This document shows positions 1 through 64,000 of a DNA stretch of 64,000 nt, piece after piece (position 1 is the stretch's first letter; every line of letters begins with the position of its first letter). The position numbers and the translations under genes are program-made. The stretch comes from a virus. Location of the stretch: the IMG/VR virus record IMGVR_UViG_3300045988_177154, positions 96,001 to 160,000 of that record; one strand, given 5' to 3'. The notes under the pieces are model-generated. The model saw nothing but the letters and a program-made list of their open reading frames with translations. It was not told where the DNA came from and did no database searches.

Positions 1-54
1 GGACTGTAAATCCGCCCTCTTTCGAGTTCGGGGGTTCAAATCCCTCGGGGCCCA
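1..54 (+). tRNA. tRNA-Tyr(GUA), 5' part cut by window edge
   Basis: Anticodon loop ctGTAaa at 4-10; long variable arm; T-arm ggggg-ttcaaat-ccctc; 3' acceptor strand ggggccc plus discriminator A54. No encoded CCA. Confidence 0.75.
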
Positions 55-78
55 TTTTTATTTTATATTAACTATTTA

Positions 79-150
79 TCGGGGTTCGACTAGTGGTTAG
101 GTCACAGCTCTTTCACAGCTGTAGCGCGGGTTCAAATCCCGTACCCCGAA
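79..150 (+). tRNA. tRNA-Glu(UUC) copy 1
   Basis: Acceptor tcggggt/accccga fully paired; D-arm gac-tagtggttag-gtc; anticodon arm cagct-ctTTCac-agctg; T-arm gcggg-ttcaaat-cccgt. No CCA. Confidence 0.85.
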
Positions 151-169
151 TTACAAAAGGAATTATATT

Positions 170-277
170 ATGAATGAATTATTACTTGAAGAATTACTAG
201 AACAATTAGAAAATAAAGGAATTGATATATCCAAGTTAAATATTCAAGAAATAACTGATGAAGATGATTTCTTTTAA
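170..277 (+). CDS. small acidic hypothetical protein (35 aa, MNELLLEELLEQLENKGIDISKLNIQEITDEDDFF)
   Basis: ATG 170 preceded by aaaagg. Open to TAA 275-277. Lies between the two tRNA-Glu genes. Below the ORF-track cutoff. Confidence 0.3.
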   Translation: MNELLLEELLEQLENKGIDISKLNIQEITDEDDFF

Positions 278-286
278 TAAAATTTA

Positions 287-358
287 ACACCGTTCGTCTA
301 GCGGTTAGGACGCTGCCCTTTCACGGCGGAAACACGGGTTCGAGTCCCGTACGGTGTA
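287..358 (+). tRNA. tRNA-Glu(UUC) copy 2
   Basis: Acceptor acaccgt/acggtgt; D-arm gtc-tagcggttag-gac; anticodon arm ctgcc-ctTTCac-ggcgg; T-arm acggg-ttcgagt-cccgt; discriminator A358. No CCA. Confidence 0.85.
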
Positions 359-690
359 TTGGCATTTAGTAGGAGTTGTAAATGACTTCTATGATAAGGA
401 AAGGGTCAAACTAAGCACGTGAATGATTGTTTGAGGCTCGGTAAAATAATGGATTTAAAATTCCAGTTGCAAATGGAAATTTAAAAAAGTTATTGCGCTA
501 AATGGTGAGTTTAAATCTCCCAATGCCTGTTATTTAAGATAAGATTTATCTTATCCTAAATATAAAAATGACAGTTAAGACATTTTAAATACCTATATGG
601 GTAATCTTGATATAAAATTTAACGAGTCACAAAGAATAAATACGATTTGATTGGCTTGCAAATCATTACAATTTAGGAGTTATTTTATTT

Positions 691-1590
691 ATGAATAAAA
701 TTAAATTATTAAGTGTTTTAACTTTATCTACCGTAGTTTTGGGTGCCTGTTCTTTGTTACCTAAATCAACAGAAAATAAAACTGAAACAACTGAACAAGT
801 AACAACTACTAGTAAAGAAGATTCAGTTAAAGAGAAAGTCACAAAGGATGCTACAGTTCTTTTAGATTCTGTCTTAACTACAGATAATGCTAAATTTAAG
901 AAAGTTTATGGGGAAACCTATGACAAATGGACTGATGCAATTATTGCCGTTCAAACTAGTGAAAAAATTAAGGAAGATGGTCTTACTCCAGCTTCTGAAT
1001 ATTCTGTACAATGGGTAAAAGATTTTCCAATTGAAACACCAGAAGAAACAATTTCTAACTTCCTTAAAGTAAGACGAAATCTCTTTCAGAAAATTGTAAA
1101 TTACAATATTAAAGATGTTGTAATTGATGATTCGGGAAATACTGCAACTGTTACATTTACATCTAAGAAGTTACATTCTCTTGGTTTAGCCTCATCAGTA
1201 AGAACAGTTCTAACTGAACTAATTGGGGGAATTGATAACCTCGGTAAATATAACCAAGCAGGTTCTTCTGAAACCGTTAAACGTTATCAAAACTTACTTT
1301 CTTATTGGATTTTCCGTCACTTATACAAACATGACTTTGCCATTTACTCTAATGTTGATGCTAACTTATCTCATGTTCCATTTACAAAAGGTGAATTTGA
1401 CACTGAGATTAAACTCACAAAGGATAAAGATGGCAATTGGGTGATTTCTCAAGATGATTATAAGACTTTGCTATCAGAATTGGTAGATAGAACTGAAGGC
1501 TATGATACAATAGACCGTTCAGGACTTCCTAATAAGAAAGCAACTGACTCATCTGAAACATCTACAGACAAAGATAAATCAAAAATTTAA
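691..1590 (+). CDS. putative lipoprotein
   Basis: 299-aa ORF with aggag upstream. Signal peptide with lipobox LGAC (MNKIKLLSVLTLSTVVLGAC-S). No catalytic motif recognised. Confidence 0.8.
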   Translation: MNKIKLLSVLTLSTVVLGACSLLPKSTENKTETTEQVTTTSKEDSVKEKVTKDATVLLDSVLTTDNAKFKKVYGETYDKWTDAIIAVQTSEKIKEDGLTPASEYSVQWVKDFPIETPEETISNFLKVRRNLFQKIVNYNIKDVVIDDSGNTATVTFTSKKLHSLGLASSVRTVLTELIGGIDNLGKYNQAGSSETVKRYQNLLSYWIFRHLYKHDFAIYSNVDANLSHVPFTKGEFDTEIKLTKDKDGNWVISQDDYKTLLSELVDRTEGYDTIDRSGLPNKKATDSSETSTDKDKSKI

Positions 1591-1641
1591 TTTAAAAATT
1601 ATAGAGAGTAGAACATCTTAAAAGATGTTTCCTCTCACTTT

Positions 1642-1730
1642 GGAGCGGTACCCAAGTGGCTAAAAGGGGGCGGTCTTGAAAACCGTTAGGTCGTTAATTC
1701 GGCGCGTGGGTTCGAATCCCACCCGCTCCG
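1642..1730 (+). tRNA. tRNA-Ser(UGA)
   Basis: Acceptor ggagcgg/ccgctcc; anticodon loop ctTGAaa; long variable arm; T-arm gtggg-ttcgaat-cccac; discriminator G1730. No CCA. Confidence 0.9.
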
Positions 1731-2577
1731 TTATATAGGAAGCTTGTAGTTGTCTGTGACCATCAAGCACAAACCGGCGTTACTCAAAAGGGAACGTTTG
1801 TAGTAATGTGAAAAGCATTACGATAGGTTTGGTACTATAATTAAATATAAATCCAAAAGTGCATTTTTCCGTTGGTTTGATGCCTGGCGTTATACAGTTC
1901 GCTTGCAGGTGTAAGAATGAACGAATGATTCAGAAAATAACTTGTTATTGGACGGAATCATCACGTTGGGAATTGAAAACTTAGTCGTGATGCTATAGTA
2001 ATATAGCTATAAAACGGATATGAATGGCTGGTTCGCTAAAGACTAGAATAGGAAATCTAAACAGTCCTTACGGTTGTGTGGTAACAGTCCACACCAATTC
2101 ATAAAGGTTATTGTCGGCCAACAATAATCGAATTGTCGCATAATAAATCTTGACTATATTAAGTTGTAGGTGGTGTCCTACTTTATGGCGGAATAAGTTC
2201 ATCGGCTTAACGCATGATAGCATGACATTCAAAAGATGTTCTGAGAGGCGATTGCTTCAAAGTGTTATCAGTACTTATATAGGTAGAGATTAGTGCAAGT
2301 CTAGGATTCTAATACAGAGAACGAATTGCATATGAGTGTAATTCCAAGCTCAAGTGTTGAATGAGGTTGATGTCATGAAAGTGACTATAAGAATTTGCTA
2401 GACAAACGCTGTAAGAAATCCTCACGCAGTAAAAGATATGGTATCTTTGATGATAAAGATATTAAATTTACTGACCAAGATGTGGTGAACCTTTGGGGTA
2501 TCAATCCTCACTTCGTGACTGAATATGGACGTTTAATTGTAGTTGTCAGTAAAAACTAAATCTGGCCCTATATTTTA
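1731..2577 (+). ncRNA. large ORF-free structured RNA candidate A (GOLLD/ROOL-class ornate RNA or novel)
   Basis: 847 nt exactly filling the gap between tRNA-Ser and tRNA-Thr. No ORF of 60 aa or more on either strand. Visibly more G+C than flanks. GNRA-capped hairpins at 1992-2007 (gtaa) and 2372-2385 (gaaa); other helices at 1803-1821, 2076-2094, 2108-2127 and 2166-2181. The ends can pair (1733-1739 atatagg with 2567-2573 cctatat). Confidence 0.5.
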
Positions 2578-2650
2578 GCTGGAGTAGCTCAATTGGTAGA
2601 GCACCCGCCTTGTAAGCGGAAGGTTGCAGGTTCGAAGCCTGTCTCCAGCA
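2578..2650 (+). tRNA. tRNA-Thr(UGU)
   Basis: Acceptor gctggag/ctccagc; D-arm gctc-aattggta-gagc; anticodon loop ctTGTaa; T-arm gcagg-ttcgaag-cctgt; discriminator A. No CCA. Confidence 0.8.
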
Positions 2651-3060
2651 TACTCTATAATAGATGTAATTATAAGAGTTCCTGAAAAATCAATGACTCA
2701 TGTAGGTTGTCATGAATTTACATGAATAGATTTCAATGTTGGTTTATCTGTAATCCGAAGCATGAATAAAACAGATTGTGGTCTTTGCTTTACCATATTA
2801 TTGTAAAGGTCAAAGCTTATCAGAAGTAATTCTGTAAAAAGTTGTTTCGATTGGAATTAGTGACTCCAATCTTTATCCATGAAATAACAAAAAATCATAA
2901 CTATTAAAGTTATGTGGCAGTTACGTTAGAGTATTGCTTGAAGTGTTGAAAATTAGAAGTTAGTGCCGAATTTCTAATCGTACTTCATTGATAGGGTTTT
3001 CGGTGGACACCGCGGGGCATAAGAAAACCGGCCAGTGAAATAAATGGTGTAATTAAAGAA
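2651..3060 (+). ncRNA. ORF-free structured RNA candidate B
   Basis: About 410 nt after tRNA-Thr with no ORF. Hairpins at 2652-2680, 2849-2871 and 2896-2914. Helix ggttttc/gaaaacc (2995-3029) encloses ggtggacaccgcgggg. The 3' boundary is uncertain; an AT-rich tract and a promoter follow. Confidence 0.4.
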
Positions 3061-3125
3061 ATTCTAAGATATGGCTTATAATTTCAAAAATTACTTAAAT
3101 TTTTTAAAAAATTTTAATTTTGATA

Positions 3126-3153
3126 TTGACAATAACTCAAATTTTGATATAAT
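3126..3153 (+). promoter_or_regulatory. sigma-A type promoter inside the tRNA island
   Basis: TTGACA 3126-3131, 16-nt spacer, TG-extended TATAAT 3148-3153 (ttTGaTATAAT). AT-rich UP-like tract upstream. Confidence 0.7.
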
Positions 3154-3287
3154 AGATACATAAAAACTTATAGGTTCTTAGTTTACCGAGAAAAATAAGG
3201 GTCTCCAAAACCTTAGAAATCAGTGCAAGTCTGATAGAGCCTGTTACAAATAAAAATTATTAAAAGAAAAAAGGAAGGTACGTAATC

Positions 3288-3410
3288 ATGACAACATTTA
3301 CAGTCGCACAAGATATTCATATGATTATTGATATGCAGCCGGCAGCCGGTACTGTAGTGCTTCGTCAAGCAAAAAATACCTTACAATCTAATAGTAGGAT
3401 TATAAGTTAG
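3288..3410 (+). CDS. small ORF / possible leader peptide (40 aa, MTTFTVAQDIHMIIDMQPAAGTVVLRQAKNTLQSNSRIIS)
   Basis: RBS aaggaagg 7-8 nt before ATG 3288; stop TAG 3408-3410. Its 3' part contains a copy of the downstream terminator arm. Confidence 0.35.
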   Translation: MTTFTVAQDIHMIIDMQPAAGTVVLRQAKNTLQSNSRIIS

Positions 3411-3438
3411 CATTCAGCTCAGCTTAATAAATCAAACT

Positions 3439-3470
3439 AAGATTGTAAGAAATTCCTTACAATCTTTTTC
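3439..3470 (+). terminator. intrinsic terminator / attenuator upstream of tRNA-Ala
   Basis: 11-bp stem aagattgtaag (3439-3449) / cttacaatctt (3456-3466), followed by a T-run. Arm sequence ccttacaatct is duplicated at 3379-3389, which allows an alternative pairing. Confidence 0.65.
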
Positions 3471-3479
3471 TAGCTATAT

Positions 3480-3550
3480 GGGGCATTAGTTTAATGGGAA
3501 AACACTACCCTTGCAAGGTAACGTTAGGAGTTCGATTCTCCTATGCTCCA
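3480..3550 (+). tRNA. tRNA-Ala(UGC)
   Basis: Acceptor ggggcat/atgctcc with G3:U70 (Ala identity pair); anticodon loop ctTGCaa; T-arm aggag-ttcgatt-ctcct; discriminator A. No CCA. Confidence 0.9.
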
Positions 3551-3575
3551 TTTCCATTAAGGAAATCATCATTAA

Positions 3576-3646
3576 GTGGACATAGTATAAGGGTAGTATG
3601 ACGGGCTTCCAACCCGTTGGTGCGAGTTCGAATCTCGTTGTCCATA
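3576..3646 (+). tRNA. tRNA-Gly(UCC)
   Basis: Acceptor gtggaca/tgtccat; anticodon arm acggg-ctTCCaa-cccgt; T-arm gcgag-ttcgaat-ctcgt. No CCA. Confidence 0.85.
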
Positions 3647-3649
3647 TAA

Positions 3650-3720
3650 GGCGAGGTAGTGAAAAGGTATAACGTTGGGCTCATAACCCAAAATTGTCGG
3701 TTCGAATCCGACCTTCGCAA
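3650..3720 (+). tRNA. tRNA-Met(CAU); initiator-like features, Ile2 not excluded
   Basis: Anticodon arm ttggg-ctCATaa-cccaa, with three G:C pairs next to the loop. 1:72 is a G.A mismatch (ggcgagg/cttcgca). T-arm gtcgg-ttcgaat-ccgac. U11:A24 is elongator-like, so the subtype is ambiguous. Confidence 0.8.
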
Positions 3721-3730
3721 TTTTAAATTA

Positions 3731-3804
3731 CTAGGTGTAGCGCAGTTTGGTAGCGCACGTGCTTTGGGAGCACGGGGCCGCAGGTTCGAATCCTGTCACC
3801 TAGA
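3731..3804 (+). tRNA. tRNA-Pro(UGG)
   Basis: Acceptor ctaggtg/cacctag with C1:G72; D-arm gcgc-agtttggta-gcgc; anticodon arm cgtgc-ttTGGga-gcacg; discriminator A. No CCA. Confidence 0.9.
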
Positions 3805-3845
3805 TAAAGCAATGATGAATTGCTTAAAGGAAAGGTTTTTATATT

Positions 3846-4025
3846 ATGACTAATTTGAAAAAATATATCTTATCTTTGATTATAGCATTTGTAATTACCA
3901 TTCCTATTGCAAGTGTTATTCTTACAATTATTTATGATACAGTAATCTTCTTGATTATCTCAACAATTATTTATTTTATTGTAATGACTTTAGTTATTAA
4001 AGGATTTAATTATGATAAAGATTAG
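3846..4025 (+). CDS. small hydrophobic membrane protein (59 aa, two predicted TM helices)
   Basis: RBS aaaggaaagg upstream of ATG 3846; stop TAG 4023-4025 abuts tRNA-Ile. Sequence MTNLKKYILSLIIAFVITIPIASVILTIIYDTVIFLIISTIIYFIVMTLVIKGFNYDKD. Confidence 0.5.
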   Translation: MTNLKKYILSLIIAFVITIPIASVILTIIYDTVIFLIISTIIYFIVMTLVIKGFNYDKD

Positions 4026-4096
4026 TGTCCGATGGTGAAATGGTATCACAAGCTGCTGATAACGGCTAGTTACAAGTTCAATTCTTGTTCGGACAA
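4026..4096 (+). tRNA. tRNA-Ile(GAU)
   Basis: Acceptor tgtccga/tcggaca fully paired; D-arm gtga-aatggta-tcac; anticodon loop ctGATaa; T-arm acaag-ttcaatt-cttgt. No CCA. Confidence 0.9.
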
Positions 4097-4107
4097 TACA
4101 ATATAAA

Positions 4108-4179
4108 TGCTTCTTAGTTTAATGGATATGACGCCGGACTACGAATCCGGAGATAAAGGTTCAATTCCTTTAGGAGCAA
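4108..4179 (+). tRNA. tRNA-Arg(ACG)
   Basis: Acceptor tgcttct/aggagca; anticodon arm ccgga-ctACGaa-tccgg; T-arm aaagg-ttcaatt-ccttt. No CCA. Confidence 0.85.
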
Positions 4180-4184
4180 TATAT

Positions 4185-4258
4185 TGGAGTATAGACAAAT
4201 TGGTAAAGTCACTGGACTTTGAATCCAGGTTTTGCTGGTTCGAATCCAGCTACTCCAG
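4185..4258 (+). tRNA. tRNA-Gln(UUG)
   Basis: Acceptor tggagta/tactcca with U1:A72; discriminator G; anticodon arm ctgga-ctTTGaa-tccag; T-arm gctgg-ttcgaat-ccagc. No CCA. Confidence 0.9.
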
Positions 4259-4270
4259 TTAATAAAATAT

Positions 4271-4343
4271 GGCTTCGTAGCAAAGTGGTTATTGCGCTGG
4301 CTTGTCACGCCAGAGGTCGGGGGTTCGATTCCCCTCGGGGCCG
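4271..4343 (+). tRNA. tRNA-Asp(GUC)
   Basis: Acceptor ggcttcg/cggggcc; anticodon arm ctggc-ttGTCac-gccag; T-arm ggggg-ttcgatt-cccct; discriminator G. No CCA. Confidence 0.9.
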
Positions 4344-4755
4344 TAACCCTGCCTAGGGGTAATACATAGTAGTAATACTATGAAAGGAAGTTTGACAAAC
4401 TTTCGCCTGTCTTATGATGGGTTAACTAGGCAATACATTTTCAAGTTGCTCAAAAGGCACATTATATAAGCATAATCAGTGAGAAACCTTGAGATAGTTT
4501 CAGGCATGGAATTGCTAACTTCTTGTGCTAGCTAATGGAAGTTAGATGTGCGAAATATAAGGAGAATGTAAGGATTAACAGTTAGAGTCTTAGCGGATAA
4601 TAGCGTAATCCATAACAATATTCATATGGTTGGCAAATCATTGTAAGTATTGTTGAATTTCAAAATCTTAGCGGATAGAGAAGTAATAAATTGGCGAGGA
4701 GCATTCCTTAGAACAAAATTTTATGGAACTCCGAGGCATAGCTCGTCAATGTCAA
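4344..4755 (+). ncRNA. ORF-free structured RNA candidate C
   Basis: 412 nt between tRNA-Asp and the tRNA-like gene, with no ORF. GNRA hairpin catagta-gtaa-tactatg (4365-4382). 8-bp helix ctaacttc/gaagttag (4515-4545). Internal 12-nt direct repeat tcttagcggata at 4588-4599 and 4666-4677. Confidence 0.4.
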
Positions 4756-4829
4756 AGGTGATTAGCTCATTTGGTAGAGCATATATTTTGAGGAATATAG
4801 GGTAATGGGTTCGATTCCCATATTACTAA
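4756..4829 (+). tRNA. non-canonical tRNA-like gene with 8-nt anticodon loop (identity undetermined)
   Basis: Canonical D-arm gctc-atttggta-gagc and T-arm atggg-ttcgatt-cccat; 5-nt variable loop. Acceptor aggtgat/attacta is weak (A1.A72 plus two G.U). Anticodon stem tatat/atata encloses the 8-nt loop tttgagga (4787-4794). Confidence 0.5.
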
Positions 4830-5179
4830 CGAAGCGAAAGTCTATGTCAGACTTAGAAAAAAAGAGCATTAACTCCATACAGATTTATTCTGAATATGGA
4901 AACAATAGAAGCTCGCAAGCAACTATTGTTTTAATCCAATGATTTCCGCAAACTTGAGCCGTACAACTTAGGTCTAACGAAATCGGGTTGAGTATCGCTA
5001 AGTCTTAATGGTAAAAGTATCGCCAGCAGGTTTGTAACTGCGAAAGATGAATGCTTAAGAGATACGATTAGGAATAATCGTGGATAAACAACTAAACAAT
5101 AAGGTTGTTAAAGACTCTTATTTAACGCTATAATCTCAGGCCGTTAACTTCTTATAGGGGAAGAGAAATCCTATTTTAT
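4830..5179 (+). ncRNA. ORF-free structured RNA candidate D
   Basis: 350 nt before tRNA-Val with no ORF. Helices tccata/tatgga (4874-4900) and aacaatag/ctattgtt (4901-4930, around a gcaa loop). GNRA hairpin acgatta-ggaa-taatcgt (5064-5081). Confidence 0.4.
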
Positions 5180-5251
5180 GCTCTGTTAGCTCAGGGGGAG
5201 AGCACTAGTCTTACAAACTAGATGTCATTGGTTCAAATCCAATACAGAGCA
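5180..5251 (+). tRNA. tRNA-Val(UAC)
   Basis: Acceptor gctctgt/acagagc; D-arm gctc-aggggga-gagc; anticodon arm ctagt-ctTACaa-actag; T-arm attgg-ttcaaat-ccaat. No CCA. Confidence 0.9.
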
Positions 5252-5306
5252 TTTCCTACATAAAACGCAAAATCGTTTATTGTAGTGCTTACGATGTAAG
5301 CATCTA

Positions 5307-5389
5307 GCGCCCGTGGTGGAATGGCAGACACGCTAGGCTTAGACCCTAGTGTCCGAAAGGACGTGAGAGTTCGAGTCTCTCCGAGTGCA
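5307..5389 (+). tRNA. tRNA-Leu(UAG)
   Basis: Anticodon arm ctagg-ctTAGac-cctag; long variable arm gtcc-gaaa-ggac; T-arm gagag-ttcgagt-ctctc; discriminator A. One C.A mismatch in the acceptor stem. No CCA. Confidence 0.85.
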
Positions 5390-5390
5390 T

Positions 5391-5464
5391 CTTGTCTTAG
5401 TGTTAATAGGTTAGCATATCTCACTGTGACTGAGAAGGTACGGGTTCGAGTCCCGTAGGCATGA
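5391..5464 (+). tRNA. tRNA-His(GUG) without encoded G-1, discriminator A73
   Basis: Anticodon arm tctca-ctGTGac-tgaga; T-arm acggg-ttcgagt-cccgt; acceptor cttgtct/aggcatg with a U2.U71 mismatch. Position -1 is T5390 (it could pair with A5464) and directly follows the tRNA-Leu discriminator. No CCA. Confidence 0.75.
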
Positions 5465-5471
5465 TTAGGAA

Positions 5472-5500
5472 AGGGAACAATAATTGTTCTCTTTATTTAT
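5472..5500 (+). terminator. intrinsic terminator closing the tRNA island
   Basis: Hairpin gaacaa-taa-ttgttc followed by ctctttatttat. Confidence 0.55.
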
Positions 5501-5515
5501 TTTTAGAGGTGTTTA

Positions 5516-5635
5516 ATGAATAAAGAACTTGATAGAATTGTTGCTAATTCACCTGATGGGTTAAAGAACAATCCAATCTTCAAAGAGTTAGTAAATGAAA
5601 TAACAAAAAATAAAGAAAAGGAGAATCAAAAGTGA
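5516..5635 (+). CDS. small hypothetical protein (39 aa, MNKELDRIVANSPDGLKNNPIFKELVNEITKNKEKENQK)
   Basis: RBS gaggtg 6 nt before ATG 5516; stop TGA 5633-5635 lies inside the terminator hairpin. Confidence 0.35.
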   Translation: MNKELDRIVANSPDGLKNNPIFKELVNEITKNKEKENQK

Positions 5636-5647
5636 TTCTCTTTTTTT
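5621..5647 (+). terminator. intrinsic terminator
   Basis: gagaatca-aaag-tgattctc followed by a T7 run. Confidence 0.75.
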
Positions 5648-5651
5648 GCTA

Positions 5652-5680
5652 TTGACTAGTTATATTATTTGTTATATAAT
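5652..5680 (+). promoter_or_regulatory. sigma-A type promoter
   Basis: TTGACT 5652-5657, 17-nt spacer, TATAAT 5675-5680. Confidence 0.7.
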
Positions 5681-5714
5681 GGTAATAACATTTATTGAAA
5701 GGTAAAGTAATTAA

Positions 5715-6221
5715 ATGGAAAATTCAATCCTAGAAAAAGAAGATAAGTATATTAAAGATGGCTATAAACAAATCTATCCAAATGATAAAGATATTAAAGT
5801 TACTCTATTGAATGGGGTTTCAGATTGGATATGGATTTGTAGCTCTTTTCAAACCAGAAAATTATCATTAAGAGAAGCTTTCAAAAATAAGGGTAGCAAA
5901 TTTCTTGATGTTGAAGCTGATTATGAAGGCAATTCACATATTCAATTACGATTAACCAAAAACTCTCAAAAACAGATTTATAGTATTTCGGATATTTTTA
6001 TAACTAGTGATGATGAAAAGTTAATTCGCTTAACAGAAAAAACAGCTGAAGATTATGAGGGTTTTGTTCAAAAGATTGATAAAATATATTTCGATATAAA
6101 CGAAGGTCGATTACTTATTTTTCTTGATAAGAATTTTGTAAGTAAAAAAGGAGCGAAAGCTATTGCTAAGAAAGCAAAAGAAGATGAAGTCAAAAAATCA
6201 ATCTCTGAGTTATTTGAATAA
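5715..6221 (+). CDS. hypothetical protein, tandem paralog family A member 1 of 9
   Basis: 168-aa ORF. Family motifs: N-terminal DGYKQIYPN, KIDKIYF, LIFLDKNFVSKK, K/E-rich linker, C-terminal SISELFE. Confidence 0.8.
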   Translation: MENSILEKEDKYIKDGYKQIYPNDKDIKVTLLNGVSDWIWICSSFQTRKLSLREAFKNKGSKFLDVEADYEGNSHIQLRLTKNSQKQIYSISDIFITSDDEKLIRLTEKTAEDYEGFVQKIDKIYFDINEGRLLIFLDKNFVSKKGAKAIAKKAKEDEVKKSISELFE

Positions 6222-6242
6222 AAATAGAAAGACAAATAAGAA

Positions 6243-6746
6243 ATGGAAAATGCAATACTTATAGAAGATAAACAAATAGAAAAGGGCTTTAAACAAATAT
6301 ACCCAAATAACAATGATGTGGAAATAAGTCTGAAATCGTGGCGTGATGGTTGGCCTTGGATTAGCAAAGGTTGGGAAACTAGAAGATTAACTATTTATGA
6401 AAACATTAAGGAATGGAATAAAAATTTTTTTAAAGTTGATGTTGATTATACAGATGATTACAGTGTCAAGTTGTATCTCACTAAATCTTTTCGAACTAAA
6501 ACTTATGGAGTAGATAAGATTTATATAAAAAATGGTGATGATGAGCCCCTGTGTTTAACTAAAGTAAATTCAAAAGATTACAAAATCATAGCAAAGAAAA
6601 TAGATAAAATATATTTCAATATAAATGAACATAGTTTACTTATTCTTACTGATAAGAATTTTATCAGCAAAAAAGAGAAAAAACTCTTAAAAGAAAAATC
6701 AATAACGGAAGCCGCTAACAATTCAATTGAAGAATTATTCAACTAA
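6243..6746 (+). CDS. hypothetical protein, family A member 2
   Basis: 167 aa. Motifs KGFKQIYPN, KIDKIYF, LILTDKNFISKKEKK, C-terminal SIEELFN. Clearly alignable to 5715..6221. Confidence 0.8.
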   Translation: MENAILIEDKQIEKGFKQIYPNNNDVEISLKSWRDGWPWISKGWETRRLTIYENIKEWNKNFFKVDVDYTDDYSVKLYLTKSFRTKTYGVDKIYIKNGDDEPLCLTKVNSKDYKIIAKKIDKIYFNINEHSLLILTDKNFISKKEKKLLKEKSITEAANNSIEELFN

Positions 6747-6775
6747 AGAAAGCTTAAAACTTTCTTTTTTATTTT
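6745..6775 (+). terminator. intrinsic terminator
   Basis: aaagaaag-cttaaaa-ctttcttt plus a T-run. Confidence 0.75.
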
Positions 6776-6785
6776 TATTTTGTTG

Positions 6786-6814
6786 TTGACAAAGGGTAAA
6801 ATCTATTGTATAAT
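6786..6814 (+). promoter_or_regulatory. sigma-A type promoter
   Basis: TTGACA 6786-6791, 17-nt spacer, TATAAT 6809-6814. Confidence 0.75.
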
Positions 6815-6846
6815 AAATTTAGAAATTAAGGAAAAGGTGATAAACA

Positions 6847-7992
6847 ATGAAATTAACAATAAAAGAAACAAAGAAAGCAATCAAAAATAATCAAACTGTT
6901 AAATTTACTCTTGAGCTTAATAATGCAAGAGAACTTGCAACTAATAAGAAATATTACAAACGCTATGTAAAAGCAGTTGTGAAAAGAGTTAAATCTTTTT
7001 ATCCAACATTGGACTCATCTTATATTTTATCTGAATTAGAACGTTATGAAATCTTACCAAACGTTTCACGATTTGATGAAGAAGGTTACTTAATTCGCTA
7101 TGGTAAACAAAGATACGTTACAGCACAAACGTTTGAAGTGAATGATAATAAAATCTATTGGGTTGATTTTGATTACAATGCCAATTACTTCATCGTAGAC
7201 CAAGAATTAGGAATGAAATTAGATTCTGATGTTGCTGTATCTGATTCATTCTCAAATCACTTTGCAATATTAGTAAGCGACCCAAGCAGATTATTTCATG
7301 TTACAGATGAAGAATTACCATTATTCTTAAAATTATCAAAGACAGCACAAGGTTCTTTCAATATTGCAGTTGATGAAAATGTTTTTGCTGGAACAAAATC
7401 TAAACTTGTAAATCTTGATAAACAAAAAATTACTCGTAAAGCATATGAAGAAGAATTAAAAAATATTAGAACTAAAATTGTTGAAGTAAATAGAGTAATC
7501 TCCCCTATTTATGAAGAATTGACTACAAAATTCAATGATAAAGTAATCAAATCACAAAAAGTTGTTTCTAGTAAAATTGTTCGTGATTCATTCCGTGAAG
7601 TAAGTCAAAAATTCAATGAATTTATTGCTAAGAAATTAGGTTTACGTTGCGATTATAATTCTATTGCATTAAGTTCTGAAATTCGTTGGCCACAAGAAGG
7701 TGAATACGGTGGAGCATTATATCGTGAATATGATGGTACAATGTGTGTTCAACCAGATTTAGCAGACCGATACATTGAAAAGAATTACTCTAAAGAAATT
7801 AAAGCAATTAAAACTGAAATTGAAAAATTAAACAAGAAATTGGGCTCAAAATCACCAATTCAATTTGAAATTGGTTACGGTGTTTCTGTCGGTGATAAAA
7901 CTTCTAACATTTATGCAGCTATTTCATTAAAGAAATTGCCAGAAACAATTGTCGCTAAATACTTCAACAAAATGGAAAATCTATTTAAATAA
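6847..7992 (+). CDS. hypothetical protein (381 aa)
   Basis: Long ORF with RBS aaggaaaaggtg upstream. No recognisable motif. Has its own promoter and terminator. Confidence 0.8.
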   Translation: MKLTIKETKKAIKNNQTVKFTLELNNARELATNKKYYKRYVKAVVKRVKSFYPTLDSSYILSELERYEILPNVSRFDEEGYLIRYGKQRYVTAQTFEVNDNKIYWVDFDYNANYFIVDQELGMKLDSDVAVSDSFSNHFAILVSDPSRLFHVTDEELPLFLKLSKTAQGSFNIAVDENVFAGTKSKLVNLDKQKITRKAYEEELKNIRTKIVEVNRVISPIYEELTTKFNDKVIKSQKVVSSKIVRDSFREVSQKFNEFIAKKLGLRCDYNSIALSSEIRWPQEGEYGGALYREYDGTMCVQPDLADRYIEKNYSKEIKAIKTEIEKLNKKLGSKSPIQFEIGYGVSVGDKTSNIYAAISLKKLPETIVAKYFNKMENLFK

Positions 7993-8002
7993 AATAAAGA
8001 TT

Positions 8003-8033
8003 AAGAAAGTCAATTTTTGACTTTCTTATTTTT
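8003..8033 (+). terminator. intrinsic terminator
   Basis: aagaaagtca-attttt-tgactttctt plus a T-run. Confidence 0.8.
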
Positions 8034-8034
8034 G

Positions 8035-8063
8035 TTGATTTTTTGTGAATTTTATTATATAAT
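8035..8063 (+). promoter_or_regulatory. sigma-A type promoter
   Basis: TTGATT 8035-8040, 17-nt spacer, TATAAT 8058-8063. Confidence 0.65.
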
Positions 8064-8093
8064 ATAACAAAACGATACTGAAAGGTTGAAACA

Positions 8094-8648
8094 ATGAACA
8101 CTATTGTAGAAAATAAAAGTAAATTAGATAAATTAGTACAAGATGGGTATAAAATTATTTATCCTAATTCTATTGATGGATTGGATTTTGAAGTTATTAC
8201 TGAAGAATGGTTTACAACAGCAGGTCTTATGGAAACTCATTATGTGATTGAAAAAAGTTTAAATTGTTCAGCATTAAGTTTATATGAAAAATTCTTCAAA
8301 TACAAAAATGATTTATTCCTTAATTTCAGCACTCTCATTACATCAAAATTTGGTGATTGTTCTGATAAGAAACATATATTAAGATTCGGAAAAAGTGATG
8401 CTAAAAAAGAGTTCAAAATACGAAAATTACTAATTGTTTCAGACAGTATGGAATTTAAACTTGGAGATTATCCAAAATTTCAAGAAAAGATTAACTTTAT
8501 TCTGTTCGACCCTAAAAATCTTTACTTAGTATTCTATATTGATGATAAATTCAAATCAAAGGAAGCTCAAAAAGAAGATTTAGAAAAGAATAAAAAACAA
8601 AATCTTGAAAATGAATTAGAAGAAGATTTGCAATCGCTATTTGATTAA
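8094..8648 (+). CDS. hypothetical protein, family A member 3
   Basis: 184 aa. Motifs DGYKIIYPN, KINFILF, YIDDKFKSKEAQK, C-terminal LQSLFD. Confidence 0.8.
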   Translation: MNTIVENKSKLDKLVQDGYKIIYPNSIDGLDFEVITEEWFTTAGLMETHYVIEKSLNCSALSLYEKFFKYKNDLFLNFSTLITSKFGDCSDKKHILRFGKSDAKKEFKIRKLLIVSDSMEFKLGDYPKFQEKINFILFDPKNLYLVFYIDDKFKSKEAQKEDLEKNKKQNLENELEEDLQSLFD

Positions 8649-8752
8649 CACTCCAGCTCTAAGCTGTTTTGTTAAATGAATGATAAATGCTATTAAAAAC
8701 GATGTGAACTGACTTAGAGTTGCTTAGACTGTAATGTAGTATCACTTAAAAT
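8649..8752 (-). repeat. dispersed intergenic repeat, copy 1 (degenerate)
   Basis: Starts ctaagctgtttt and ends cttaaaatgaaag, like copy 2. The central palindromes are decayed. Confidence 0.5.
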
Positions 8753-8771
8753 GAAAGGAACAAATAAAACT

Positions 8772-9278
8772 ATGAATCATATTGTAGAAGAAGAAAAGAA
8801 AGATATTTTAGCGCCTCATATTGAAGATGGATATAAAGTTATCTATCCTAATAAAAACGTAAAAATTGAATTAGTAAATATTTATAAAAAACGGGCTTCT
8901 CAGCATATTAAAATTGGGTTAATTTGTTCAGGCCTGAAGTTATGGGATAGACTTTCTACTTATAAAAAAGATTTATTCTTGAAGCCGGGTAACTTTGAAA
9001 AGGGGGAGAATAAATTAACAATTAGTAGAGATGGAGCAGAAGCTACATTTAATTTAGAAAGAAATATTTTTATTTATGATTTAAATAATAAATATTTTGG
9101 CTCAGAAGCAAAGTTCCCCGAAAAGATTGAATATATTTTACTTAAGCAAAATTTCAACACAACTCATTTGCGAATTATAATAGATGATAAGTTTAAAACA
9201 AAAGCTGCTCAAAAACATTACCGAATCCAAAATGAAAAGAGAAAACTTGAAGAAGAATTAGACTTGAACCTAAGTTAG
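8772..9278 (+). CDS. hypothetical protein, family A member 4
   Basis: Start moved to ATG 8772 (MNHIVEEE; aaagga upstream), because ATG 8751 lies inside the repeat and has no RBS. Motifs DGYKVIYPN and IIIDDKFKTKAAQK. Confidence 0.75.
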   Translation: MNHIVEEEKKDILAPHIEDGYKVIYPNKNVKIELVNIYKKRASQHIKIGLICSGLKLWDRLSTYKKDLFLKPGNFEKGENKLTISRDGAEATFNLERNIFIYDLNNKYFGSEAKFPEKIEYILLKQNFNTTHLRIIIDDKFKTKAAQKHYRIQNEKRKLEEELDLNLS

Positions 9279-9388
9279 TATAAGCGTTTCTAAACTGTTT
9301 TTTCGTAAAGTCGATACATTTATCGAAAATCAGTTTTAACAGTTTTAGAATTGCTTATATGACGATATAATAACCCTTAAAATGAAAG
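9279..9388 (-). repeat. dispersed intergenic repeat, copy 2
   Basis: Its reverse complement matches copies 3, 7 and 9. It contains tcgatacatttatcga and ttatatgacgatataa. Confidence 0.8.
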
Positions 9389-9403
9389 TGAGTAATTGTA
9401 AAA

Positions 9404-9898
9404 ATGAATGAAATTGTTTCAGTGAAAGATGAAAATAATTTAGATGAAAATTATAAATTAGTTTATCCTAATAATAAAGGATTAGCAGTAAGACTGTATG
9501 AAAGCAACACATCTTTATTAACTCATTCATCTGACAGTTGTTTTTTGAGTTTTTTTGAAGTTTTGTTTAATATAAATGATTTGTTTATTGAAAAAACAAA
9601 GTATCAAAAAATCGTGTCTGAGTATAGGCCATGGTTTAGATTGGTATTTACATCTTTTAAAAATGACTCCTTTAAAGATGAGTACAATATTAAGAATGTA
9701 AAAGTTCTAAATGAACAACATAAATCAATAGAAATAAAATATCCCAAGAAAATTAAAGAGATTTATTTTAGTACAGAAAATAATACAGTTGCTATTGTTA
9801 TTGACTCTAATTTCTGTTCTAAGCATGAGAAAAAGCAGACAGCTGAATTGAAAGAAAAAGAAAATCTTTCAAATAGTGTTAAAGATTTATTGAATTAG
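9404..9898 (+). CDS. hypothetical protein, family A member 5
   Basis: 164 aa. Motifs ENYKLVYPN, KIKEIYF, IVIDSNFCSKHEKK, C-terminal SVKDLLN. Confidence 0.8.
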   Translation: MNEIVSVKDENNLDENYKLVYPNNKGLAVRLYESNTSLLTHSSDSCFLSFFEVLFNINDLFIEKTKYQKIVSEYRPWFRLVFTSFKNDSFKDEYNIKNVKVLNEQHKSIEIKYPKKIKEIYFSTENNTVAIVIDSNFCSKHEKKQTAELKEKENLSNSVKDLLN

Positions 9899-9910
9899 AA
9901 AGGTACACAA

Positions 9911-10447
9911 ATGAATGAAATAGTTTCAATAAAAAATAAAAATTTTTTAGATGGGTATAAGCTCGTTTATCCCACCAACAACAAAGATTTAAAAGTTAAT
10001 ATTTTAGATGATAATGGTGATGGGCAACTTCATATCGGGATAAGTAATCTTGATTTAAACATGCTTGAAGAGGTGCTTTATTTCAACAAATTGTTTATTA
10101 GTAAATATAGCAAATTGATTTTGGAGAACCATATAGAAAATTTTAGCTCTGGAGTTACATTATTGTTTACTTCAAAAGAGGGTAAAGAAATAAAAGGCTT
10201 TGCAATAAAATCTTTGAAAATAACAGATTCTCACGGGGAGAAAGTTGATTTTACTCATCTTGAGTTAATTAAAGAAATTTATTTTAATGCAGATACTGGA
10301 GCTGTTATTATTGTTACAGATGAAAAATTCTGCTCTGCTAAAGAGAAGAAATACATCAAAGAGCAGAAAGTAAAAAATCATGAAAAAGCAATAAAAGAAC
10401 AGAAAGAGAAAGCATTATTAAATAGTGTTGAAAATTTATTGAATTAG
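9911..10447 (+). CDS. hypothetical protein, family A member 6
   Basis: 178 aa. Motifs DGYKLVYPT, IKEIYF, IIVTDEKFCSAKEKK, C-terminal SVENLLN. Confidence 0.8.
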   Translation: MNEIVSIKNKNFLDGYKLVYPTNNKDLKVNILDDNGDGQLHIGISNLDLNMLEEVLYFNKLFISKYSKLILENHIENFSSGVTLLFTSKEGKEIKGFAIKSLKITDSHGEKVDFTHLELIKEIYFNADTGAVIIVTDEKFCSAKEKKYIKEQKVKNHEKAIKEQKEKALLNSVENLLN

Positions 10448-10459
10448 AAAGGCTCAAAA

Positions 10460-10987
10460 ATGAATGAAATTGTTTCAACAAATAATGAATTACAAGATTA
10501 TAAGTTAATTTATCCTAATGATAAAAAGTTAAGAGTTAATCTTTCAGATGGATTAACAAGTGCTAGTCTTAAATTTGGAAGTGAAACTGATAAACTGAAC
10601 TTTTTTGAAAGATTTCTTAACTTTAACAATTTGTTCATTTCTAAATATGATTATCAAGCTTTTATGAAAGCTCCTGAGTTTAATACTAGGGCTTTGTCTT
10701 TGCGTTTCCTTTCAAATGAGGGCGAACTTGTGAGAATTTTCAGATTATCTCATATAAAAATAGTAAATTCTCAATATGAAGAAGTGCCAATTTCTCATAT
10801 TAAACAAATAAAAGAAATTTACTTTAGTGATGAGCTTGGCTCTGTTATTATTGTTATAGATGAAAATTTCTGCTCAATGCGTGAGAGAAAAGATTTAAGA
10901 GATGAAATGAAAGCAAAAAATGAATTACTTGCCAAAGAGACTAGACAAGAAACTCTATTAAAAGAAGTAAATGATTTGTTGAATTAG
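10460..10987 (+). CDS. hypothetical protein, family A member 7
   Basis: 175 aa. Motifs QDYKLIYPN, IKEIYF, IIVIDENFCSMRERK, C-terminal VNDLLN. Confidence 0.8.
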   Translation: MNEIVSTNNELQDYKLIYPNDKKLRVNLSDGLTSASLKFGSETDKLNFFERFLNFNNLFISKYDYQAFMKAPEFNTRALSLRFLSNEGELVRIFRLSHIKIVNSQYEEVPISHIKQIKEIYFSDELGSVIIVIDENFCSMRERKDLRDEMKAKNELLAKETRQETLLKEVNDLLN

Positions 10988-11003
10988 AAAGGATTGAATC
11001 AAG

Positions 11004-11510
11004 ATGAATGAACTTGTTTCAAATGACTATAAAGAGGATTTGCTCAAAGACAATTACAAACTGATTTATCCAAATGATTTGGGCTTGATTGTAACTATGA
11101 ACAAAGGTGATACTAAAATTATTTTCAAAAGAGGATTTGACAAAAAGTTAGGACTGTTGGGCGCGTTTGAAAATAGTAATAAACTATTTGTTTCTTACCA
11201 CATTTTTGATACAGCTAGACGATTAAACTCAAATTCTCATGAAAAATTAACATTAGAGTTTAAAGAGCTTAACAAATCAGAAATTAAAGAAATTCCTATT
11301 GTAAATATTAAAATTCTTGATGAACAAGGTGAGGAGTATTTAAATAACACATGGAGTAGACGAATTAAGAAAATCTATTTGAATACTGAAAAAGCTGCTC
11401 TTATAATTGTAATTGATGAAAGTTTTCAATTCCCAGAGCAATTAAAAGAACTTAAATTAAAGCAAAAAGCAGAAAAATTAGAGAATAAAATCAACTCATT
11501 GTTAAAATAA
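11004..11510 (+). CDS. hypothetical protein, family A member 8
   Basis: 168 aa. Motifs DNYKLIYPN, IKKIYL, IIVIDESF, C-terminal INSLLK. Confidence 0.8.
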   Translation: MNELVSNDYKEDLLKDNYKLIYPNDLGLIVTMNKGDTKIIFKRGFDKKLGLLGAFENSNKLFVSYHIFDTARRLNSNSHEKLTLEFKELNKSEIKEIPIVNIKILDEQGEEYLNNTWSRRIKKIYLNTEKAALIIVIDESFQFPEQLKELKLKQKAEKLENKINSLLK

Positions 11511-11524
11511 AAGGAGAGAACTAT

Positions 11525-11827
11525 ATGCTATTCAAATTGAAAGATACAGAAGTAAATGAAATTACACCAATTTATAAAGATGAACACTATGAAGAAGGCT
11601 GGTGTGAAACTTGTGGTGGCGAATGGGTAGATGCTGAAATTGAAATCGAAATTGTTTTTGGTGATTCAACTTCATATATTTATAGAAACAATAACAATGC
11701 TGAAATTAAATCAATTACTACAGTTATTAACTATCTATTTACACATTTAAACGAATTTCCTAACATGACGAAAGATGAGTTTATTAGCCATCTTAAGCAC
11801 CAGCTTGATGAAGATTTCAAAGATTAG
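11525..11827 (+). CDS. small acidic hypothetical protein (100 aa)
   Basis: RBS aaggagag upstream. D/E-rich, with a single CETCGG motif. Inserted between family A members 8 and 9. Confidence 0.7.
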   Translation: MLFKLKDTEVNEITPIYKDEHYEEGWCETCGGEWVDAEIEIEIVFGDSTSYIYRNNNNAEIKSITTVINYLFTHLNEFPNMTKDEFISHLKHQLDEDFKD

Positions 11828-11839
11828 AAAGAGTAAAAA

Positions 11840-12331
11840 ATGAATAACATTACTCAAAATTTCAAAGAAAATTTATTAGCTAATAACTATAAATTGATTT
11901 ATCCTAACTCTAAAAAAATAGAGATTAGGATATTTGCTAAAAAACTCTTTAGCTTAACCAAAAAAGCACAAGATATAGAACAATTGACTCCAATTCAAAA
12001 AATTCTTTATTGGGGCCAATTGTTTTTGAATGAAGAAAGATACAAATTCATAAGAGAATTAAAGAAAGATGAGCTTTTGATTAAATTTTTTAATAAAACT
12101 GGTATTGAAGAAAAATTTATCTTTTCAACTGTTAAGATTTATGATGAAAATGGCTCTCCATATTACTCATTATATCCTAAGAAAATTAAAGAAATTTATT
12201 TGAATTTTAGCTCAAAAAGTGTTATAATTGTCATAGATGAAAGATTCAAGACTAAAAAAGAAAAAGCTTGGATTAAAAAAGAAAAAAAGAAAGGAAACTT
12301 TACAAAGAATTTAGAATCTTTGATAAGTTAA
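11840..12331 (+). CDS. hypothetical protein, family A member 9
   Basis: 163 aa. Motifs NNYKLIYPN, KIKEIYL, IIVIDERFKTKKEK, C-terminal LESLIS. Confidence 0.8.
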   Translation: MNNITQNFKENLLANNYKLIYPNSKKIEIRIFAKKLFSLTKKAQDIEQLTPIQKILYWGQLFLNEERYKFIRELKKDELLIKFFNKTGIEEKFIFSTVKIYDENGSPYYSLYPKKIKEIYLNFSSKSVIIVIDERFKTKKEKAWIKKEKKKGNFTKNLESLIS

Positions 12332-12352
12332 ACAGTGAAAGGAATGCCTCTA

Positions 12353-13081
12353 ATGAAACTAGATAATAACATTTATGATAACAATTCAGTATTTGATACG
12401 AATGAAAAAGAAATCTTTAATGGTAATTTTAAGGAACTTAAAGAGTTCATGTCAAATACTTTCAATTTTAAATTGACTGATAATGAAAATATGGAAGTTT
12501 ATGAGGATTTTAATGGTCGTGACTTTAAAATTCAAATGGGAATCCACATTGACCCAGAATTTCTAAAACAATTAGAAGCAACGGCTAGTGCAGAAGCAAA
12601 ACTTGAAGAAATCTATAACAAAGTTTTTGGCAAATTCTCAATTAAAGAAATGTTAGAAATGATTAAATCTAAAAAAATTCTAAATTTCATGGAACAATTT
12701 ATGAATGAAGTACCACTTGGTTTTGACAATCCTTATGAAGCAAATTACTTTATCTTTGAAACTGTAGAAGATTTTATTGAAGCAATGATTGCTCAACTTT
12801 ACTACAAATACAAAGAATCTGGTATTATGATTTCATTTTGTCCTAATACTAACATTACTACTGATGAATTTATGTTCACAACTGAATTATTTGCTACTCA
12901 AGAAAATGGTGAATATTATATTTTTGAACGAATTAGTGGCCAAGGCGAAACATTCTATCATATTTACAATATTAAAGATGGTAAATTATCAGCTAATGTT
13001 TGGAGAGAAACTATTGAATATAGCAGAGCTCTAAACGCATTGAATGAAGTATATAAGGAGAGAATCAATGAAGCAAATTAA
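12353..13081 (+). CDS. hypothetical protein
   Basis: ORF 12335..13081. Start placed at ATG 12353, 9 nt after aaagga. Confidence 0.7.
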   Translation: MKLDNNIYDNNSVFDTNEKEIFNGNFKELKEFMSNTFNFKLTDNENMEVYEDFNGRDFKIQMGIHIDPEFLKQLEATASAEAKLEEIYNKVFGKFSIKEMLEMIKSKKILNFMEQFMNEVPLGFDNPYEANYFIFETVEDFIEAMIAQLYYKYKESGIMISFCPNTNITTDEFMFTTELFATQENGEYYIFERISGQGETFYHIYNIKDGKLSANVWRETIEYSRALNALNEVYKERINEAN

Positions 13082-13631
13082 AAGTTATGTTTTTGAAGCT
13101 GGAGATACTCTCTATTATGTAGATAAAGAAGGTGAAGTTTATTCTTTTGAAGTAACAGAAGATTTACTTAAACCTCAATCTGAAATGCCCACTTCATTCC
13201 TTGATAATTATGTTCTCAAACCATATACTCCAGTAACTGTTTATGACGATTTTGGACGATTGTGGTTATGGTCAGCTAAGGGGCAATGGACTGGTGCTGG
13301 TATGGCTTCAAGTTTTAATGTGGAATATTCAAGTAAAGTTGCTGATGTTTTTATTACTGAAGAGGAAGCATTTGAATTTAGTAAAGCTCGTAAGAAGCAC
13401 AATGAAGAAAATGAATTTTTTGATTCTTATGCAACAATTCATATTAAGCATGCAGTATCAAATAGAGTGTTAGAATCATTAGCATTTACAAAATATTCAT
13501 TAGTTGAGCTCATTAAATTAGTTAATATTTATAGAACAGAAAATACTCCAATTAAAATTTCTGTTTTGGATTATGAGGGGAATGAGTTCGCTTATTCTCA
13601 AATCGAAAAAGAACTAGAAAGATTTTATTAG
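13068..13631 (+). CDS. hypothetical protein
   Basis: Start placed at ATG 13068, after aaggag. Overlaps the upstream gene by 14 nt. Confidence 0.7.
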   Translation: MKQIKSYVFEAGDTLYYVDKEGEVYSFEVTEDLLKPQSEMPTSFLDNYVLKPYTPVTVYDDFGRLWLWSAKGQWTGAGMASSFNVEYSSKVADVFITEEEAFEFSKARKKHNEENEFFDSYATIHIKHAVSNRVLESLAFTKYSLVELIKLVNIYRTENTPIKISVLDYEGNEFAYSQIEKELERFY

Positions 13632-13632
13632 A

Positions 13633-14382
13633 ATGAATTATTTAAGTATATGTCAAGAATTAGACAAAGTGAAGAATAGCATCAAGTATCATGAAAGAGA
13701 AATTGAAAAAGATAAATCTAAAGTTGAACAACTAGAAGAATACAAGAAGTTGCTTGAAAATGGTGCTAAACCAGTTTATGTTGAAGCTAAAGAGTTTGTT
13801 AAACCTGTAAATCCTATATTTATTCTCCTTAAAAGCAAATTGTACTTTGAAGAATTAAAGAACGTTTTGTTGTACGATTACAAATCATTAGAGAAAAATC
13901 CAGTAACACTTATCCAAGATGAATGGCATGCTTTCAAGCTTAAGTGGCATTCAACATATACTCGCTCTGATGAAAGTAAAGTTACTTTTCATAAGGATTT
14001 GACAGAGGATTATTACTCAGAATTACTTTTGGAACTAAATAAAATAGATGATTTAAATATTGAAAGAACAGCACAAAGTCTTTCTATAATTCAAAACGGT
14101 CAATTTCCAACTCGTAAACATTCTGGTCAATTTGATTATGGAGTATTAAAGGATATTGTTAGTTTTAAAGTGGAAAAATTTGAAAAAGTTTTACAACTAC
14201 TTAACTTCCCAAAAGAAATAGAAATTTCTCTAGGACGAGTGCTGTATGTTCTTAATGAAGATACTAAGGAATATGAATTACAATTTTTAAACTTGAAAGA
14301 TGAGTTGCCAATAAAGGGGGATTTATGTGGTGATAACAACATTAAAAAACAATGGCCAAATAAAATTTTTACTGAAGATTGA
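13633..14382 (+). CDS. hypothetical protein, paralog family B member 1
   Basis: 249 aa. Alignable to 14867..15622 through an N-terminal coiled-coil (EKxKxEQLEEYKK / KAKLQEEYEK) and the LLNFPKEIEI / LLNFPEQIVI motif. Confidence 0.75.
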   Translation: MNYLSICQELDKVKNSIKYHEREIEKDKSKVEQLEEYKKLLENGAKPVYVEAKEFVKPVNPIFILLKSKLYFEELKNVLLYDYKSLEKNPVTLIQDEWHAFKLKWHSTYTRSDESKVTFHKDLTEDYYSELLLELNKIDDLNIERTAQSLSIIQNGQFPTRKHSGQFDYGVLKDIVSFKVEKFEKVLQLLNFPKEIEISLGRVLYVLNEDTKEYELQFLNLKDELPIKGDLCGDNNIKKQWPNKIFTED

Positions 14383-14788
14383 TGAAGAAAATGACTTGCT
14401 TACAAATAGTTGGGTTGATGAAAGTTTTGAATATCTAGCTAGGGCCGCAAACAAAAAAGATACAGATAGAGATTTAATCTTAACTATCCGAAAAGGATTA
14501 GGACAATTAGAGTACAATATTAAAAAATTAACTTATGAATATAAGGGTCAAGGCAAAAATATTAAAGTTAAGGAATTAGAATTAAGTGATAACTCTAATA
14601 GCGAAACTGAATTAAAAGTCATTTTTGAAAGAAGCTTCGCTATACAAGAAAAGATTTATAACTATCTAAAAGCTCAAATAAACCATGCTCTAAAATCCTA
14701 TAAAGATAAGAGAGCAGAGCTAAAACGTTTTAATCAGCAAGAACTTGAAAATTTAATTAAAAATAACACAAAAGAAAAGAAAGATTAG
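14327..14788 (+). CDS. hypothetical protein
   Basis: GTG start 6 nt after aaaggggg. Overlaps the previous gene by 56 nt in another frame. K/E-rich coiled-coil. Confidence 0.55.
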   Translation: MVITTLKNNGQIKFLLKIDEENDLLTNSWVDESFEYLARAANKKDTDRDLILTIRKGLGQLEYNIKKLTYEYKGQGKNIKVKELELSDNSNSETELKVIFERSFAIQEKIYNYLKAQINHALKSYKDKRAELKRFNQQELENLIKNNTKEKKD

Positions 14789-14808
14789 TTAAAATCTTTC
14801 TTTTTTAT
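14776..14808 (+). terminator. intrinsic terminator
   Basis: aagaaagatt-agttaa-aatctttctt plus a T-run. Confidence 0.7.
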
Positions 14809-14837
14809 TTGACACTTTAATACTTTTATAATACAAT
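14809..14837 (+). promoter_or_regulatory. sigma-A type promoter
   Basis: TTGACA 14809-14814, 17-nt spacer, TACAAT 14832-14837. Confidence 0.65.
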
Positions 14838-14866
14838 AGAAATATAAAGAAAAGAGGGATAAAACA

Positions 14867-15622
14867 ATGAAAAACTATATGGATATTGTAAATTTAGAAA
14901 ATGAGTTGCTTAATAAAAAAGCTAAACTACAAGAAGAATATGAAAAAGAAATGAATGCTATCAATAAAAGATTAGCTGAATATGAAGATTATAAAAATGA
15001 TTTCAAGAATGGAAATGCTGAATTAGTTTTAGCTAAGGAATATGTTGAGCAATATAGACGATTTAACATTTTACTTTACTTTGCTCTTTATATGAATGAC
15101 TTGAAGAAAGTGCTAAAAGAAGATTGGAAAGTACTTCTTGAAAAGAATTTACAATTGCAAGATAATGCTTATGGTGGAGATTGGACTAAATATACTCTAC
15201 TTGTTCAAAAAGGTTATGGAACAAATTATCACCCTAATTTAGGTTCAATTGAATTTTCAAAAAATACACCGTCTGAATATTTTGATACTCTTTATATGGA
15301 GCTAGAAGATAAAGTGATTAAAAATTTAGAAACTGTTAAAGGTAGTGAATATAATTACGCCAATCGGTTCCCTAACAATGACCCGTTCACTTATTTCAAA
15401 TGGTTAGATTATAAATTTGCTTTTAAACTTAAAACAGATGATTATGACTATACTAAATTATTTAAATTGCTTAACTTTCCAGAGCAAATTGTTATCCAAA
15501 ATGATGGACGTAAAGCTATGTATAAGCTAATTGATGATGTTTACGCTTTCCACACTTGGAATTGTGCTACTGAAGAATGGGTAAATGAATATGAAGAATA
15601 TTTGAAAATGAAAGGTAAATAA
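14867..15622 (+). CDS. hypothetical protein, paralog family B member 2
   Basis: 251 aa; RBS agaggga upstream. Paralog of 13633..14382. Confidence 0.8.
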   Translation: MKNYMDIVNLENELLNKKAKLQEEYEKEMNAINKRLAEYEDYKNDFKNGNAELVLAKEYVEQYRRFNILLYFALYMNDLKKVLKEDWKVLLEKNLQLQDNAYGGDWTKYTLLVQKGYGTNYHPNLGSIEFSKNTPSEYFDTLYMELEDKVIKNLETVKGSEYNYANRFPNNDPFTYFKWLDYKFAFKLKTDDYDYTKLFKLLNFPEQIVIQNDGRKAMYKLIDDVYAFHTWNCATEEWVNEYEEYLKMKGK

Positions 15623-15623
15623 A

Positions 15624-15950
15624 ATGATTGAATCATACTTAACAAAAGATGAACAAAATGAGCTAAGACTTGAAGAAATTCCAATTTTAGACAGACCTGA
15701 AACTATAAAATTTGAATTTACTAAAGATAGTACAATCTTTTTACCAGATGAAACAGAATTAAAGATTGAAAAAGTTAATGGTAAATATAAGCCAATTGAT
15801 TTTGATTGGTACTTATCACCAGAAGAAATTACTAATAAAAATATTATGGAACCAAAATATGGTGGAACTTGGATTGATAACAAATTTATTGAAAATAAAG
15901 AATATAAATACTTTATTACTGAACTTGCAGCTCTAGTTGATAGTCTATAA
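15624..15950 (+). CDS. hypothetical protein (108 aa)
   Basis: ATG 1 nt after the upstream stop. Confidence 0.7.
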   Translation: MIESYLTKDEQNELRLEEIPILDRPETIKFEFTKDSTIFLPDETELKIEKVNGKYKPIDFDWYLSPEEITNKNIMEPKYGGTWIDNKFIENKEYKYFITELAALVDSL

Positions 15951-15967
15951 AGAAAGAGAAGTGGAAT

Positions 15968-16909
15968 ATGAAATATAGCAACATGGAAGAATTGAAAGAC
16001 ATTCTTACTCAAAATAAATTCATTAAAGAACCTTATAAAGTAAATTTTAATTTTGATGAAGAGTTTGAAGAAGTAACAATCAAAATCAGTAATAATGATA
16101 AAATGGTTTATGATAAATCTTGTCATATTACTGGTATGTCTGCTCTTCTTAAAAATATTGAAGAAGAAGGCTACCCTATCCTTATTAAAAAATTAAAAGG
16201 CTATGATTCAACATTACCATTAGAAAACATTGGTAAAATCAAATTGAAAGAAGAAGTTATCTTTACCGACCCTTGCTATACGCCAAATGAAGCAAAAGAT
16301 AATAAAGTAAAGATTAAACCAGGTACTTGGAATGTTGCTTATGCACAACTTGGTATTTTCTCAAGTCGGCCTGAATATTTAATTTTATTCCATGAATCAT
16401 TTAACGAAACTCCCAAACGACTAACAAAATTACCTTTTACAATTGGAGTTGATTCTGGGCAACTTGGAATTACTAATGTTTCTGAATATGAGGATATTTA
16501 TAGCCGTAACGCAGAAAGATGGTATGACTACATCTGTGAAAAAACATATAGACACGTTGAAAAGGAACTTCCCCCAGGTTATAAAAAATTAACAAGAAAA
16601 TACAAAGCTACAGATGTATTGTTTTCACGACTTATTGCTATGCAAGATAAAGAATTACTTAGTTCAATTGATAAACTACGTAAGCAAATAAAGGAAATGG
16701 AATTAGAATTGAGAGACTTCTATCCAAATATTCCATACTACACTCATTTGTTTAATGATAACAACAATTATCTCGATTTATCCTTTGAACCTTATGTAAC
16801 TCATAATGCTGTTTGGTCTAGCACAGCATATGGAGATGGTGTTTACCCAGTAAAAGTAGCAAGAAATAAAGATAAAGAAATTATTTATATTAAAGTAGAC
16901 ATGAAATAA
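15968..16909 (+). CDS. hypothetical protein (possible DUF4241-like C-terminal GDGxYP motif)
   Basis: 313 aa. Contains TDPCY, GVDSGQLGI and AYGDGVYPV. The family assignment is from memory only. Confidence 0.7.
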   Translation: MKYSNMEELKDILTQNKFIKEPYKVNFNFDEEFEEVTIKISNNDKMVYDKSCHITGMSALLKNIEEEGYPILIKKLKGYDSTLPLENIGKIKLKEEVIFTDPCYTPNEAKDNKVKIKPGTWNVAYAQLGIFSSRPEYLILFHESFNETPKRLTKLPFTIGVDSGQLGITNVSEYEDIYSRNAERWYDYICEKTYRHVEKELPPGYKKLTRKYKATDVLFSRLIAMQDKELLSSIDKLRKQIKEMELELRDFYPNIPYYTHLFNDNNNYLDLSFEPYVTHNAVWSSTAYGDGVYPVKVARNKDKEIIYIKVDMK

Positions 16910-16927
16910 AATAGGAGATTATAGAAT

Positions 16928-17416
16928 ATGACAAAAAATTTACAAATGACTCAAGCAGAGTATCATTCATTAGAAGAAAAACTTGAAGAACTAAAATTAG
17001 TTAAACGACCTGAAATTATCGAGCGTATCAAAATTGCTCGTAGTTACGGTGACTTATCTGAAAACTCTGAATATGAATCAGCTAAAGATGAGCAAGCATT
17101 CCTTGATACAGAAATTGCTAAATTAGAAGAACGACTACGCTCTGCCCAAATTATTAACATTACTGACACTCAAGAAAATATTGTAAGTATTGGACGAACA
17201 GTAAGAGTATTAGAATCAGATACCAATAAGGAAGTAACTTACAAAATCGTGGGTATTTCTCATGCTGATGCTTTTGAAATGAAGATTACTCAAGAGTCAC
17301 CAATCGGGAAGGCTTTGTTCGGACATACTATTGGAGATACAGTTCATGTATATACTCCAGTACCACAAGAAAGCTATGATTTAACTATTCTTGATGTAAC
17401 TTACTCAAAAGACTAA
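16928..17416 (+). CDS. greA: transcription elongation (transcript cleavage) factor GreA homolog
   Basis: 162 aa. N-terminal coiled-coil with the conserved acidic tip (RSYGDLSENSEYESAKDEQAF) and a C-terminal FKBP-like domain (VSIGRTVRV, ITQESPIGKALFGHTIGDTV). Confidence 0.85.
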   Translation: MTKNLQMTQAEYHSLEEKLEELKLVKRPEIIERIKIARSYGDLSENSEYESAKDEQAFLDTEIAKLEERLRSAQIINITDTQENIVSIGRTVRVLESDTNKEVTYKIVGISHADAFEMKITQESPIGKALFGHTIGDTVHVYTPVPQESYDLTILDVTYSKD

Positions 17417-17527
17417 AACTGATTTTGAACGTTGTTATATCGTCATATAAGCAACGCTAAGACTGTAAAAACTGGATTTCGATAAATGTATCGACTTTAC
17501 GAAAAAACAGCTTAGAGTTGCTTATTT
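17416..17527 (+). repeat. dispersed intergenic repeat, copy 3
   Basis: Contains gttgttatatcgtcatataagcaacgctaa and the palindrome tcgataaatgtatcga (17479-17494). Several aaaac(a/t)g motifs. Confidence 0.85.
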
Positions 17528-17553
17528 TTCCATATAGAAAAGGAGTTTAAAAA

Positions 17554-18645
17554 TTGGAAAAAAGCAGAAAAGAAAAAACGACAGATAAAAAATTGCTTCT
17601 AAAGCGATTTCTCATAGTACTTTTAATCATTCTATCGTGTGGAATGGCTTATTCTTATTACTTAGTAAAAAATGCTGAATCTAAATTGGAAGTAACTTAT
17701 AAACCAATAGAAAATCATGAAGAAAATAAAGTTATCGAAGCTACTAAATCAATGTCTATTCTTTTAATGGGAGTAGATACTGGAAATAGTGAAAGAACAG
17801 AAACATGGGCTGGTAATAGTGATAGCATGCTTGTTATGACTATCAATCCTAAAACAAAGAAAACAACAATTACAAGCTTAGAACGAGATATACTTACAGA
17901 AATTGAACATGATGGAGAAACAATTCAAGCTAAATTAAATGCAGCTTATCAAATGGGTGGAGTTGATTTAGCAATTCCTACTATTGAAAAAATGCTAAAT
18001 ATGAAGTTTGACCATTACTTGTTAATCAATATGAATGGCTTAGCTAAATTAGTCGATGCTGTTGGTGGAGTTGATGTTGAAAATAAATTAGGATTTCCTA
18101 TTACTATCCAAGACCAAGAAGTAGATAATCAAATTGTAATTGGAACAGGTAAACAACACTTAAATGGCGAGGAAGCATTAGTTTATTCAAGAATGAGATA
18201 CCAAGACCCAGAGGGTGATTATGGACGACAAAAACGCCAACGTGAAGTTATCCAAGCTATTATTTCTAAAATGATTTCATTTGATAGCTTAGGTAATTAT
18301 TCTGAAATTCTTGAAGCAATAAGTACTAATATTCAAACAGATATTCCGTTAAATTCAAGCAATGTGATGAATTTATTAGGCTATAAGAGTAGCTTGAACA
18401 ATATTGAACAATTCCAACTTGAAGGTGATGATGCTACTATTGCAGGCATTAGTTATCAAATCGCTAAAGCAGATAGTTTATTAGAAATTCAAAATAGAAT
18501 TAGAGAAGAACTTGGCGAAGATAAAGTAACTAAATTAAAGACAAATGCAGTTATAAATGGAAGTACAAGTCATAAAGATTCAGATGAACCTAAAAGTGTA
18601 AATAATGATGATGATTCATATTTTACTTACAAGAAAGAAGAATAA
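17554..18645 (+). CDS. LytR-CpsA-Psr (LCP) family cell-wall glycopolymer ligase homolog
   Basis: TTG start after aaaggag. N-terminal TM helix. LCP core ILLMGVDTG...SDSMLVMTINP...TSLERD...VYSRMRYQDPEGDYGRQKRQREV. Confidence 0.85.
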   Translation: MEKSRKEKTTDKKLLLKRFLIVLLIILSCGMAYSYYLVKNAESKLEVTYKPIENHEENKVIEATKSMSILLMGVDTGNSERTETWAGNSDSMLVMTINPKTKKTTITSLERDILTEIEHDGETIQAKLNAAYQMGGVDLAIPTIEKMLNMKFDHYLLINMNGLAKLVDAVGGVDVENKLGFPITIQDQEVDNQIVIGTGKQHLNGEEALVYSRMRYQDPEGDYGRQKRQREVIQAIISKMISFDSLGNYSEILEAISTNIQTDIPLNSSNVMNLLGYKSSLNNIEQFQLEGDDATIAGISYQIAKADSLLEIQNRIREELGEDKVTKLKTNAVINGSTSHKDSDEPKSVNNDDDSYFTYKKEE

Positions 18646-18647
18646 GA

Positions 18648-19055
18648 ATGATTTTACGATTTCAAGTACTTGAACATGAAAAAAGACCAAAAGTTATAGA
18701 TTTTGAATTTGATAGCATTAGCAAAGCACTTGATTTTCTTATGAAAGGGCGACCATTATCTGATTTTAATTTTGATGTAAGTCAATACTTGCTTTACACA
18801 AGAGGCAATATTGATAGTATTGTTTATCAAGTAACTCTATTAGATAAAGAGAGTGGAAAGAATATTGCTTTAGAAGATTTGACTTTCGAAGTGATTACTA
18901 GATATATTGATATGCAAGAATTTATTGAAAAGGTTTGTTTAGAAGATGAGTTGGAAGCTTATGCAGAAGAAGCCAAAGAATTATATCCGGGCTCAGCTTC
19001 ACTACTTATGCCAATTCATACTTACAATGGATTACCAACAGAAAGAGTGGTTTAG
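18648..19055 (+). CDS. hypothetical acidic protein (135 aa)
   Basis: Tightly follows the LCP gene. No motif recognised. Confidence 0.7.
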   Translation: MILRFQVLEHEKRPKVIDFEFDSISKALDFLMKGRPLSDFNFDVSQYLLYTRGNIDSIVYQVTLLDKESGKNIALEDLTFEVITRYIDMQEFIEKVCLEDELEAYAEEAKELYPGSASLLMPIHTYNGLPTERVV

Positions 19056-19068
19056 ACCACTCTTATTT
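19041..19068 (+). terminator. intrinsic terminator
   Basis: agagtggt-tta-gaccactct plus tatttt. Confidence 0.65.
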
Positions 19069-19076
19069 TGTTATGG

Positions 19077-19105
19077 TTGACTTTTCATAAATCTTGTTAT
19101 ATAAT
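19077..19105 (+). promoter_or_regulatory. sigma-A type promoter
   Basis: TTGACT 19077-19082, 17-nt spacer, TATAAT 19100-19105. Confidence 0.75.
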
Positions 19106-19139
19106 ACAATAGAAATGAAAGAATAAAGGAGTTTTTAAT

Positions 19140-20102
19140 TTGAAGAAATATTTTATTTTAGGCGCTATGTTATTTAACTTTACTCATACAACAGTTCATG
19201 CAGATTCACCAACTATTCAAGATTCTGCTAAAGGAGAACTATTGTCTGATACTTCTGTTTCAACATTAACAGAATACAAAGAAAAAATTGCTAAACTATC
19301 AGAACTTACAACAAAAGAAAAAGAAGATTTCTTTAAGGAGCTTTATGCAGCTTCATCTAAAAATGATTTTGAAAAAGTTCTAAAAAAAGCTAATTCAAAA
19401 AACAATCAACACGTTATCGAAAGACAACAAAAAGAAAAAATTGCCAAAGAAAAAGTAAAATCAGAAAATGATAAAAAACCTATGCAAGTATTTGAATTGA
19501 CTGCTATTTATGAATCTGGCAATCGTAACCCTGGAGCTATTTTAGGAACACTTGAAGATGGTGCTGGAATGAATTATGGCACATATTCATTAACTCAAAA
19601 ATATACAATGAAACCATATTTAGAATTTTTAAGTAAAAATTATCCTGAGCTACGCTCTCAATTAACAGGTGAAATTAACTCTGATGAATTTAATGCTTCA
19701 TGGAAAGCTTTGGGAGAAACAGAAACAGAAAAATTTAAAGCTTCTCAAGCACAATATATTTTTGAAACTAATATTATGCCCGTATTAGAAAAACTTAAAA
19801 AAGAGACTGGAGTAGATTTCCTAGACGGAACTCACTCAATTGGTTCTATTGGAATGATTTCAGGTATGATTCATAATGCTGGTCACGCATGGTACTCAAT
19901 TATTAAAGAAGCTGCTATTACAACTAAAAATGAATCATCACAATTTAATGATAAAGCATTTGTTGAACGTATTGGCGGTTGGGTAAGAGATAACTACTCT
20001 GGAGTATACTCACAATCAATCCGTAACCGATACTCTAAACAAACACCTCAAGAAAAAGAACGTACAGAACTATTCACTTACACTAAGAAAGAAAATCTAT
20101 AA
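19140..20102 (+). CDS. secreted protein, possible lysozyme-fold (GH46/chitosanase-like) glycoside hydrolase
   Basis: TTG start after aaaggag. Signal peptide MKKYFILGAMLFNFTHTTVHA. The IYESGN...EDGAGMNYGTYSL segment resembles the E-x-S...DG-G-x-T-x-G catalytic region of GH46-type enzymes (a weak, by-eye match). Confidence 0.4.
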   Translation: MKKYFILGAMLFNFTHTTVHADSPTIQDSAKGELLSDTSVSTLTEYKEKIAKLSELTTKEKEDFFKELYAASSKNDFEKVLKKANSKNNQHVIERQQKEKIAKEKVKSENDKKPMQVFELTAIYESGNRNPGAILGTLEDGAGMNYGTYSLTQKYTMKPYLEFLSKNYPELRSQLTGEINSDEFNASWKALGETETEKFKASQAQYIFETNIMPVLEKLKKETGVDFLDGTHSIGSIGMISGMIHNAGHAWYSIIKEAAITTKNESSQFNDKAFVERIGGWVRDNYSGVYSQSIRNRYSKQTPQEKERTELFTYTKKENL

Positions 20103-20116
20103 AAGGAGCTTTAATT

Positions 20117-21103
20117 ATGCTAAAACAAAAAGATAATAAATTTTACATTGGAAAAGAAGAAGTAACACTATTTGCTATTTATTTACCAGATTTATTTACA
20201 GATGTTCCAAGTGATTACTATTTCTATTTTAATCCAAAGAACAATAAATTTGAAATGGCTAGCGATAATAGTTTTGCTTATTGGGCTTCTCAAGTCTTTT
20301 ATGATAGTAGTTTTATTGTTCTTGCTCAATATAAAAAATCAGAACGAATTGATTTAATTAACGATAAAACATTCTTATTTAAGTATTTTTCTGACACAAT
20401 GGATAATGACGAAGACCGCCAAATCTTTTTGGAACATGGTAAAGAAGAAATTGATAAGATTCATGCTTCATATGAAAATATGAAAAGACTTCTTGCTGGA
20501 GTAGGTGCTGGATTATTTGACTCAGAAAAATATATTGTCCAATGGCTGCAGAAAGAATACGGGGAAAATTTAATCTTTAGTATTACTCCAAATGACTATG
20601 GCTATCTATTAAAAATTCATGAATATAATAAAGTTGCACAATATTTACATAAATCTAATTTCAATAAAGACTGGGGAAAGAAAAGAGTCAAAACCGAGTT
20701 AAACAATTTAAAATATGAATTAGCTTTTCAAAGAGCAATTACTCGTTCACTTGAAAGTGTAAAGGAATACGAAAAAGAAATAATCAAAGAAAAAGCTAAA
20801 AATATTTTATCAGATTGCAATATTGGTAAAATCGATAGCATTACAAGTAGAATTGAGAACAACGAAATTATTATGATGGCAAGACTTATCTTATTTAGTG
20901 GTGATTATCTTACTATTCACTTTGCTAAGGATTTTACTATAACACGAATTGCAAAATCAATTAAAGACAAAGGCCAGGAAGAAATTATTGATGGTATTAC
21001 TTATATAAAACCAGGCTCTTTTACAGAAACATTTGCTAATATTAGTACAAAAATCAACTTGGAAGAAACTGATAAATGGTTACCAATTTTGGATAACTTA
21101 TAA
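20117..21103 (+). CDS. hypothetical protein (328 aa)
   Basis: RBS aaaggag upstream. No motif recognised. Confidence 0.75.
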   Translation: MLKQKDNKFYIGKEEVTLFAIYLPDLFTDVPSDYYFYFNPKNNKFEMASDNSFAYWASQVFYDSSFIVLAQYKKSERIDLINDKTFLFKYFSDTMDNDEDRQIFLEHGKEEIDKIHASYENMKRLLAGVGAGLFDSEKYIVQWLQKEYGENLIFSITPNDYGYLLKIHEYNKVAQYLHKSNFNKDWGKKRVKTELNNLKYELAFQRAITRSLESVKEYEKEIIKEKAKNILSDCNIGKIDSITSRIENNEIIMMARLILFSGDYLTIHFAKDFTITRIAKSIKDKGQEEIIDGITYIKPGSFTETFANISTKINLEETDKWLPILDNL

Positions 21104-21122
21104 AAACTTATCTCATTCCTTG

Positions 21123-21151
21123 TTGACAAATCAGTTACTTTATTATATAAT
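21123..21151 (+). promoter_or_regulatory. sigma-A type promoter
   Basis: TTGACA 21123-21128, 17-nt spacer, TATAAT 21146-21151. Confidence 0.75.
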
Positions 21152-21181
21152 ATAACTACAAATCACAAAGGAATGAAAACT

Positions 21182-22351
21182 ATGAACTTATTAGAACAAT
21201 ACAAACAGTTACAGAAAACAAACTTATCAAAAGATGGCGATATGCAGCTAGGTATCGCTTACAAAAAAGAAAATGGATTGACTACAGTAAAATACCTTCA
21301 TGGTGGAGTAGATTTTAATAATCCTTTATATAGACAAGCTCGTGGATTAACACTAGACTTGAATGGAAAAGTAATTTTACGAGGATTTGAAAAATTCTTT
21401 AACTGGAAACAATTAACAGAATATGAAAATTATTCAAAGGAATTTAAAAAAGTATACTCAGAAGTAGAATATATCCCTAATCATAAATATAATTTCTATG
21501 AAAAGTTGGATGGTTCACTAATTCTCTTAGCAGAGTATAAGAATCGTTTTGTAGCTGCAACTACTTCATCATCTTATAATCCATATACTCAAACTGCTCT
21601 TAAATGGTTCCACCAAAAAGAAAACCATAGAGAATTGCTTAACTATCTAAGAGCTAAAAATATTACATTAGCATTTGAATACATTTCAATCAAAAACCCA
21701 ATCGTAATTCATTATACTCATACTGATTACGTTTTAATTGGAGCTCATGAAAACAAAACAGGTAAACGCTACTCACAAGAACAATTAAACAAAATTGCTA
21801 AACGTTTTGGATTTAACCAACCTAAAGTTTTCCAATATACTTTTGAAGAAATTCAAGAAGTTATGAGCAATGCTAAAGATATTGAAGGCTTCGTGCTAGA
21901 AAATACTTATGGAAAACTTATTAAATTTAAAACTGACGAATGGTTCCGCTTGAAAGATTACTACGGTATCTTCTTCGGACCACTAACAAATTCAAAAATT
22001 TCTACAATTATTGAAAGCTATCTTGCTGATGAAATTGATGACCTAATCGCTGTTGAACAACAACACGAACATTACAAACATTTAGGATTGCTTGACACTA
22101 CTCTAACTCATGCTAAATATTTTGAAGATGAAGTTCTAAAAGCTTATAAAGTTACAAAACATTTATCAGACAAAGAACTTGGCTTGAATTGGAAAGATTA
22201 TATGGAATCATATGCTTTGCCATGTGTATTTAATATAAGAAAAGGTGTTGATTGGAGAATACAAAGAAAAGGTGAAGGCCCAGTTACATTAGCATTATTA
22301 GTTCAAACAAAAGTAAAACAAGAAAGAGAGGAAGAATTATTAAATGGATAA
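21182..22351 (+). CDS. RNA ligase-like nucleotidyltransferase (covalent lysine-adenylate superfamily)
   Basis: Start placed at ATG 21182, 9 nt after aaagga. Motif I YEKLDGS, EGFVLE, and motif V-like KLIKFKTDEW. Confidence 0.6.
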   Translation: MNLLEQYKQLQKTNLSKDGDMQLGIAYKKENGLTTVKYLHGGVDFNNPLYRQARGLTLDLNGKVILRGFEKFFNWKQLTEYENYSKEFKKVYSEVEYIPNHKYNFYEKLDGSLILLAEYKNRFVAATTSSSYNPYTQTALKWFHQKENHRELLNYLRAKNITLAFEYISIKNPIVIHYTHTDYVLIGAHENKTGKRYSQEQLNKIAKRFGFNQPKVFQYTFEEIQEVMSNAKDIEGFVLENTYGKLIKFKTDEWFRLKDYYGIFFGPLTNSKISTIIESYLADEIDDLIAVEQQHEHYKHLGLLDTTLTHAKYFEDEVLKAYKVTKHLSDKELGLNWKDYMESYALPCVFNIRKGVDWRIQRKGEGPVTLALLVQTKVKQEREEELLNG

Positions 22352-22841
22352 GATTATTAACAATATGAGATACACTGACACTCATGTTTATTTCTTTACG
22401 GACCAAGCTCCGTTTTCAAACTTTTATAAAACAAGATTTTATTATAAGGGATATAACTTGCAATTTTCTGAGCAAGGATTTATGATTGAGAAAGCATTGT
22501 TATTTGATAATAGCAAAGCGAGTTTAATCGCTTATGAAAAACACCCTTATCAAGTTAAAATGCTTGGCCGTAAAGTGAGAAATTACAATGAAGCAAAATG
22601 GAATGAAGTACGTTATGATAAAATGGTAGAAGTGCTTCGTGCTAAATTTTCTCAAAATGAAGATTTGAAACAAATCTTACTTGAAACAGGTGACCGTATT
22701 CTAGTCGAAGGCTCTCCTTATGATAAGATTTGGGGCGTAAAAATCGACTGGAAAGATGATAAAATTCTTGACGAAAAGAATTATAAAGGAATGAACTTGT
22801 TAGGTAAGGCACTTATGCAAGTCAGAAGCGAGCTTAAATAG
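22344..22841 (+). CDS. NADAR (YbiA/DUF1768) family ADP-ribose-processing protein
   Basis: Motifs FFTDQAPFSNFY, FSEQGFMIEKA, MLGRKVRNYNEAKW, LVEGSPYDKIWGV. The start overlaps the ligase stop by 8 nt. Confidence 0.85.
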   Translation: MDKIINNMRYTDTHVYFFTDQAPFSNFYKTRFYYKGYNLQFSEQGFMIEKALLFDNSKASLIAYEKHPYQVKMLGRKVRNYNEAKWNEVRYDKMVEVLRAKFSQNEDLKQILLETGDRILVEGSPYDKIWGVKIDWKDDKILDEKNYKGMNLLGKALMQVRSELK

Positions 22842-22945
22842 ATTTTGAGGGTCGATATATCGTCACTAGCGAAACGCTAAGATAGTTAAAACTGAATTTC
22901 GATAAATGTATCGACTTAACGAAAAAACAGCTCAGAAACAGTTTT
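22841..22945 (+). repeat. dispersed intergenic repeat, copy 4
   Basis: Contains atatatcgtcactagcgaaacgctaa and tcgataaatgtatcga. Followed by a terminator. Confidence 0.8.
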
Positions 22946-22946
22946 A

Positions 22947-22980
22947 AAGAGAGTTACTAAATAGAGCAACTCTCTTTTTC
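22947..22980 (+). terminator. intrinsic terminator
   Basis: agagagtt-actaaatagagc-aactctct plus a T-run. Confidence 0.75.
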
Positions 22981-22982
22981 AT

Positions 22983-23011
22983 TTGACTTTTTAGGTAAGA
23001 TATTGTAAAAT
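22983..23011 (+). promoter_or_regulatory. sigma-A type promoter
   Basis: TTGACT 22983-22988, 17-nt spacer, TG-adjacent TAAAAT 23006-23011. Confidence 0.6.
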
Positions 23012-23048
23012 AAAGATTACAATAAAAATAAAATAGTAAGGGATAAAT

Positions 23049-24263
23049 ATGAAAGATAATAAAACTGAAATTGAACAACTATCTCGGAGAGAAGTTTTTA
23101 AAATGACTCAAGAAACAAAACGAAAAAAACGTAGTAAAAGAACAAGACTTCTAATTACACTTATTACTGTTGGAATTATTGGTGGAATTGCTATTGAGGG
23201 TGTAAATCTTTTATCAATCTATAATAGTAGTAAGGCTTGGCAAAAACAATCTAAAACGCCTATTGCTTCATTAGAACCTTATATGCTCTATCTAAGCCAA
23301 GAGGATATGGATAATCTTTCAGAATATACTTCAAGATTAAGTGTTATCTATGATAGTAATAAAGGTGTATTTGCTGAGGGAGTTACTCAAAAGGATTTAG
23401 ATGAGTTACAAAAAGAATTTGAAAAATTAGCGCCCTCACTCAAAGAAAAAGAAGAAGCTAAATATAAATTAGTAAGTAATATGTGGAGTATGAAATCTGA
23501 CTATGATGCAATGTGGAATAAAGAACATACTGCATTATTAGACTCTACTACACCTAAAACAGTAAGTGATTATGTGGATAAACACTGGAAAATCATGGAT
23601 TCATATTTAGAAGATGATTCTATTCAAAAAGAATGGCTGATTAACACTTATAATGAATTAAATAAATTAAAAGATGATACTGCTACAATCTCTGCTTTGT
23701 TCAATATGTTTAATTCAACTTTTGATGTATCTGACAAAAAGATTATTGTTAAGAAAGATGTAAGTTCATCATCTATTGCAGAATGGAGTAAAGTTAAAGC
23801 AAATCTTAACTTCAGTTGGCCTATCGTTTCTAATTACATGACTGAAATTATTAACAACTCAACTAAGATTTTAGAAAAACATGATAAAGCTATCAATCTT
23901 TATACAGAATATAGTGGAGCTGCAGAAAGTAAAAATGCTTTTGACACTTGGAGTAAAACATATTCACAATATAATAACAGTATGATTAACTTGCCGAACT
24001 TTGTTGGAAAAGACATTGAAACTGTAAAATCTTGGGCTAAAGAAAATGGAATTACACTCATTATCAATAAAGTAGAAGATTCTGCTAAGAAAGATACAGT
24101 AATTTCACAAAATCCAACTAATTCTGATTATGCTAAAATTCTAAAAGGTAGTGCATTTACTGTTAATATTGCTAAAGAAAAAACAACTACTACTGAAACA
24201 AAAGATAAAGACAAAGAAAATAAAAAAGAAACAACAGAAGCAACAACTAAGGAGAATAACTAA
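23049..24263 (+). CDS. membrane-anchored protein with C-terminal PASTA domain
   Basis: TM helix LLITLITVGIIGGIAI after a basic stretch. C-terminal LPNFVGKDIETVKSWAKENGITLIINKVEDSAKKDTVISQNP...FTVNIAK is PASTA-like. Confidence 0.7.
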   Translation: MKDNKTEIEQLSRREVFKMTQETKRKKRSKRTRLLITLITVGIIGGIAIEGVNLLSIYNSSKAWQKQSKTPIASLEPYMLYLSQEDMDNLSEYTSRLSVIYDSNKGVFAEGVTQKDLDELQKEFEKLAPSLKEKEEAKYKLVSNMWSMKSDYDAMWNKEHTALLDSTTPKTVSDYVDKHWKIMDSYLEDDSIQKEWLINTYNELNKLKDDTATISALFNMFNSTFDVSDKKIIVKKDVSSSSIAEWSKVKANLNFSWPIVSNYMTEIINNSTKILEKHDKAINLYTEYSGAAESKNAFDTWSKTYSQYNNSMINLPNFVGKDIETVKSWAKENGITLIINKVEDSAKKDTVISQNPTNSDYAKILKGSAFTVNIAKEKTTTTETKDKDKENKKETTEATTKENN

Positions 24264-26497
24264 TGAAGATTTTAAAAAAGATTATGAAATTTATTTTAAA
24301 GCTCTTTAAATGGAGTTTAATATTAGGATTTATCCTTGCTCTTGTTGGTTTCTTAGCTGGAACAATTTATAGTGCAGGTGTAATCAAACAAACTCCTAAA
24401 ATTACTGAAGAAATGATTACAAAAGCAACAGGTGGAACTACAAATATGTACGATTCAACTGGCCAAGTAATCTATTCTGATACTGAGCATAGACGAGATT
24501 ATATTCGTTATGATGAAATTCCAAATAAATATATTGAGCTATTACTTGCAACTGAAAATAAGAATTATTGGAATGAAAAAGGTTGGTCATTTGAAGCTAT
24601 CCTAGCTGCAATTAAAAGCAAAGGTGCTCGTGGTGGTTCTACTATTGAACAACAACTTATTAAAAATCTTGTTTTCTCAAGTGACATTAAAGACAGAACG
24701 ATTGACCGTAAGATTAAAGAAATCTGGCTCGCTTCACAAATGGATTTAAACTTTGACAAGAAACAAATCTTGGAATGGTATATTAACTTAATCAATATGG
24801 GTGAGGGCTCTTATGGAGCAAATACTATTGCTATTACTTATTACGGTCAAAGTTTGAAAGATTTAACTGGTGATGATGCAGTAACATTATCTAAATTAGC
24901 TACAATCGCTGGATTAGGACAAGCTCCATCAGCTTACAATCTATATGATAACCCCGAATTAGTAGAAGAACGAAGAAATATTGTTTTACTAAGTGCTCTT
25001 AATAATAATAAGATTACTGAAGAACAATATGAAGAAGCTAAAAAAGTTCCAATTCAAGAGGGCTTGAAAGAGCGTTATTGGAGAAATGGAACAGTGTTAG
25101 CACAAACAAAAGAACATAATGCTTATGTAACTTCTGCTCTTAAACAAGTTCAAGAATTGGGCTATGATTTAGAAAAAACACCAATGCAAATCTATACTGC
25201 TTTAGACCCAAATGTTAACTCACAAGTAAAATCTACCTTTGATAATTTTTCTGGTTATAAAGATGATGAAGAACAAATGGCAGCTACTGTTATTGACCCT
25301 AATACAGGTTATGTATTAGCACAATATGGGGGAAGAAATACAGAAGCATTTGGTTTGAATAGAGCAACACAACAAACACGTAGTTCAGGTTCGTCTATTA
25401 AACCATTTGAAGATTATGGTCCCGCTATTGAATATAATGGACTAGGAACAAATTATATTTTAGATTCAAGTAATTATCTTTACCCAGGTACAAATGTAGT
25501 AGCACATAACTTTGGTGGCGCAACTTATGGAAATGTAACTATGGCATTCGCTCTTAAAATGTCATTAAACACTCCAGCTATTCGTATCTTGAATAATGTT
25601 GTTGGTTCAAACAATGCTAAGAAATTCCTAGCTGGAATGAACTTAGATACAGAAGAAACCTATGGAGATTCAACAGCTTTAGGATTGAATGTTTCAACTG
25701 AACAAATGGCAGCTGCTTCTGCTACTCTTGCTAATAAAGGAATGTATAAGAAACCACAATATATTACTAAATTGGTATTTAATGATGGTTCAGAAAAAGA
25801 AATTAAATTTAATCCAACAAGAGCTATGAAAGAAAGTACTGCATATATCTTATTGAAGATGATGGCAGAAGTCCCTAAACCTACTGGTACAGCTACTGAT
25901 GCTATTATCAATCACTATAAGAGTTATTCTGTTAAAACAGGTACTGTAGGATACGGTCCCGAAGTTGGTTGGGCAACAAGTAATGATGCTTCTGATACTT
26001 GGGTAGTTGGAACAACTAAGAATGTTTCTATTGCTATTTGGAATGGCTATGATTCCCCTAATGAATACGGACATAGTGTTGATGTTTATGCTCACTCACA
26101 ACAACGAGTATTTAAACAATTGATGTTAGCAATGAATGAAGGCAAAGATGTTAGCGATTGGGAAAAACCAGATACTGTAACAAGTTCTGACCCTAACAAC
26201 ATGAAACCAACTGATGTTGATGTTAACTCATCTTATATTGATAAATTCCCAGAGCCATATTTCACATTATCAGACACTAGTGTTAATAATAGTATCAATG
26301 CTTATTACAAAAAAGATAAATTATTAAAAGTGGAAGATGCTGGAGTAGAAAAATACAAAGTTCCAAGTGATTATAAAGAAGTTATTGATTGGCAATCAAA
26401 AGCAAATGCAGATATGCTAAGATTATTCAATGCTTATCCAAACAATCCTTTATACCCAGCACTTATCAACAATAATGCTTATTATCAAGAACCATAA
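24263..26497 (+). CDS. class A penicillin-binding protein (bifunctional glycosyltransferase/transpeptidase, PBP1A-like)
   Basis: N-terminal TM helix. GT51 motifs ATENKNYW, RGGSTIEQQLIKN, RKIKEIW. Transpeptidase motifs SSGSSIKPF (SxxK) and VKTGTVG (KTG). The ATG overlaps the upstream stop by 1 nt. Confidence 0.9.
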   Translation: MKILKKIMKFILKLFKWSLILGFILALVGFLAGTIYSAGVIKQTPKITEEMITKATGGTTNMYDSTGQVIYSDTEHRRDYIRYDEIPNKYIELLLATENKNYWNEKGWSFEAILAAIKSKGARGGSTIEQQLIKNLVFSSDIKDRTIDRKIKEIWLASQMDLNFDKKQILEWYINLINMGEGSYGANTIAITYYGQSLKDLTGDDAVTLSKLATIAGLGQAPSAYNLYDNPELVEERRNIVLLSALNNNKITEEQYEEAKKVPIQEGLKERYWRNGTVLAQTKEHNAYVTSALKQVQELGYDLEKTPMQIYTALDPNVNSQVKSTFDNFSGYKDDEEQMAATVIDPNTGYVLAQYGGRNTEAFGLNRATQQTRSSGSSIKPFEDYGPAIEYNGLGTNYILDSSNYLYPGTNVVAHNFGGATYGNVTMAFALKMSLNTPAIRILNNVVGSNNAKKFLAGMNLDTEETYGDSTALGLNVSTEQMAAASATLANKGMYKKPQYITKLVFNDGSEKEIKFNPTRAMKESTAYILLKMMAEVPKPTGTATDAIINHYKSYSVKTGTVGYGPEVGWATSNDASDTWVVGTTKNVSIAIWNGYDSPNEYGHSVDVYAHSQQRVFKQLMLAMNEGKDVSDWEKPDTVTSSDPNNMKPTDVDVNSSYIDKFPEPYFTLSDTSVNNSINAYYKKDKLLKVEDAGVEKYKVPSDYKEVIDWQSKANADMLRLFNAYPNNPLYPALINNNAYYQEP

Positions 26498-26502
26498 AAA
26501 AT

Positions 26503-26529
26503 AAAGGTAGCAATCAAATTGCTACCTTT
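26503..26529. terminator. bidirectional intrinsic terminator between convergent genes
   Basis: aaaggtagcaat-caa-attgctaccttt, flanked by an A-run and a T-run. Confidence 0.8.
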
Positions 26530-27522
26530 TTATAAGTTATCTCCTAATATAATTTCTTTTTTCTTTACTTCTATATTCTCACCAATATTATCATTCATTA
26601 AGAAGAAACAACTGGAACTAGGAAGCATGCCCTCTGTTGTGAATATATAATATTGATTATCATATTCATAAAATGATTTAATTTCACTTATTCTATTTTT
26701 ATAAACTACAAATAAGTTATAACATTCTAACTCTTGATTATATTGTAATCTTTCAAATGGCAAATTATCAATATTAACAAAATAATAATAAGATTGATTA
26801 GGTATTTTAGTTATAATTTTAAGCTCTAATCTTTTTAGTAACCTTTCTAATTCAATCTTTTTCAAATGTAATTTAACAATTTTCTTTTTCTCTTTATATA
26901 TACTTCTTGATTCACTGTCAAATTTTCTTAATATTTCTTTATAATTATTAAGTGCTTCATTTTCCTTTTTGGAAAATTCTATTAAATCATTAGTATATTC
27001 ATGAGTAAATCTTTCTATATGTTTTGATTTTAGATATGCCGGCACTTGATTGTATTTTCCATTCAATATGCTATCAATAGTCAAGCTGCCTGCTGTAATT
27101 TTCAAATTTGAAATTTTTCTAATATGACTAGCTAATTTTGCTTTGTGAGCTATGATAAGCACTCTCTTTTCATTCAATACATTTTCATATAATTTAGCAG
27201 CTTCTTGTCTAGCAAGCCATTCCTTTGAATGAAAATAACCCTTGACATAATTTTCATGTTTTTTTATAATAGTATCAATGGTAATTATTTTTTGCTCTAA
27301 ATCATTTATTTTATTTTTGAGTGATGTATATTCTTTTAAATCTTCATCATAACAATTAGTATAACCTAATTTCTCAAAAATAGTATCTTTGAAATATAGC
27401 AAATAAAATTTAGCTTCGGAATAAGAAGAAAAAAGAATATTATTAAAGACTAAATCATTATCAACTGAGTCTTTATAGATTTTAATGAGATTAGATTGTT
27501 TTTCTATGTAGTATTTATTCAT
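26530..27522 (-). CDS. hypothetical coiled-coil protein (330 aa)
   Basis: One of only three minus-strand genes. RBS aggagaag upstream on the minus strand. K/E-rich heptad-like segments. Confidence 0.7.
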   Translation of the reverse strand: MNKYYIEKQSNLIKIYKDSVDNDLVFNNILFSSYSEAKFYLLYFKDTIFEKLGYTNCYDEDLKEYTSLKNKINDLEQKIITIDTIIKKHENYVKGYFHSKEWLARQEAAKLYENVLNEKRVLIIAHKAKLASHIRKISNLKITAGSLTIDSILNGKYNQVPAYLKSKHIERFTHEYTNDLIEFSKKENEALNNYKEILRKFDSESRSIYKEKKKIVKLHLKKIELERLLKRLELKIITKIPNQSYYYFVNIDNLPFERLQYNQELECYNLFVVYKNRISEIKSFYEYDNQYYIFTTEGMLPSSSCFFLMNDNIGENIEVKKKEIILGDNL

Positions 27523-27622
27523 TCTATATTCTTCTCCTATAAAAAATGTTCATTAAGTTTGATATAATGTGTGATAACTGTAACAAAAAATCATAAAATC
27601 CAATAAAAAAGGAGGTGAAATT

Positions 27623-28840
27623 ATGTACTTAACTGAAAAAGAGATTATCTATTCAACTGATGAAAGATTTAACTTGATTAAAGATTTGTGCCATTTAAGC
27701 AAAAATCTTTATAATGCAAGTCTTTATGATGTTAGACAATATTACTTTGAAACTAAATCATACAGAACTTGGCAATCACAAGTGCCAATTTTTACTAAAA
27801 CTAAAAATACTGATTATTATGCACTTCAATCTCATGTTGCTAGTGAAGTGATAAAGCAAGTTGGTAGACAATTTATTAGTTTTTTCAATAATAAATCTAA
27901 CAAAAAGAAACGAATCCCTAAATACAAAGATAAAAATGGTTATAACGTTGTTACTTTCAATAATCGTGCAATTTCTAGGAAGATTGAGTTTGATGAGGAT
28001 AAACAACTTTATACTCATACTCTATGTAAGAAAAGTTATAATCTTAAAATTCAATCAACTAAATCAAATATTAAAATGGTAAAATTTGTTTATGATGAAG
28101 TTAATGACTTAATCAAGTGTTACAAGATTTATGAAGTTGAACAACCTAAGTTGAAAAATGATAATTCACGGTATTTCTCAATTGACCCAGGGTTAAATAA
28201 TATTGTTGCTATTTACAATAACATTGGAATCAGACCGTTATTATACAATGGCAGACCAATCAAAAGTATTAACCAATATTACAATAAAACAACTGCTAAA
28301 TTGAGGTCAGAATTGCCCACTAATATTAAATCATCTAAAAGATTAAAACAACTATCTTTAAAGAGAAATAACAAAATTGATTATGAGATGCACAAAATTT
28401 CAACTCATATTATCAATGAAGCCGTAAAAAACAACATTTCAAAAATCTTTATTGGCAATAACATTGGTTGGAAAAATGAAATTAACATTGGCAGAAGAAA
28501 TAACCAAAATTTTGTTAATATTCCTCATACAAAACTATTCAATCAATTGCTATATAAAGGGTCATTAAATGACATTGAAGTTATCTTTACAGAAGAGAGT
28601 TACACTTCAAGAGCAAGTTTCTTTGATAAAGATGAATTACCTATTTATGATGAAACTAGCAAGTATAAATTCTCTGGTAGAAGAATAAAACGTGGCTTAT
28701 ATAAAGATAGTAAAGGCAATATATGGAATGCTGATTTAAATGGAGCAGCCAATATTATGAGAAAATGTTCAGACAAAGCCTATAAAGGTATAAGAAAAAC
28801 CAAAGAAATGATGCGACAGCCAATTCTTATAACATTATAA
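27623..28840 (+). CDS. tnpB: TnpB-like RNA-guided endonuclease (IS605 OrfB family, cysteine-less zinc-finger variant)
   Basis: 405 aa; RBS aaggaggtg upstream. RuvC-I SIDPGLNN, RuvC-II FTEESYTS, RuvC-III NADLNGAANI. The segment between II and III (RASFFDKDEL...RIKRGLY) lacks the CxxC pairs. Confidence 0.85.
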   Translation: MYLTEKEIIYSTDERFNLIKDLCHLSKNLYNASLYDVRQYYFETKSYRTWQSQVPIFTKTKNTDYYALQSHVASEVIKQVGRQFISFFNNKSNKKKRIPKYKDKNGYNVVTFNNRAISRKIEFDEDKQLYTHTLCKKSYNLKIQSTKSNIKMVKFVYDEVNDLIKCYKIYEVEQPKLKNDNSRYFSIDPGLNNIVAIYNNIGIRPLLYNGRPIKSINQYYNKTTAKLRSELPTNIKSSKRLKQLSLKRNNKIDYEMHKISTHIINEAVKNNISKIFIGNNIGWKNEINIGRRNNQNFVNIPHTKLFNQLLYKGSLNDIEVIFTEESYTSRASFFDKDELPIYDETSKYKFSGRRIKRGLYKDSKGNIWNADLNGAANIMRKCSDKAYKGIRKTKEMMRQPILITL

Positions 28841-28960
28841 GTAGCACTCAATTTAATATAATGAGAGTGTAGAGGCATTTGTAGGTATGCCATTATGAGA
28901 AGTTAAATCTTAATTTAACGAGTCTATAAAAATCAAATCATATTTGATTAACCTATAAAG
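28841..28960 (+). ncRNA. putative omega/reRNA scaffold - IS right-end region
   Basis: Four consecutive hairpins directly after the tnpB stop: cactc/gagtg, ggcat/atgcc, gttaaat/atttaac and aatcaaat/atttgatt. Confidence 0.35.
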
Positions 28961-28986
28961 AATATCTAAAAAAGCGAGGAAAATAA

Positions 28987-29748
28987 ATGAAAAATAAGAA
29001 AAAAGCTGATTGGCTGGACTGGCTATTAAGAATTGCAATTGTACTAGGAATTATTGGAACAATTTATTTTAGCTATAGTCCAGCAAAAAATTATTTAACT
29101 GCTAAGCAAGAAGAAGCAAAGATTGAAGAAGTTGCTAAGAAAGTAGTAGAAAACACACACGATTACCCAGATGTAAAAGAAATTAAGAAATCAACAAATG
29201 AAGATGTAGTTGGTTGGATTAGAGTACCTGGTACTAATATTGATGAACCAATTTTACAAACTACTGACAATGAATTTTACTTAAATCACTCTTTAACTAA
29301 GGAAGAGTTAGATGTTGGAAGTATTTTCCTAGATGCTAAAGCAAATTCTAATTACGATAACAACTTGAATTTCGTATTCGGCCACAATACTTACATTGAT
29401 AATAAATTTACTCAATTAAGAAAATTCTCTGACCCAGAATTTAATAAAGCTAATAAAACTTTCTATATCTTTACTGATAAGAATGAAAAGATTACTTACA
29501 GAATTATCGGACAAGGTTTAATTCCACCAGTATTTCCTCTTTATACCGAAGATAATGTGAAATTAACCGTAGATAATTTAACCGAATACCAAAAACACCT
29601 GAAAGAATTTACAGATATTACTCAAGAAGATATTGAGGATATTCATGTTGACTCTAAACTTGCAATCTTAACTACTTGTTTATCTTACAACAATTCTGAC
29701 GGGCGACAAATTGTAGTAGGATTAGAAGTAAGTCGTGAAAAATATTAA
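28987..29748 (+). CDS. srtB: class B sortase
   Basis: N-terminal TM helix. Motifs VVGWIRVPGTNIDEPILQTTDNEFYLNH, FGHN, and the catalytic LAILTTC. Confidence 0.85.
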   Translation: MKNKKKADWLDWLLRIAIVLGIIGTIYFSYSPAKNYLTAKQEEAKIEEVAKKVVENTHDYPDVKEIKKSTNEDVVGWIRVPGTNIDEPILQTTDNEFYLNHSLTKEELDVGSIFLDAKANSNYDNNLNFVFGHNTYIDNKFTQLRKFSDPEFNKANKTFYIFTDKNEKITYRIIGQGLIPPVFPLYTEDNVKLTVDNLTEYQKHLKEFTDITQEDIEDIHVDSKLAILTTCLSYNNSDGRQIVVGLEVSREKY

Positions 29749-29764
29749 ATAAAACAAGAAAAAT

Positions 29765-29800
29765 AAAAAGAAGTAAAATTCTTTTTATTTTTTTTATTTT
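29765..29800 (+). terminator. intrinsic terminator
   Basis: aaaaagaa-gtaaaa-ttcttttt plus a long T-run. Confidence 0.65.
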
Positions 29801-29804
29801 TGTG

Positions 29805-29833
29805 TTGACAAACCAAAAATTTTCTTGTATAAT
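29805..29833 (+). promoter_or_regulatory. sigma-A type promoter (first of a tandem pair)
   Basis: TTGACA 29805-29810, 17-nt spacer, TATAAT 29828-29833. Confidence 0.7.
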
Positions 29834-29871
29834 ATGACTATAAAATAAAAAATAAAAATTAAATTTATGTG

Positions 29872-29900
29872 TTGACAAAACGAAATAAATGGTATATCAT
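29872..29900 (+). promoter_or_regulatory. sigma-A type promoter (second of a tandem pair)
   Basis: TTGACA 29872-29877, 17-nt spacer, TATCAT 29895-29900. Confidence 0.6.
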
Positions 29901-29930
29901 ATACTTAGAAAAAGAAATGAGGAATTAAAC

Positions 29931-30158
29931 ATGACAGAAAACACAAAGAAAGTAACAGAATTACTAGAAGAATTGGAGAAAGAAGGCTATGTAATTGAAG
30001 AAATCGGAGATAAATTTAGCCCTGGCTATTTTATCTATGACGGAAATCTAATTGTAGCTGAAATTTATAATAGCGGTACATATATTGTTTCTGATAAAGC
30101 TGCAGACGGATTACTAGACTTTATCGCTAAGAAATTTAAAAAAGTAGTAGACAAATAA
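29931..30158 (+). CDS. hypothetical protein (75 aa)
   Basis: Start placed at ATG 29931, after aaatgaggaa. The longer ORF-track start lies inside the promoter. Confidence 0.65.
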   Translation: MTENTKKVTELLEELEKEGYVIEEIGDKFSPGYFIYDGNLIVAEIYNSGTYIVSDKAADGLLDFIAKKFKKVVDK

Positions 30159-30181
30159 AAAGAAAAACAGAAAAAGAAAGA

Positions 30182-30850
30182 GTGAATAAAATTATGAAAA
30201 TGAAAATTAACGTAAAAGCAGTAAAAGATACATTTAACAAATATTCATTGAATGAATTAGCAGAAGTATTGGGCATTCATCGCTCAACAATCAGTTATTA
30301 CCGTAGTGGTCGTGACTTTACGAAAAATCTTACATTGAAGCAATTGTCTATCTTGACTTCAATGAGTAATATTGAAGATGAAGAAACTATTGAAATTGAT
30401 TCAGATATGGTTAAACTATTCCATATTAACTTCAAAAATCATAGTGACTTCTATCGTAGTCGTAATCTAACAGGTTATCAAGTAACAGCTAAGGAATACA
30501 AATTACTTGTTGAAGCTTCTAATCTATCAATTGAAGATTTTACTTTGCCAATGTATCATGAAGTTATTAAGGCTGCTGAATTTTATCAATTCATTTTAAG
30601 TCTTGACCAAGATAAGATTTTGGAAAATCTAGTTCATCTTGCTTCATTGACTGGAAAAACGTACGGTGACTTGGCTGAAGAATACAATAAATCTAAAAAT
30701 TACTTGCCAGGTATCATGACTCGTCACAATCAAGGCCGTTACATTACTACAATCACTCCAAAAACTATGGAATTGCTTTCTAAAATGCTTGGATTTTCTG
30801 ATGTTGAAGATTTCAAACATGAGCTTTTCAAACAAGAAGATGTTGCTTAG
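30182..30850 (+). CDS. helix-turn-helix DNA-binding protein
   Basis: N-terminal HTH LNELAEVLGIHRSTISYYRSG. Start uncertain (GTG 30182, ATG 30194 or ATG 30200). Confidence 0.65.
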   Translation: MNKIMKMKINVKAVKDTFNKYSLNELAEVLGIHRSTISYYRSGRDFTKNLTLKQLSILTSMSNIEDEETIEIDSDMVKLFHINFKNHSDFYRSRNLTGYQVTAKEYKLLVEASNLSIEDFTLPMYHEVIKAAEFYQFILSLDQDKILENLVHLASLTGKTYGDLAEEYNKSKNYLPGIMTRHNQGRYITTITPKTMELLSKMLGFSDVEDFKHELFKQEDVA

Positions 30851-30853
30851 TTA

Positions 30854-30882
30854 TTGACTTTAAAATTTAAAGTTGATATAAT
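30854..30882 (+). promoter_or_regulatory. sigma-A type promoter
   Basis: TTGACT 30854-30859, 17-nt spacer, TG-extended TATAAT 30877-30882. Confidence 0.75.
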
Positions 30883-30909
30883 AGTCTTACCAATAGAAAG
30901 AGGTAAATT

Positions 30910-31122
30910 ATGAAGAAATATCCTATGCCTGAAGATAAGAAGGTTGACCCTACTAACGTTTCGGTTGCTTGCATTTTCTGTAACGACCGTTTCGAGGTGG
31001 AAGTTAATGCTTCTGATTTGATGAAGTGGAAGATGGGCGAATACATTCAAAATGCTATTCCTTATCAGAGTGCTGATGCACGGGAACTTCTGATTTCTCG
31101 TATTTGTCCTAAATGTTTCTAA
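30910..31122 (+). CDS. small zinc-ribbon protein (70 aa)
   Basis: RBS agaggt upstream. Two cysteine pairs: CIFCN and CPKC. Confidence 0.7.
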   Translation: MKKYPMPEDKKVDPTNVSVACIFCNDRFEVEVNASDLMKWKMGEYIQNAIPYQSADARELLISRICPKCF

Positions 31123-31143
31123 GGGTTTATAAAAACCCTTTTA
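31121..31143 (+). terminator. hairpin/terminator before tRNA-Cys
   Basis: aagggttt-ataa-aaaccctt plus tt. Confidence 0.5.
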
Positions 31144-31144
31144 A

Positions 31145-31218
31145 GGCCCCATAGCCAAGTTGGTTTAAGGCATTGGACTGCAAATCCAAGAACGTGGGTT
31201 CGAATCCCATTGGGGTCT
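31145..31218 (+). tRNA. tRNA-Cys(GCA)
   Basis: Acceptor ggcccca/tggggtc; anticodon arm ttgga-ctGCAaa-tccaa; T-arm gtggg-ttcgaat-cccat; discriminator U (Cys identity). No CCA. Confidence 0.9.
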
Positions 31219-31247
31219 TTTTATTTAAAAAAGAAAGTTGGTTAATT

Positions 31248-31778
31248 ATGGATTTTGAAAAACAAAAATCAAAGAACTTTGATAAATTGATGAAAGACTC
31301 AAAGAGTTTTATTGTCGCTCATACCGAATATTATAAACCTGAATATGGTGTCGGTGGCGTATCTGCAGCTCTTATCATTCCCGAAGATTATTTTAAAGTT
31401 GAAAATCCTATTACTGAATTAGATTTTTATGAGATTGAGGGAAAACATTCATGTGTTACTCTTGATGTCTATACTAAGCGTGGCCTCTCATTTGAAAAAG
31501 CACTTGAATTATATAAAGGTTTTTCTGATACAGAATTTAATGACTCTTTGTGGGATTATTATTTAGAAAAAGCTGAAGTAATAGCTGCTGAATATGATGA
31601 GCGCTCTATGTGGGATTCTCTTTATGAATTTCAAAAAGAAATTGATAAAATGCCCACAAAAGAAGTTTCAATTGTAGAAGAAGCAATTGTGCGTCTTAAA
31701 GCTGAAAATCTAGCTGACGACACTCAACACAATAAAGATGTTCTTACTTTGATTAAATATATTACTGAACAACTTTAA
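31248..31778 (+). CDS. hypothetical protein (176 aa)
   Basis: Start moved to ATG 31248 (MDFEKQ), because the ORF-track start at 31173 lies inside tRNA-Cys. Confidence 0.7.
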   Translation: MDFEKQKSKNFDKLMKDSKSFIVAHTEYYKPEYGVGGVSAALIIPEDYFKVENPITELDFYEIEGKHSCVTLDVYTKRGLSFEKALELYKGFSDTEFNDSLWDYYLEKAEVIAAEYDERSMWDSLYEFQKEIDKMPTKEVSIVEEAIVRLKAENLADDTQHNKDVLTLIKYITEQL

Positions 31779-31794
31779 AAAGAAGATTAACGAA

Positions 31795-31824
31795 AAAGAG
31801 CTATTCTTATAGCTCTTTTATTTT
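31795..31824 (+). terminator. intrinsic terminator
   Basis: aaagagctat-tctt-atagctcttt plus tatttt. Confidence 0.7.
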
Positions 31825-31834
31825 GGAGTAAACT

Positions 31835-32581
31835 ATGAATGAAATATTAACAATACCAAATTTAATTATTATTGTAACAACTATCATTATCTATCTAGTT
31901 GTAGATAATATATTCCAAAAAATTATAATTAAACACAATAATATAACAAATACTTTTTTAGCTAACACTTCTAAGATTATAGTAATTCTCATAGGTATTT
32001 TTGTTTTTTGCTCACAATATCCTGTATTTGAGAAAAGTTTAAATTCTCTATTCACAAATAGTGCTTTGATTGTAGCAGTTTTAGGATTTATACTACAAAA
32101 CACAATCAAGAATATTATAGCAGGCTTAATGCTTTTATCTGCTGAAACTTTTAAAATTGGGGATAGAATAAGAATGCCCGCTCAAGATATTACTGGAACA
32201 ATAGAAGAAATGACTTTAAGACATACAACTTTAAAACTTGTTACTAATGAAAGAGCAATTATTCCTAACTCAATTATGAATGATTCTATAATAGTAAACA
32301 ATGATATAAAAGAGTCAATAACAAGCTACCCTATATCTCTCCAAGTTAAAATTGATAAAGATATAAGCCTTGCTAAACAAATATTAGAAGAAGCAATAGA
32401 AGCTAATCAAAATCTATTAAATAAAGAAAATTCAAAAGTGACTATATCTCATGTAACTGAAACAATAGTAGAATTGAAAGCTCTTATATGGACCAAGGAT
32501 ATTGAAACAAGCTTTGAAGAATTATCTAATTTAAAATTAGAAGTTATCAAAAAATTTCAAGAAAATAACTTATATGACTAA
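31835..32581 (+). CDS. mscS: small-conductance mechanosensitive channel (MscS family)
   Basis: Three N-terminal TM helices. Pore helix plus beta-domain IKNIIAGLMLLSAETFKIGDRIRM...GTIEEMTLRHTTLK...NERAIIPNS. Confidence 0.8.
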   Translation: MNEILTIPNLIIIVTTIIIYLVVDNIFQKIIIKHNNITNTFLANTSKIIVILIGIFVFCSQYPVFEKSLNSLFTNSALIVAVLGFILQNTIKNIIAGLMLLSAETFKIGDRIRMPAQDITGTIEEMTLRHTTLKLVTNERAIIPNSIMNDSIIVNNDIKESITSYPISLQVKIDKDISLAKQILEEAIEANQNLLNKENSKVTISHVTETIVELKALIWTKDIETSFEELSNLKLEVIKKFQENNLYD

Positions 32582-32619
32582 TAAAAAGGAATAATATAAC
32601 TATGAATATAATTTTTATA

Positions 32620-32753
32620 TTCAATAAGTAATTTTGGAGATTCCGAGCCTCACTGGAAGTTTTATATTTTGGAGATTCCGTGCCTTACTGGAGATAAATA
32701 TGCCTGAGCCAGGTAATACAGAATAACTTAGGAGTAATCCTAAGTTATTTTTT
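32620..32753 (+). ncRNA. candidate small RNA or structured 3' UTR with tandem 28-nt units
   Basis: Two units ttttggagattccg(a/t)gcct(c/t)actgga at 32632-32659 and 32667-32694, a third related hairpin cctg-agc-cagg, then the terminator at 32723-32753. Many GGA/GGAG motifs. Confidence 0.3.
32723..32753 (+). terminator. intrinsic terminator
   Basis: ataacttagga-gtaa-tcctaagttat plus a T-run. Confidence 0.8.
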
Positions 32754-32915
32754 AGCATTCAAATACTATTATAAAACAAAAACGTTTTTATAATTTGTCT
32801 TATAATAGTTTAGCTCTTAGAGTATCAAGGAAGTAGAATAATATAACTAGATATGATATAATAAACGAAAAGGGTTACATTTTTGGTAACTCAAAAGAAA
32901 ACGAGGTGCTTTTTA

Positions 32916-35216
32916 ATGAAAAAAGTTATTGATGAAGCAATTTATAGTAAAGCTTGGGAAGGCTTTAAAGGAAATGCTTGGAAAGAATCGACTAGTGTTG
33001 CTAAATTCGTCCAAGATAATTATACTCCATATGATGGTGATAAAAGTTTCCTAGAAGAAGCAACAGAACGAACTTTACATATTAAACATATTATGGACTC
33101 AACTAGAGCCGAATATGAAAAAACAAGATTTCCGATGGATACTCGTCCAACTTCTATTGCTGATATTCCAGCAGGCTATATTGACAAAGAAAATGAACTT
33201 ATCTATGGACTTCAAAATGATGAATTATTCAAATTGAATTTTATGCCAAAAGGTGGTTTAAGAACAGCTGAAACCGCATTGAAAGAACACGGCTTTGAAC
33301 CCGACCCAGTTGTTCACGATTTCTACTCTAAGAATGTTGTTACAGTTAATGACGGTATCTTTAAAGCATATACACAAGACATTAGACGAGCTCGTCATTC
33401 TCACTTAATTAGTGGTTTGCCAGATGCTTATTCTCGTGGTCGTATTATTGGTGTTTATGCTAGATTGGCTCTATATGGAGCAGAATACCTAAAAGAAGAA
33501 AAGAATAGAGATTGGCAAGCAATTACTTCAACTGATGATGAATCAATCAGATTAAAAGAAGAAATCTTTAACCAATATAAAGCTCTTGATGAAATTATTA
33601 GATTAGGAGATTTGTATGGTGTTGATGTTCGTAGACCAGCATTTGATACTAAAGAAGCTATTCAATGGACTAATATTGCTTTCATGGCTGCTTGTCGTGT
33701 AATCAATGGGGCTGCTACTTCTATCGGACGCTTACCAATTGTTCTTGATGTATTTGCTGAACGTGACTTAGAACGTGGAACTTATACTGAAAAAGAAATT
33801 CAAGAGTTTGTTGATGATTTTGTAATCAAATTAAGAACAGTTAAATTTGCAAGACAAAAAGCATTTGATGAAATCTATTCAGGTGACCCAACATTTATCA
33901 CAATCTCAATGGGTGGTATGGGTAACGATGGCCGTCATAGAGTTACTAAAATGGACTATCGTTTCTTACACACTTTAGATAATATTGGAAATGCACCAGA
34001 ACCAAACTTAACTGTTCTTTGGACTGATAGATTACCTTATAACTTTAGACACTATTGTATGGAAATGAGTCACAAACACTCTTCAATCCAATACGAAGGT
34101 GTTACAACAATGGCTAAAGATGGATACGGTGAAATGAGCTGTATCTCATGTTGTGTATCTCCACTTGACCCAGAAAATGAAGAATGCCATGCAAATATTC
34201 AATACTTCGGAGCTCGTATTAACGTATTGAAAGCATTACTTACTGGATTAAATGGTGGCTATGATGATGTTCACCGTGATTACAAAGTATTTGATGTAAC
34301 AGAACCAATCACCTCTGAATATTTAGATTTTGATGAAGTATTAGACAACTTTGACAAAGCTTTAGAATGGACTACTAAGAATTATGTTGATGCTTTAAAT
34401 ATTATCCATTATATGACAGATAAATATAATTATGAAGCTGCTCAAATGGCATTGCTACCATCTAAGATTGGAATTAACATGGGATTTGGTATTTGTGGAT
34501 TTGCTAATTTAGTAGATTCATTATGTGCTATTAAATATGCTAAAGTTAAAACAATTCGTGATGAAAATGGCTATATTTATGATTATGAAGTTGAGGGTGA
34601 GTTCCCACGTTATGGTGAAGATGACCCACGCTCAAATGAAATGGCAGAATGGTTGTTAGAAACTTATTACCACAAACTTGCTAAACATAAATTGTATAAG
34701 AATGCTCGTGCTACAGTATCTATCCTTACAATTACTTCAAACGTAGCATATTCTAAACAAACTGGTAATTCACCTGTTCACAAAGGTATTTATCTAAATG
34801 AAGATGGTTCAGTAAATTACTCTAAAGTAGAGTTCTTCTCACCAGGTGCTAACCCATCTAACAAAGCAAAAGGTGGATGGCTACAAAATCTAAACTCATT
34901 ATCAAAACTTGATTTCAAATATGCTAATGACGGTATTTCATTAACAACGCAAGTTGCTCCTAAAGCATTAGGTAAAACTTATGAAGAACAAGTTGATAAC
35001 TTAGTAAGTATTCTTGATGGTTATTTTGAAAAAGGTGGTCAACACGTTAACTTAAACGTAATGCAACTTGAAGATGTTTACGAAAAGATTATGAGTGGTG
35101 AAGATGTCATAGTGAGAATCAGCGGATACTGCGTAAATACAAAATATTTAACTAAAGAACAAAAAACAGAATTAACTCAACGTGTATTCCATGAAATTTT
35201 AAATGGAGTAGAATAA
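32916..35216 (+). CDS. pflB: pyruvate formate-lyase (formate C-acetyltransferase, glycyl-radical enzyme)
   Basis: Start placed at ATG 32916, after gaggtg. Active-site CC in [13 protein letters not shown]-terminal glycyl-radical motif [10 protein letters not shown]. Full-length similarity to PflB is recognisable ([27 protein letters not shown]). Confidence 0.9.
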
Positions 35217-35223
35217 AAAAATT

Positions 35224-35255
35224 AGAGAGCATAGATTAAATTATGCTCTCTTTTT
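35224..35255 (+). terminator. intrinsic terminator
   Basis: agagagcata-gattaaat-tatgctctct plus a T-run. Confidence 0.8.
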
Positions 35256-35370
35256 AGCGTCAGTTTAAGCAACGCTAAACTGTTTTATTGAAAACATGAA
35301 GAATGAATCGAAAGTTATGCTAAGCTGTTTTAGAGCGCTGTTAGTGACAGTGTAGCAATGTCTAAAACAA
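35256..35370. repeat. dispersed intergenic repeat, copy 5 (degenerate/mosaic)
   Basis: Contains aagcaacgctaaa and taagctgtttt segments. The palindromes are decayed. Confidence 0.45.
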
Positions 35371-35393
35371 AATTGGAATAAAATATTTTTTGA

Positions 35394-35422
35394 TTTACTT
35401 TTTTGAAAGATTTTGTTACAAT
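35394..35422 (+). promoter_or_regulatory. sigma-A type promoter
   Basis: TTTACT 35394-35399, 17-nt spacer, TG-extended TACAAT 35417-35422. Confidence 0.5.
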
Positions 35423-35458
35423 AGATGAAATAAAAATAAAAAAGAAAAGAGATTCTAT

Positions 35459-36025
35459 ATGATAGATTCAAAACTATTAAAACCTCGTAGTGGCACTAAC
35501 AAGTGCAAGTTATTTATTAAAGGTGACTGGAATGATGCTGATTATATTACAGAAGATACCTCTTTGACTATTGACCAACTGAAAGAACTATTGCCCTATT
35601 TTAGTATTTTGTTGGATTTATTCAAATTTGACAATAATTATAGACGCAAAACTCGTGATTACAGAATAGATATTAGAGATGAGTTTAATAGTGCTTTAGC
35701 TTTTTATCTTGGCTACAATAAGAACTTCTACCCACAACTTTTAGAGTTAAAGAAAAATAAAGAAATCCTTTCAGATAGACTAATTGATTTAGATGAAGAT
35801 AATTTTGAAGATGTGTATTATACAGTACTTCTGAATATTAAGGACTTTAGTTATGACGAATTTTTGCCTTATTATGAAGGTTGGGGCATTCATAACATTG
35901 TGGATATGTATATTGATTACAAAGGTAATAAATATGATGTGTTACCAGGCAAATCATTAGAAGCTTTTGCAGAACTTATGGATATGGAGTATGACAACTT
36001 CTCTTGGAGCCATGAAGATGAATAA
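35459..36025 (+). CDS. hypothetical protein (188 aa)
   Basis: RBS aaaagagat upstream. Acidic, with no motif recognised. Its stop overlaps the downstream HTH gene. Confidence 0.7.
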   Translation: MIDSKLLKPRSGTNKCKLFIKGDWNDADYITEDTSLTIDQLKELLPYFSILLDLFKFDNNYRRKTRDYRIDIRDEFNSALAFYLGYNKNFYPQLLELKKNKEILSDRLIDLDEDNFEDVYYTVLLNIKDFSYDEFLPYYEGWGIHNIVDMYIDYKGNKYDVLPGKSLEAFAELMDMEYDNFSWSHEDE

Positions 36026-36353
36026 AGAAATAGGAAATCGAATAAAAACAATGAGAGAAAATGCTTCATTAACTCAAGATGAAGTTGCTAAATATCTTGG
36101 TATAAGCAAAGATAAATATGCTGGAATAGAATTAGGAATATTTACACCAACGTTAGTAATTCTAAATCAATTATCTAAGCTCTTTAAAGTTTCGGTAGAA
36201 ACACTAACAGAAAATAGTAAAGAATCAAATTATGCTGATTTTAATATAACAAAAGAAACAAAAGATAAACTTGATATGATTGACTTATTTTATGCTAACA
36301 AAAATTTATATAAAAAATTGATTTATCAGAAGCAAGGAAAAGGAGTAAACTAA
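36018..36353 (+). CDS. XRE-family helix-turn-helix transcriptional regulator
   Basis: IGNRIKTMRENASLTQDEVAKYLGISKDKYAGIELG. Start at ATG 36018, 8 nt after ggag (ATG 36012 is also possible). Overlaps the upstream gene by 8 nt. Confidence 0.8.
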   Translation: MNKEIGNRIKTMRENASLTQDEVAKYLGISKDKYAGIELGIFTPTLVILNQLSKLFKVSVETLTENSKESNYADFNITKETKDKLDMIDLFYANKNLYKKLIYQKQGKGVN

Positions 36354-36371
36354 AACATTTACTCCTTTTTC
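36341..36371 (+). terminator. intrinsic terminator
   Basis: aggagtaaa-ctaaaaca-tttactcct plus tttt. Spans the stop codon. Confidence 0.65.
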
Positions 36372-36379
36372 TTAGTGTT

Positions 36380-36495
36380 AAAATAAGCAACTCTAAGCTG
36401 TTTTATTGAATGGTCGATACATTTATAGAAAATCAGTTTTGACTGTATTACTGTTTCACTAGTGACGATATAACGACATTCAAAATCAGTTTCAG
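36380..36495 (-). repeat. dispersed intergenic repeat, copy 6
   Basis: taagctgttttattgaatggtcgatacatttat...gacgatataacgac...aaaatcagttt. Its reverse complement matches copy 4. Confidence 0.75.
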
Positions 36496-36502
36496 TATAT
36501 AG

Positions 36503-36530
36503 AAAAAGAGAGCAAATTGCTCTCTTTTAT
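36503..36530. terminator. bidirectional terminator (serves the minus-strand cca gene)
   Basis: agagagc-aaat-tgctctct, flanked by an A-run and a T-run. Confidence 0.75.
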
Positions 36531-37699
36531 TTTGTCAGTGATTCAATAAATTCTTTTTTAGATTTTCCTTGGCAAGCAAGTTTTTTAGATTGCAAAATCA
36601 GTTCACCAAATTCTTTTGATGGTTTAAATCCAAGTTGAATTAACTCTTGACCTGTAATGAATTGTGTTGAAATTATTTCTTGACTCACTTTAAACATAGA
36701 AGTCAATAATTTAATTTCAAATGTTGGCAAACCTAGCTTAATACCTTGAACAAGAATTGAGAATAAAGCAAATTCTTTAAATTTGATTTGCTCTGTTTTG
36801 AAAACAAATTCTCCAACTGTTTTTGAATCTTTAATAAATGATGAAGTAACTTCAGCCAAGAATTTGAATGATTTAATCATTTCAACAATTTCTGTTTGAT
36901 TTGTGATTGTTAATTCAGAACTTTCAAAGATGAAAGCAATAACAATTTCTGTTACTTTCTCTGGGCATAATTCCTTTGTAGCTTGAGTTAATTTATCAAT
37001 CAATTCAAGTTTTAAAGATGTTGGGAAGAAATCTGTAAGCACTCCCATTTTTTCTAATTTCTTAAAGAATACAGATGGTTTTTCTGATTTAGTAATTGCT
37101 TTGTGAGTTTCTTCAAAAATTCGTTCCATTGGAAGAATAGAGCAATCAAGAGTTTTAGAAATTTCAATTGTTTCAGGTGCAATTTCAAATCCAAAGCGAG
37201 AAGCAAATTGAGCTGCACGAAATACTCGTAATGAATCTTCAGCAAATTTTTCAGTACAATGTCTAATGACACCAGTTTCTAAATCTTTCATTCCACCAAA
37301 GAAGTCAAGAATTTTACCTGTTTGTGTGTCTTTCATTAGAGCGTTGATTGTAAAATCTCGGCGTTCAGCAGCTTTTGCTTCACCAATAAATGGGTCAACA
37401 ACAATTTCAAAGTCAGTATGTTTTTCTCCAATTTGTTTTTCTGTACGAGGGAAACTAAAGTCGAAATCAGTTCCGTCCATGAAAGCTTTGTAAACGCCAA
37501 ATGACTTGCCCACAAAGTCAATTTTAATACCAAGAGATTTAGCAACAGAAATAAAATCATCTTCTGTAATAAAATGAATTTCAATGTCAATGTCTTTGTT
37601 AGTTTTGCCTAACACTTCATCTCGGACACAACCACCTACATAATAAGTTTTTGCTCCCTTTTCTGATAATTTTTTAAGTAGTGTTTTTAATTTAGTCAT
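36527..37699 (-). CDS. cca: tRNA nucleotidyltransferase (CCA-adding enzyme)
   Basis: Pol-beta head YYVGGCVRDEVLGKTNKDIDIEIH; RRDFTINAL; EDSLRVFRAAQFASRFGF. Confidence 0.85.
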   Translation of the reverse strand: MTKLKTLLKKLSEKGAKTYYVGGCVRDEVLGKTNKDIDIEIHFITEDDFISVAKSLGIKIDFVGKSFGVYKAFMDGTDFDFSFPRTEKQIGEKHTDFEIVVDPFIGEAKAAERRDFTINALMKDTQTGKILDFFGGMKDLETGVIRHCTEKFAEDSLRVFRAAQFASRFGFEIAPETIEISKTLDCSILPMERIFEETHKAITKSEKPSVFFKKLEKMGVLTDFFPTSLKLELIDKLTQATKELCPEKVTEIVIAFIFESSELTITNQTEIVEMIKSFKFLAEVTSSFIKDSKTVGEFVFKTEQIKFKEFALFSILVQGIKLGLPTFEIKLLTSMFKVSQEIISTQFITGQELIQLGFKPSKEFGELILQSKKLACQGKSKKEFIESLTK

Positions 37700-37730
37700 A
37701 AGTTTTTCCTCTTTCGTTTTCTATATTTAT

Positions 37731-37759
37731 ATGATACAACAAAAATTTCACTTTGTCAA
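37731..37759 (-). promoter_or_regulatory. sigma-A type promoter for cca (minus strand)
   Basis: On the minus strand: TTGACA (plus-strand 37754-37759), 17-nt spacer, TATCAT (plus-strand 37731-37736). Confidence 0.65.
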
Positions 37760-37776
37760 CAATAAAATAAAAAATA

Positions 37777-37805
37777 TTTACATTTTTAAAATTTTTTGTT
37801 ATAAT
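37777..37805 (+). promoter_or_regulatory. sigma-A type promoter (divergent from the cca promoter)
   Basis: TTTACA 37777-37782, 17-nt spacer, TG-extended TATAAT 37800-37805. Confidence 0.65.
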
Positions 37806-37868
37806 GAATTTGTTCTCAAAAGGTGCTTAAAAAATTTGAATAAAATAAAATAAATTGGAGAACACAAA

Positions 37869-38663
37869 ATGAAAACACAAGATGTTATTGGAAACAAATA
37901 TAAAGCCTTGGAAAAGGAATATAGAGCAAAATTTGAAAGCAATAAATATTTAATTCTTAGATTAGATGGTAAAGCTTTCCACTCATTCACAAAAGGAATG
38001 AAAAAGCCATTTGATGAAAGATTATATGAAATCTTCAAAGAAACTTTGAAATACTTATGTGAAAATGTCGATGGCGTGAAAATTGGCTATTATCAATCAG
38101 ACGAAATCTCTTTGGTCTTATTTAATGATAGCCCTAAAATCAATAAACAATATTGGTTTGATAACAAAGTAGAAAAAATCCTTACTATTGCTACATCAAT
38201 CTGTACTGCTAAATTTAATTCTGAATATAACAAATTCGGACAATTTGGAGCTAAAGAGTTTGGCTTCTTCGATGCAAGAGGATTTGTAGTAGATACACTT
38301 GATGAAGTACAAGAATATTTAGAATGGAGAGTTAATGACTCTGTTAAAAATTCTGTTTATTTATATGCTTTTGATAAAGTGAAAGATAATAGCAATCCTA
38401 CTAAAGCTTTGATGAATATGTCTGTTAAAGAAAAGATTGATTTGTTAAAGAATGAATATGGAGTAGATTATTACAACTTTGAATCAAAATATAGAAAAGG
38501 AATTTTTTACTCTAAAGAGTATACTACATTCGTAGTTAAAAAAGAACAATACCCACAACATTTGAAAGAAGATAAGATTGTCACTAGAAGAAAATTCAAA
38601 TTACATGAAACTTTTGATAATGTTGCAGATATTGTTGACCATTTTAGAACGAAAGGTGAATAA
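37869..38663 (+). CDS. Thg1-like protein (tRNA-His guanylyltransferase / 3'-5' RNA polymerase family)
   Basis: Motifs LILRLDGKAFHSFTKG, YYQSDEISLV, FFDARGF, YLEWRVNDSVKNS. These match the Thg1/TLP palm-domain signatures. Confidence 0.8.
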   Translation: MKTQDVIGNKYKALEKEYRAKFESNKYLILRLDGKAFHSFTKGMKKPFDERLYEIFKETLKYLCENVDGVKIGYYQSDEISLVLFNDSPKINKQYWFDNKVEKILTIATSICTAKFNSEYNKFGQFGAKEFGFFDARGFVVDTLDEVQEYLEWRVNDSVKNSVYLYAFDKVKDNSNPTKALMNMSVKEKIDLLKNEYGVDYYNFESKYRKGIFYSKEYTTFVVKKEQYPQHLKEDKIVTRRKFKLHETFDNVADIVDHFRTKGE

Positions 38664-38665
38664 TT

Positions 38666-39421
38666 ATGAGTAATAATCAGATTATTACTAGTTATAATAA
38701 AATTGCTTTTTTAGGTGACTTGCATGGAAATACAAATAATGCTTATAAGTTAATTGATTACATTATGGAACAAGATAATCCCGATTTGTTAATTCAAGTT
38801 GGAGATATGGGAGTAATGGGGGAGCTGTTTGAAAAATACCTAAATAAGCTAAATAAAAAATTGGAATCTTATAATATAGAGCTTTGGTTTATTGACGGCA
38901 ATCATGAGAATTTCAATTGGTTACTAAACAAAGTTAAAAATCCTCATGGACTCAATTCTATTACTTCTAAAATTAAATATATTCCTAGAGGAACAATGCT
39001 AACACTAGGAAAGAAAAACTTTTATTTTTGTGGTGGAGCCTTCTCTATTGATAAATTCATGAGAACTATTTATAAGAGTTGGTGGCCACAAGAAACTTTA
39101 TCCAAAGAAGAAACTGAAGAGCTAATCAATTATTACAATGAGAATTATAGTAATTATAAAATTGACTATTTTATCTCACATGATACTCCATTGTTTGACC
39201 ATTATCAAGATGATTCTATCTTTAGGAGTCAGGCAGATTTTTATGAAGATTACTTCCATAAGATGAATTTAAGTAAATTGTATGAACTAACTAAAGCTCC
39301 AAAAATTATTCATGGGCATTATCATACTTATAATAAATTTGAAAAAGATGGTATTGAAAATATTACTCTTAATTGTGATAGCTCTCCATTTGAAGAACAA
39401 TATATTATTGTGGAAGTGTAA
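38666..39421 (+). CDS. calcineurin-like metallophosphoesterase
   Basis: Motifs FLGDLHGN, QVGDMG, IDGNHENF, SHDTP, GHYH. Confidence 0.8.
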   Translation: MSNNQIITSYNKIAFLGDLHGNTNNAYKLIDYIMEQDNPDLLIQVGDMGVMGELFEKYLNKLNKKLESYNIELWFIDGNHENFNWLLNKVKNPHGLNSITSKIKYIPRGTMLTLGKKNFYFCGGAFSIDKFMRTIYKSWWPQETLSKEETEELINYYNENYSNYKIDYFISHDTPLFDHYQDDSIFRSQADFYEDYFHKMNLSKLYELTKAPKIIHGHYHTYNKFEKDGIENITLNCDSSPFEEQYIIVEV

Positions 39422-39488
39422 CTCAGAGTTGACTTTTTATTGATTTTATGATAGAATGGAAGAAAATAAATTTTAAAAGGGTGAAGAA

Positions 39489-40496
39489 ATGACAATAGAT
39501 AAAAAAGCTTTAGAATATAGAAATGAAGCAATTCAACTAAGAGAAGAATATGAACAAAGAGCTAAAGAATTAAAGAATTTAGATAATACAACAAAAGAAT
39601 GGTTTGATGGAATTGATGAAAATAGAAGATTTTTCTTTAAAGCTCTTTTGCCTGAATACAAATTCTTAAGTTATCTGAATGATGAACAATTAGCGAAATT
39701 TACTGAACATCGTATGGGTAAACCAAGAAAAGAAAATCCTAATTATAACTTTCACCCAGAGATTACTGACTATAACAGAAGTAATTGCTTAAATCTTATG
39801 AGTGCTATTTCAGGTAAAACAATTGAACAAATTATTAAAGTTAGAGATAAACTTGAAAATATGACTGAATTAGAAGCTTATCGCTATATTATGGAACGTA
39901 TTCCATTACGAACTGATAAGCCAATTGTTGCTTTGGATTTAGAAGCCGCTTCACCTAGTCTTCGGGATATGAATAATAAATTTGACTTTGGTCCTCGTAC
40001 AGAAATTATTGAAGTTGGTTATATTAAAGTTTGGCCTGATGGTAAAGTTAAGAAATTCTCTAAATTATTTGGTGTAGACCCAAATTTACTTAAAACTAAT
40101 GGAACTGGTAGAGAAGATATTCACAATATTTCCCCGAACGACATTAAAGATTTACCTAGATTTGTTGATGATTTAGAAGCTCAAAAAGAAATCTATAATG
40201 ATTTGAAAGATTCTATTTTATTGGCTCATAATGCTCGTTATGAAAAGGGGCAACTATCTCATTCATTGAGGGGCTTTAATAAACTTATGAAAGAGAATAG
40301 ATTAGAAGTTATTGATACAATGCACTTATCTCAATTCTTTATGCCTCAAAATGAAAATAATACTAACGAAGCTTTTGTTACTAATACTGGTGGAAAATAT
40401 GAAGAAGCTCATAGAGCCTTTGCTGATGCACTAATGTCATTAAATGCTTTTATGAGATATTTTAAAAAACCAGAAATTAAAATCAAAAAGGATTAG
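39489..40496 (+). CDS. DEDDh (DnaQ-like) 3'-5' exonuclease with N-terminal extension
   Basis: ExoI VALDLEAA; ExoII LAHNARYEKGQL; ExoIII HRAFADALMS. Confidence 0.7.
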   Translation: MTIDKKALEYRNEAIQLREEYEQRAKELKNLDNTTKEWFDGIDENRRFFFKALLPEYKFLSYLNDEQLAKFTEHRMGKPRKENPNYNFHPEITDYNRSNCLNLMSAISGKTIEQIIKVRDKLENMTELEAYRYIMERIPLRTDKPIVALDLEAASPSLRDMNNKFDFGPRTEIIEVGYIKVWPDGKVKKFSKLFGVDPNLLKTNGTGREDIHNISPNDIKDLPRFVDDLEAQKEIYNDLKDSILLAHNARYEKGQLSHSLRGFNKLMKENRLEVIDTMHLSQFFMPQNENNTNEAFVTNTGGKYEEAHRAFADALMSLNAFMRYFKKPEIKIKKD

Positions 40497-40498
40497 TT

Positions 40499-40993
40499 AT
40501 GAACAAAAGAAAAATTATTGCCATATGGGCAGAAGATGAAAATGGCTTAATTGGTAAAGACAATGGTTTACCATGGAAAAAGCCCGAAGATTTAAAACAT
40601 TTTAAAGAAACAACTATCAATAAAACAATTGTAATGGGTAGTAAGACTTTTGAAGGTCTTGGAAAGAAAACACTTCCTAACAGAACTACAATTATCCTTA
40701 CTAGAGATTTAAATTATGAGGCTAACGGAGCGATTGTTTGTAATTCTATTGATGAAGTTTTAAATAGTACAAATGATAATTTGTATATTGTTGGTGGGAA
40801 AGAAGTTTATAAATCTTTCTTTCCTTACCTTACTGATTTAATTAAAACTGAAATTAAAGGAACTTATGAGGGCGATACTTATATTGATAATACGTTTAAT
40901 TATCTACAATTTAAGCTAGACTCAATTAAACAGCTTTCTGATGATGTGCTTGTAAAATATTTCAAGAGGGTATCTGATGAAGATTATCAATAA
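40499..40993 (+). CDS. folA: dihydrofolate reductase
   Basis: IIAIWAEDENGLIGKDNGLPWKKPEDLKHFKETT...IVMGSKTFEGLG...LPNRTTIILTRD. Confidence 0.9.
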   Translation: MNKRKIIAIWAEDENGLIGKDNGLPWKKPEDLKHFKETTINKTIVMGSKTFEGLGKKTLPNRTTIILTRDLNYEANGAIVCNSIDEVLNSTNDNLYIVGGKEVYKSFFPYLTDLIKTEIKGTYEGDTYIDNTFNYLQFKLDSIKQLSDDVLVKYFKRVSDEDYQ

Positions 40994-41411
40994 AGATATA
41001 ACAACTCTCAAAAAAGGCATTTTACTTCAACAAGTCAATTGTCAAAATACAATGGGCTCTGGAGTAGCAAAAGCTATTTATTTAAAATGGCCTATCGTCA
41101 AGAAAGAATACCACAAATTTTCTCAAAACAAAACCCCTAATGATTTGCTTGGTCTAATCCAAGAAATAAAAATCAATGAAGATTTATTAGTAGTAAATTC
41201 CTTTACTCAATTAACTTATGGAAGAACTGGAAAACATACCAATGAAGATTTACTAATCAAAAATATTAAAGAAATTGCTAATAAATATAGCAATCAAACA
41301 ATAGTTATTCCTTACTTAATTGGGTGTGGATTAGGTGGTGGAAATTGGGATTACATTTTTAAAAATATAAAAAATATAAACAATCTTTTAATCTGTAAAT
41401 ATGAGGGATAA
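40977..41411 (+). CDS. macro-domain protein (ADP-ribose binding/hydrolase)
   Basis: Motifs LLQQVNCQNTMGSGVAKAI and IPYLIGCGLGGGNW. Overlaps folA by 17 nt. Confidence 0.75.
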   Translation: MKIINKDITTLKKGILLQQVNCQNTMGSGVAKAIYLKWPIVKKEYHKFSQNKTPNDLLGLIQEIKINEDLLVVNSFTQLTYGRTGKHTNEDLLIKNIKEIANKYSNQTIVIPYLIGCGLGGGNWDYIFKNIKNINNLLICKYEG

Positions 41412-41413
41412 TT

Positions 41414-41773
41414 ATGAAAGACTTGAAATTAAATGTCAAAGAATCACGTTACAAAGGCTTTAAAGTAGGACAAGGAGTACAATTTACTTATTTCACAAAA
41501 GATGATTTAGAAGTTATTAGAGTAGCATTTCTAACTTTAGGAAATGTCCGAACTAAATTCCAACGTGTTATTAAAAAGAAACCAGAGTTAGAAAAAGGTT
41601 TGGAAGAGCTTAAACATATTATCTATAAACGAACTAACTTTGTGCCAAGTGATAAGAACGATAAAGAATTTTTAGATTGGTGCAATAACATTGTCAAAGA
41701 AGGCTCAGTTGATTATTATAAAACATTGTTAAACAAAACTAAGAAAGAATTAGAAGAAGAAAAAGGAGAATAA
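41414..41773 (+). CDS. hypothetical protein (119 aa)
   Basis: Tightly packed in the operon. No motif recognised. Confidence 0.7.
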   Translation: MKDLKLNVKESRYKGFKVGQGVQFTYFTKDDLEVIRVAFLTLGNVRTKFQRVIKKKPELEKGLEELKHIIYKRTNFVPSDKNDKEFLDWCNNIVKEGSVDYYKTLLNKTKKELEEEKGE

Positions 41774-41775
41774 AT

Positions 41776-42267
41776 ATGACTACAATTAAAGAAAAAATTA
41801 CAGCTATGACAAAAGAAGCATTACTTGCTAATAAAGCTGCTTCAATGGATGGAGTAAAAGGAACTCCTAAAGAAAAAGAATTAAAAGAAGCAATTAAACC
41901 AAAACTTACTACATTACGTTCAATTGAAGCTGCTATTCACAATAAAGAAATTGAGAAAAAAGCTAAATTAACTGAAGATGAAATTGTTGGTGTGCTTAAA
42001 TCTGCTCAAAAAGTTCGTCTTGCAGAAAAAGAAGCTTTAGCAAATGCTGGAAGAGATACAGAAAAACTTGATGTTCAATTAGCAATTATCGAAACTCTAT
42101 TACCAGCTCAAATGTCTTATGATGAAGTTGTAGCAAAAGTAAAAGAAATTATTGCTAACGCAGAAGTAAAAGACCGTAAACTTATCGGAATTGCACAAAA
42201 AGAACTTAAAGGTAAGGCAGACGGAAAACTTATTACTCAAATTGTGAATGAGGAATTAAATAAATGA
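41776..42267 (+). CDS. GatB/YqeY-domain protein
   Basis: 163 aa, alpha-helical, with a YqeY-like layout (IKEKITAMTKEALLANK...LRSIEAAIHNKEIE...GKADGKLITQIVNEELNK). Confidence 0.65.
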   Translation: MTTIKEKITAMTKEALLANKAASMDGVKGTPKEKELKEAIKPKLTTLRSIEAAIHNKEIEKKAKLTEDEIVGVLKSAQKVRLAEKEALANAGRDTEKLDVQLAIIETLLPAQMSYDEVVAKVKEIIANAEVKDRKLIGIAQKELKGKADGKLITQIVNEELNK

Positions 42268-42863
42268 ATCCAGCTATATTAGCAGCTAATAAGAAACAAG
42301 GTAGAGGAAAATTTGACTTCACAAATTTTCTTCTCCTATTTTCAATCTTATTCATTATTACACGAGTATTCTTTTGGGGTACTTATAAAGTAGAAGGTCA
42401 TTCAATGGACCCTACTCTCAAAGGTGGAAATTACTTAGTATCAATAAATTATTTCACACCTGAAAGGGGCGATTTAGTAACAGCTAAAGAAGATGATAGA
42501 GTTATCATAAAAAGAATTATAGGCTTACCAAATGATACTATTGAATTTAAAAACGATAAACTATATATAAATGAAGTAGAACAAGATGAGTCTTACTTAA
42601 ATACTTTTAAAGAAGCATTTACTAAAGACAGACTTCATGAAATATATTCTTACAACGAGAACTATCAAATAAGAGCTGCACAAATGACACATTTTACTCT
42701 TGATAATGAGGGTAGAAGTGAATTTAAAATTACTCTAAAAGACAATGAATATTATCTATTAGGCGATAATCGACCAGTTTCAAAAGATAGTAGAGAAGTA
42801 GGGGCTTTTACTAGAAATCAAATTAATGGAAAAGTTATCATTAAAAACATTAACCCATTTTAA
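42264..42863 (+). CDS. lepB: signal peptidase I
   Basis: TM helix. Catalytic Ser box VEGHSMDPTL, Lys box KRIIGLPNDTIE, and GDNRPVSKDSR. Confidence 0.9.
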   Translation: MNPAILAANKKQGRGKFDFTNFLLLFSILFIITRVFFWGTYKVEGHSMDPTLKGGNYLVSINYFTPERGDLVTAKEDDRVIIKRIIGLPNDTIEFKNDKLYINEVEQDESYLNTFKEAFTKDRLHEIYSYNENYQIRAAQMTHFTLDNEGRSEFKITLKDNEYYLLGDNRPVSKDSREVGAFTRNQINGKVIIKNINPF

Positions 42864-42868
42864 AGTTG

Positions 42869-42898
42869 AAAACGGTTGAAAAACCGTTTTTCTTTTTT
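42869..42898 (+). terminator. intrinsic terminator
   Basis: aaaacggtt-gaaa-aaccgtttt plus a T-run. Confidence 0.8.
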
Positions 42899-42941
42899 GA
42901 TATGATTATTGTAAACAAAAATAAAAAAGGAGACTTTTGCT

Positions 42942-43193
42942 ATGACAAATTTAGTAGAAATAGCAAGAGCTTGGAGAGATAAACAACTAACTAAAGATGA
43001 ATTACTACAACATCTAAAACGAGTTAAAATATATAGACCAAATACAGATAGAGATAGCTCAGAAGAGCTTATCTACTTCATTGGGGATAAAAATAGTTTA
43101 TTTGAAGTCGAAGAATATATTTTCCCATTAGAAGAAGATAAACCCTCTTTTAACGAGTTTCAAACTTTGGTTAATTCTTCAAGTATCGCATAA
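42942..43193 (+). CDS. hypothetical protein (83 aa)
   Basis: RBS aaaggagac upstream. Confidence 0.7.
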   Translation: MTNLVEIARAWRDKQLTKDELLQHLKRVKIYRPNTDRDSSEELIYFIGDKNSLFEVEEYIFPLEEDKPSFNEFQTLVNSSSIA

Positions 43194-43200
43194 CAGAGTA

Positions 43201-43225
43201 AAGCCGGATTACGATTCGGCTTTTT
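43201..43225 (+). terminator. intrinsic terminator
   Basis: aagccg-gattacgat-tcggctt plus ttt. Confidence 0.6.
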
Positions 43226-43292
43226 CACGTTTGCAAAATACTCCATTTTTTGATAGAATATATTATAAAACAAAAAGAAAGAGGTGAACTAT

Positions 43293-43823
43293 ATGAACTT
43301 AGAAATGCTTATTACTTTTTCAATTATCTTCTTTCTGAATTTGATTACTTCAGCATTAAGCCAATTGAAATATGTACTTGCTAATAAATCAAAGAGTTGG
43401 GAAATGTACGCTCTTATTGGAATTGATACTCTATTCTATTTGTGGTCTTTAAAATTAGTTATGAAAGATACATCACTTTGGGGTGTAGTTGTTCTAACAA
43501 TTGGTAAATTATTAGGTATTACATTAGCTAACTTTATTGAAGATAAACTAATCAGAAAAATCTACCTTTATCAAATTTATTTATCAGATTATGAATTTGT
43601 TTTAGATTTAGAAAAAGCAGCTCATGAAAATAATATTTCAGTTACTACAGTAAAAGGTCACTCAAATGGCATTGAGCGATTCATTATTTCTGCTCATTTA
43701 ACTTCAAAACAAGCAAAATGGTTATTTACTTACTTAAAAGAGCATGGAATTAAAGACCCGACAGCAGATGCTTTTGAATTATCAAAGACTTTTGGAAATA
43801 TTAAGAATAGATTAGATTTTTAA
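43293..43823 (+). CDS. UPF0316/DUF2179-family membrane protein
   Basis: Start at ATG 43293, after aaagagg. Three TM helices, then a soluble C-terminal domain, as in the UPF0316 family. Confidence 0.5.
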   Translation: MNLEMLITFSIIFFLNLITSALSQLKYVLANKSKSWEMYALIGIDTLFYLWSLKLVMKDTSLWGVVVLTIGKLLGITLANFIEDKLIRKIYLYQIYLSDYEFVLDLEKAAHENNISVTTVKGHSNGIERFIISAHLTSKQAKWLFTYLKEHGIKDPTADAFELSKTFGNIKNRLDF

Positions 43824-43842
43824 AAATATTTTTAAATAGTTG

Positions 43843-43871
43843 TTGACAATTTTGGTAAAATCGTATATAAT
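43843..43871 (+). promoter_or_regulatory. sigma-A type promoter
   Basis: TTGACA 43843-43848, 17-nt spacer, TATAAT 43866-43871. Confidence 0.75.
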
Positions 43872-43901
43872 AGACTCATAAAAAGAAATGAGGATAAAAA
43901 T

Positions 43902-44015
43902 ATGTTTTACATTTTGCTAATTTCAATTCTACCAATTGCTTATGCTATGTGTTCAGAAGTTGATGAAAAAGTATTGCTTGAAAATGGTGTTATGCCATAT
44001 AAAAAGGGGAAATAA
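43902..44015 (+). CDS. small hydrophobic peptide (37 aa, MFYILLISILPIAYAMCSEVDEKVLLENGVMPYKKGK)
   Basis: RBS gagga 7 nt upstream. Stop TAA 44013-44015 lies just before the next ATG. Confidence 0.45.
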   Translation: MFYILLISILPIAYAMCSEVDEKVLLENGVMPYKKGK

Positions 44016-44016
44016 T

Positions 44017-44232
44017 ATGGTAAATGAAATTCTATTAGAAGTTATCAAAGAAGAACTTGCAGAAAAAGGACAAGTTAAAATTGTCAAAGGTTCAAAAGTA
44101 TTTGTAATGAAAGATTTACTCTATGTGGGGGCTCGTGATGATTACCAATTATCAGAGCAACCATTTGCACAAGACAAAGTTTGGCTTAAAGATTTCCAAA
44201 AGAATTGGGATTTTGACGCTATTGCTATTTAA
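44017..44232 (+). CDS. hypothetical protein (71 aa)
   Basis: Start placed at ATG 44017, after aaaagggga. The longer ORF-track start has no RBS. Confidence 0.65.
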   Translation: MVNEILLEVIKEELAEKGQVKIVKGSKVFVMKDLLYVGARDDYQLSEQPFAQDKVWLKDFQKNWDFDAIAI

Positions 44233-44258
44233 AACTTATCATTTTTGATAAGTTTTTT
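44231..44258 (+). terminator. intrinsic terminator
   Basis: aaaacttatca-ttttt-gataagtttt plus a T-run. Confidence 0.8.
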
Positions 44259-44265
44259 ATTTTTG

Positions 44266-44294
44266 TTGACAAATTTCATTCCTTATTGTATAAT
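44266..44294 (+). promoter_or_regulatory. sigma-A type promoter
   Basis: TTGACA 44266-44271, 17-nt spacer, TATAAT 44289-44294. Confidence 0.75.
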
Positions 44295-44324
44295 AAATAT
44301 ATAAGAACAAAAGGAGCATGAAGA

Positions 44325-45179
44325 ATGACAGCATTAACAGAATTAAAAGAAATTGTAAATATTGAAAGTTTGCAATCAGCATATTATCAAGATAAATTCA
44401 AGCTTAATCTTGAAGAAACTTTAAATCTGCTAGATAAACTTGAAATTGAACAAATGATTAAGGAATTAACTTTCTATGGAAAGGGCTTTAAAATTATTGT
44501 TATCTCTAATGATGAAGATTACACTTATTTTGAATATGTATCTACAAAAGCTCCCAAAGTTAAAACAGAATATACTCCACTCTCATTATGGAAATCTGAT
44601 TTGACTTATTCAAATGAATTTAAAACTTCTGTACCATTTAAAACTCAAAAAATGCTTAAAGAGGAAGAAGAGTTAAGAATTAAGGAAGAAGCAGATGCTA
44701 AAGAAAGACAAGAAAAAGAATTAAATGAAGTAAAAGAAAACATTACTACATGGAAAGAAGAAATTGAAAGAGATTGTACTCCAATTACAGATATTACTTC
44801 TTTTACAATGATTGACCACAAAAGAAATCGTTTTAGTGCTTATCTTGTTGTTCCATATTTGCCAAAGAATTATATGTACAGAATTTCTGATGAAAACTTT
44901 TTGACTGAGAAAGAACGCTATGCTTTTGATTGGATTGGATATGGAACAATTGAAGATGGTAAGTTACAACTTGTAGGTAAGGGTATGGCTTATGTTACTA
45001 AAGCTTATAATGACATTTATCAAAATGCAGTTGAAGAATTATTAAAGAAGCAGTTAATTATTCCTATTCTTGGTATCTCACCTAAGCGTTTGCGTTTGAC
45101 TGGATTTGAAATAAGTGAATGCTCTACTAAGGAATACATTAACATAGTTTTACCAGATATTAAGAATTATTATAAGTAA
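44325..45179 (+). CDS. hypothetical protein (284 aa)
   Basis: RBS aaaggagc upstream. Central E/K coiled-coil. Confidence 0.75.
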   Translation: MTALTELKEIVNIESLQSAYYQDKFKLNLEETLNLLDKLEIEQMIKELTFYGKGFKIIVISNDEDYTYFEYVSTKAPKVKTEYTPLSLWKSDLTYSNEFKTSVPFKTQKMLKEEEELRIKEEADAKERQEKELNEVKENITTWKEEIERDCTPITDITSFTMIDHKRNRFSAYLVVPYLPKNYMYRISDENFLTEKERYAFDWIGYGTIEDGKLQLVGKGMAYVTKAYNDIYQNAVEELLKKQLIIPILGISPKRLRLTGFEISECSTKEYINIVLPDIKNYYK

Positions 45180-45200
45180 GAAAATGAAAGGGAAATAAAA

Positions 45201-45413
45201 ATGAATAAATTTGTTGAGATTATTATTTGGAAACAAGGTTATGATGAACAAGTAATCATCAATGTTGATGATATTGCTAGGCTGAGTGAGGGACCAAATA
45301 TTCTCACACTAAAAACACCCTTTGCAGATGGGAGTTTTGATAGAAGTATATCCTCTGAAACTGCTGATAAACTAAGGAAAATATTAAATATAGAAACAAT
45401 TGATGCTATGTAA
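45201..45413 (+). CDS. hypothetical protein (70 aa)
   Basis: RBS aaagggaa upstream. Confidence 0.65.
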   Translation: MNKFVEIIIWKQGYDEQVIINVDDIARLSEGPNILTLKTPFADGSFDRSISSETADKLRKILNIETIDAM

Positions 45414-45438
45414 AATCACTTTTTGAATAATGAAAATG

Positions 45439-45467
45439 AAAGAGTTATGAAAATAACTCTTTTTTTG
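45439..45467 (+). terminator. intrinsic terminator
   Basis: aaagagttat-gaaa-ataactcttt plus a T-run. Confidence 0.8.
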
Positions 45468-45496
45468 TTGACTTTTTTAGAAAATTTTAATACAAT
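45468..45496 (+). promoter_or_regulatory. sigma-A type promoter
   Basis: TTGACT 45468-45473, 17-nt spacer, TACAAT 45491-45496. Confidence 0.65.
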
Positions 45497-45586
45497 GAAT
45501 ATAGGTAAATATATATAAATTAAGTGACAGTTAATTATTATATATTTTTAGATATAAAATATAAAAAAGAGAGGTTAGCAAAAGAA

Positions 45587-46039
45587 ATGACAACTGTATT
45601 ATCCAAGCTCATTTTCAAAAATGAATATGTAGTAATACTTAAAAATGACGAAGCAATTGGTGTAGATAAAGTTTCAGGCTTCGCAGGCAAAGTTATTATT
45701 TTGAAAAATGGTAGTAAATACAATGAAGATACTCTAACAAGTAGGACTGATGAAACTAGAATTGTACCATATTATACTTTGACTGCTCATAGAACTCTAT
45801 CTGCTTGGGAAAAAGAAAATAAAATCAAGAAATTTAGACATAGAGTTTTATTTAAATTATTTAAAGAATTTGCTTTGCGATTTACATTTGATACTTGTTC
45901 GCAACTGACACAAGAAAAATCAAAATTAACTCCAATTAAATACGTCATTACTCCACTTGAGCTTGAACAGACTGTCAGTGAAAAAGTTGCTGAGCTCTAT
46001 AAAGGAGAATATTATGACCGTGAACCCGTACAAAATTGA
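45587..46039 (+). CDS. hypothetical protein (150 aa)
   Basis: Start placed at ATG 45587, after agagagg. Confidence 0.65.
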   Translation: MTTVLSKLIFKNEYVVILKNDEAIGVDKVSGFAGKVIILKNGSKYNEDTLTSRTDETRIVPYYTLTAHRTLSAWEKENKIKKFRHRVLFKLFKEFALRFTFDTCSQLTQEKSKLTPIKYVITPLELEQTVSEKVAELYKGEYYDREPVQN

Positions 46040-46202
46040 GTATCAAAATTTACTCAAAGAATTAGCAGAGGATAGAGATGAATCCTTAAAAGTGCTAGAG
46101 GAAGGAGTTGATTCCGAAACACATATAGAACTTAAAAAAGAAGTTTATGTTTTGAATAGCATAGTAGCAAGAATGGAAAGTTTTTTGAGGGAAGAACCGT
46201 GA
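46014..46202 (+). CDS. hypothetical protein (62 aa)
   Basis: Start at ATG 46014, after aaaggag. Overlaps the upstream gene by 26 nt. Confidence 0.55.
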   Translation: MTVNPYKIEYQNLLKELAEDRDESLKVLEEGVDSETHIELKKEVYVLNSIVARMESFLREEP

Positions 46203-46543
46203 AAATATTTTTGGACGATTTAAGACCAGTACCAGATGAATTTGATTTAGTATTTAGAAGCGGTAAAGCATTACTGAAATACTTAAAAGAAAATCCTAAT
46301 CAACATTATGAGTTAATCTCATTTGACCATGATTTAGGAGAAAACACTTTAACTGGCTATGATGTAGTAAAAGAAATTGTAGATGATTTAGACATTAACT
46401 TTACTTTTGATAGATTTCAATTTCACACTGCCAATGTAGTTGGATTTAGGAATATGTATTATTACTTAGTAAATGCTCAAATTTATGATTTATTCCCACC
46501 TGGTATTATAGATAAAAATTTAAAGACTTACACAAGTGTATAA
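46199..46543 (+). CDS. receiver-like domain protein (resembles the cyclic-phosphate-processing REC-like domain of RNA-repair contexts)
   Basis: GTG start overlapping the upstream stop. Motifs MKIFLDDLRPVP...ISFDHDLGENTLTGYDV. The family assignment is from memory. Confidence 0.35.
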   Translation: MKIFLDDLRPVPDEFDLVFRSGKALLKYLKENPNQHYELISFDHDLGENTLTGYDVVKEIVDDLDINFTFDRFQFHTANVVGFRNMYYYLVNAQIYDLFPPGIIDKNLKTYTSV

Positions 46544-46650
46544 CTGATTTTGAGGGTTGTTATATCGTCATATAAGCAACGCTAAAACAGTTAAAACTGA
46601 TTTTCGATAAATGTATCGAAAGTCTACAAAAGCAGCTTAAAACAGCTTAA
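46543..46650 (+). repeat. dispersed intergenic repeat, copy 7
   Basis: aactgattttgagggttgttatatcgtcatataagcaacgctaaaacagttaaaactgattttcgataaatgtatcga...cagcttaaaacagcttaaaa. Confidence 0.85.
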
Positions 46651-46718
46651 AATTACATTAGCAAATTTGCCAAAAAACTATATAAAGGAATAAAATTAGA
46701 AAGACAAAAGGCAACAAA

Positions 46719-47345
46719 ATGACTACGTTTAAAGAACTTACTAAAAAATATAACTGTACAGCAAAATGTCAATCACTTTTAGAGCGACTTGATATGGTAG
46801 AAGAAAAATTTGAGCAATTCAGTAACAAACATCAAATTGATGAACACTATGGATTAGACTTTGACTTTCTTTATGGGGACTTTACTTGGAAACCTAAATT
46901 AACTCAAAAACGCACTATTCAAGAGCATTTAGTAACTAATCACGAATTGATTGAAGAATTGAAAAATCTCTCTGATGAAGATTTTATTAAAGTGATGTCT
47001 ACTATGGAAAGTGATTTGCTAAAAGCATTTGCTTATCACATTGTTAATATTACTGGCCTGGCTATTTATTACAATTGCTTATTCAAAATAGACCAATTAA
47101 GAAATGTTAACCAAGACTTTAAAGAAACGATAAATTACAAGGACGAAGATATTACTATTTCAAAAACATATGATTACTTTGTTATGAATTACAAAGATTA
47201 TTTATGTATTCATTATTTTAAAAATGATAGAATGTTTTCATTTTCAAATCCAAGCCTCAAAACTAATGAGATTGAATGTCTTAAAGATTTTGAAGAGCAG
47301 GTTGAAAAAGATGTGGAGTTCTTGATTGAATTTTTGAATAGTTAA
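46719..47345 (+). CDS. hypothetical protein, paralog family C member 1 (short form)
   Basis: 208 aa. N-terminal MTTFKEL and C-terminal FLIEFLNS are shared with 47426..48715. Confidence 0.75.
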   Translation: MTTFKELTKKYNCTAKCQSLLERLDMVEEKFEQFSNKHQIDEHYGLDFDFLYGDFTWKPKLTQKRTIQEHLVTNHELIEELKNLSDEDFIKVMSTMESDLLKAFAYHIVNITGLAIYYNCLFKIDQLRNVNQDFKETINYKDEDITISKTYDYFVMNYKDYLCIHYFKNDRMFSFSNPSLKTNEIECLKDFEEQVEKDVEFLIEFLNS

Positions 47346-47372
47346 AGATAGCACTTTATGTGCTATTTTTAG
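47346..47372 (+). terminator. intrinsic terminator
   Basis: atagcac-tttat-gtgctat plus a T-run. Confidence 0.7.
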
Positions 47373-47425
47373 TTACTTTTTCAGAAAAAATATTATATAA
47401 TACAATAAAGAAAAGGAGTAAAAAT

Positions 47426-48715
47426 ATGACTACATTTACAGAATTACTTAGAGAAGCAAAAGATGAACCAAAAATAAAGATTAAAGAGCGGCCAATAAAT
47501 TTAGACTTACAAAAGACTATTGATTCATTAAATAAAATGTTTAATGAAAATTGGACTCCATTATTTGATGAAAATAAAGAATATGAATTATGGGATAAGT
47601 ATAATTCTCACATTTATTTTGGCAAAGATTATAAATATGTATTACTAGCAGGCAAAACACCAATCAACAAAGTTGAATTATTACCTGTAAATTGGCTTTT
47701 TATTAAGAAATTTCCTTACTCAACAAAGATTTTATATGTTATTGTTTTAAGAGAATTGGTACAACAAAAATTGAGTGCAAAATTTAGTGAAGCTATCTCA
47801 GTCTCTGGTTTAGCTGAAATCTTTGATGATGTACAAGATTTAGATTATTTAATAAAGAGCATGAATAATGTTTTAGGTGAGAATACACTTATTGAAAAAG
47901 ATAATAGTATTAAATTCAAAAATGAAATAATTTCAGTACCTAACTTACAACTAATGAAAGATTGTTATAATGTTAAAAATGAAGAGCTTTTTGATGCCAT
48001 TACTTCAAAACATTATGAAGAAATAAATTTAGATTTATTTAATATGCTCAATACACATGAGAAGATTTATCCTACTCTTATTAAATTACTTAACAAATTG
48101 AAAACTCTATATCTTGATGAAGTACACACTTATTACAAAGATGAATGTATTAAATATGCTGAAGCTGAATTTGAAATACTTTGTGAGGATTATTCTATCA
48201 ATCCAAACCATTATGTTTTATGTCCAGTTATCTTTAAGAATAAATTAACTTGGGATATAAGGTCTAAAAATAGACTTAAGCTTCCTACTTTTTATCTATT
48301 GAATCATTGGAGCACTCATAAAGCTATGAAATCAATTTCTGAATCTGCTTTTCGTGAAAGCTTGGGTTCTATGGTAAAACCTATTGAAGATGAAGCTCTG
48401 CGTTTAGAATGTAATTCTACAGTTGATAAGATTGTTAATGAATCATTAAAACCAATTAAGAAGCTTAATTTATCAATGAGAGATTTAGATAATGAAATTG
48501 ATTTTAACAGTTGTAAAATAAATGTAAAGACCAAAGACGGCAAACTTACTCTAAAATACAAAGACTATACTTTCCATGTACCTTATTACTCTCCAAATAG
48601 TGTTCACACTTATTTTGAAAAAGAAAATGGAATTGAAGATAATAAAATTTGGGCAAAAACAAAAGAAGATATTCAAACAGTTGCTGATTTGTTCATTGAA
48701 TTTTTAAATAGTTAA
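47426..48715 (+). CDS. hypothetical protein, paralog family C member 2
   Basis: Start at ATG 47426, after aaaaggag. Contains WTPLFDENKEYELW and C-terminal LFIEFLNS. Confidence 0.8.
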   Translation: MTTFTELLREAKDEPKIKIKERPINLDLQKTIDSLNKMFNENWTPLFDENKEYELWDKYNSHIYFGKDYKYVLLAGKTPINKVELLPVNWLFIKKFPYSTKILYVIVLRELVQQKLSAKFSEAISVSGLAEIFDDVQDLDYLIKSMNNVLGENTLIEKDNSIKFKNEIISVPNLQLMKDCYNVKNEELFDAITSKHYEEINLDLFNMLNTHEKIYPTLIKLLNKLKTLYLDEVHTYYKDECIKYAEAEFEILCEDYSINPNHYVLCPVIFKNKLTWDIRSKNRLKLPTFYLLNHWSTHKAMKSISESAFRESLGSMVKPIEDEALRLECNSTVDKIVNESLKPIKKLNLSMRDLDNEIDFNSCKINVKTKDGKLTLKYKDYTFHVPYYSPNSVHTYFEKENGIEDNKIWAKTKEDIQTVADLFIEFLNS

Positions 48716-48748
48716 AAGATAGCACAAATTTGTGCTATTTTTTATTTT
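48716..48748 (+). terminator. intrinsic terminator
   Basis: atagcacaaa-tt-tgtgctat plus a T-run. Confidence 0.75.
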
Positions 48749-48752
48749 TCTA

Positions 48753-48781
48753 TTGACAAACTAAAAATTATATAATATAAT
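48753..48781 (+). promoter_or_regulatory. sigma-A type promoter
   Basis: TTGACA 48753-48758, 17-nt spacer, TATAAT 48776-48781. Confidence 0.7.
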
Positions 48782-48810
48782 AGACTTATACAATGAAAGG
48801 AAGATAAAAA

Positions 48811-49176
48811 ATGGAAAGATTACATAGAACTATTTACTTAATCGAAGAAAACCCACTTGTAAAAAGCTTTGGAAACGTTGAAGATGTTTTGAAAAGTATT
48901 TATGGTGGGCGAAAAGTTAAAACAATTACAACAAAAAGAACTGATAAGAATTTTGATTTTGGCCATGGTGGAAGAAATCAATCTTATTATCTAACAGACC
49001 AAGAAACTCGCACATACGAAATTGCTGTTACTCCAACTGATAATTATATTATTAAAGTAACAGGTTACAATCTTCAAACTTGTGACCGTCATTTTAAGGT
49101 GGACGAATTTGAAGTACTTGGTATGTCAATAGTTAAAGTGTTAAAACGTTCAATGAAAACTGCTGGAATCGTTTAA
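48811..49176 (+). CDS. hypothetical protein (121 aa)
   Basis: RBS aaaggaag upstream. Confidence 0.7.
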   Translation: MERLHRTIYLIEENPLVKSFGNVEDVLKSIYGGRKVKTITTKRTDKNFDFGHGGRNQSYYLTDQETRTYEIAVTPTDNYIIKVTGYNLQTCDRHFKVDEFEVLGMSIVKVLKRSMKTAGIV

Positions 49177-49218
49177 AACATTACTTAATTAAATTTTAAA
49201 AATAGAAAGAATAAAGAA

Positions 49219-50562
49219 ATGAAAACATTAAAAGAACAACAAGTAACATCACTATCAGAATTGCTAAAAAATGCTAAAAAAGCAGAACAAACAGTTGAAC
49301 AAGATAATAATAAAGAAACTGCTGTTGACAGAGCAGCTAAAAATCTCAACTCATTGTTTAAAAAATATTGGACGCCCTTGTTTGATGAAAATAAAGAATA
49401 TCCAATGTGGAATGATGGTATCTTAATTTATTTTGGACAAGGAATGAACGATTATTTCAGGGTTAAACAAACTTCTATTAACAAAATAGTACTTGTTAAA
49501 TGCCCTGCAAGTAACAGAGTGACTTACCCAGATACAATAGCTAAATCTTACAATAAAATTCTTTTGATGATTATTACTCTTCATATGTACAAAGACTTTA
49601 AAAAGGAAGTTGATTTTTGTGAAATTCTCAAAGAGAGAAATATTAGGCATGCTATCAACAGTTTTCAAGATTTAATTGACCTAATTGGATTTGTTTCTTA
49701 TGAAACACTTAATGAAAATCATAAAAACAATACTATTGAAATTAAAAATTATAAGATTAAAATTTCTCCAACATTAGACTTCGCTAAGAATTATTATTAT
49801 AAATTATATTCTAGTAATATAAAGAATATTCGACAATATGTGAATGAAAATAGTGATTTTTCTGAAATTCTATTTGAGCGTTTAATGACTCACCAAGATA
49901 ATTTTGCAGAACTTAAAGAAACTATTAACCAGTTAGTTCAAGTTTATTCAGAAATGTGTGATATGCTTTTACCAAAATCAGATATTCAACAAATTAAAAA
50001 ACAATTTGATGTTCTCTGTAAAAAATATGATTTAGATAGCAATAATTATCGTGTTGCAGTAACTAACTGGCATAATTATAAATTTATCTTTTCTGTTGCA
50101 GAACGAGGTAAATGGGAATATGGAACTTTTGAGGAATACTTAAAAAATAATTCTAATTACCGTACTTTAAAAGCTAAAGAAAAAGGGAATACTACTTTTG
50201 ATTATCAAGATTTAGAAAACAAAATCAAAGCTCAAGCTTTTGAAAATTATGCAAAAGAATTTGCTCAAAAATTTTACGAAAAAAATAAATCTGAAATAGA
50301 AGAGCTTAAAAAAGTAAAATTTCTTCATAAGAGAAATTTAAAATTCAAAAATGAAGAACTCAGCATTTTTATTAACCAAGAATACTCTAGACTTCAAATT
50401 ACTTATAACAATTTTAAATTTTATAGAGTTGCTGGTAATATATACAATTTTACAATTGACTCTTTCACTGTTCATGATAAAATAATGGAATTATCATTTG
50501 AGGAAATTCAAAAACGCTTAGAATCTTCTGCTGAAGTAATTGAGAAATTTATAAATAGTTAA
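49219..50562 (+). CDS. hypothetical protein, paralog family C member 3
   Basis: 447 aa. Contains WTPLFDENKEYPMW and C-terminal VIEKFINS. Confidence 0.8.
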   Translation: MKTLKEQQVTSLSELLKNAKKAEQTVEQDNNKETAVDRAAKNLNSLFKKYWTPLFDENKEYPMWNDGILIYFGQGMNDYFRVKQTSINKIVLVKCPASNRVTYPDTIAKSYNKILLMIITLHMYKDFKKEVDFCEILKERNIRHAINSFQDLIDLIGFVSYETLNENHKNNTIEIKNYKIKISPTLDFAKNYYYKLYSSNIKNIRQYVNENSDFSEILFERLMTHQDNFAELKETINQLVQVYSEMCDMLLPKSDIQQIKKQFDVLCKKYDLDSNNYRVAVTNWHNYKFIFSVAERGKWEYGTFEEYLKNNSNYRTLKAKEKGNTTFDYQDLENKIKAQAFENYAKEFAQKFYEKNKSEIEELKKVKFLHKRNLKFKNEELSIFINQEYSRLQITYNNFKFYRVAGNIYNFTIDSFTVHDKIMELSFEEIQKRLESSAEVIEKFINS

Positions 50563-50577
50563 AAGGAAAGATAAATC

Positions 50578-51399
50578 ATGAACAGAACTATAAAAGATTG
50601 TGTTTATGGCCTTGCTGTTGGGGACGCTTTAGGAGTCCCCTTTGAATTTAGGCCTAGAGATTCATTTAATGCAACAACTATGACTTCAGGTGGTGTTTGG
50701 AACCAACCTATTGGAACTTGGTCAGATGATACTAGTATGACCATTGCTACTTGTGATGCTCTTAAAGAAAACAATAAAAAGATTGATTTAAAAGCAATTC
50801 AACGAAACTTTGTTATTTGGAAAGACTACGATTCTTATACAGCTCATAACAATACTTTTGATGTGGGCAATACAACTTCACAAGCTTTAGATAGAAGAGT
50901 TGGATTGGACGATTTATATTCTAATGGTAATGGAAGTCTAATGAGAATTGCTCCTTTAATATTTGTTGATTGTACAGATGAAGAAATTGCTCAAGTAAGT
51001 GCTATTACTCATGCTCATCAATACTCAATCGAAGCTTGTATCTTATATGTGAAAATAGGTAAAGAACTACTTAAAGGAAAAGATTTAAAGACAATACTAG
51101 ATGAATTAGATTGCTCAGACACTTTTGCCAGATTAAACAATCTCAAAAATTTAGATAGGGACTCTATCCAATCTGGTGGTTATGTTGTTCATACCTTGGA
51201 AGCTTCCTTATGGTGCATTTTAAACACTGCTACATACAGTAGTGCTGTGCTCACTGCAGTTAATCTTGGTGATGATACAGATACAACGGCTGCTGTTACA
51301 GGCGCTCTAGCTGGACTTATTTACGGGTACGAATCAATACCAAAAGAATGGATTGACACTTTAGCCAACAAAGAGTTAATTGATTCTTGCTTGTTTTAA
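50578..51399 (+). CDS. ADP-ribosylglycohydrolase (ARH/DraG family)
   Basis: Motifs GLAVGDALGVPFEF, WSDDTSM, GGYVVHTLEASLW, GDDTDTTAAVTGALAG. Confidence 0.85.
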   Translation: MNRTIKDCVYGLAVGDALGVPFEFRPRDSFNATTMTSGGVWNQPIGTWSDDTSMTIATCDALKENNKKIDLKAIQRNFVIWKDYDSYTAHNNTFDVGNTTSQALDRRVGLDDLYSNGNGSLMRIAPLIFVDCTDEEIAQVSAITHAHQYSIEACILYVKIGKELLKGKDLKTILDELDCSDTFARLNNLKNLDRDSIQSGGYVVHTLEASLWCILNTATYSSAVLTAVNLGDDTDTTAAVTGALAGLIYGYESIPKEWIDTLANKELIDSCLF

Positions 51400-51409
51400 A
51401 CAAAAAGAA

Positions 51410-51440
51410 AAAGATTTAGCACTATCTATGCTAAATCTTT
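51410..51440. terminator. bidirectional terminator between convergent genes
   Basis: aaagatttagc-actatctat-gctaaatcttt, flanked by an A-run and a T-run. Confidence 0.8.
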
Positions 51441-51441
51441 T

Positions 51442-51849
51442 TTAAGTAAATTCTATTAAATTTATTTTATAAGCAAGTTCTACAACTAATTGTTGCCCTA
51501 ATGACAATTCATTAAACTTCTTATCTTCCATTTTTTCAAGTTCATTTTTATATTTTGCTCTAATTTCTAACTTTCTTATTTCTTTTTCATATTCTGCTCT
51601 GTTACTAACTTGTTCAGCAACAATTTCTTTTACTTCATCTGAAATTGTGATTTTAACTTCATTATCTAGCAATCCATAAGCATAGCAAAACTTAATCAAT
51701 TCTTTTTCATCTTTAATAATGAAATGCTTTCTTTTATATCCTTTGGGTAATTTATCAAAATTGCTTATAGGGAACTTGTCATTCCTTGAATTTGCCCAAC
51801 GTGGAACAAGTCTACTTTGTCTTTTTAAATAACTTTCTTTATAATTCAT
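51442..51849 (-). CDS. hypothetical protein (135 aa)
   Basis: Minus-strand ORF with agagag upstream. K/E-rich. Confidence 0.65.
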   Translation of the reverse strand: MNYKESYLKRQSRLVPRWANSRNDKFPISNFDKLPKGYKRKHFIIKDEKELIKFCYAYGLLDNEVKITISDEVKEIVAEQVSNRAEYEKEIRKLEIRAKYKNELEKMEDKKFNELSLGQQLVVELAYKINLIEFT

Positions 51850-51920
51850 TTTACAAACTCTCTTTCTTATGTTACAATAGATATGTATAAATTATTATTC
51901 TAAAAATAAGAGGTATAAAC

Positions 51921-52187
51921 ATGACTATTTTAATTATCGGAATTGCTGTATTAGTAGGTATTTTCATTTTGGGCTATCTTTATAAAAATAGAAAAAAGAA
52001 TGAATCCAGCCAAGATAATCTTGAAGATTTTTCATTCACACCAGGTGTAGAATTAACTACTAATGTGAAGAAAAAATCTGAATTGACTCCAATGGAAAAA
52101 TCTACAGCTATTAAAACTTTGGAGAAATTGGGGTATAACAAAGCAGAAATCATTGGCTTGCTAGGAGAAGAAGTTTATGACAATTAA
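51921..52187 (+). CDS. small membrane protein (88 aa, single N-terminal TM helix)
   Basis: RBS aagaggt upstream. N-terminus MTILIIGIAVLVGIFILGYLY. Confidence 0.65.
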   Translation: MTILIIGIAVLVGIFILGYLYKNRKKNESSQDNLEDFSFTPGVELTTNVKKKSELTPMEKSTAIKTLEKLGYNKAEIIGLLGEEVYDN

Positions 52188-53439
52188 AATCGGCTTAATC
52201 CAAGGTAATGGAAAGGATTTAGTTGGTGGCGGTTCAATTCAATTAGAGTATAATCTATGGGCTGACTCACAAAATGACATTGAATTAACGAATTTTGTAG
52301 CAGTACCAAATGATGAAAAAACTAATTTCTATAATGAAAAAGAAATTTCAGGTAGAACATTAAAAAATGTAGTTGAATTTAATAATTCTTCACCAAATAC
52401 AATCTTTGACAACATGGATAAGTTGATTGTGCTAACTTATCCTTTTGCTGATTCTTTGGAAAATAAAGAAGAAACAGCTAATTGGTATAAAAACACTTTA
52501 AAACAATTTAAATCTAATAAAGATAAATGGCTAGGCGTTATTTGTTATGACTACAAAAAAGAAGTTGTTTTGAATAATCTTGGAGCACTTCATGTGGAGT
52601 TATATGAAATGGCTGACAAGATTTGGGTAAATAACAAATCAAATCCATTAGTTAATTATTTACTTGAAAATAGTAAAGTAACAATGAACCAATTTCATTT
52701 TACTTGCCCACAATTCATGAATGAAACCAAATTGGAATGGAAAAATCCTAAAGATAAAAAAATGAATTGGCTTTATTATCAAGGAAGAGCATTAGCTTGG
52801 AAAGGTTGGGATGCTTTACCTCATTTATCTCAATATTTAAAAGATTATTACTTAATCTTTAATGGAATGGGTACTATTAAAGGAGAATTTGACTCAATCT
52901 TTACAACAAGTTATGTTGAAGCAACTTATGATGTTAACTTAGCTGATAAAGACCGCATGGAATTTAATGCTATGTATGAGAAATACTTTGTAAGAAAAGA
53001 GAAAGAAACTTCAAAAGTTGAAATGTATGGTTTTTATGACCCGAAAACTGCTAATGAAATAACTTCTACTGCTGGATTTGCTATGTATTATACAATCTTA
53101 AATCCAGACCACAATTTCTTCCCCGAATACGCTCTTATTGATGCGATTAGAAATGGTACTGTTGTTATCTTGCCAAGTTGGTATTTCGACCCAGATAATT
53201 TTCTTGAACTTAGTGATTCGTTAAATAAATATACTAAAACTAGAATTATTAACGGAACACCTGAAGAAACAGGTTTCTTAACTTATGATTACAAGAACAA
53301 TGATTACTGGCAACTGCAACAAAAACTTGATGAATTACGTTCTAATCCTAATCTATATGAGCAATATAGAGAAAGAGCTTATAATTACATGATTAAAGAA
53401 CATGGAGCCAATAAGAAAATTAGAGAGTTTTTGAAGTAG
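52177..53439 (+). CDS. possible GT-B fold glycosyltransferase
   Basis: 420 aa. The C-terminal half (YYQGRALAWKGWD...FPEYALIDAIRNGTVVILPSWYF) resembles the nucleotide-sugar-binding half of GT1/GT4 enzymes. This is a weak, by-eye match. Confidence 0.35.
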   Translation: MTIKIGLIQGNGKDLVGGGSIQLEYNLWADSQNDIELTNFVAVPNDEKTNFYNEKEISGRTLKNVVEFNNSSPNTIFDNMDKLIVLTYPFADSLENKEETANWYKNTLKQFKSNKDKWLGVICYDYKKEVVLNNLGALHVELYEMADKIWVNNKSNPLVNYLLENSKVTMNQFHFTCPQFMNETKLEWKNPKDKKMNWLYYQGRALAWKGWDALPHLSQYLKDYYLIFNGMGTIKGEFDSIFTTSYVEATYDVNLADKDRMEFNAMYEKYFVRKEKETSKVEMYGFYDPKTANEITSTAGFAMYYTILNPDHNFFPEYALIDAIRNGTVVILPSWYFDPDNFLELSDSLNKYTKTRIINGTPEETGFLTYDYKNNDYWQLQQKLDELRSNPNLYEQYRERAYNYMIKEHGANKKIREFLK

Positions 53440-53454
53440 AAAGGAACTAATATA

Positions 53455-54330
53455 GTGGAAATAAATACAAAAACAGAATTATTAAGAGAAATTGAAGCAT
53501 TTACTAAAGCTCTTTATGAATATAGAAATATTGGCCCACTAATAATTTCTGAAAAAGAATATAATCCTTATTATGTTGAGAATGGTTATTTGAAACGAGC
53601 TGATTATAGTGGTGTTATTCTTGATGAAAATGCTTTCCTGGCTTTTTATGCAGTATTTTTTGATTCAATCAAATTAGATTCTAATGCAGGGAAAGTTTCT
53701 GATAGTGATTACTTCAATACTCTTTATTTTAAATATAAAGCAAAATATGAAAAAGAATCAAGTAATTTAGACCCATTTATGCAGATTGTCAGAAGTAATC
53801 AAGAAGATAAAAATAAATCAGTTGAAGATGAAGAAGCATATAGTGCAGTTGAAGGTTTTTTAGACCTTGTACTTAGACGAAAAATTCGTAAAAACATCAA
53901 ATCCAAAACTTCAAAAGATAAATCTCTGGCTCAAATAGTAAAAAAGGAAGATGATAACAAAGATTACAGGACAATAAGTTTTGTGGTAAGTTCTTTGTTA
54001 TCTTTCTCAACTGTAGTTTTGTGGACGTTTACTGGCTTTAATCCAATGACTGTAGCTTTTATCATTGTTATTGTTTTATGTTTATCCTCTTATACTATCT
54101 CTTGTTTTACTGTAAATAAATTAAGTAAATCAGAAAAAGAAGAATTAAAACAACTACCTAAAGATTTTAAAAAATATATCCTTGGTGATTACACTACTTT
54201 TAACGAAGAATTTTTCTCATATCAAATCTCAAGTTATATTGATAGTTTCTTCAAAGATAGTGTAGTTTACCATTATGTAAAAGAAAAATATACAAAAATA
54301 GAAAGTGGAAACAGTATTACAAATGAATAA
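53455..54330 (+). CDS. membrane protein, paralog family D member 1
   Basis: GTG start after gaaagga. N-terminal ELLREIEAFTKAL, two central TM helices, C-terminal YHYVKEKYTKIESGNSITNE. Confidence 0.75.
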   Translation: MEINTKTELLREIEAFTKALYEYRNIGPLIISEKEYNPYYVENGYLKRADYSGVILDENAFLAFYAVFFDSIKLDSNAGKVSDSDYFNTLYFKYKAKYEKESSNLDPFMQIVRSNQEDKNKSVEDEEAYSAVEGFLDLVLRRKIRKNIKSKTSKDKSLAQIVKKEDDNKDYRTISFVVSSLLSFSTVVLWTFTGFNPMTVAFIIVIVLCLSSYTISCFTVNKLSKSEKEELKQLPKDFKKYILGDYTTFNEEFFSYQISSYIDSFFKDSVVYHYVKEKYTKIESGNSITNE

Positions 54331-55180
54331 AAGAGAATTACTTTACGAAATTGATAAGTTTGATGAAGCATTACAAACTCATAAATACACTGAAGAGTTG
54401 ATTCCAATAGACAAGTATTATCCTTACAAGCTAGATGAAAGAGTTCTTGTAAGAAGTGATTTTGAAAGCAGTATCTGGGTTGAGGATTCATTCCTTATGT
54501 TTTATCAAACATTTTTTGATAAAATCAAGCTGAATGAAAATGCTCAACAAGTATCAAAGAGTAAATATTTTAATACGCTTTATCATGATTATCTTAAAGA
54601 AATAAAACAAGATACGTTTTTACAGTCACTTGGCGAAAACAAAAAGAATAAAAATGAAGCTCAGCCACTTGTAATTTTAAACTTCTTTTCCAATTTGCTT
54701 ATGTACAAAGGTCATGAAATTCAAGAAAAGTTAAAAAGTAAAGCTTCTCCTAAAAAACAATTGTTCAAAGTGATAAGTAGAAAGTATAATTATGAGGAAA
54801 CTATGCAACTAATTGGAATGATTGATGTTGCAATGTTAATAGCAATTTTTCTAACAATGTTAGTAAACATTGCTAATAAAGATAATTTTCTTGAATGGCT
54901 AGTACCAGTAACATTTATGGCTGTTATTCCTATAAATTTAGGGCTCCTTATATATTGGTTTACACATAAAACAACTAAAGAGGAAAATAACGAATTAAAA
55001 GACTTACCTGCTAATTTTAAATCATATGTTCACGGTGGGTTAATAATAACTAGTGAAGATTTCTTCAGTCCTATTACTTTTGATTATCTCGATTCATTCT
55101 TTAATGATAGTGAAGTTTATTTGTACTTGAAAAAGAAATACACCAAAATTGAAAGAAAGGATAATATAGCAAATGAATAA
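54323..55180 (+). CDS. membrane protein, paralog family D member 2
   Basis: ATG 54323 lies in the overlap AAATGAATAA with the upstream stop. ELLYEIDKFDEAL, two TM helices, YLYLKKKYTKIERKDNIANE. Confidence 0.75.
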   Translation: MNKRELLYEIDKFDEALQTHKYTEELIPIDKYYPYKLDERVLVRSDFESSIWVEDSFLMFYQTFFDKIKLNENAQQVSKSKYFNTLYHDYLKEIKQDTFLQSLGENKKNKNEAQPLVILNFFSNLLMYKGHEIQEKLKSKASPKKQLFKVISRKYNYEETMQLIGMIDVAMLIAIFLTMLVNIANKDNFLEWLVPVTFMAVIPINLGLLIYWFTHKTTKEENNELKDLPANFKSYVHGGLIITSEDFFSPITFDYLDSFFNDSEVYLYLKKKYTKIERKDNIANE

Positions 55181-56012
55181 GAATGAATTGATTAGCGAAA
55201 TATATGAATTTGAAAAAGAATTAGCACGAAATTATGATAGGAAATTATCCACTAGAGATAAATTCTCACCTTATTTTATAAATAAAGGCGTATTAGTTAG
55301 ACAAGTGTTTGATGGCCATGAAAATGTAGAAATAAATGCTAGAGATTTAAAAACAACTGAAGAGTTAATAACTTTTTATGAGAATTTCTTTAAATTAGTA
55401 GATAATGTGTATGAGAACACCTATAAATCATTAAAGGATAATTGTCAAAACTCAGATAGTAAATATTTCAACAAATTATCGTGCTTCTTAGCAGGCGGTT
55501 ATGACTCTTTTGAGAGAATCTATAACAATCATAACTCAGGTCAGACAGACTCATTATCTTTCATATTCAAAAAAAGATTTCAAAATGATTTTATTTATGA
55601 AGTAGATATAAAAGGGAAGACTTTGAGTAATTGGTATAAATTTGAATATAATAAATATTTTATAGCGTTTATGGGCGGTCTCATAGGTTTTATTGTGACT
55701 GGATTTTTCTATTTCTTATTTAATAATTTGATTGGAACATTAGTTTCAGGTGGTGTCTTTTCTTTTATTGTTGCTTTTGACATTATAAAAGCACAATACA
55801 CACTTAGAACCCATCATATAACTAAAATTGAAGAAGAGTTCTTTAGTAAAATTCATGACATATCTTCACAAGAACTTCTTAAATATATTAAACTTTGCAA
55901 ATACGAAAAGTATTTCAATGATTATTTTAAAGGTGATGTTCTGTATGAAGAATTAAAACGAAGATATAATATTAGCACTACTAATTCTGAAAATGAAATT
56001 GTAAATGGTTAG
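55173..56012 (+). CDS. membrane protein, paralog family D member 3
   Basis: Same AAATGAATAA overlap junction. ELISEIYEFEKEL, TM helices, YEELKRRYNISTTNSENEIVNG. Confidence 0.75.
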   Translation: MNKNELISEIYEFEKELARNYDRKLSTRDKFSPYFINKGVLVRQVFDGHENVEINARDLKTTEELITFYENFFKLVDNVYENTYKSLKDNCQNSDSKYFNKLSCFLAGGYDSFERIYNNHNSGQTDSLSFIFKKRFQNDFIYEVDIKGKTLSNWYKFEYNKYFIAFMGGLIGFIVTGFFYFLFNNLIGTLVSGGVFSFIVAFDIIKAQYTLRTHHITKIEEEFFSKIHDISSQELLKYIKLCKYEKYFNDYFKGDVLYEELKRRYNISTTNSENEIVNG

Positions 56013-56018
56013 AACTTA

Positions 56019-56047
56019 TTGACTTTATTTCAGCTTTAATATATAAT
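56019..56047 (+). promoter_or_regulatory. sigma-A type promoter
   Basis: TTGACT 56019-56024, 17-nt spacer, TATAAT 56042-56047. Confidence 0.7.
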
Positions 56048-56090
56048 ATAAACTATAGAAGTTAACAAGAAAGTAGGATTAAGGTGTTAA

Positions 56091-56891
56091 ATGAATAAAA
56101 GTGAATTGATTCATGAAATATATGAATTTGATAAAGAATTAACAGATTATGGACTGAAGAAAGAAATTAAATTACATAACAATTATTATTTGTGCTTTGG
56201 AACGTTACACCGTAAAATTGGTAATAATACAATCTTTGTTTCAGATTTGACCACATATAATAAAGAAAAAGAATTGTTAGCTTTTTATGAAACTTTTTTC
56301 CATGATTTAGATACATTAGATGAATACCGTGATGGAAGTTCTTACTTTGAGAAAGTGCTCAATTATATCAAAAGGAAAACATCTTATGATAAATTTGAAT
56401 TAGTTCATTCTGGCTTTGATAGTAGAAATGATTACAATAGCATTGAGTATCACTTCCAAGATAGCTACAATAAAGAATTTTTACCAGAAAGCAAAACTCA
56501 AAAAGAGGCATTAGAAAATAGACACAAATTATTCAAATTATACAATATTCTCTATTGGTCAGTTCTTGCAATTTTTGTTGCTTCGTGCGTTGTAGTAATC
56601 ACTTTTCTTTTTGGAAATATAAATGTTTTCTACAATCCATTCTTTACATTACTATTGATTTTGGGGATTTCATTGAAAATTTCTAGCAATCATGTCTATG
56701 AAAAGGTTGAAAAATATAGAACTATAGCTGACGATATAACTTATAAAATTGGAGATTTTGCAAAATTAAATCAAAGAGATTATTATAAAGACATTTATCA
56801 ATTCTATAAAGATGATTTATTCTTCAAAGAACTTCAAAAACAATATAATATAACTACAACACCAACAGGTAATCAAATCATAGGAGATTAA
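56091..56891 (+). CDS. membrane protein, paralog family D member 4
   Basis: ELIHEIYEFDKEL, two TM helices, FKELQKQYNITTTPTGNQIIGD. Confidence 0.75.
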   Translation: MNKSELIHEIYEFDKELTDYGLKKEIKLHNNYYLCFGTLHRKIGNNTIFVSDLTTYNKEKELLAFYETFFHDLDTLDEYRDGSSYFEKVLNYIKRKTSYDKFELVHSGFDSRNDYNSIEYHFQDSYNKEFLPESKTQKEALENRHKLFKLYNILYWSVLAIFVASCVVVITFLFGNINVFYNPFFTLLLILGISLKISSNHVYEKVEKYRTIADDITYKIGDFAKLNQRDYYKDIYQFYKDDLFFKELQKQYNITTTPTGNQIIGD

Positions 56892-56893
56892 AA

Positions 56894-57946
56894 ATGAACA
56901 GAACTTTAAAAAACACATACAAAAATAAAAAAGTATTTATTACTGGTATTACTGGGTTTAAAGGAAGTTGGCTTGCACTACTATTACATAGATTAGGAGC
57001 TGAAGTTAAGGGCCTTGGATTAGAACAATCAGAGAAAAATACTATTTTCTATAAAGGCGAAATTGAAAAAATTGCTAAGGTTTATATTCAAGACTTACGA
57101 GAAGAATTTTCAGATGAGTTAATTTCTGACATTCAAGAAGCAGATTATATTTTCCATTTAGCTGCACAACCAATCGTATCAGAAGGCTATCGTGACCCTT
57201 ATGGAACATTTAATACAAATGTTATGGGTACTGTTAAAATGCTAGAACTTGTTAAAAATTCTACTCATGAAGTGTCTTTTCTTAGCGTAGCAAGTGACCG
57301 AGTTTATGCTTCAGTTCCACACCCTCATGTTGAAACAGATTCAATGGCTGGATTTGAACCTTATTCATTATCTAAAGTATTTGATAATATGCTTGTAGAT
57401 ATGTATAGCCAAATGGACGGTGTGTCTGATAAAGTTAAATTTATTAACGCTCGTGCTTCAAATGTGCTTGGTGGCGGAGATAAAGGAATTAACCGTATTG
57501 TAACTTCAATTATGGATGCTGTTGAAAAAGGCGAAACACTCAAACTTAGAAACCCAGCATTTGTTCGTCCTTATCTTTATGTGTTAGATTGTCTTTCACA
57601 ATACTTGATTATTGCTTCTTATGGAACATATAATGCTTACAATATTGGTGCAGGTGAACATACAAGTGTTTCTGTACAAGAGCTTGTGGAGTCATTTATC
57701 AAACAAAGCTATCACAATTTGAAATGGAATAATACTGGAGAGCAATTTGGATTTGAAGGTAATACATTACTTGTAAATACTGACAGATTCCACAATGAGT
57801 TCCCTAAAGTAAATTCTGTATGTGATACTATTGATGATGTTGTTAATCGTATCTTGCTAATCAATAATGAATCAGACAAAGAACTTGCTAAACAAAAAGC
57901 AAATACTCTTATTGATGAAGCAATCTCTGTATATAATGAGTTTTAA
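56894..57946 (+). CDS. NAD-dependent sugar-nucleotide 4,6-dehydratase (CDP-glucose 4,6-dehydratase-like SDR)
   Basis: Rossmann motif VFITGITGFKGSWLALLL; catalytic YxxxK in PYSLSKVFD. Confidence 0.75.
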   Translation: MNRTLKNTYKNKKVFITGITGFKGSWLALLLHRLGAEVKGLGLEQSEKNTIFYKGEIEKIAKVYIQDLREEFSDELISDIQEADYIFHLAAQPIVSEGYRDPYGTFNTNVMGTVKMLELVKNSTHEVSFLSVASDRVYASVPHPHVETDSMAGFEPYSLSKVFDNMLVDMYSQMDGVSDKVKFINARASNVLGGGDKGINRIVTSIMDAVEKGETLKLRNPAFVRPYLYVLDCLSQYLIIASYGTYNAYNIGAGEHTSVSVQELVESFIKQSYHNLKWNNTGEQFGFEGNTLLVNTDRFHNEFPKVNSVCDTIDDVVNRILLINNESDKELAKQKANTLIDEAISVYNEF

Positions 57947-57958
57947 GGTATATTAACT

Positions 57959-58321
57959 ATGGATAAAATTTTAATTGAAATTTATAATTGTTATGGTAGT
58001 GATTGTAAAATTACTAAAAAAGTAAAAAGTTTGGTTATTGATTCTATTGAAGAACTTAAAAGTGGATTGGAATCTATTGGATATGATTGGATTTTAGAAG
58101 AAGTTTATAATGACTATGATTGGCTTGATGTTGACGAAAAAAGTGATTATGAGGACTTCATTAAAGGCAATACTTCATTTCTTTTAATAGAATGTGATGG
58201 TGATTGGGACGACCCGTTAGGTTGTAAATTAGTCCGTTACTCTTATGATGAAAAGATGAAAGAGCTTGATGAAGCTTATAAAACTCAAAAAGATGAAATA
58301 AATTTATTGTTTAGGGGTTGA
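57959..58321 (+). CDS. small acidic protein, paralog family E member 1
   Basis: 120 aa. Motifs ILIEIYN, SDYEDFIKGNT, GDWDDP, YSYDEKMKELDEAYKTQKDEINLLF. Confidence 0.7.
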   Translation: MDKILIEIYNCYGSDCKITKKVKSLVIDSIEELKSGLESIGYDWILEEVYNDYDWLDVDEKSDYEDFIKGNTSFLLIECDGDWDDPLGCKLVRYSYDEKMKELDEAYKTQKDEINLLFRG

Positions 58322-58346
58322 CAGTTCATTAAATATTTGATATAAT
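58318..58346 (+). promoter_or_regulatory. sigma-A type promoter
   Basis: TTGACA 58318-58323 (overlaps the upstream stop), 17-nt spacer, TG-extended TATAAT 58341-58346. Confidence 0.7.
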
Positions 58347-58377
58347 AAATTCATCAAATGAAAAGGTGGATTTAAAA

Positions 58378-58704
58378 ATGAAAAAATATTTAATTGAAAT
58401 TGCAGACGTAGTTTGTTATGATGAAGAAACAGAAATTGATAGTTTTGCTGTAAACTCACTTGAAGAAGTTGAAGCAGAATTATTAAAACGTGATTTGGAA
58501 TATATTTACCGTTACGGTAAAAAATCAGATTTACAAAAATTCATTAACGGGGAAACTACTGTTGCAACATTCCCTAAAAAACGTAATAGTGATGTATCTG
58601 AATTTTATTCAATTACTTGCTATTCCTACCAAGAGAAATTAGAAGAACTTGAACGAATATTCCAATTCGGAAAAGACAAATTAAACAAATTATTTGAAAT
58701 TTAA
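58378..58704 (+). CDS. small acidic protein, paralog family E member 2
   Basis: Start at ATG 58378, after aaaaggtgg. Motifs KKYLIEI, SDLQKFINGETTVATFP, YSYQEKLEELE. Confidence 0.7.
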   Translation: MKKYLIEIADVVCYDEETEIDSFAVNSLEEVEAELLKRDLEYIYRYGKKSDLQKFINGETTVATFPKKRNSDVSEFYSITCYSYQEKLEELERIFQFGKDKLNKLFEI

Positions 58705-58727
58705 ATTATAAGAAAGGCTGTTTAAAT

Positions 58728-59051
58728 ATGGAAAAATATCTGATTGAAATTTTTGGAATCTATGGTAAAGGTGACGCTGATAAAGAAGTAGAAAGCTTTG
58801 TTATAAATTCCATTGATGAACTTGAAGAAACTATGGAAGGTTATGAATGGCTTTGTAGTGATGGCGGTAAATCTGATTACCAAAGATTCGTTAAAGGAGA
58901 AATCACAACTGCCACATTCCCTCACTATGGTGATTGGGACGAACCTGACGACTATGAAATTGTTCGAACTTCATACAAAGAAAAACTAGAACAAATTGAA
59001 AAAGAGTACAAAGATAAAAAAGAAGAATTGAATAAACGCTTTGGAAACTAA
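58728..59051 (+). CDS. small acidic protein, paralog family E member 3
   Basis: Motifs MEKYLIEIFG, SDYQRFVKGEITTATFP, GDWDEP, TSYKEKLEQIEKEY. Confidence 0.7.
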   Translation: MEKYLIEIFGIYGKGDADKEVESFVINSIDELEETMEGYEWLCSDGGKSDYQRFVKGEITTATFPHYGDWDEPDDYEIVRTSYKEKLEQIEKEYKDKKEELNKRFGN

Positions 59052-59085
59052 AGGAAGAAAGATAAAACTTTCTTCCCTTTCTTTT
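59051..59085 (+). terminator. intrinsic terminator
   Basis: aaggaagaaag-ataaaa-ctttcttcc, then ctttctttt. Confidence 0.7.
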
Positions 59086-59131
59086 GATTGATATATAAAT
59101 AAAAATTTTAAAATAAAAGAGGCTTTTTACT

Positions 59132-59830
59132 ATGAAAACTTTTGATTTTAAAGGGAACGCAATCACAAATAATTATACTTTAAGTGATTACTTCTCTACC
59201 ATCTATACTAAGATGTTTATTGGCTTGATTATTACAGCCTTAGTATCTTATATGCTTCCATTAGCATTGCCAGGATTGTTTGTTACAATCGTACACAATT
59301 ATAAAATCGTAGCAATACTTTCATTATTTGTTGAATTAGGAGTAATATTCTATATTGCAAAAGCTATGAAAGATAATACTAAGAATTTGACTCCATGGTT
59401 CTATTTCTATTCATTCGTGAATGGAATTACAATGAGTGTTATCTTAGCATTTTCTAATCCAGTTACAGTAGCTGTTACTTTCTTAATTACTGCAGTTCTA
59501 TTTGGAACACTTGCTTTCATTGGAAGAACAACTAAGAAAGATTTATCTGGTATTGGTAAATTTGCTATTGCAACATTGCTTGGTTTAATCATTGCTACAT
59601 TAGTTAATATTTTCTTACATAATACTATGTTAGATTATATTATTACTTATCTTGGTGTAATTGTTTTCTCTGCTTTGATTGCTTATGACAATCAAAAAAT
59701 TCAAAAAGGATTTGCAAGAGTAAATCAAGATAATTATAATAATGTTACTACTTGGCATGCTCTTGATTTATACCTAGACTTTATCAACCTATTCTTATAC
59801 ATTTTAAGAATTTTGGGCAAAAACAAATAA
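59132..59830 (+). CDS. BAX inhibitor-1 / YccA family membrane protein
   Basis: Seven TM segments and the C-terminal signature ALDLYLDFINLFLYILRILG. Confidence 0.85.
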   Translation: MKTFDFKGNAITNNYTLSDYFSTIYTKMFIGLIITALVSYMLPLALPGLFVTIVHNYKIVAILSLFVELGVIFYIAKAMKDNTKNLTPWFYFYSFVNGITMSVILAFSNPVTVAVTFLITAVLFGTLAFIGRTTKKDLSGIGKFAIATLLGLIIATLVNIFLHNTMLDYIITYLGVIVFSALIAYDNQKIQKGFARVNQDNYNNVTTWHALDLYLDFINLFLYILRILGKNK

Positions 59831-59945
59831 ACTGCAGTCTGAGCTGTTTTATCAATGGTTAGGGTTAACTATCAAAAATAACTCCAAACTGTTGCTAAAA
59901 CAGCTTTTCAGCGTTTAGCAACAATACTAATAACGATATACAAAA
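59831..59945 (-). repeat. dispersed intergenic repeat, copy 8 (degenerate)
   Basis: Starts gagctgttttatcaatgg and ends aacgatatacaaaat, like copy 6. The centre is diverged. Confidence 0.5.
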
Positions 59946-59970
59946 TAAAAATTTCAAAGAGGTATTTTTA

Positions 59971-60909
59971 ATGAGTCAAATGCACATTGGAAGTAGAGGT
60001 GTGCCTATGAAATGTGTGGCACAACCAGGCAAATGCCCGAAAGCACCAGGTATTGGGCACTTTGAGAAAGTGGAACAAGCTCAAGAATTTGCAGACCGCT
60101 TAAACGAATTAGAAGCGAACGGGTTTACTTATAAAGATGTTCCAAAAGAAGATATTAGCAAGCTTGATAATGCACAACTAATCCTTGTTCAAAAGGAATT
60201 GAATGCTCACAAATCGGAATATGAAGATTACAAGCAACGTATCAAATGGCGTAAGGAAGTTAGGTCAAAAGCCCAACGTGAAATGAAATCTATTATTGAT
60301 GATAATAATAGTCAAATTGCAAGAGTAGTACAAGCTAATAATTTAACTGCACAAGCTCGTAGAGCATGGAAAAATGCAGAGGGTGAAGAAAGAAAAGCTG
60401 CTTATACTCAATATAAAGAAGCATTAGCAAATAGTAATGCTATCTATCAAGAAGCAAGTGAAATCACAAAAACTAATCAAGAAAATTTTGCTAAATTAGT
60501 AGATAAGAAAGAGAAAGCAGAAACAGAGCTACAAGAATTTATGGAAGCAAGAGCTGTTCAATCAAGTGAAAAGAATTATGCTATTAACGTAGATGCTGAA
60601 GTAGATAAACGTGAAATGGAGAAAATTGAAGGCTCAGTGGAATCGTCTAAAGAGGAAGCTCCTAAAAGTAGCCAAAGTAGCAGAGTGCTTAATGAGAAAC
60701 AAATGAAATTAGTAAGCAGATTGCTAGAAACAGCAGGGCTTGACAAAAAATTAGCAAAAGGATTACAAGAAAATTCTACAAAAGATGCTCCATTACACAA
60801 TCGAGCTGGAAAACATATTGGTCATGAATATGTTTACGAAATGCCAGATTATACTGCAGTCATTCAAGTAGATAAGAAAAATACTATCCAAGATTTCATG
60901 TACTATTAA
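59971..60909 (+). CDS. hypothetical protein (312 aa; Cys-containing N-terminus, long coiled-coil)
   Basis: RBS aaagaggt upstream. N-terminus GVPMKCVAQPGKCPKAPGIGHF. Confidence 0.75.
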   Translation: MSQMHIGSRGVPMKCVAQPGKCPKAPGIGHFEKVEQAQEFADRLNELEANGFTYKDVPKEDISKLDNAQLILVQKELNAHKSEYEDYKQRIKWRKEVRSKAQREMKSIIDDNNSQIARVVQANNLTAQARRAWKNAEGEERKAAYTQYKEALANSNAIYQEASEITKTNQENFAKLVDKKEKAETELQEFMEARAVQSSEKNYAINVDAEVDKREMEKIEGSVESSKEEAPKSSQSSRVLNEKQMKLVSRLLETAGLDKKLAKGLQENSTKDAPLHNRAGKHIGHEYVYEMPDYTAVIQVDKKNTIQDFMYY

Positions 60910-60938
60910 AAGAGGTGTTTTCACCTCTTTTATTTTTT
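60908..60938 (+). terminator. intrinsic terminator
   Basis: aaagaggtg-tttt-cacctcttt plus a T-run. Confidence 0.8.
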
Positions 60939-61028
60939 GGAATAATATAACTATAAGAGTTGAAAAAGATATTTAAACTCATTAAATCATGCTTAAGAAA
61001 TTAAGCTATATTAAAGGAGAAAAAGATT

Positions 61029-61925
61029 ATGCCCTTTTTTATAATTTTTTTAATTATTGCTATTGCAGTACTTGCATTTTTCTTCTCAACTTACTACATT
61101 GTACCACAAGGAAGTGTAGCAATTGTTGAAAGATTAGGTAAATACCACAAAACTTCAACAGCTGGTTTACATTTCTGTTTGCCTTTAGGAATTGATAAAG
61201 TTGCTATTAAATTACCACTTCGTATGCAACAAGAAGAAATGGCAGTAGAAACAAAAACTAAAGATAATGTGTTCGTAGTTATGGCTATTGCTACACAATA
61301 CAGAGTTTCAGAAAATAATGTAACAGATGCTTTCTATAAATTGCTTCGTCCTAAAGCACAAATTCAATCTTACATTGAAGATGCTTTAAGAAACGCTGTT
61401 CCAAAATTAACTCTTGATGAACTTTTTGAAAAGAAAGATGAAATCGCTCTTGAAGTTCAAAAACAAGTTGCTGAAGAAATGTCAACATACGGTTACATAA
61501 TTGTTAAAACACTTATTACAAGAGTTGAACCTGACGCTGAAGTTAAACAATCAATGAACGAAATCAACGCAGCTCAACGTAAAAGAATGGCTGCTCAAGA
61601 ATTAGCAGAAGCAGATAAAATTAAAATTGTTACTGCAGCTGAAGCAGAAGCAGAAAAAGATAGATTACATGGTGTTGGTATTGCGAACCAACGTAAAGCT
61701 ATTGTTGATGGTTTAGCAGAATCTGTAAAAGAATTAAAAGACTCTAATATGCAATTAACTGAAGAATCAATTATGAGTATTCTATTAGTCAACCAATACT
61801 TAGACAGTTTAAATAATTTTGCCAAAGGAAATAACAGTACTATCTTCTTACCTTCAAATCCTACTGGAATTGAAGATATTAGAACTCAAATGCTAAGTGC
61901 ATTAGCAACAGATAAAAATAAATAA
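61029..61925 (+). CDS. SPFH / band-7 (stomatin-prohibitin-flotillin-HflK/C) domain protein
   Basis: N-terminal TM helix. YIVPQGSVAIVERLGKY, then an A/E-rich coiled-coil AAQELAEADKIKIVTAAEAEAEKDRL. Confidence 0.85.
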   Translation: MPFFIIFLIIAIAVLAFFFSTYYIVPQGSVAIVERLGKYHKTSTAGLHFCLPLGIDKVAIKLPLRMQQEEMAVETKTKDNVFVVMAIATQYRVSENNVTDAFYKLLRPKAQIQSYIEDALRNAVPKLTLDELFEKKDEIALEVQKQVAEEMSTYGYIIVKTLITRVEPDAEVKQSMNEINAAQRKRMAAQELAEADKIKIVTAAEAEAEKDRLHGVGIANQRKAIVDGLAESVKELKDSNMQLTEESIMSILLVNQYLDSLNNFAKGNNSTIFLPSNPTGIEDIRTQMLSALATDKNK

Positions 61926-61934
61926 AATTTTAGA

Positions 61935-61962
61935 AAAAGCACAAAAAATTGTGCTTTTTTCT
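61935..61962 (+). terminator. intrinsic terminator
   Basis: aaaagcacaa-aaaa-ttgtgctttt plus tt. Confidence 0.75.
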
Positions 61963-62025
61963 TAGTTTAGCTTAGAAAGTGGAATAATATATAATAAAGA
62001 ACTCAAAATAGAAAGAATTGGTAAT

Positions 62026-62985
62026 ATGAAAAATTATAAATTATTCCAACAATTAACTGAAGAACAAAAGACTAAATATGTAGTAACTTCAAAATCTACG
62101 GACAATTATCCACATTTGTATAGTCCATCAAATTCTTCTTCACAATCAAGATATTTCTCTGAACGTATTGAAGGTGGGATGGGTGCAACTTTAAAAAGGG
62201 ATATTTGCCGTTATGCTATTTTCTTAACTCGAGGAAAATGTGCTTATTGTGGAGATACACTTATCAATTTAAAAAATGGTGAGAAATATGGAAGTAAAGA
62301 TTTGAATTGGGACCATATTAAACCAGCTTCAAAATGTAACATTCTAACTTATGGAAATGTATTGCTTTCATGTTCCGATTGTAACATTAAGAAAAGTGAT
62401 AAAGATACATTAACTTGGTTCAAAGAACAATTAGACAATGATGAGTTCCCTAATGCTTTGTTTACTTATAAAGAATTTGAAACTCTATTAAAACAAGAAT
62501 TTGAACAATATGCAAAAGATTATCCTTGGGCTAAATTAGTCAACTCAGACTACTTCCACAGCCCAAAAAACAATGATGAAAGAGATTTGACTCTTATAGC
62601 AATTCTTCAAGGAATGGGAATTTCCATTTTCCCTCCAATTTCTGTAAACAATTACAGGTGTTCAGCTGTCTTTAAGAATGAGCTTAATATTTTAATTGAA
62701 AAAGTTCCAGAGATTGCCAAACCTGAAAATTTCAAACTTGCAGAAAGATATTTCTTCAACAATTTTGGATATACTGAAACATTTCTGAAAGAAGATTTAA
62801 TCGACTCATTATTAGATTATAATAATTTTATTTTTGCATTTGAAGTGTTTCTTTCAAATCTTAATCAACACACTTATTCTAAAGTAAAAAAATTTGCTGA
62901 AACTATTATCGAATATTACTTCAAAAAAGATTATAAATTTCCAAGTTATAAAAAACGAATTATTTATTTGAAAGACATTGATTAA
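62026..62985 (+). CDS. HNH endonuclease with long C-terminal extension
   Basis: Motifs CAYCGDTL, NWDHIKPASK, CSDCNIKKSDK. Confidence 0.8.
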   Translation: MKNYKLFQQLTEEQKTKYVVTSKSTDNYPHLYSPSNSSSQSRYFSERIEGGMGATLKRDICRYAIFLTRGKCAYCGDTLINLKNGEKYGSKDLNWDHIKPASKCNILTYGNVLLSCSDCNIKKSDKDTLTWFKEQLDNDEFPNALFTYKEFETLLKQEFEQYAKDYPWAKLVNSDYFHSPKNNDERDLTLIAILQGMGISIFPPISVNNYRCSAVFKNELNILIEKVPEIAKPENFKLAERYFFNNFGYTETFLKEDLIDSLLDYNNFIFAFEVFLSNLNQHTYSKVKKFAETIIEYYFKKDYKFPSYKKRIIYLKDID

Positions 62986-63016
62986 GAGTACTTATATAAG
63001 TGCTCTTTTCTCTTTT
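62986..63016 (+). terminator. intrinsic terminator
   Basis: agagtactt-atat-aagtgctct plus tttctctttt. Confidence 0.65.
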
Positions 63017-63018
63017 AT

Positions 63019-63047
63019 TTGACTATTTAAGAAAAATATTGTATAAT
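63019..63047 (+). promoter_or_regulatory. sigma-A type promoter
   Basis: TTGACT 63019-63024, 17-nt spacer, TATAAT 63042-63047. Confidence 0.75.
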
Positions 63048-63076
63048 AACTTAAATAACCTTTAGAAAGGGTAACA

Positions 63077-63430
63077 ATGGACGATAAAAACATTTTACTT
63101 ATAGAGATTATAAGTACTTTATTCGTGGCTAAACTCGTTGAACAAAAAATGTTAAATAGAACAGAGATTAAAGATTCATTTGAAGCTTTAGTTGATTATC
63201 AAAATGAATTATATGGAGCAGATTATGAAATTATATTAGATGAAAAAGATTGCTCGTTAAATCTACATTCATATTTAGATAGCATTAAAATCACTGCTAG
63301 ACTCATCAACCAGTTAATTCCCTTAACTCAAAAAGAAGAAGATAAGCACTTCCTTAGACAAATTAAATGGAATTTTGCTGACGAAGTTAAGTTTATTAAA
63401 AGCACCTTAAAAAATCAATTGGGTGAATAA
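63077..63430 (+). CDS. hypothetical protein (117 aa)
   Basis: RBS aaagggt upstream. Confidence 0.7.
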   Translation: MDDKNILLIEIISTLFVAKLVEQKMLNRTEIKDSFEALVDYQNELYGADYEIILDEKDCSLNLHSYLDSIKITARLINQLIPLTQKEEDKHFLRQIKWNFADEVKFIKSTLKNQLGE

Positions 63431-63545
63431 CGCTAAATCAGTTTAAGGGTTGTTATATCGTCATATAAGCAACGCTAAAACAGTTAAAATTAACTTTCGA
63501 TACATTTATCGACTTTGAAGTAAAACAGCTCAAAACAGCTTAAAC
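63431..63545 (+). repeat. dispersed intergenic repeat, copy 9
   Basis: Contains gttgttatatcgtcatataagcaacgctaaaacagttaaaa, tcgatacatttatcga and cagctcaaaacagcttaaa. Confidence 0.85.
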
Positions 63546-63566
63546 TTAAATAGAAAAGAGAATAAA

Positions 63567-64000
63567 ATGAAAAAACAAATTGCAGCCTTTTTTGACATTG
63601 ACGGAACAATTTATAGAGACTCATTAGTAACAGAGCTTTATAAAAAATTGCTTAAATATGAAATCATTCCACAAGAGGAATATATTAAACAAGTTAAAGA
63701 ACCATTAACTGCTTGGAAAAATCGCCAAGTTAGTTATGAAGATTATTTAGAAGCACTTACTGAAAACTTCTCAACAACAATTAAAGGATTAACTAAGGCT
63801 CAGATTGATTTTGTTACTGACCAAGTAATGAAATTAAGCTCAGATAAAGTTTATACTTATACTCGTGATAAAATCAATAATCATAAAGAACAAGGACATA
63901 TGGTTATCTTTATTTCAGGTTCGCCAGATTTTATTGTATCACGCATGGGAGAAAAATATAATGCTGATTTGGCAATTGGCTCTGGTTATGAATTTAAGAA
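63567..64000 (+). CDS. HAD-superfamily hydrolase (subfamily IB / SerB-like), 3' end beyond the window
   Basis: Motif I IAAFFDIDGTIYRDS, followed by a cap-domain-like helical segment. The ORF is open to the window end. Confidence 0.75.
   Translation, partial: MKKQIAAFFDIDGTIYRDSLVTELYKKLLKYEIIPQEEYIKQVKEPLTAWKNRQVSYEDYLEALTENFSTTIKGLTKAQIDFVTDQVMKLSSDKVYTYTRDKINNHKEQGHMVIFISGSPDFIVSRMGEKYNADLAIGSGYEFK

Follow-up and report, generated by a model that had tools for sequence, protein, structure and literature searches.

The gene-free block that lies between tRNA-Ser and tRNA-Thr in the window (the whole 64,000-nucleotide stretch of viral DNA analysed here) is, with hardly any doubt, a structured non-coding RNA of 846 nucleotides, read from the + strand at 1732-2577. 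Taken as a whole, it is likely to be a tRNA-processed, tandem-duplicated and divergent RNA of the ROOL family, which may self-assemble as ROOL does. Few RNAs of bacteria or phages without a known function match ROOL and GOLLD in size, and in 2025 both were shown to form protein-free cages larger than the ribosome.

The spacers that separate the block from its flanking tRNAs are 0-1 nt on the tRNA-Ser side and 4-5 nt on the tRNA-Thr side. A first, sequence-only reading of this DNA had described the block as directly abutting both tRNAs; this abutment was found to be kept in every relative examined, including the most divergent (L063), with the block starting 0-1 nt past the tRNA-Ser discriminator base in all of them, and the individual sequence items listed in that reading were each found again at the same coordinates. 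Its impression of a G+C-rich block within AT-rich surroundings was borne out by a content of 36.5%, compared to 27-32% in nearby genes (29.3% for the window and 35.9% for the GOLLD RNA of the same array). On this anatomy, the block would be transcribed within the tRNA array and excised by host tRNA-processing enzymes, with an RNase Z cut at the 3' end of tRNA-Ser producing the 5' end of the large RNA and an RNase P cut at the 5' end of tRNA-Thr producing its 3' end. The other spacers of the array are ~100 to 850 nt long and differ between relatives. The 520-nt spacer following tRNA-Thr (2651-3170) was considered as a second conserved RNA and rejected, as its length ranges from ~100 to 850 nt among relatives and a promoter lies inside it.

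Searching for relatives yielded 38 distinct homologues of 826-978 nt, 83-100% identical and mostly carried on metagenomic phage contigs of 190-335 kb. The block was found in every genome of this phage clade examined, and belongs to one clade of 190-350 kb phages whose host is probably an oral Streptococcus. Its DNA is 90-100% identical where the adjacent 381-aa protein is only 72-76% and the lipoprotein 78% identical; the block is thus under selection, being more conserved than the adjacent proteins while other spacers of the array vary in length. Blastn with the block found no match among GenBank phages, where megablast with 12 kb matched a tRNA-Leu only; no relative of the block was found among GTDB species genomes, and the IMG/VR search returned three near-identical contigs only. 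Loci collected by synteny with the lipoprotein gene were set aside when they proved to be Streptococcus chromosome (L003-L009) or to belong to another phage group, on contigs of up to ~200 kb, with a tmRNA and without the block (L011, L013, L014 and L020-L022). In related phage contigs of ~70-200 kb, a tmRNA sits at the equivalent position, just past the lipoprotein gene. In phage structured-RNA catalogues and in papers on oral jumbo phages, neither this RNA nor a tandem ROOL was found to have been described.

The minimum-energy fold, computed from the window sequence alone, comprises about 40 helices closed by a terminal stem, and across the homologues was kept in 97.9% of pair cells (38-40% in register-shifted controls). 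Covariation, which the earlier reading had proposed to test, was assessed on these homologues, and compensatory changes were found at 45 of the 286 pairs, compared to 5-12 in register-shifted controls; shuffles gave 19.8±2.2 pairs changed on both sides, with 0 of 500 reaching 45. As the homologues show little divergence and span few lineages, some of the compensatory counts reflect shared ancestry. The strand was assigned as + because G·U pairs, which make up 13.9% of cells, would break on the reverse strand, standard pairs amounting to 97.9% on the + strand and 84.7% on the - strand. The folding-energy z-score was weak and differed little between the strands (-2.66 and -2.29), so that it is covariation together with conservation, and not folding energy, that places the structure beyond chance. 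The closing stem and several core helices are invariant, and covariation is uninformative on them.

All six hairpins picked out in the earlier reading (1992-2007 with a GUAA loop, 2372-2385 with a GAAA loop, 1803-1821, 2076-2094, 2108-2127 and 2166-2181) are present in the minimum-energy fold; five of the six carry compensatory changes and the sixth, 2166-2181, never varies. Similarly, the complementarity noticed between the two ends (atatagg at 1733-1739 with cctatat at 2567-2573) corresponds to a stem that is invariant where present, and that is cut to a 5-bp core (AUAGG/CCUAU) in L046, L058 and L063. The 11-nt direct repeat ttgtagttgtc reported at 1744 and 2537 is exact and was invariant in 38 of 38 homologues; by itself it is modestly unlikely (an estimated ~0.1 expected in 846 nt), and a target search found no complementary site to it within the window. 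A tRNA-like reading of the ends, with a 7-bp acceptor-like stem, a 2-nt linker and D-like and T-like hairpins, was rejected, the stem being 5 bp in relatives and the supposed T loop 12 nt. A covariation scan for non-nested pairs (pseudoknots and tertiary contacts) was dominated by lineage-linked changes and too noisy to use; neither the three pseudoknots of the ROOL consensus nor any tertiary contact could be established from it.

To place this RNA among known families, we compared it with Rfam, in which ROOL (RF03087; Weinberg et al. 2017, PMC5737381; cryo-EM structures in PMC12286853; reviewed in PMC12990946) has a gathering threshold of 99.1 bits and genuine ROOLs score 245-337 bits. No Rfam family reached its threshold on the block, and the ROOL model reported no match on it in the 6.5-kb or 64-kb scans. 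When the block was searched alone with lax filters, the top two matches from 4227 families were both to ROOL, on the + strand and non-overlapping: 2291-2527 against model positions 185-523 (26.2 bits, E 0.0038) and 1732-2198 against model positions 30-574 (23.1 bits, E 0.022), E-values that would rise to ~0.3 and 1.7 for a search of the full window with every family. The letters aligned in these matches are the most conserved blocks of ROOL, in order. These signature blocks are, in sequence, UGAnG with a GNRA hairpin and UAUAA (M1), the GGUAAUCAAUCC hairpin (M2) and GUGnCUGAAUA (M3), and they occur on the + strand of the block as two ordered sets (M1 at 1988 and 2368, M2 at 2080 and 2497, M3 at 2515). 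All five motif matches lie inside the block, with zero on either strand in the remainder of the window and zero in 375 kb of background.

None of three independent checks reached significance. A sequence-only ROOL profile was not significant on the block (E 0.5-4), and a covariance model of the C domain of unit 2 (R1) recovered no ROOL when run against ROOL loci. A model of the ROOL C domain built from eight sequences (R2) aligned end to end at 1832-2028, the expected place, with an E-value of 0.26, the block ranking second in the window behind a chance match. By manual, not statistical, mapping onto the covariation-supported fold, the ROOL consensus plan of P1, 5' domains, long-range helix, C domain, linker and D, E and F hairpins could be followed through the block. 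The setting in a phage tRNA array, by which ROOLs are also recognised, was found for the block in all relatives, and the genuine ROOL of locus L095 ends exactly at a tRNA start. The suggestion that the block might be GOLLD-like, ROOL-like or new holds in its ROOL form as a distant relationship, through the two weak but specific matches, the motifs and the collinear plan. On these grounds, the block is probably a highly divergent relative of ROOL; it is a new variant, far below the Rfam ROOL threshold, and not an annotatable member of the family.

Table 1. Features of the large RNA and of the neighbouring tRNA array, in window coordinates
Feature	Position	Strand	Basis and remarks
tRNA-Ser(UGA)	1641-1731	+	ARAGORN and Rfam; no CCA encoded
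Large structured RNA, whole, 846 nt	1732-2577	+	Homologues, covariation, strand test
Closing stem P1, 5' strand	1733-1739	+	Pairs with 2567-2573; counterpart of ROOL P1
5' domain, unit 1	1742-1831	+	Hairpin P2 1742-1768; stem 1770-1775/1826-1831 around two A-rich-loop hairpins
Outer long-range helix, 5' strand (B5, unit 1)	1834-1855	+	Pairs with 2526-2543 (B3, unit 2)
C domain, unit 1	1858-2029	+	GUAA hairpin 1992-2007, then UAUAA
D hairpin, unit 1, GGUAACAGUCC	2076-2094	+	Two covarying pairs; M2 at 2080; counterpart of ROOL GGUAAUCAAUCC hairpin
E domain, unit 1 only	2095-2135	+	Hairpin loop CGGCCA 2115-2120 invariant, palindrome GGCC inside
B3-like strand, unit 1	2138-2164	+	Pairs with 2273-2296 (B5-like, unit 2), forming the inner swapped helix
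F hairpin, unit 1, GUAGG...CCUAC	2166-2181	+	Never varies; counterpart of ROOL GUAGGG...CCC hairpin
Proposed 5'-like domain, unit 2	2188-2274	+	Hairpin 2188-2213; stem 2215-2223/2262-2270 around two hairpins; GUAC 2271-2274
C domain, unit 2	2299-2403	+	GAAA hairpin 2372-2385, then UAUAA; M1 at 2368
Variable linker	2416-2482	+	Aligned to the non-conserved, disordered linker of ROOL
D hairpin, unit 2, GGUAUCAAUCC	2494-2510	+	Motif M2 at 2497
GUGACUGAAUAUG motif and outer long-range helix, 3' strand (B3, unit 2)	2515-2543	+	Matches ROOL GUGgcuGAAUAuu; M3 at 2515
Terminal hairpin 2545-2549/2562-2566, then P1 3' strand 2567-2573	2545-2573	+	Fold
tRNA-Thr(UGU)	2578-2650	+	ARAGORN and Rfam
Genuine GOLLD (RF02032), between tRNA-Asp and tRNA-Val	~4345-5178	+	Rfam 156.3 bits (threshold 150) on 4689-5142

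The two ROOL matches overlap in the model and not in the sequence, and nearly every helix of the block maps onto the ROOL plan in two rounds (Table 1). We therefore lean towards reading the block as two ROOL-like units in tandem (~1732-2181 and ~2182-2577) that have exchanged their long-range helices. Smith-Waterman comparison of unit 1 with unit 2 found no significant sequence similarity (z 1.7-2.2); the case for duplication rests on the motifs, the topology and the two model matches. In unit 1, the 5' domain has the topology of ROOL model positions 25-171, contains the first copy of the 11-nt repeat (1744-1754) and a hairpin with four covarying pairs (1799-1825), and is followed directly on its 3' side by GUAC at 1832-1835; the C domain, which has many covarying pairs (helices 9-16), aligns with ROOL model positions 192-339. 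In unit 2, the 5'-like domain has seven covarying pairs (helices 29-31), and its proposed correspondence to that of unit 1 comes from topology; the C domain, inside the best Rfam match, has covarying pairs in helices 32, 33 and 35. The long linker that follows, present in unit 2 only just as the E domain is present in unit 1 only, has the lowest pairing support in the RNA (helices 36-41); the L012 lineage has deletions of 12+2 nt in it, and L063 an insertion. Further on, the 11-nt repeat recurs at 2537-2547, and the 12-nt loop of the terminal hairpin (UAAAAACUAAAU) is invariant.

In the proposed arrangement, each unit would take its partner strand from the other, 5' strand of unit 1 with 3' strand of unit 2 and vice versa. 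The outer crossed helix has a duplex energy of -14.0 kcal/mol, compared to -3.9 for pairing inside unit 1, and the inner crossed helix one of -15.5 kcal/mol, compared to -6.1 for pairing inside unit 2. At pair 1854/2527 of the outer helix, 20 sequences have C-G and 15 have U-A, and five further pairs show U-A/U-G changes; the inner helix (helices 23-25) is paired in 100% of cells, with one compensatory and several one-sided changes. Given such a strand exchange, the units would be intertwined in a single molecule that amounts to a covalent pseudo-dimer. Opinion could fall evenly on either side of the further step, in which the block is taken for a ROOL-like cage RNA that has become a tandem, domain-swapped dimer by natural fusion, with two protomers in one chain that have already diverged from each other.

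Several other explanations of the block were weighed. It is scarcely credible that the block is the remnant of a coding sequence, that it is an intron or another known ribozyme, or that it is spacer DNA without function. The lack of any ORF of at least 60 aa on either strand, reported in the sequence-only reading, was reproduced (longest ORF with a start codon 54 aa, longest stop-free stretch 62 aa), although such absence alone is not unusual, shuffled sequences averaging 74 aa. The 54-aa ORF, at 2395-2559, has a protein-like composition and would speak for a decayed gene, but it is disrupted by 12+2+1-nt indels in the L012 lineage, the remaining stop-free frames acquire stops or frameshifts in L058-L060 and L063, and a Pfam search of the block's ORFs found no match. 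An intron could appeal to the group I model (RF00028), which scored 13.7 bits on the block, but its E-value of 0.96 is at chance level, and the group II intron, RNase P RNA, tmRNA and OLE models gave no match. True spacers of the same array vary freely in length, whereas the block outconserves its flanking genes and its substitutions preserve base pairs. The model searches suggested earlier for this region thus returned sub-threshold matches for ROOL and nothing beyond chance for the other families named, GOLLD among them. There is next to no chance that the block is a second, divergent GOLLD RNA, the GOLLD option put forward for it having been refuted at the level of the 3' domain: its size of ~850 nt, its place in a tRNA array and a G+C content like that of the nearby GOLLD would fit, but the defining conserved 3' domain of GOLLD was unmatched on the block with E up to 10 and the laxest filters, and the GOLLD model instead found its target at 4689-5142. 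The 5' extent of that genuine GOLLD to 4345 is taken from the ORF-free gap, and a tRNA-like element is embedded in it at 4756-4830 (ARAGORN). Sensitive blastn of the block against it found no similarity. Of 15 genomes checked for GOLLD, 6 have one, and GOLLD is accessory in the clade; the relatives without it all keep the block.

Two further explanations accept the likeness to ROOL. Two separate, side-by-side ROOL-like RNAs (~1732-2181 and 2182-2577), cut apart and acting independently or as a heterodimer, would account for the presence of both the ROOL-like motifs and the Rfam matches in duplicate, and for the recurrence of the 12-mer UUAUAUAGGAAG at 1731 as UUAUAUAGGUAG at 2275. We regard this as very improbable, since no tRNA or other recognisable processing site lies between the units, each unit's own long-range helix is unfavourable beside the crossed pairings, the sole terminal stem runs between the units, from the 5' end of the first to the 3' end of the second, and inter-half helices (1852-1855/2526-2529, 2030-2038/2483-2491 and 2067-2074/2408-2415) are preserved, with covariation in part of them. 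It is unlikely that the block represents a new and independent class of large ornate phage RNA, which would resemble ROOL in short, widely reusable modules only (a GNRA hairpin beside UAUAA, a GGUA..CA.UCC loop), acquired by convergence or module exchange and not by descent of the whole molecule. In favour of such a class, the Rfam score reaches some 25% of the ROOL threshold, neither the reciprocal nor the sequence-only searches gave a significant result, the block measures 846 nt against ~580, and its homologues are restricted to a single phage clade. Against a new class stand the five motif matches in the correct order and strand, with none in ~500 kb of other sequence, at least 10 structural elements collinear with the ROOL consensus from terminal stem to F hairpin, the identity of both top Rfam matches as one family, and a genomic setting like that of ROOL. 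Divergent descent from ROOL, with tandem units, remains the reading that we prefer.

Genuine ROOL forms hexamers and octamers, partly via a 4-bp kissing loop between identical loops (PMC12286853, PMC12990946); in Efa ROOL, a 4-bp L15-L15'' kissing loop joins two tetramer planes (PMC12990946). Some genuine ROOLs have a palindromic sequence (CGGCCG, AGAUCU or UUUAAA) in the first hairpin past the D hairpin, the same position as the GGCC loop of the block. By analogy, this loop (2115-2120) is a candidate self-kissing loop, and the best candidate contact for assembly. We entertain, tentatively, the idea that the block RNA may self-assemble without protein like ROOL; the product, again by analogy, could be a symmetric multimer or cage formed during infection through loop-loop and A-minor contacts. 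Location within a tRNA array suggests that the RNA acts in connection with tRNA or translation, or that it sequesters some molecule.

If the fused-dimer reading is true, the assembly would be built from pseudo-dimers, for example from four chains instead of eight, and would give the first example known of a gene duplicated and subfunctionalised inside a quaternary structure made of RNA alone, the gene being part of the core set of a widespread clade of jumbo phages, probably of oral Streptococcus. A doubled, strand-swapped RNA would also provide a natural experiment in RNA-cage evolution, as fusion into a pseudo-dimer limits the protomer contacts that can be essential. The ROOL family is probably larger than annotated, the curated model being blind to the form seen in the block. 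The presence of the block in every genome, outconserving adjacent proteins where GOLLD comes and goes, gives a comparative handle on function, and the host is probably an oral Streptococcus that can be cultured, so that expression, knock-out and structural tests could become feasible if one of the phages, so far seen in metagenomes only, is isolated.

Compared with known systems, the block shares with OLE, raiA, group I and II introns, RNase P RNA and tmRNA a large size and complex fold, with no model match besides the chance one to the group I intron. With GOLLD it shares a length of ~800 nt, a tRNA array, phage association and probable release by tRNA processing, whereas the GOLLD 3' domain and any sequence similarity to it are missing, and GOLLD is accessory where the block is universal in the genomes examined. 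The block and ROOL are both large, ornate, protein-free-looking RNAs in tRNA arrays of Firmicutes phages or prophages, abutting a tRNA; both have a terminal stem joining the ends, a 5' hairpin domain, and a stem around A-rich/GNRA hairpins followed by GUGC or GUAC; both continue with a long-range helix around a C domain with UGAnG, a GNRA hairpin and UAUAA at its end, then with a non-conserved linker and a hairpin of sequence GGUA(A)UCAAUCC, and lastly with GUGnCUGAAUA and a GUAGG hairpin at the terminus. The block departs from ROOL in being known from one jumbo-phage clade only, in its length (846 nt, compared to ~580 nt and a range of 550-660 for ROOL, with structures solved for RNAs of 550-659 nt), in apparently comprising two ROOL-like units with exchanged long-range strands, and in the extra helices 2030-2038/2483-2491 and 2067-2074/2408-2415 that tie these units together.

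The sequence-only reading had placed a giant RNA, GOLLD- or ROOL-like or new, in the ORF-free block between tRNA-Ser and tRNA-Thr (1732-2577), and the sequence features it described were all recovered there. The block is richer in G+C than the window (36.5% against 29.3%), at the same level as the GOLLD of the array, and, as that reading had observed, it holds no ORF of 60 aa or more, although random sequence of the same composition gives as much. Folding energy was uninformative for the block (z-scores of -2.66 and -2.29 for the + and - strands). Covariation in homologues, the check that this reading had proposed, was analysed on a 38-sequence alignment by counting the pairs of a minimum-energy fold computed from just the window's sequence, a structure thus independent of the alignment. 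Standard pairs were found in 97.9% of 10,743 pair cells, compared to 38-40% when the 3' partners were moved by 1-3 columns, and both-sided changes at 45 of 286 pairs, compared to 19.8±2.2 in shuffles (0/500 reaching 45) and 5-12 in register-shifted controls; as the homologues form only a few lineages, the cell counts overstate independent events. Compensatory changes were spread across more than 20 helices, long-range helices among them, with the closing stem and some core helices showing no variation. G·U pairs made up 13.9% of cells, and a reverse-strand reading left 84.7% of cells pairing. Decayed coding sequence, the alternative raised with the original proposal, was ruled out by ORFs broken in relatives, without a Pfam match for any open frame of the block: the 54-aa ORF at 2395-2559 is broken by indels of 12, 2 and 1 nt in one lineage, and the other open frames carry stops or frameshifts in the relatives' loci L058-L060 and L063. 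The block is a conserved, highly structured, non-coding + strand RNA, about 846 nt long, which a terminal stem closes and tRNAs abut on both sides.

To which family this RNA belongs was examined with 4227 Rfam families, searching the 846 nt alone, which makes the Infernal filters laxest. The two best matches were both to ROOL (RF03087); they lie on the + strand, do not overlap in the sequence, and reach 26.2 and 23.1 bits, far short of the 99.1-bit membership threshold and of the 245-337 bits scored by the genuine ROOLs fetched. Their E-values would not be significant if scaled to the whole window and all families, and become approximately 7e-5 and 4e-4 under the single prior hypothesis of a ROOL in this window. 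The letters aligned are the most conserved blocks of ROOL: UGAnG with a 5-6-bp GNRA hairpin and then UAUAA; AAUnCCAA; GUGAA..UU; the GGUA(A)UCAAUCC hairpin; GUGnCUGAAUA; GUAGG; and GUGC/GUAC after the 5' multi-hairpin domain. Three of these conserved blocks were made into patterns and scanned on both strands. All their occurrences in the window lay within 1732-2577, on the + strand, and formed two ordered sets (1988, 2080; 2368, 2497, 2515), in the same order as in genuine ROOLs; unrelated loci totalling 375 kb had none. E-values from a sequence-only ROOL profile were 0.5-4, a model of the unit 2 C domain found no ROOL among ROOL loci, and a small ROOL C-domain model, although aligned over its full length at 1832-2028, reached E 0.26 and ranked below a chance hit.

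Comparison of the full ROOL consensus with the fold supported by covariation gave nearly all helices of the block a ROOL counterpart, in two rounds (unit 1, approximately 1732-2181, and unit 2, 2182-2577), and the disordered internal linker of ROOL corresponded to the variable region of unit 2. The long-range strands pair crosswise, with B5 of unit 1 and B3 of unit 2 forming a duplex of -14.0 kcal/mol and B5 of unit 2 and B3 of unit 1 one of -15.5 kcal/mol, compared to only -3.9 and -6.1 kcal/mol within units. The crossed helices showed full pairing in all homologues and partial covariation (at 1854/2527, 20 sequences have C-G and 15 have U-A). An RNA containing a long-range helix, once duplicated in tandem, would give such crosswise pairing. 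Because sequence similarity between the units (z 1.7-2.2) and the profile and model searches were not significant, we consider homology to ROOL likely, and the tandem, strand-swapped architecture favoured to a smaller degree.

Features of the block, the tRNA array and relatives' loci (L numbers). P1, closing terminal stem; B5 and B3, 5' and 3' strands of the long-range helix.
Feature	Position, or unit 1	Unit 2	Strand	Remark
P1 5' strand	1733-1739	none
5' hairpin	1742-1768	2188-2213
Multi-hairpin domain	1770-1831	2215-2270
GUAC	1832-1835	2271-2274
B5	1834-1855	2273-2296
C domain	1858-2029	2299-2403
Linker	short	2416-2482		variable in unit 2
D hairpin	2076-2094	2494-2510
E domain	2095-2135	absent
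B3	2138-2164	2526-2543		unit 2 preceded by GUGACUGAAUAUG at 2515-2527
F / terminal hairpin	2166-2181	2545-2566
P1 3' strand	none	2567-2573
ROOL match	2291-2527		+	model 185-523, 26.2 bits, E 0.0038
ROOL match	1732-2198		+	model 30-574, 23.1 bits, E 0.022
tRNA-Ser(UGA)	1641-1731		+	5' neighbour of block
tRNA-Thr(UGU)	2578-2650		+	3' neighbour of block
GOLLD RNA	4345-5178			Rfam match 4689-5142, 156.3 bits; between tRNA-Asp and tRNA-Val
Copies of 537-596 segment (examples)	L002 6327-6388, 9444-9507, 14132-14194
TnpB / IS605 OrfB gene	L012 11323-12579			in array, between lipoprotein gene and tRNA-Ser
TnpB / IS605 OrfB gene	L066 3818-5074			in array, between lipoprotein gene and tRNA-Ser
TnpB / IS605 OrfB gene	L070 14296-15729			downstream of array
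Phage-encoded tmRNA	L011 11094-11466; L013 11718-12088; L014 9542-9912

The GOLLD half of the original proposal did not hold for the block, which is clearly not GOLLD: Rfam scans of 64 kb and 6.5 kb gave no match on it even at E up to 10, and the only GOLLD match (RF02032) lies outside it. That match is genuine, and together with the tRNAs it alone reaches curated Rfam thresholds, so that the window does contain the giant ornate RNA GOLLD, at other coordinates. It encloses a tRNA-like element (4756-4830) to which ARAGORN assigns an anticodon of four bases (tgag); in L061, a relative, a tRNA-Asn(GUU) is embedded in its place. GOLLD was present in 6 of the 15 genomes checked for it, and many otherwise syntenic relatives lack it, with an Asp-Val spacer of only about 10-300 nt.

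The array of 17 tRNA genes, all on the + strand, fills the first 5.5 kb of the window and is closed by a terminator at 5470-5494. It probably comprises at least two transcription units, because tRNA-Trp is closely preceded by a perfect sigma-70 promoter (3126-3153; TTGACA, 16 nt, TG-extended TATAAT). The ORF-free spacer holding this promoter (2651-3170) was ruled out as a conserved RNA by its length of about 100-850 nt among relatives. Around 60 nt of the 359-690 spacer (537-596) recur at several other places in relatives' arrays at 86-92% identity and resemble a small element, repeated or mobile, or a signal that recurs in the arrays. Downstream of the array, about eight ORFs of 164-184 aa run from 5715 to 11510, none with a significant Pfam match; clear paralogy was seen for at least 5715-6221 and 6243-6746, the first two. 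TnpB / IS605 OrfB family genes (Cas12f1-like TNB domain) are inserted in some relatives and absent from the window. In another set of phage contigs, of about 70-200 kb, a lipoprotein homologue is followed by a phage-encoded tmRNA, with tag peptides such as ANNVQQVEMAA, close to the place held in the window's phage by tRNA-Ser and the large RNA.

Nothing similar to the block was found in GenBank phages. Upstream of the block, within the array, gene 691-1590 encodes a 299-aa lipoprotein with a weak DUF5105 match, which is probably host-derived and the best clue to the host; as its nearest cellular homologues are Streptococcus oralis chromosomal lipoproteins (69% identity), the phage probably infects an oral Streptococcus. 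Through this gene we reached three IMG/VR contigs (260-315 kb) and ENA contigs carrying the block; the IMG/VR 'viral' contigs L003-L009, found the same way, look like Streptococcus chromosome, not phage. A wider search, with the stop-free frames of the block translated to a pseudo-protein and degenerate patterns serving as spaced seeds, returned the same three contigs only from IMG/VR, nothing from GTDB genomes and 43 loci from a metagenome collection, many on 190-335 kb contigs. With nhmmer, 38 copies were defined as distinct and full-length, at 83-100% identity to the window, and six further loci were reached through a neighbouring protein. Block DNA is 90-100% identical where the adjacent 381-aa protein is only 72-76% identical, and other spacers of the array range from about 100 to 850 nt among relatives. 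The block was flanked by tRNA-Ser and tRNA-Thr in every locus checked for tRNAs, including the most divergent, L063, whose tRNA-Ser and upstream genes differ. L063 also carries an insertion of about 120 nt (2203-2323; alignment A4 columns 213-333) at the tip of its hairpin corresponding to 1936-1949, so that this tip tolerates large additions. We regard the block as a core feature of these oral jumbo phages, which form a widespread clade; neither this RNA nor a tandem ROOL was found described in the searchable literature.

From established tRNA biology, RNase Z acting at the 3' end of tRNA-Ser, which has no encoded CCA, would release the 5' end of the RNA from the array transcript, and RNase P at the 5' end of tRNA-Thr its 3' end. 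The genuine ROOL of L095 likewise ends exactly at the start of a tRNA. ROOL, an abundant RNA in cells, assembles without protein into hexamers or octamers via kissing loops and A-minor contacts; one kissing loop, of 4 bp, joins identical loops on opposite half-cages (PMC12286853; PMC12990946). The block has many invariant A-rich loops, two GNRA loops and an invariant CGGCCA loop (2115-2120) containing the palindrome GGCC; palindromic sequence (CGGCCG, AGAUCU, UUUAAA) is also present in the hairpin at this position in some genuine ROOLs. By analogy with the ROOL oligomers, and from these loops, the RNA would be expected to self-assemble, possibly from pseudo-dimers. Taken as a likely ROOL-family RNA, highly divergent and plausibly doubled, the block differs from ROOL in failing the curated membership test, and shares with it the signature motifs, the overall plan and the genomic setting.

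Follow-up and report, generated by a model that had tools for sequence, protein, structure and literature searches.

The tRNA array and the tRNA-His gene

Throughout the text, the window denotes the whole 64-kb stretch of viral DNA that was analysed, which has a G+C content of ~29%. ARAGORN called 18 tRNAs in the window, 17 of which form an array on the + strand (79-5465; ARAGORN, Rfam) without encoded CCA and with tRNA-His in the last position, the other being a solitary tRNA-Cys at 31144 (31144-31219). Taken together with five tRNAs that lie upstream in relatives, the array and the tRNA-Cys provide the phage family with tRNAs for all 20 amino acids. The tRNA operon is closed by a terminator-like hairpin with T-run (5470-5504, + strand; hairpin 5470-5494), consisting of an 11-bp stem and then ATTTATTTTT, which is kept in relatives.

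The tRNA-His(GUG) gene (5391-5464, + strand) matched the Rfam tRNA model at full length with 50.4 bits, and both ARAGORN and Rfam placed the GUG anticodon in a standard cloverleaf, the variable loop being 4 nt long. By direct reading, the acceptor strands are 5'-CTTGTCT and AGGCATG-3', with a C1:G72 pair and a U2.U71 mismatch; T5390 occupies position -1, A5464 position 73 and a T position 74, and the CCA is not encoded. The ARAGORN call for tRNA-His(gtg), 5390-5465, is one base off the Rfam limits because its acceptor stem is drawn with 8 bp and takes in T5390:A5464, a pair that U-1 and A73 are able to form. Immediately upstream lies tRNA-Leu(UAG) (5307-5389, + strand; ARAGORN, Rfam), whose discriminator A5389 adjoins T5390, and this abutment is kept in all relatives. 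The junction nucleotide T5390 (+ strand) is read from the sequence both as position 74 of tRNA-Leu and as position -1 of tRNA-His. An earlier sequence-only reading of the locus had described a tRNA-His without encoded G-1, with T5390 at -1 and A5464 at 73, separated from the tRNA-Leu discriminator by a single base; the sequence and the Rfam alignment bear out each of these points, and no fold with an encoded G at -1, which would have overturned that description, was found, the covariance model aligning at full length with no register that gives G-1. Compared with canonical bacterial tRNA-His, the encoded G-1 is replaced by T5390 and C73 by A5464 (G in two relatives, L026 and L027). Compared with the alpha-proteobacterial type, the absence of G-1 and the A73 are found, but the U72 of the G1.U72 pair is not, the window gene having C1:G72.

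The nucleotides that surround tRNA-His recur along the array. Of the 18 window tRNAs, 10 have A, 7 have T and 1 has G at position -1; of the 21 tRNAs of the relative L001 (2795-9752), 12 have T and 9 have A there. This gives T or A at -1 in 17/18 for the window and in 38/39 for the two sets combined. A purine at position 73 and a T at position 74 each occur with these same frequencies (17/18 and 38/39). T5390 is thus explained by an array context in which T or A stands before the tRNAs and T after the discriminators. The preferred context of RNase P has U at -1, and RNase Z of Firmicutes cuts CCA-less precursors after the discriminator. The suggestion of the sequence-only reading that this tRNA-His might be orthogonal to host processing found no support here, since leader and trailer contexts are ordinary throughout the array, and the array tRNAs would for that reason need the host RNase P. 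None of the phage tRNAs of the window and L001 encodes CCA, and many of their leaders end in TTTA or TTA; the context of processing thus seems uniform along the array.

The junction nucleotide could nonetheless be kept in the mature tRNA, making the Thg1-like protein (TLP) encoded elsewhere in the window unnecessary. A single cut between A5389 and U5390, made by RNase Z on the CCA-less tRNA-Leu or by RNase P in a tRNA-His mode, would leave pU-1-tRNA-His with an 8-bp acceptor stem ending in U-1:A73. In line with this, every relative keeps the zero-spacer abutment and the T at -1, whereas spacers elsewhere are variable, the nucleotide at 73 is A or G, both of which pair with U, and the 8-bp stem is the one that ARAGORN draws. 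However, U-1 stands opposite a purine 73 in about half of the array tRNAs (8/18 in the window, 12/21 in L001), which must be cut at +1, so that the U-1:A73 pair reflects background composition rather than a signal. Moreover, the A-to-G change at 73 is a lone, one-sided change that is not significant (94/500 shuffles), and RNase P is only weakly hindered from cutting at +1 by a U:A pair. U-1:A73 was therefore rejected as a meaningful eighth acceptor pair, on the array background and the non-significant change at 73, and we regard retention of the encoded U-1 as improbable.

Acceptor mismatches at pairs 1-3 are found, among the 18 window tRNAs, in tRNA-His (2:71), in tRNA-Met (1:72) and in a tRNA-like element embedded in a GOLLD RNA (1:72), and in L001 in tRNA-His and tRNA-Met only. 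A mitochondrial-style 5' editing of U2.U71 by the TLP was rejected because the other tRNAs have no general mismatch pattern at these pairs. The GOLLD RNA (RF02032, 156-165 bits) is full-length in the window (4689-5142, + strand), between tRNA-Asp and tRNA-Val of the array, and is also present in two relatives (L022, 8966-9418; L027, 8976-9428). Its tRNA-like element is read by ARAGORN with a 4-base anticodon tgag in the window, as Ser(tga) in L022 and as Asn(gtt) in L027. No GOLLD RNA was found at the same array site in L001, L024, L026 and L028, which makes it a presence/absence polymorphism.

Conservation of the tRNA-His gene among related phages

Nine related loci (L001, L022-L029), with 47-94% identity in the flanking ORF, were compared with the window; L003 was left out of the counts for its ambiguous -1/73 reading. 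The Leu-T-His arrangement is present in 9/9 of these loci, and Rfam calls the same arrangement in six related contigs. The T at -1 and the acceptor stem, including the U2.U71 mismatch, are invariant in the window and in all nine loci, and position 73 is A except for the G of L026 and L027. In 5/5 distinct tRNA-His sequences the pairing of the cloverleaf is complete (100%), with one compensatory change in the T stem. The fully paired cloverleaf, the compensatory change and the invariant stem together indicate, on sequence grounds, that the tRNA-His gene is functional and under strong purifying selection. A73, or G73 in one lineage, is an unusual trait of the family, conserved across these ~300-350 kb jumbo phages. 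In cultured phages no tRNA-His similar to the window gene was found, the search returning weak partial hits only. In the anticodon loop (window 5424-5430), position 38 is C, A or T among relatives, and the remaining anticodon arm is invariant.

The phage family and its probable host

Metagenomic contigs with homologues of window genes number in the hundreds and are about 300-350 kb long, IMG/VR having viral contigs of 262-315 kb; no cultured relative of this jumbo-phage family was found. The phage pyruvate formate-lyase (PFL) shares 78-80% identity with its Streptococcus counterpart, and the best genome hits of the phage protein are Streptococcus in 80/80 cases, chiefly from the mitis, sanguinis and anginosus groups. 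A protein-homologue search with PFL, run for the host, gave copies from the phage family only. The source of the window is probably a ~300-350 kb jumbo phage with an oral Streptococcus as host.

Host-like cell-envelope and metabolic genes lie at 23049-26497, 28987-29748, 31835-35216 and 42264-42863 of the window; besides the PFL, they encode a class A PBP, a PASTA-domain protein, a sortase, a signal peptidase I and an MscS-like channel. In the relatives L026 and L028, the syntenic position is occupied by a gene annotated as LytR_cpsA_psr.

We considered that the phage might mimic a host whose own tRNA-His lacks G-1, as in alpha-proteobacteria or SAR11. This was ruled out by the PFL, at 78-80% identity to Streptococcus, by the Gram-positive wall genes and also by the absence of U72. 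In Streptococcus, the probable host, a canonical HisRS is to be expected. This counts in favour of a maturation route dedicated to this tRNA: with a canonical host HisRS, something must compensate for the lack of both G-1 and C73.

Alternatively, the tRNA may need no -1 nucleotide, either because it is charged by a HisRS, altered or encoded by the phage, that recognises the anticodon and A73, or because the host HisRS uses it inefficiently, or because the gene is decaying or acts as a decoy. A precedent is the alpha-proteobacterial tRNA-His of Caulobacter, which likewise has no G-1 and has A73, and whose HisRS reads the anticodon, A73 and U72 (PMC3064791); a phage devoid of TLP, Hena1, also has a tRNA-His without encoded G-1 (see below). 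The Caulobacter identity element U72 is however absent from the window tRNA-His, which has G72, so that the alpha-proteobacterial model does not fit; the probable host differs too, being Streptococcus, and no HisRS, divergent or otherwise, was found among the scanned ORFs of the 64-kb window of this ~335-kb genome. Decay is unlikely in view of the strong purifying selection and of the compensatory stem change. Altogether, we hold it very improbable that the -1 nucleotide is dispensable.

A Thg1-like protein of the bacterial type

The TLP gene (37869-38663, + strand) had been pointed out in the sequence-only reading by the motifs RLDGKAFHSF, SDEISLV and FDARGF, which we verified in the translation. 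Its product was recognised by Pfam Thg1 (PF04446; 97.7 bits against a cut-off of 29.2, 6e-28) and Thg1C (30.5 bits against a cut-off of 26.3, 5e-7). The metal-binding carboxylates (RLDG-D, SDE) and the aspartate of WRxxD are kept, and in an alignment of 20 sequences (window and 19 homologues) D33, S77, D78, E79 and D157 fall in invariant columns. The HINNLYN motif, which reads the GUG anticodon, is absent, the phage protein having 'DSVKNSVYLYA' where human Thg1 has 'DCHINNLYNTV'. The best solved relative is BtTLP of Bacillus thuringiensis (PDB 4KGK/4KGM), with 134 bits and 4.9e-38 over residues 5-218 against 4KGK, compared with 56 bits against human Thg1 and 50-56 bits against the human, yeast-type and Candida Thg1 proteins. 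From its sequence features, the phage enzyme is a bacterial TLP and not a eukaryotic-type Thg1.

The domain pair and the catalytic residues are common to BtTLP and the phage TLP, but the two share only ~40% identity, the last ~45 residues of the phage protein are distinct, and it reads 'WRVNDSVKNS' where the TLP family consensus is 'WRQxDAxRNS'. BtTLP comes from a bacterial setting in which G-1 addition is not obviously needed. Its own organism encodes G-1:C73, whereas the phage tRNA-His gene does not. The phage TLP forms a long branch, sharing ~40% identity with its closest relatives from outside the family, and its specificity could for this reason have shifted. The eukaryotic Thg1 system resembles the phage in that one genome encodes both an A73 tRNA-His lacking G-1 and an enzyme of the Thg1 superfamily; it differs in that the phage enzyme lacks HINNLYN and the phage tRNA-His has C1:G72 and the U2.U71 mismatch.

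The biochemistry of the TLP class bears on what such an enzyme could do opposite A73. For BtTLP, the reported kcat/KM values are 5500 for G-1 on C73, 108 for G-1 on A73, i.e., ~50-fold lower, and ~230 for U-1 on A73, and in competition opposite A73 U-1 is favoured ~40-fold over G-1 (PMC3061083). Templated addition and 5'-truncated tRNAs are preferred by both BtTLP and MaTLP, the preference of BtTLP for truncated substrates being 5-160-fold without specificity for tRNA-His, and no enzyme other than eukaryotic Thg1 is so far known to add an untemplated G (PMC3061083). By analogy, the phage TLP would be expected to prefer templated addition and 5'-truncated tRNAs. This speaks against the eukaryote-style route that the sequence-only reading had put forward, with an untemplated G-1 set opposite A73: the protein is of the TLP type, and BtTLP favours U-1.

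A maturation route dedicated to tRNA-His can nevertheless be envisaged, in which RNase P would cut at +1 and the TLP would add the -1 nucleotide, as an untemplated G or as a U or C templated by A73 or G73, this being the selected function of the enzyme. Consistent with it, the TLP and the tRNA-His without G-1 are co-conserved across the family. In addition, BtTLP rescues a yeast thg1-delta strain that has only A73-tRNA-His, in which a -1 nucleotide is then detected (PMC3061083), which shows that a functional -1 nucleotide can be provided by a TLP in vivo; and HisRS is stated to depend mainly on the 5' phosphate at -1 (PMC3061083). Against it, the phage enzyme is without Thg1-specific features, its class disfavours G opposite A73 (PMC3061083), and the G73 of L026 and L027 would template C-1 and not G-1. 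These points, together with the comparative data given below, lead us to consider a dedicated route rather unlikely. Under the reading in which the TLP does supply the -1 nucleotide, a templated U-1 is more likely than G-1.

The gene cassette around the TLP

The TLP gene is divergent from the gene for a CCA-adding enzyme (tRNA nucleotidyltransferase; 36527-37699, - strand; PHROG 2244, 6.6e-57), as the sequence-only reading had it, and PolyA_pol is found in all relatives. The 169-bp divergent intergenic region contains back-to-back promoter-like sites (37731-37805), TTTACA-17-TATAAT with TG on the + strand (11/12) and TTGACA-17-TATCAT on the - strand (11/12), both being consensus matches only. 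On the other side, 3 nt after the TLP gene, begins that of a calcineurin-like metallophosphoesterase (38666-39421, + strand; Pfam Metallophos 1.9e-13; synteny), which overlaps the TLP gene in the lineage whose TLP is 67% identical, and this is followed by the gene of an RNase T-family 3'-5' exonuclease (39489-40496, + strand; Pfam RNase_T 6.3e-11; synteny). The order CCA-adding enzyme, TLP, Metallophos and RNase_T is kept in relatives with TLPs 67-95% identical. A T4 Rnl1-type RNA ligase is encoded elsewhere in the window (21173-22351, + strand; PHROG 562, 5.4e-39; Pfam RNA_lig_T4_1 2.8e-23). Judged by its gene content, the cassette looks like a tRNA-end maturation and repair module.

In relatives, a protein with a YqeY/GatB-C-terminal-like domain, a putative tRNA binder, is conserved a few genes downstream of the TLP cassette; the corresponding ORF of the window would, by synteny with L354 (7901-8392), be that at 41776-42267.

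Phage kits that restore tRNA ends after nuclease attack are known from the Pnkp/Rnl1 tRNA repair of phage T4 and from the CCA-adding enzymes of jumbo phages. An Rnl1-type ligase, a phosphoesterase and a CCA-adding enzyme are likewise encoded in the window. The window kit differs in its additional 5'-end polymerase, the TLP, and RNase T-like exonuclease, which belong to a single conserved cassette.

On the reading that we favour, the jumbo phage carries both its own tRNA set and a kit for the maintenance of tRNA ends. Its tRNA-His is a real, selected gene that has lost the canonical G-1:C73 and now has U-1 and A/G73, and the leader of this gene would be processed like those of the other array tRNAs. 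The TLP would be a BtTLP-like templated 3'-5' polymerase whose main job is most likely the repair of damaged or truncated tRNA 5' ends, in partnership with the CCA-adding enzyme for the 3' CCA, the RNase T-like exonuclease for 3' trimming, the metallophosphoesterase for end healing and the Rnl1-type ligase. If the TLP also acts on tRNA-His, the enzyme class predicts a templated U-1 opposite A73 rather than G-1, which would provide the extra 5' phosphate that HisRS mainly reads. To the TLP as a general 5'-end repair enzyme within the phage tRNA maintenance kit we assign about an even chance. The 5' repair that the sequence-only reading had offered as its second option fits the enzyme type and the gene context.

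Distribution of TLPs and of tRNA-His without encoded G-1 in other phages

TLPs are common among phages and were found in 164 cultured records and in at least 577-596 IMG/VR stretches per scan. We collected 236 IMG/VR loci centred on a TLP (+/-10 kb, some overlapping), 50 of which contain tRNAs. All the distinct tRNA-His genes lying within 10 kb of a phage TLP (7/7) have an encoded G-1:C73. The closest cultured TLP, at 40% identity, is that of Staphylococcus phage PMBT8, in which no tRNA gene was found in the 87,148 of 88,129 bp (99%) scanned.

Conversely, Erwinia phage Hena1 has a tRNA-His (L365, 55495-55570) with C-1/C73-CCA and no encoded G-1, and no TLP was detected in its whole genome by tblastn with 15 diverse TLP queries, for which PMBT8 served as positive control. 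A tRNA-His without encoded G-1 is also present in Aeromonas phage AhFM11 (L364; U-1/C73-CCA), and an IMG/VR tRNA-His (L020, 6770-6840) has U-1/C73. From this small survey, the lack of an encoded G-1 does not seem to be rare among phage tRNA-His genes. Two further loci, L010 and L019, share the D stem and the anticodon arm with the window tRNA-His and yet have a canonical G-1:C73-CCA.

The TLP is therefore not tied to a tRNA-His without G-1, nor the reverse, as the TLP-linked genes are canonical in 7/7 cases, PMBT8 is tRNA-less where scanned and Hena1 is TLP-less, and a general association of the two was rejected. The same data weigh against the dedicated maturation of tRNA-His, with other phage TLPs standing beside a canonical G-1:C73 or, in PMBT8, where no tRNA was found, and with the tRNA-His of Hena1 existing without a TLP. 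Thus, of the proposal that the element matures its own tRNA-His through its TLP, the co-conservation of both parts within the family holds, whereas the wider comparison shows no link between TLP and tRNA-His without G-1.

Several groups of large phages carry an annotated 'tRNA-His guanylyltransferase', namely the Bacillus Bc431v3/Bcp1 group, GAP32/CBB-like jumbo phages, Caulobacter, Lak and Fusobacterium Fnu1 phages and others. These belong to the same protein family and are likewise tRNA-rich, but the tRNA-His genes nearby are canonical G-1:C73, unlike that of the window. Phage TLP genes are thus already known from annotation, and the literature has remarked on them either as unusual or as coding for a 5'-restoration enzyme, the latter being the view taken of phage Thg1 in PMC7824862. 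Our literature search found nothing on phage tRNA-His genes that have A73 and lack G-1 or on their link to a TLP, nor on the tRNA-His or TLP of the window's phage family. Outside phages, DdiTLP2 of Dictyostelium is described as a TLP-type enzyme that matures a mitochondrial tRNA-His without encoded G-1 (PMC12632743). There, G-1 is added by Watson-Crick pairing to C73, whereas position 73 of the phage tRNA-His is A or G.

Implications for TLP function

The physiological substrates of bacterial-type TLPs have been called unidentified (PMC3061083 among others), and in a 2019 review of Thg1 the words phage and virus are absent. The abundant oral phage family offers a concrete system in which to test TLPs, for it combines in one genome a conserved tRNA-His without G-1/C73, a TLP and a complete tRNA-end toolkit. 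Should the TLP supply the -1 nucleotide, reverse polymerisation would be linked to viral translation autonomy; should it not, the phage would show how HisRS copes with an A73 tRNA-His that has no G-1. The strongest version, in which the TLP is the obligatory -1-adding enzyme for a private tRNA-His without G-1 and C73 in a family of Streptococcus jumbo phages, appears unlikely to us. If true, a natural in vivo substrate would be known for the first time for a TLP of the bacterial type, and the bacterial world would include a tRNA-His identity pathway that belongs to a virus.

Other features of the phage genomes

IS605/TnpB-type transposase genes (OrfB, Cas12f1-like TNB) lie in or near the tRNA arrays of relatives, with insertion places that vary (L023, 1264-2562; L024, 1189-2487 and 7380-8582; L028, 1387-2685), and a transposase-like ORF (PHROG 506) is found in the window at 27623-28840. 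Functions for the reversal of ADP-ribosylation are also encoded: a NADAR domain protein (22344-22841), whose gene overlaps the end of the RNA ligase gene, and an ADP-ribosylglycohydrolase (50578-51399) in the window, and a microbial PARG located upstream in relatives (L022, 918-1703). The presence of these enzymes suggests a counter-defence against ADP-ribosylating host systems.

Follow-up and report, generated by a model that had tools for sequence, protein, structure and literature searches.

SspB-type adaptors combine a substrate-binding domain, a linker and a C-terminal ClpX-binding peptide. The internal protein (IP) genes of phage T4 form a polymorphic, tRNA-adjacent set with a variable complement, and in the host-takeover modules of SPO1- and Twort-like phages, small early genes follow one another in groups, each with terminators and strong promoters of the sigma-A type. 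The poxvirus ankyrin/PRANC (F-box-like) families consist of many paralogs in a plastic region, gained and lost by recombination, in which a variable target-binding part is joined to a conserved C-terminal docking element. In T4, a clamp-binding motif is joined to unrelated proteins via connectors of variable length (PMC2988020, PMC7892883). The plastic regions of large phages abound in early genes without names, and the multigene families located there have seldom been dissected. We describe such a family, family A, at positions 5715-12331 of a 64,000-nt stretch of viral DNA (the window), and tentatively propose, giving the idea somewhat less than even weight, that its members are early modular binders with a common docking or assembly tip.

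The preliminary description of this DNA had placed nine head-to-tail ORFs of 163-184 aa here, and all were present on the + strand as one homologous family. They are listed with two interposed non-family genes and, for each member, the E value at which it was recovered by a leave-one-out profile.

5715-6221, + strand: member 1, 168 aa, tail SISELFE; E 3.3e-33
6243-6746, + strand: member 2, 167 aa, tail SIEELFN; E 1.9e-27
6847-7992, + strand: non-family gene of 381 aa, whose C-terminus YFNKMENLFK shares the family's -10/-6/-3/-2 hydrophobic pattern
8094-8648, + strand: member 3, 184 aa, tail DLQSLFD; E 1.1e-25
8772-9278, + strand: member 4, 168 aa, deviant tail ELDLNLS; E 2e-20
9404-9898, + strand: member 5, 164 aa, tail SVKDLLN; E 1.7e-38
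9911-10447, + strand: member 6, 178 aa, tail SVENLLN; E 1.9e-34
10460-10987, + strand: member 7, the modelled member, 175 aa, tail EVNDLLN; E 2.8e-39
11004-11510, + strand: member 8, 168 aa, tail KINSLLK; E 2.3e-30
11525-11827, + strand: non-family CxxC protein of 100 aa, the best-conserved gene of the array
11840-12331, + strand: member 9, 163 aa, tail NLESLIS; E 1.1e-28

The nine proteins were alignable end to end, and their invariant residues (member 1 numbering: M1, N3, K18, Y21, P22, N23, L50, F63, L78, I121, I124, D138 and F141) covered the (D/N)(G/N)YKxIYPN motif and the KIKEIYF and IIVIDxxF strands pointed out earlier; the middle of the proteins was, as also proposed, the least conserved part of the alignment. 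For member 4, whose ORF is open from 8751, alignment and ribosome-binding site (RBS) favoured the start at 8772. A nine-member profile searched against all six-frame ORFs of the window returned exactly nine matches (E 1e-44 to 1e-57, the next at 0.6), and the leave-one-out profiles recovered each omitted member (E 2e-20 to 3e-39) and no non-family match at E<=10. Comparison of the family profile with the 381-aa, 249-aa and 152-aa neighbours by hhalign found no relationship. Neighbouring paralogs in the array were closest to one another in sequence, members 1 and 2 being 41% identical, and the array may have grown by local tandem duplication. Isoelectric points spanning 5.4 to 9.7 ruled out a DNA mimic or a uniformly basic or acidic protein, and a membrane or secreted protein was ruled out by the lack of a hydrophobic or transmembrane segment in any member.

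The orphan status assigned to the family was borne out by searches of Pfam, PHROGs, NCBIfam, PADLOC and PDB. The best Pfam-A match (E 0.012) fell under the cut-offs, as did all NCBIfam scores by a wide distance; the best PHROG match (E 0.0013) came from one member only and was not significant, PADLOC gave no match to the family, and the best PDB sequence profile reached E 0.63. Exhaustive HMMER searching of 1.84 billion representatives yielded 63 clusters in total, and two word-based searches, one of them with a broadened 32-sequence profile, returned only matches without Pfam domains. All homologs from these searches belonged to the same phage lineage, with no fused or annotated domain. Carriers among long contigs were related metagenomic phage contigs of about 280-350 kb, IMG/VR contained two relatives, and DNA similarity to cultured phages was confined to one tRNA. 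Member 9 was a 100% match to a UniRef protein named from 'Siphoviridae sp. ctHip2'. The source is an uncultured jumbo phage, about 280-350 kb in size and seen in human-associated samples, whose host is probably among the Lactobacillales.

A common fold had been suggested for the family and was supported, as a predicted fold, by AlphaFold2 (AF2) and by Foldseek searches of BFVD. The AF2 model, a single chain of member 7 (pLDDT 87, pTM 0.76), was disordered at residues 1-8, globular at 14-133, where a compact alpha/beta domain is predicted, and formed one helix at 140-174. At a criterion of E<=0.001 or TM>=0.5, Foldseek matched no known fold in the PDB (best E 0.85, TM<0.2) and nothing beyond family A in BFVD, where its matches, with E values up to 0.0042, were five 'Siphoviridae sp. 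ctHip2' proteins only, three of them at E<=0.001 and TM 0.58-0.79. Family A offers a confidently modelled domain without a structural relative.

The K/E-rich segment that precedes the C-terminal tail had been taken for a flexible low-complexity linker, a view that the model contradicts. Segment and tail run unbroken through a single predicted 35-residue helix (residues 140-174, pLDDT 80-93), and because one helix holds both, the segment is probably a stiff stalk and not a flexible tether. In 29 clusters the 15 residues preceding the tip were nearly all K or E. Stalk lengths of 20, 27, 31, 38 and 42 residues differed by steps of 7 and 4, which roughly preserve helical phase (post-hoc p about 0.05), and the helix of member 6 had 11 residues of extra length. 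Such steps are tolerated by helical bundles, and they would fit an alternative, which we consider somewhat unlikely, in which the stalk and tip, possibly with the N-terminal peptide, drive homo- or hetero-oligomerisation and the proteins are subunits of one early complex. However, a canonical a/d heptad core was absent, as positions -11 to -18 were hydrophobic in only 0-24% (29 clusters) and an a/d-like stripe was confined to the last 10 residues of the helix. With the central stalk almost devoid of hydrophobic positions, it would not form a canonical coiled coil.

The C-terminal end itself had been described as conserved throughout the family, and this held for 8/9 members, which carried the pattern hydrophobic-x-x-L-[FLI]-x, but not for member 4, whose tail was absent from the earlier list. 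Across the 29 clusters (<=70% identity), hydrophobic residues occupied positions -10/-6/-3/-2 in 72/93/86/93% and position -1 in 0%. Identical tail residues were encoded by the same codon in a fraction of 0.35, versus about 0.5 elsewhere; because the tail codons differ, the tail is selected at the protein level and not homogenised as DNA, which rules out gene conversion as the source of its conservation. In members 5-8, gene conversion possibly acted on the initial ~10 codons, where the same-codon fraction was 0.68; the junction DNA of these members was 87% identical. The tail of member 4 is drifting (ELDLTFN or LAKELGI in relatives), 2/6 family members of a distant relative (L009) were without the tail, and frameshifted member-9 variants ended in ...GVINSF. 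The existence of tail-less members indicates that the tip is dispensable in some copies. Outside the array, the tail pattern showed no clear excess, occurring in 9/68 ORFs versus 3.8 expected, several of these being paralogs and so non-independent, and only 2 ORFs fitted the strict pattern, under which the tail was unsupported as a general signature of the phage's proteins.

The tail had also been compared with the bacterial clamp motif QL[SD]LF. This comparison failed, also for the alternative form QLxLxL, as there was no conserved Q (Q was absent from the four commonest residues at every position from -11 to -1) and the hydrophobic residues were spaced i, i+3, i+4 where the motif has i, i+2, i+3. 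The T4 clamp-binding proteins (gp43, gp33, gp55 and ligase) share with family A an extreme C-terminal hydrophobic/acidic peptide and a variable connector, and T4 SLDFLFG partially resembles SISELFE, DLQSLFD and SVKDLLN. The C-termini of gp43 and gp55 are ...ASLDFLFG and ...SLDFLYEAND, and the family tail agreed with SLDFLFG of gp43 at -7, -6, -3, -2 and -1. A tip acting as a clamp-binding peptide, as in gp43, gp33 and gp55, would anchor the proteins on the clamp of either the phage or its host. The match of S-[IV]-x-[DE]-L-[FL]-x to gp43 at -7 (S, in 4/9 members), -6 (aliphatic), -3 (L) and -2 (F/L) is consistent with this, as are the single trailing residue, also found in gp43, and the occurrence of the T4 motif on unrelated proteins via variable-length connectors (PMC2988020, PMC7892883). 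We nevertheless judge such a role quite unlikely, because the match involves 3-4 residues only and could have arisen by chance, the family has no counterpart to the F that stands at -4 in the T4 motif (S-L-D-F-L-[FY]), and the bacterial motif does not fit. Furthermore, the T4 connector is unstructured, whereas that of family A is a predicted rigid, charged helix, and no clamp, polymerase or ligase was found among 25 listed of the 41 Pfam families matched by the 57 other window ORFs. The T4 clamp-binding proteins are otherwise different from one another, whereas the bodies of family A are homologous paralogs.

At the other end of the proteins, the first five residues (MN[EN]I[VI]) were conserved though predicted to be disordered, and this N-peptide could be read as a capsid-targeting signal of packaged internal proteins that are injected with the DNA against host defences. 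The array is polymorphic, varies in copy number and adjoins a cluster of tRNAs (79-5465), and T4 IP genes behave alike; the T4 IP hyperplastic locus, too, holds small divergent proteins with a common N-terminal peptide near tRNA genes, and its complement differs between relatives. We regard this explanation as very unlikely, since the IPs have the targeting peptide alone in common, whereas the members of family A share, beyond the N-peptide, an entire fold as well as a C-terminal element. Expression also looks early, with host-type promoters in an early-region context, and a prohead-protease site ([LI]-x-E) seems not to be conserved, as the [IL][ILV]E sequence that might serve for cleavage (residues 5-7) occurs only in members 1-4 of nine. 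Moreover, no structural genes near the array were seen among 25 listed of the 41 matched Pfam families (57 other window ORFs).

The assignment of the array to an early-type region drew support from near-consensus sigma-70/sigma-A promoters, of which the + strand of the window contained 17, versus 3.7 +/- 2.1 in shuffles, and one of which precedes member 1. The spacers contained the following putative elements.

5652-5680, + strand: promoter-like TTGACT-17-TATAAT (11/12 consensus), upstream of members 1-2
6786-6814, + strand: promoter-like TTGACA-17-TATAAT (12/12 consensus), for the interposed 381-aa gene
8002-8028, + strand: terminator-like hairpin (12 pairs) and T-run, after the 381-aa gene
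8035-8063, + strand: promoter-like TTGATT-17-TATAAT (10/12 consensus), upstream of member 3
8649-8771, + strand: spacer; contains a hairpin resembling a terminator (8654-8666) and, with its core TAGAGTTGCTTA at 8715, a degenerate dispersed-repeat copy
9279-9403, + strand: spacer with one copy of the dispersed ~110-nt repeat

The repeat copy at 9279-9403 supplies a TTTAGA-16-TATAAT site (9344-9371) and an RBS before member 5. Members 5-8 were separated by 12, 12 and 16 nt, in agreement with the short spacers claimed for them, and the remaining gaps were of 21 nt (members 1-2) or 100-125 nt, with promoter-like or terminator-like sites or the repeat, again as claimed. A hairpin and T-run were also read by eye at about 6747-6775, before the promoter-like site at 6786. 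An Rfam search of the spacers found nothing. Judged from these sequence elements, early-type expression of family A is likely, and a nearby GreA homolog suggests that the phage uses the host RNA polymerase. SPO1- and Twort-like modules similarly group small genes with sigma-A-type promoters and terminators, but their proteins are mostly unrelated and are not known to form a nine-member paralog family.

The surrounding region was rich in genes of host-interaction or counter-defence type, including tRNA repair, ADP-ribose hydrolases and cell-wall enzymes. The interposed 381-aa protein had >500 homologs, all within this phage lineage, and no Pfam, PHROG or PDB profile match. Its tail, KMExLF[KN], was conserved in 120 homologs and lay within a terminal helix (370-380) of a poor AF2 model (pLDDT 58), for which Foldseek matched nothing. 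The 100-aa protein, which had no Pfam match, was 92-100% identical in relatives, with a dN/dS of 0.06-0.09.

Rapid diversification of the array had been proposed, and it is true that remodelling of the array has far outpaced that of most neighbouring genes: best-match identity in the relatives L012 and L013 was 41-59% for members 2-8, versus 92-96% for the GreA, LytR, 320-aa and 100-aa genes, with member 9 the most conserved member (83-87%). The diversification left no visible signal of positive selection, since dN/dS among close orthologs was 0.18-0.27 in every region of the family (0.27 in the variable middle) and exceeded 0.3 in none. These values, found in all regions, imply that every copy is functional. 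The variation is that of old paralog lineages together with recombination, gain and loss. Relatives carried 5-9 copies, and in most of them types 1, 3, 4, 7, 8 and 9 formed a core set of conserved order, interspersed with the 381-aa and 100-aa genes; one relative had lost the 100-aa gene, type 9 and part of type 8. Relatives also showed natural chimeras, insertion of an IS and a fusion created by deletion, and these chimeras, insertion and deletions represent recombinational turnover of the array. The chimeras exchange stalk and tip between paralogs and persist in populations.

Assembly of the proteins into one early complex, in which the embedded 381-aa and 100-aa proteins may participate, would be consistent with the kept order of the core types and these two genes, with purifying selection on all copies, with the conservation of both termini across paralogs, with the tip common to the 381-aa protein and with the persistence of chimeras that swap stalk and tip. 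The copy number of 5-9 and the loss of types 8 (partly) and 9 and of the 100-aa gene are, however, awkward for a fixed stoichiometry.

We return to early modular binders, our preferred but tentative explanation. Family A would be a multigene family confined to one lineage, and its soluble early proteins would each have four parts: a disordered N-peptide, an alpha/beta domain, a stiff charged stalk of 20-42 residues and an amphipathic C-terminal tip that is hydrophobic at -10, -6, -3 and -2 and ends in one polar residue. Recombination between conserved blocks would reshuffle the array, with each paralog lineage under purifying selection. Host RNA polymerase would produce this panel of binders early, the variable middle of the domain would give each paralog a separate target, and the conserved base, stalk and tip would couple all paralogs to a common partner, which would be a hub protein of host or phage, or else one another. 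The dN/dS of 0.27 in the middle counts against an arms-race binder, for which a signal of positive selection might be expected. A more specific form, which we consider unlikely, holds that these are hub-docking adaptors of a new fold, whose variable domains capture different host proteins, one per paralog, and whose common rigid stalk and tip dock into a single machine of the host (an unfoldase/protease, clamp or RNA polymerase, for instance), thereby redirected to many targets early.

The adaptor logic is read from the predicted architecture. SspB has a comparable globular binder, spacer and extreme C-terminal docking peptide, but it is single-copy, has a flexible linker and lacks sequence or fold similarity to family A. 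The poxvirus PRANC proteins would resemble the family in joining a variable part to a conserved docking element under the preferred explanation; they belong, however, to eukaryotic viruses and have known folds and a known partner (SCF ligase), whereas the fold of family A is unmatched. Docking of the tip on a host hub would represent a new means for phages to redirect the machinery of Gram-positive hosts, would yield a portable docking peptide and would make the family a bacterial-virus counterpart of the PRANC/F-box multigene families; if the proteins instead assemble with each other, the array would encode a new early phage complex. In either case family A may be a tractable entry point, as its modular layout, in which a stiff charged stalk links a variable body to a conserved tip of 10 residues, is clear and testable, and public metagenomes hold natural experiments in the form of chimeras, tail-less copies and copy numbers of 5-9.

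As minor observations, the BFVD search also showed a weak likeness to a 152-aa ctHip2 protein (TM 0.35), and the window carries a 152-aa gene at 14330-14788.

The nine ORFs of family A (163-184 aa, starting at 5715, 6243, 8094, 8772, 9404, 9911, 10460, 11004 and 11840) all lie on the + strand and can be aligned end to end, with M1, N3, K18, Y21, P22, N23, L50, F63, L78, I121, I124, D138 and F141 (member 1 numbering) invariant. A nine-member profile searched against the six-frame ORFs of the entire window returned exactly these nine (E 1e-44 to 1e-57; next-best ORF, E 0.6), and leave-one-out profiles recovered every omitted member (E 2e-20 to 3e-39) and no non-family ORF at E ≤ 10. The array of nine paralogs reported in the preliminary description was thus confirmed, and the interpretation offered there was partly supported. 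Pairwise identity was 24-41%, except for one short local match (50%), and the closest pairs were neighbours (1-2, 41%; 3-4, 33%; 5/6/7, 37-41%), which is the pattern produced by local tandem duplication. Gaps measured 12, 12 and 16 nt within members 5-8, 14 and 12 nt on the two sides of a 100-aa gene that interrupts the array, and 21 nt between members 1 and 2; the remaining gaps of 100-125 nt contain promoter-like or terminator-like sites or a repeat. On the basis of the alignment and RBS, the start of member 4 was placed at 8772 instead of 8751.

We examined the C-termini in 29 clusters (≤70% identity) anchored at the last residue. The tip was hydrophobic at -10 (72%), -6 (93%), -3 (86%) and -2 (93%), and at -1 in none of the clusters; this spacing (i, i+4, i+7, i+8) falls on one face of a helix, and positions -11 to -18 are almost only K/E. 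Identical tail residues used the same codon in a fraction of 0.35 between paralogs versus ~0.5 elsewhere, so the tail is kept by protein-level selection. Among the nine members, the tail of member 4 (ELDLNLS) is unlike those of the other eight. Conservation extends to the first five residues (MN[EN]I[VI]); there, members 5-8 had a same-codon fraction of 0.68 and junction DNA 87% identical over 70 nt, and part of the conservation may stem from homogenisation or from constraints on translation initiation. Counted from the invariant F up to the C-terminus, the stalk has 20, 27 (14 clusters), 31 (6), 38 (4) or 42 residues. Its steps of 7 and 4 roughly keep the helical phase, with one distant member an exception; as the post-hoc p is about 0.05, this phasing is only suggestive. 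Member-9 orthologs P0074, P0075, P0077 and P0079 are 157 aa long and end in ...KKYKKKGVINSF instead of ...GDFTKNLESLIS, which looks like removal of the tail by a frameshift in an A-rich run, either genuine or an assembly error; P0075 was present in six contigs, the longest of 327 kb.

The family matched nothing in Pfam, PHROG, NCBIfam, PADLOC or PDB-sequence searches, and a search for hydrophobic segments found none. The pI ranged from 5.4 to 9.7, with no consistent charge. An AlphaFold2 model of member 7 (alignment of 44 sequences; pLDDT 87, pTM 0.76) placed residues 1-8 in a disordered segment and the YKxIYPN motif in a beta hairpin (strands 15-18 and 25-29), followed by two short helices and six further strands, the last being KIKEIYF (115-123) and IIVID (128-133), and by one single helix (140-174) that includes the tail as well as the K/E-rich segment. 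This segment, earlier taken for a flexible low-complexity linker, therefore more probably forms a stiff charged stalk. Foldseek found no PDB match to this model (best E 0.85, TM<0.2), in keeping with the orphan status first assigned, and in BFVD only ctHip2 proteins matched (up to E 0.0042). Family A is thus a new protein family with, as modelled, a new predicted fold: it is soluble, conserved and multi-copy, with a confidently predicted new domain, a helical stalk and an amphipathic tip conserved at protein level. A weak structural match of the family model in BFVD was to a 152-aa ctHip2 protein (E 2e-3, TM 0.35). The window has a 152-aa gene (14330-14788), which may or may not encode that protein; its product likewise combines a beta-rich body with a long C-terminal helix that contains ...ELENLIK..., and hhalign detected no relation between it and family A.

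How such proteins might act can be considered from this architecture. We tentatively favour a modular binder, in which the variable middle of the domain would give each paralog its own specificity and the conserved base, stalk and tip would link all of them to a common partner. Self-assembly through the stalk and tip seems rather unlikely. The tail had also been likened to the sliding-clamp motif, and the bacterial QL[SD]LF motif does not fit the C-terminally anchored clusters. A T4-like clamp-binding role is improbable: the tail partly agrees with the ends of T4 gp43 (SLDFLFG) and gp55 (SLDFLYEAND) (PMC2988020, PMC7892883), but the likeness is only partial, and the T4 clamp-binding proteins have an unstructured connector where family A has a predicted stiff helix. 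That the proteins are packaged internal proteins is more improbable still.

The transcriptional context was evaluated from near-consensus sigma-70/sigma-A promoters (≥11/12 matches to TTGACA/TATAAT), of which the window + strand carries 17, versus 3.7 ± 2.1 in shuffles. The spacer was 17 nt in all but one, and most of the sites are followed within a few tens of nt by a start codon. Those of the array are:

5652-5680, + strand: near-consensus promoter-like site before member 1
6786-6814, + strand: near-consensus promoter-like site before the interposed 381-aa gene

Members 3 and 5 are preceded by weaker promoter-like sites. This + strand excess, together with the phage GreA, points to early transcription of family A by host RNA polymerase, and the entire 64-kb window resembles a region transcribed by that enzyme. 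An intergenic repeat of ~110 nt, dispersed in both orientations, has the core TAG[AC]GTTGCTTA (11 occurrences in the window versus 2.0 ± 1.3 expected) and an internal palindrome, TCGATAcattTATCGA:

9279-9403, + strand: repeat copy
8649-8771, + strand: degenerate repeat copy
17448 (- strand) and 17513 (+ strand): inverted pair between the GreA and LytR genes
35266, 36384, 46573 and 63466, - strand: repeat copies

The promoter-like site and RBS of member 5 come from a + orientation copy, and the repeat may be a MITE-like element or an operator or promoter cassette.

As a phenomenon, family A belongs with the multigene families already known from plastic early regions of large viruses. All-against-all BLAST of the window revealed four further tandem paralog families:

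13633-14382 and 14867-15622: paralog family
47360-48715 and 49219-50562: paralog family, whose ...EFLNS end is also found at 46719-47345
53455-56891: paralog family of four genes
57959-59051: paralog family of three genes

Tandem paralog families account for about a quarter of the window ORFs, and within several of them hydrophobic C-termini are common to the members.

Family A is narrow, comprising 63 clusters among 1.84 billion representatives, and a broadened profile search added no other lineage. Members 2-8 were 41-59% identical (dS 0.6-2.9) to their best matches in the related loci L012 and L013, versus 92-96% (dS 0.3-0.5) for GreA, LytR, a 320-aa gene and the 100-aa gene. Related locus L002 was 99-100% identical to the window from member 8 downstream, and its best matches of members 1-5 were only 41-67% identical. 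The locus is accordingly a mosaic in which old allelic or paralog lineages are exchanged, not mutated in place. Natural paralog chimeras (1+9, 5+9, 2+5, 4+5 and an in-frame 2~9 fusion) had junctions that in several cases lay at or near conserved blocks. Copy number varied as well.

Family A members in nine genomes
L001: 9 members; syntenic with the window, all array genes 100% identical
L002: 8 members
L095: 8 members
L099: 8 members; an extra one apparently split into 30-aa and 85-aa fragments by a resolvase and TnpB element
L098: 7 members
L012: 6 members
L013: 6 members
L101: 5 members; the last fused to a VgrG3-like_C gene
L009 (distant relative): 6 members; two without the tail

The serine-recombinase (resolvase) and TnpB element of L099 (11603-14512) lies within the array, its flanking 30-aa and 85-aa ORFs standing where relatives have a 177-aa member; the window itself has a TnpB-type transposase (27623-28840). 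The in-frame fusion of a family member (profile positions 1-158) to VgrG3-like_C occurs in L101 (11128-12276) and L103 (3807-4955), and the several-kb deletion behind it takes out member 9, the 100-aa gene, GreA and LytR; some genomes can therefore do without the entire stretch. Mapping of dN/dS along close orthologs, as the preliminary description had proposed, gave 0.18 for the N-terminus, 0.27 for the middle, 0.25 for the C-terminal strands, 0.21 for the stalk and 0.20 for the tail; every part of the proteins is under purifying selection, with no positive selection detected at this regional resolution. The array thus combines an early-type promoter context with recombinational turnover under purifying selection, and family A offers structural and interaction studies a clearly defined subject.

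Two other genes are embedded in the array. The 381-aa gene, unrelated to family A by hhalign, has >500 homologs within the phage lineage. The C-terminus of its product, YFNKMENLFK, fits the family's -10/-6/-3/-2 pattern; of the 120 listed homologs, 116 keep KMExLF[KN], and the tail was predicted helical in a low-confidence model. With a chance probability of a few percent for a single protein, we regard this coincidence as a lead. The 100-aa gene (11525-11827), which encodes a single CxxC and has no family match, is the most conserved of the array and stands among variable neighbours (92-100% identity in relatives; dN/dS 0.06-0.09).

The array lies immediately downstream of 17 tRNA genes, in a window of 26-36% G+C (26-32% past the tRNA cluster). 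UniRef has a protein named from 'Siphoviridae sp. ctHip2' that is identical to member 9, family homologs are located on metagenomic contigs of 280-353 kb, and one family locus comes from an ENA record with 'HMPC12-1' and SAMN00032589 in its name. In an oral phageome preprint, circular jumbo phages >300 kbp were all from tongue-dorsum samples (10.1101/2020.07.06.186817). The phage GreA is 46-58% identical to GreA of Lactobacillales (Enterococcus, Streptococcus, Abiotrophia, Aerococcaceae), and a more distant relative encodes a GbpC/LPXTG-anchor protein and a LytR-CpsA-Psr gene, for which reasons the host is likely a Gram-positive member of the Lactobacillales. No clamp, polymerase or virion family was among the 25 Pfam families listed of the 41 matched for window ORFs. 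Besides GreA, the window encodes a glycyl-radical enzyme, ADP-ribosylglycohydrolase, NADAR protein, RNA ligase, Thg1, CCA-adding-type nucleotidyltransferase, penicillin-binding protein, signal peptidase, DHFR and TnpB; the positions of the RNA ligase and NADAR genes are:

21173-22351: RNA ligase (T4-like), a tRNA-repair-type gene
22344-22841: probably NADAR, assigned by synteny with L101

Thg1, PolyA_pol, cREC_REC and ADP_ribosyl_GH were matched at the level of the whole window. The tRNA-repair-type set (RNA ligase, Thg1, CCA-adding-type nucleotidyltransferase and a cyclic-phosphate-processing domain) and the ADP-ribose-removing enzymes adjoin the large tRNA cluster, and together would be consistent with a counter-defence role directed at anticodon nucleases and at toxins that ADP-ribosylate. 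Within that cluster, ARAGORN reported a tRNA (4756-4830) whose anticodon has four bases (tgag) and to which no amino acid is assigned; it could be frameshift-suppressor-like, intron-bearing or an artefact.
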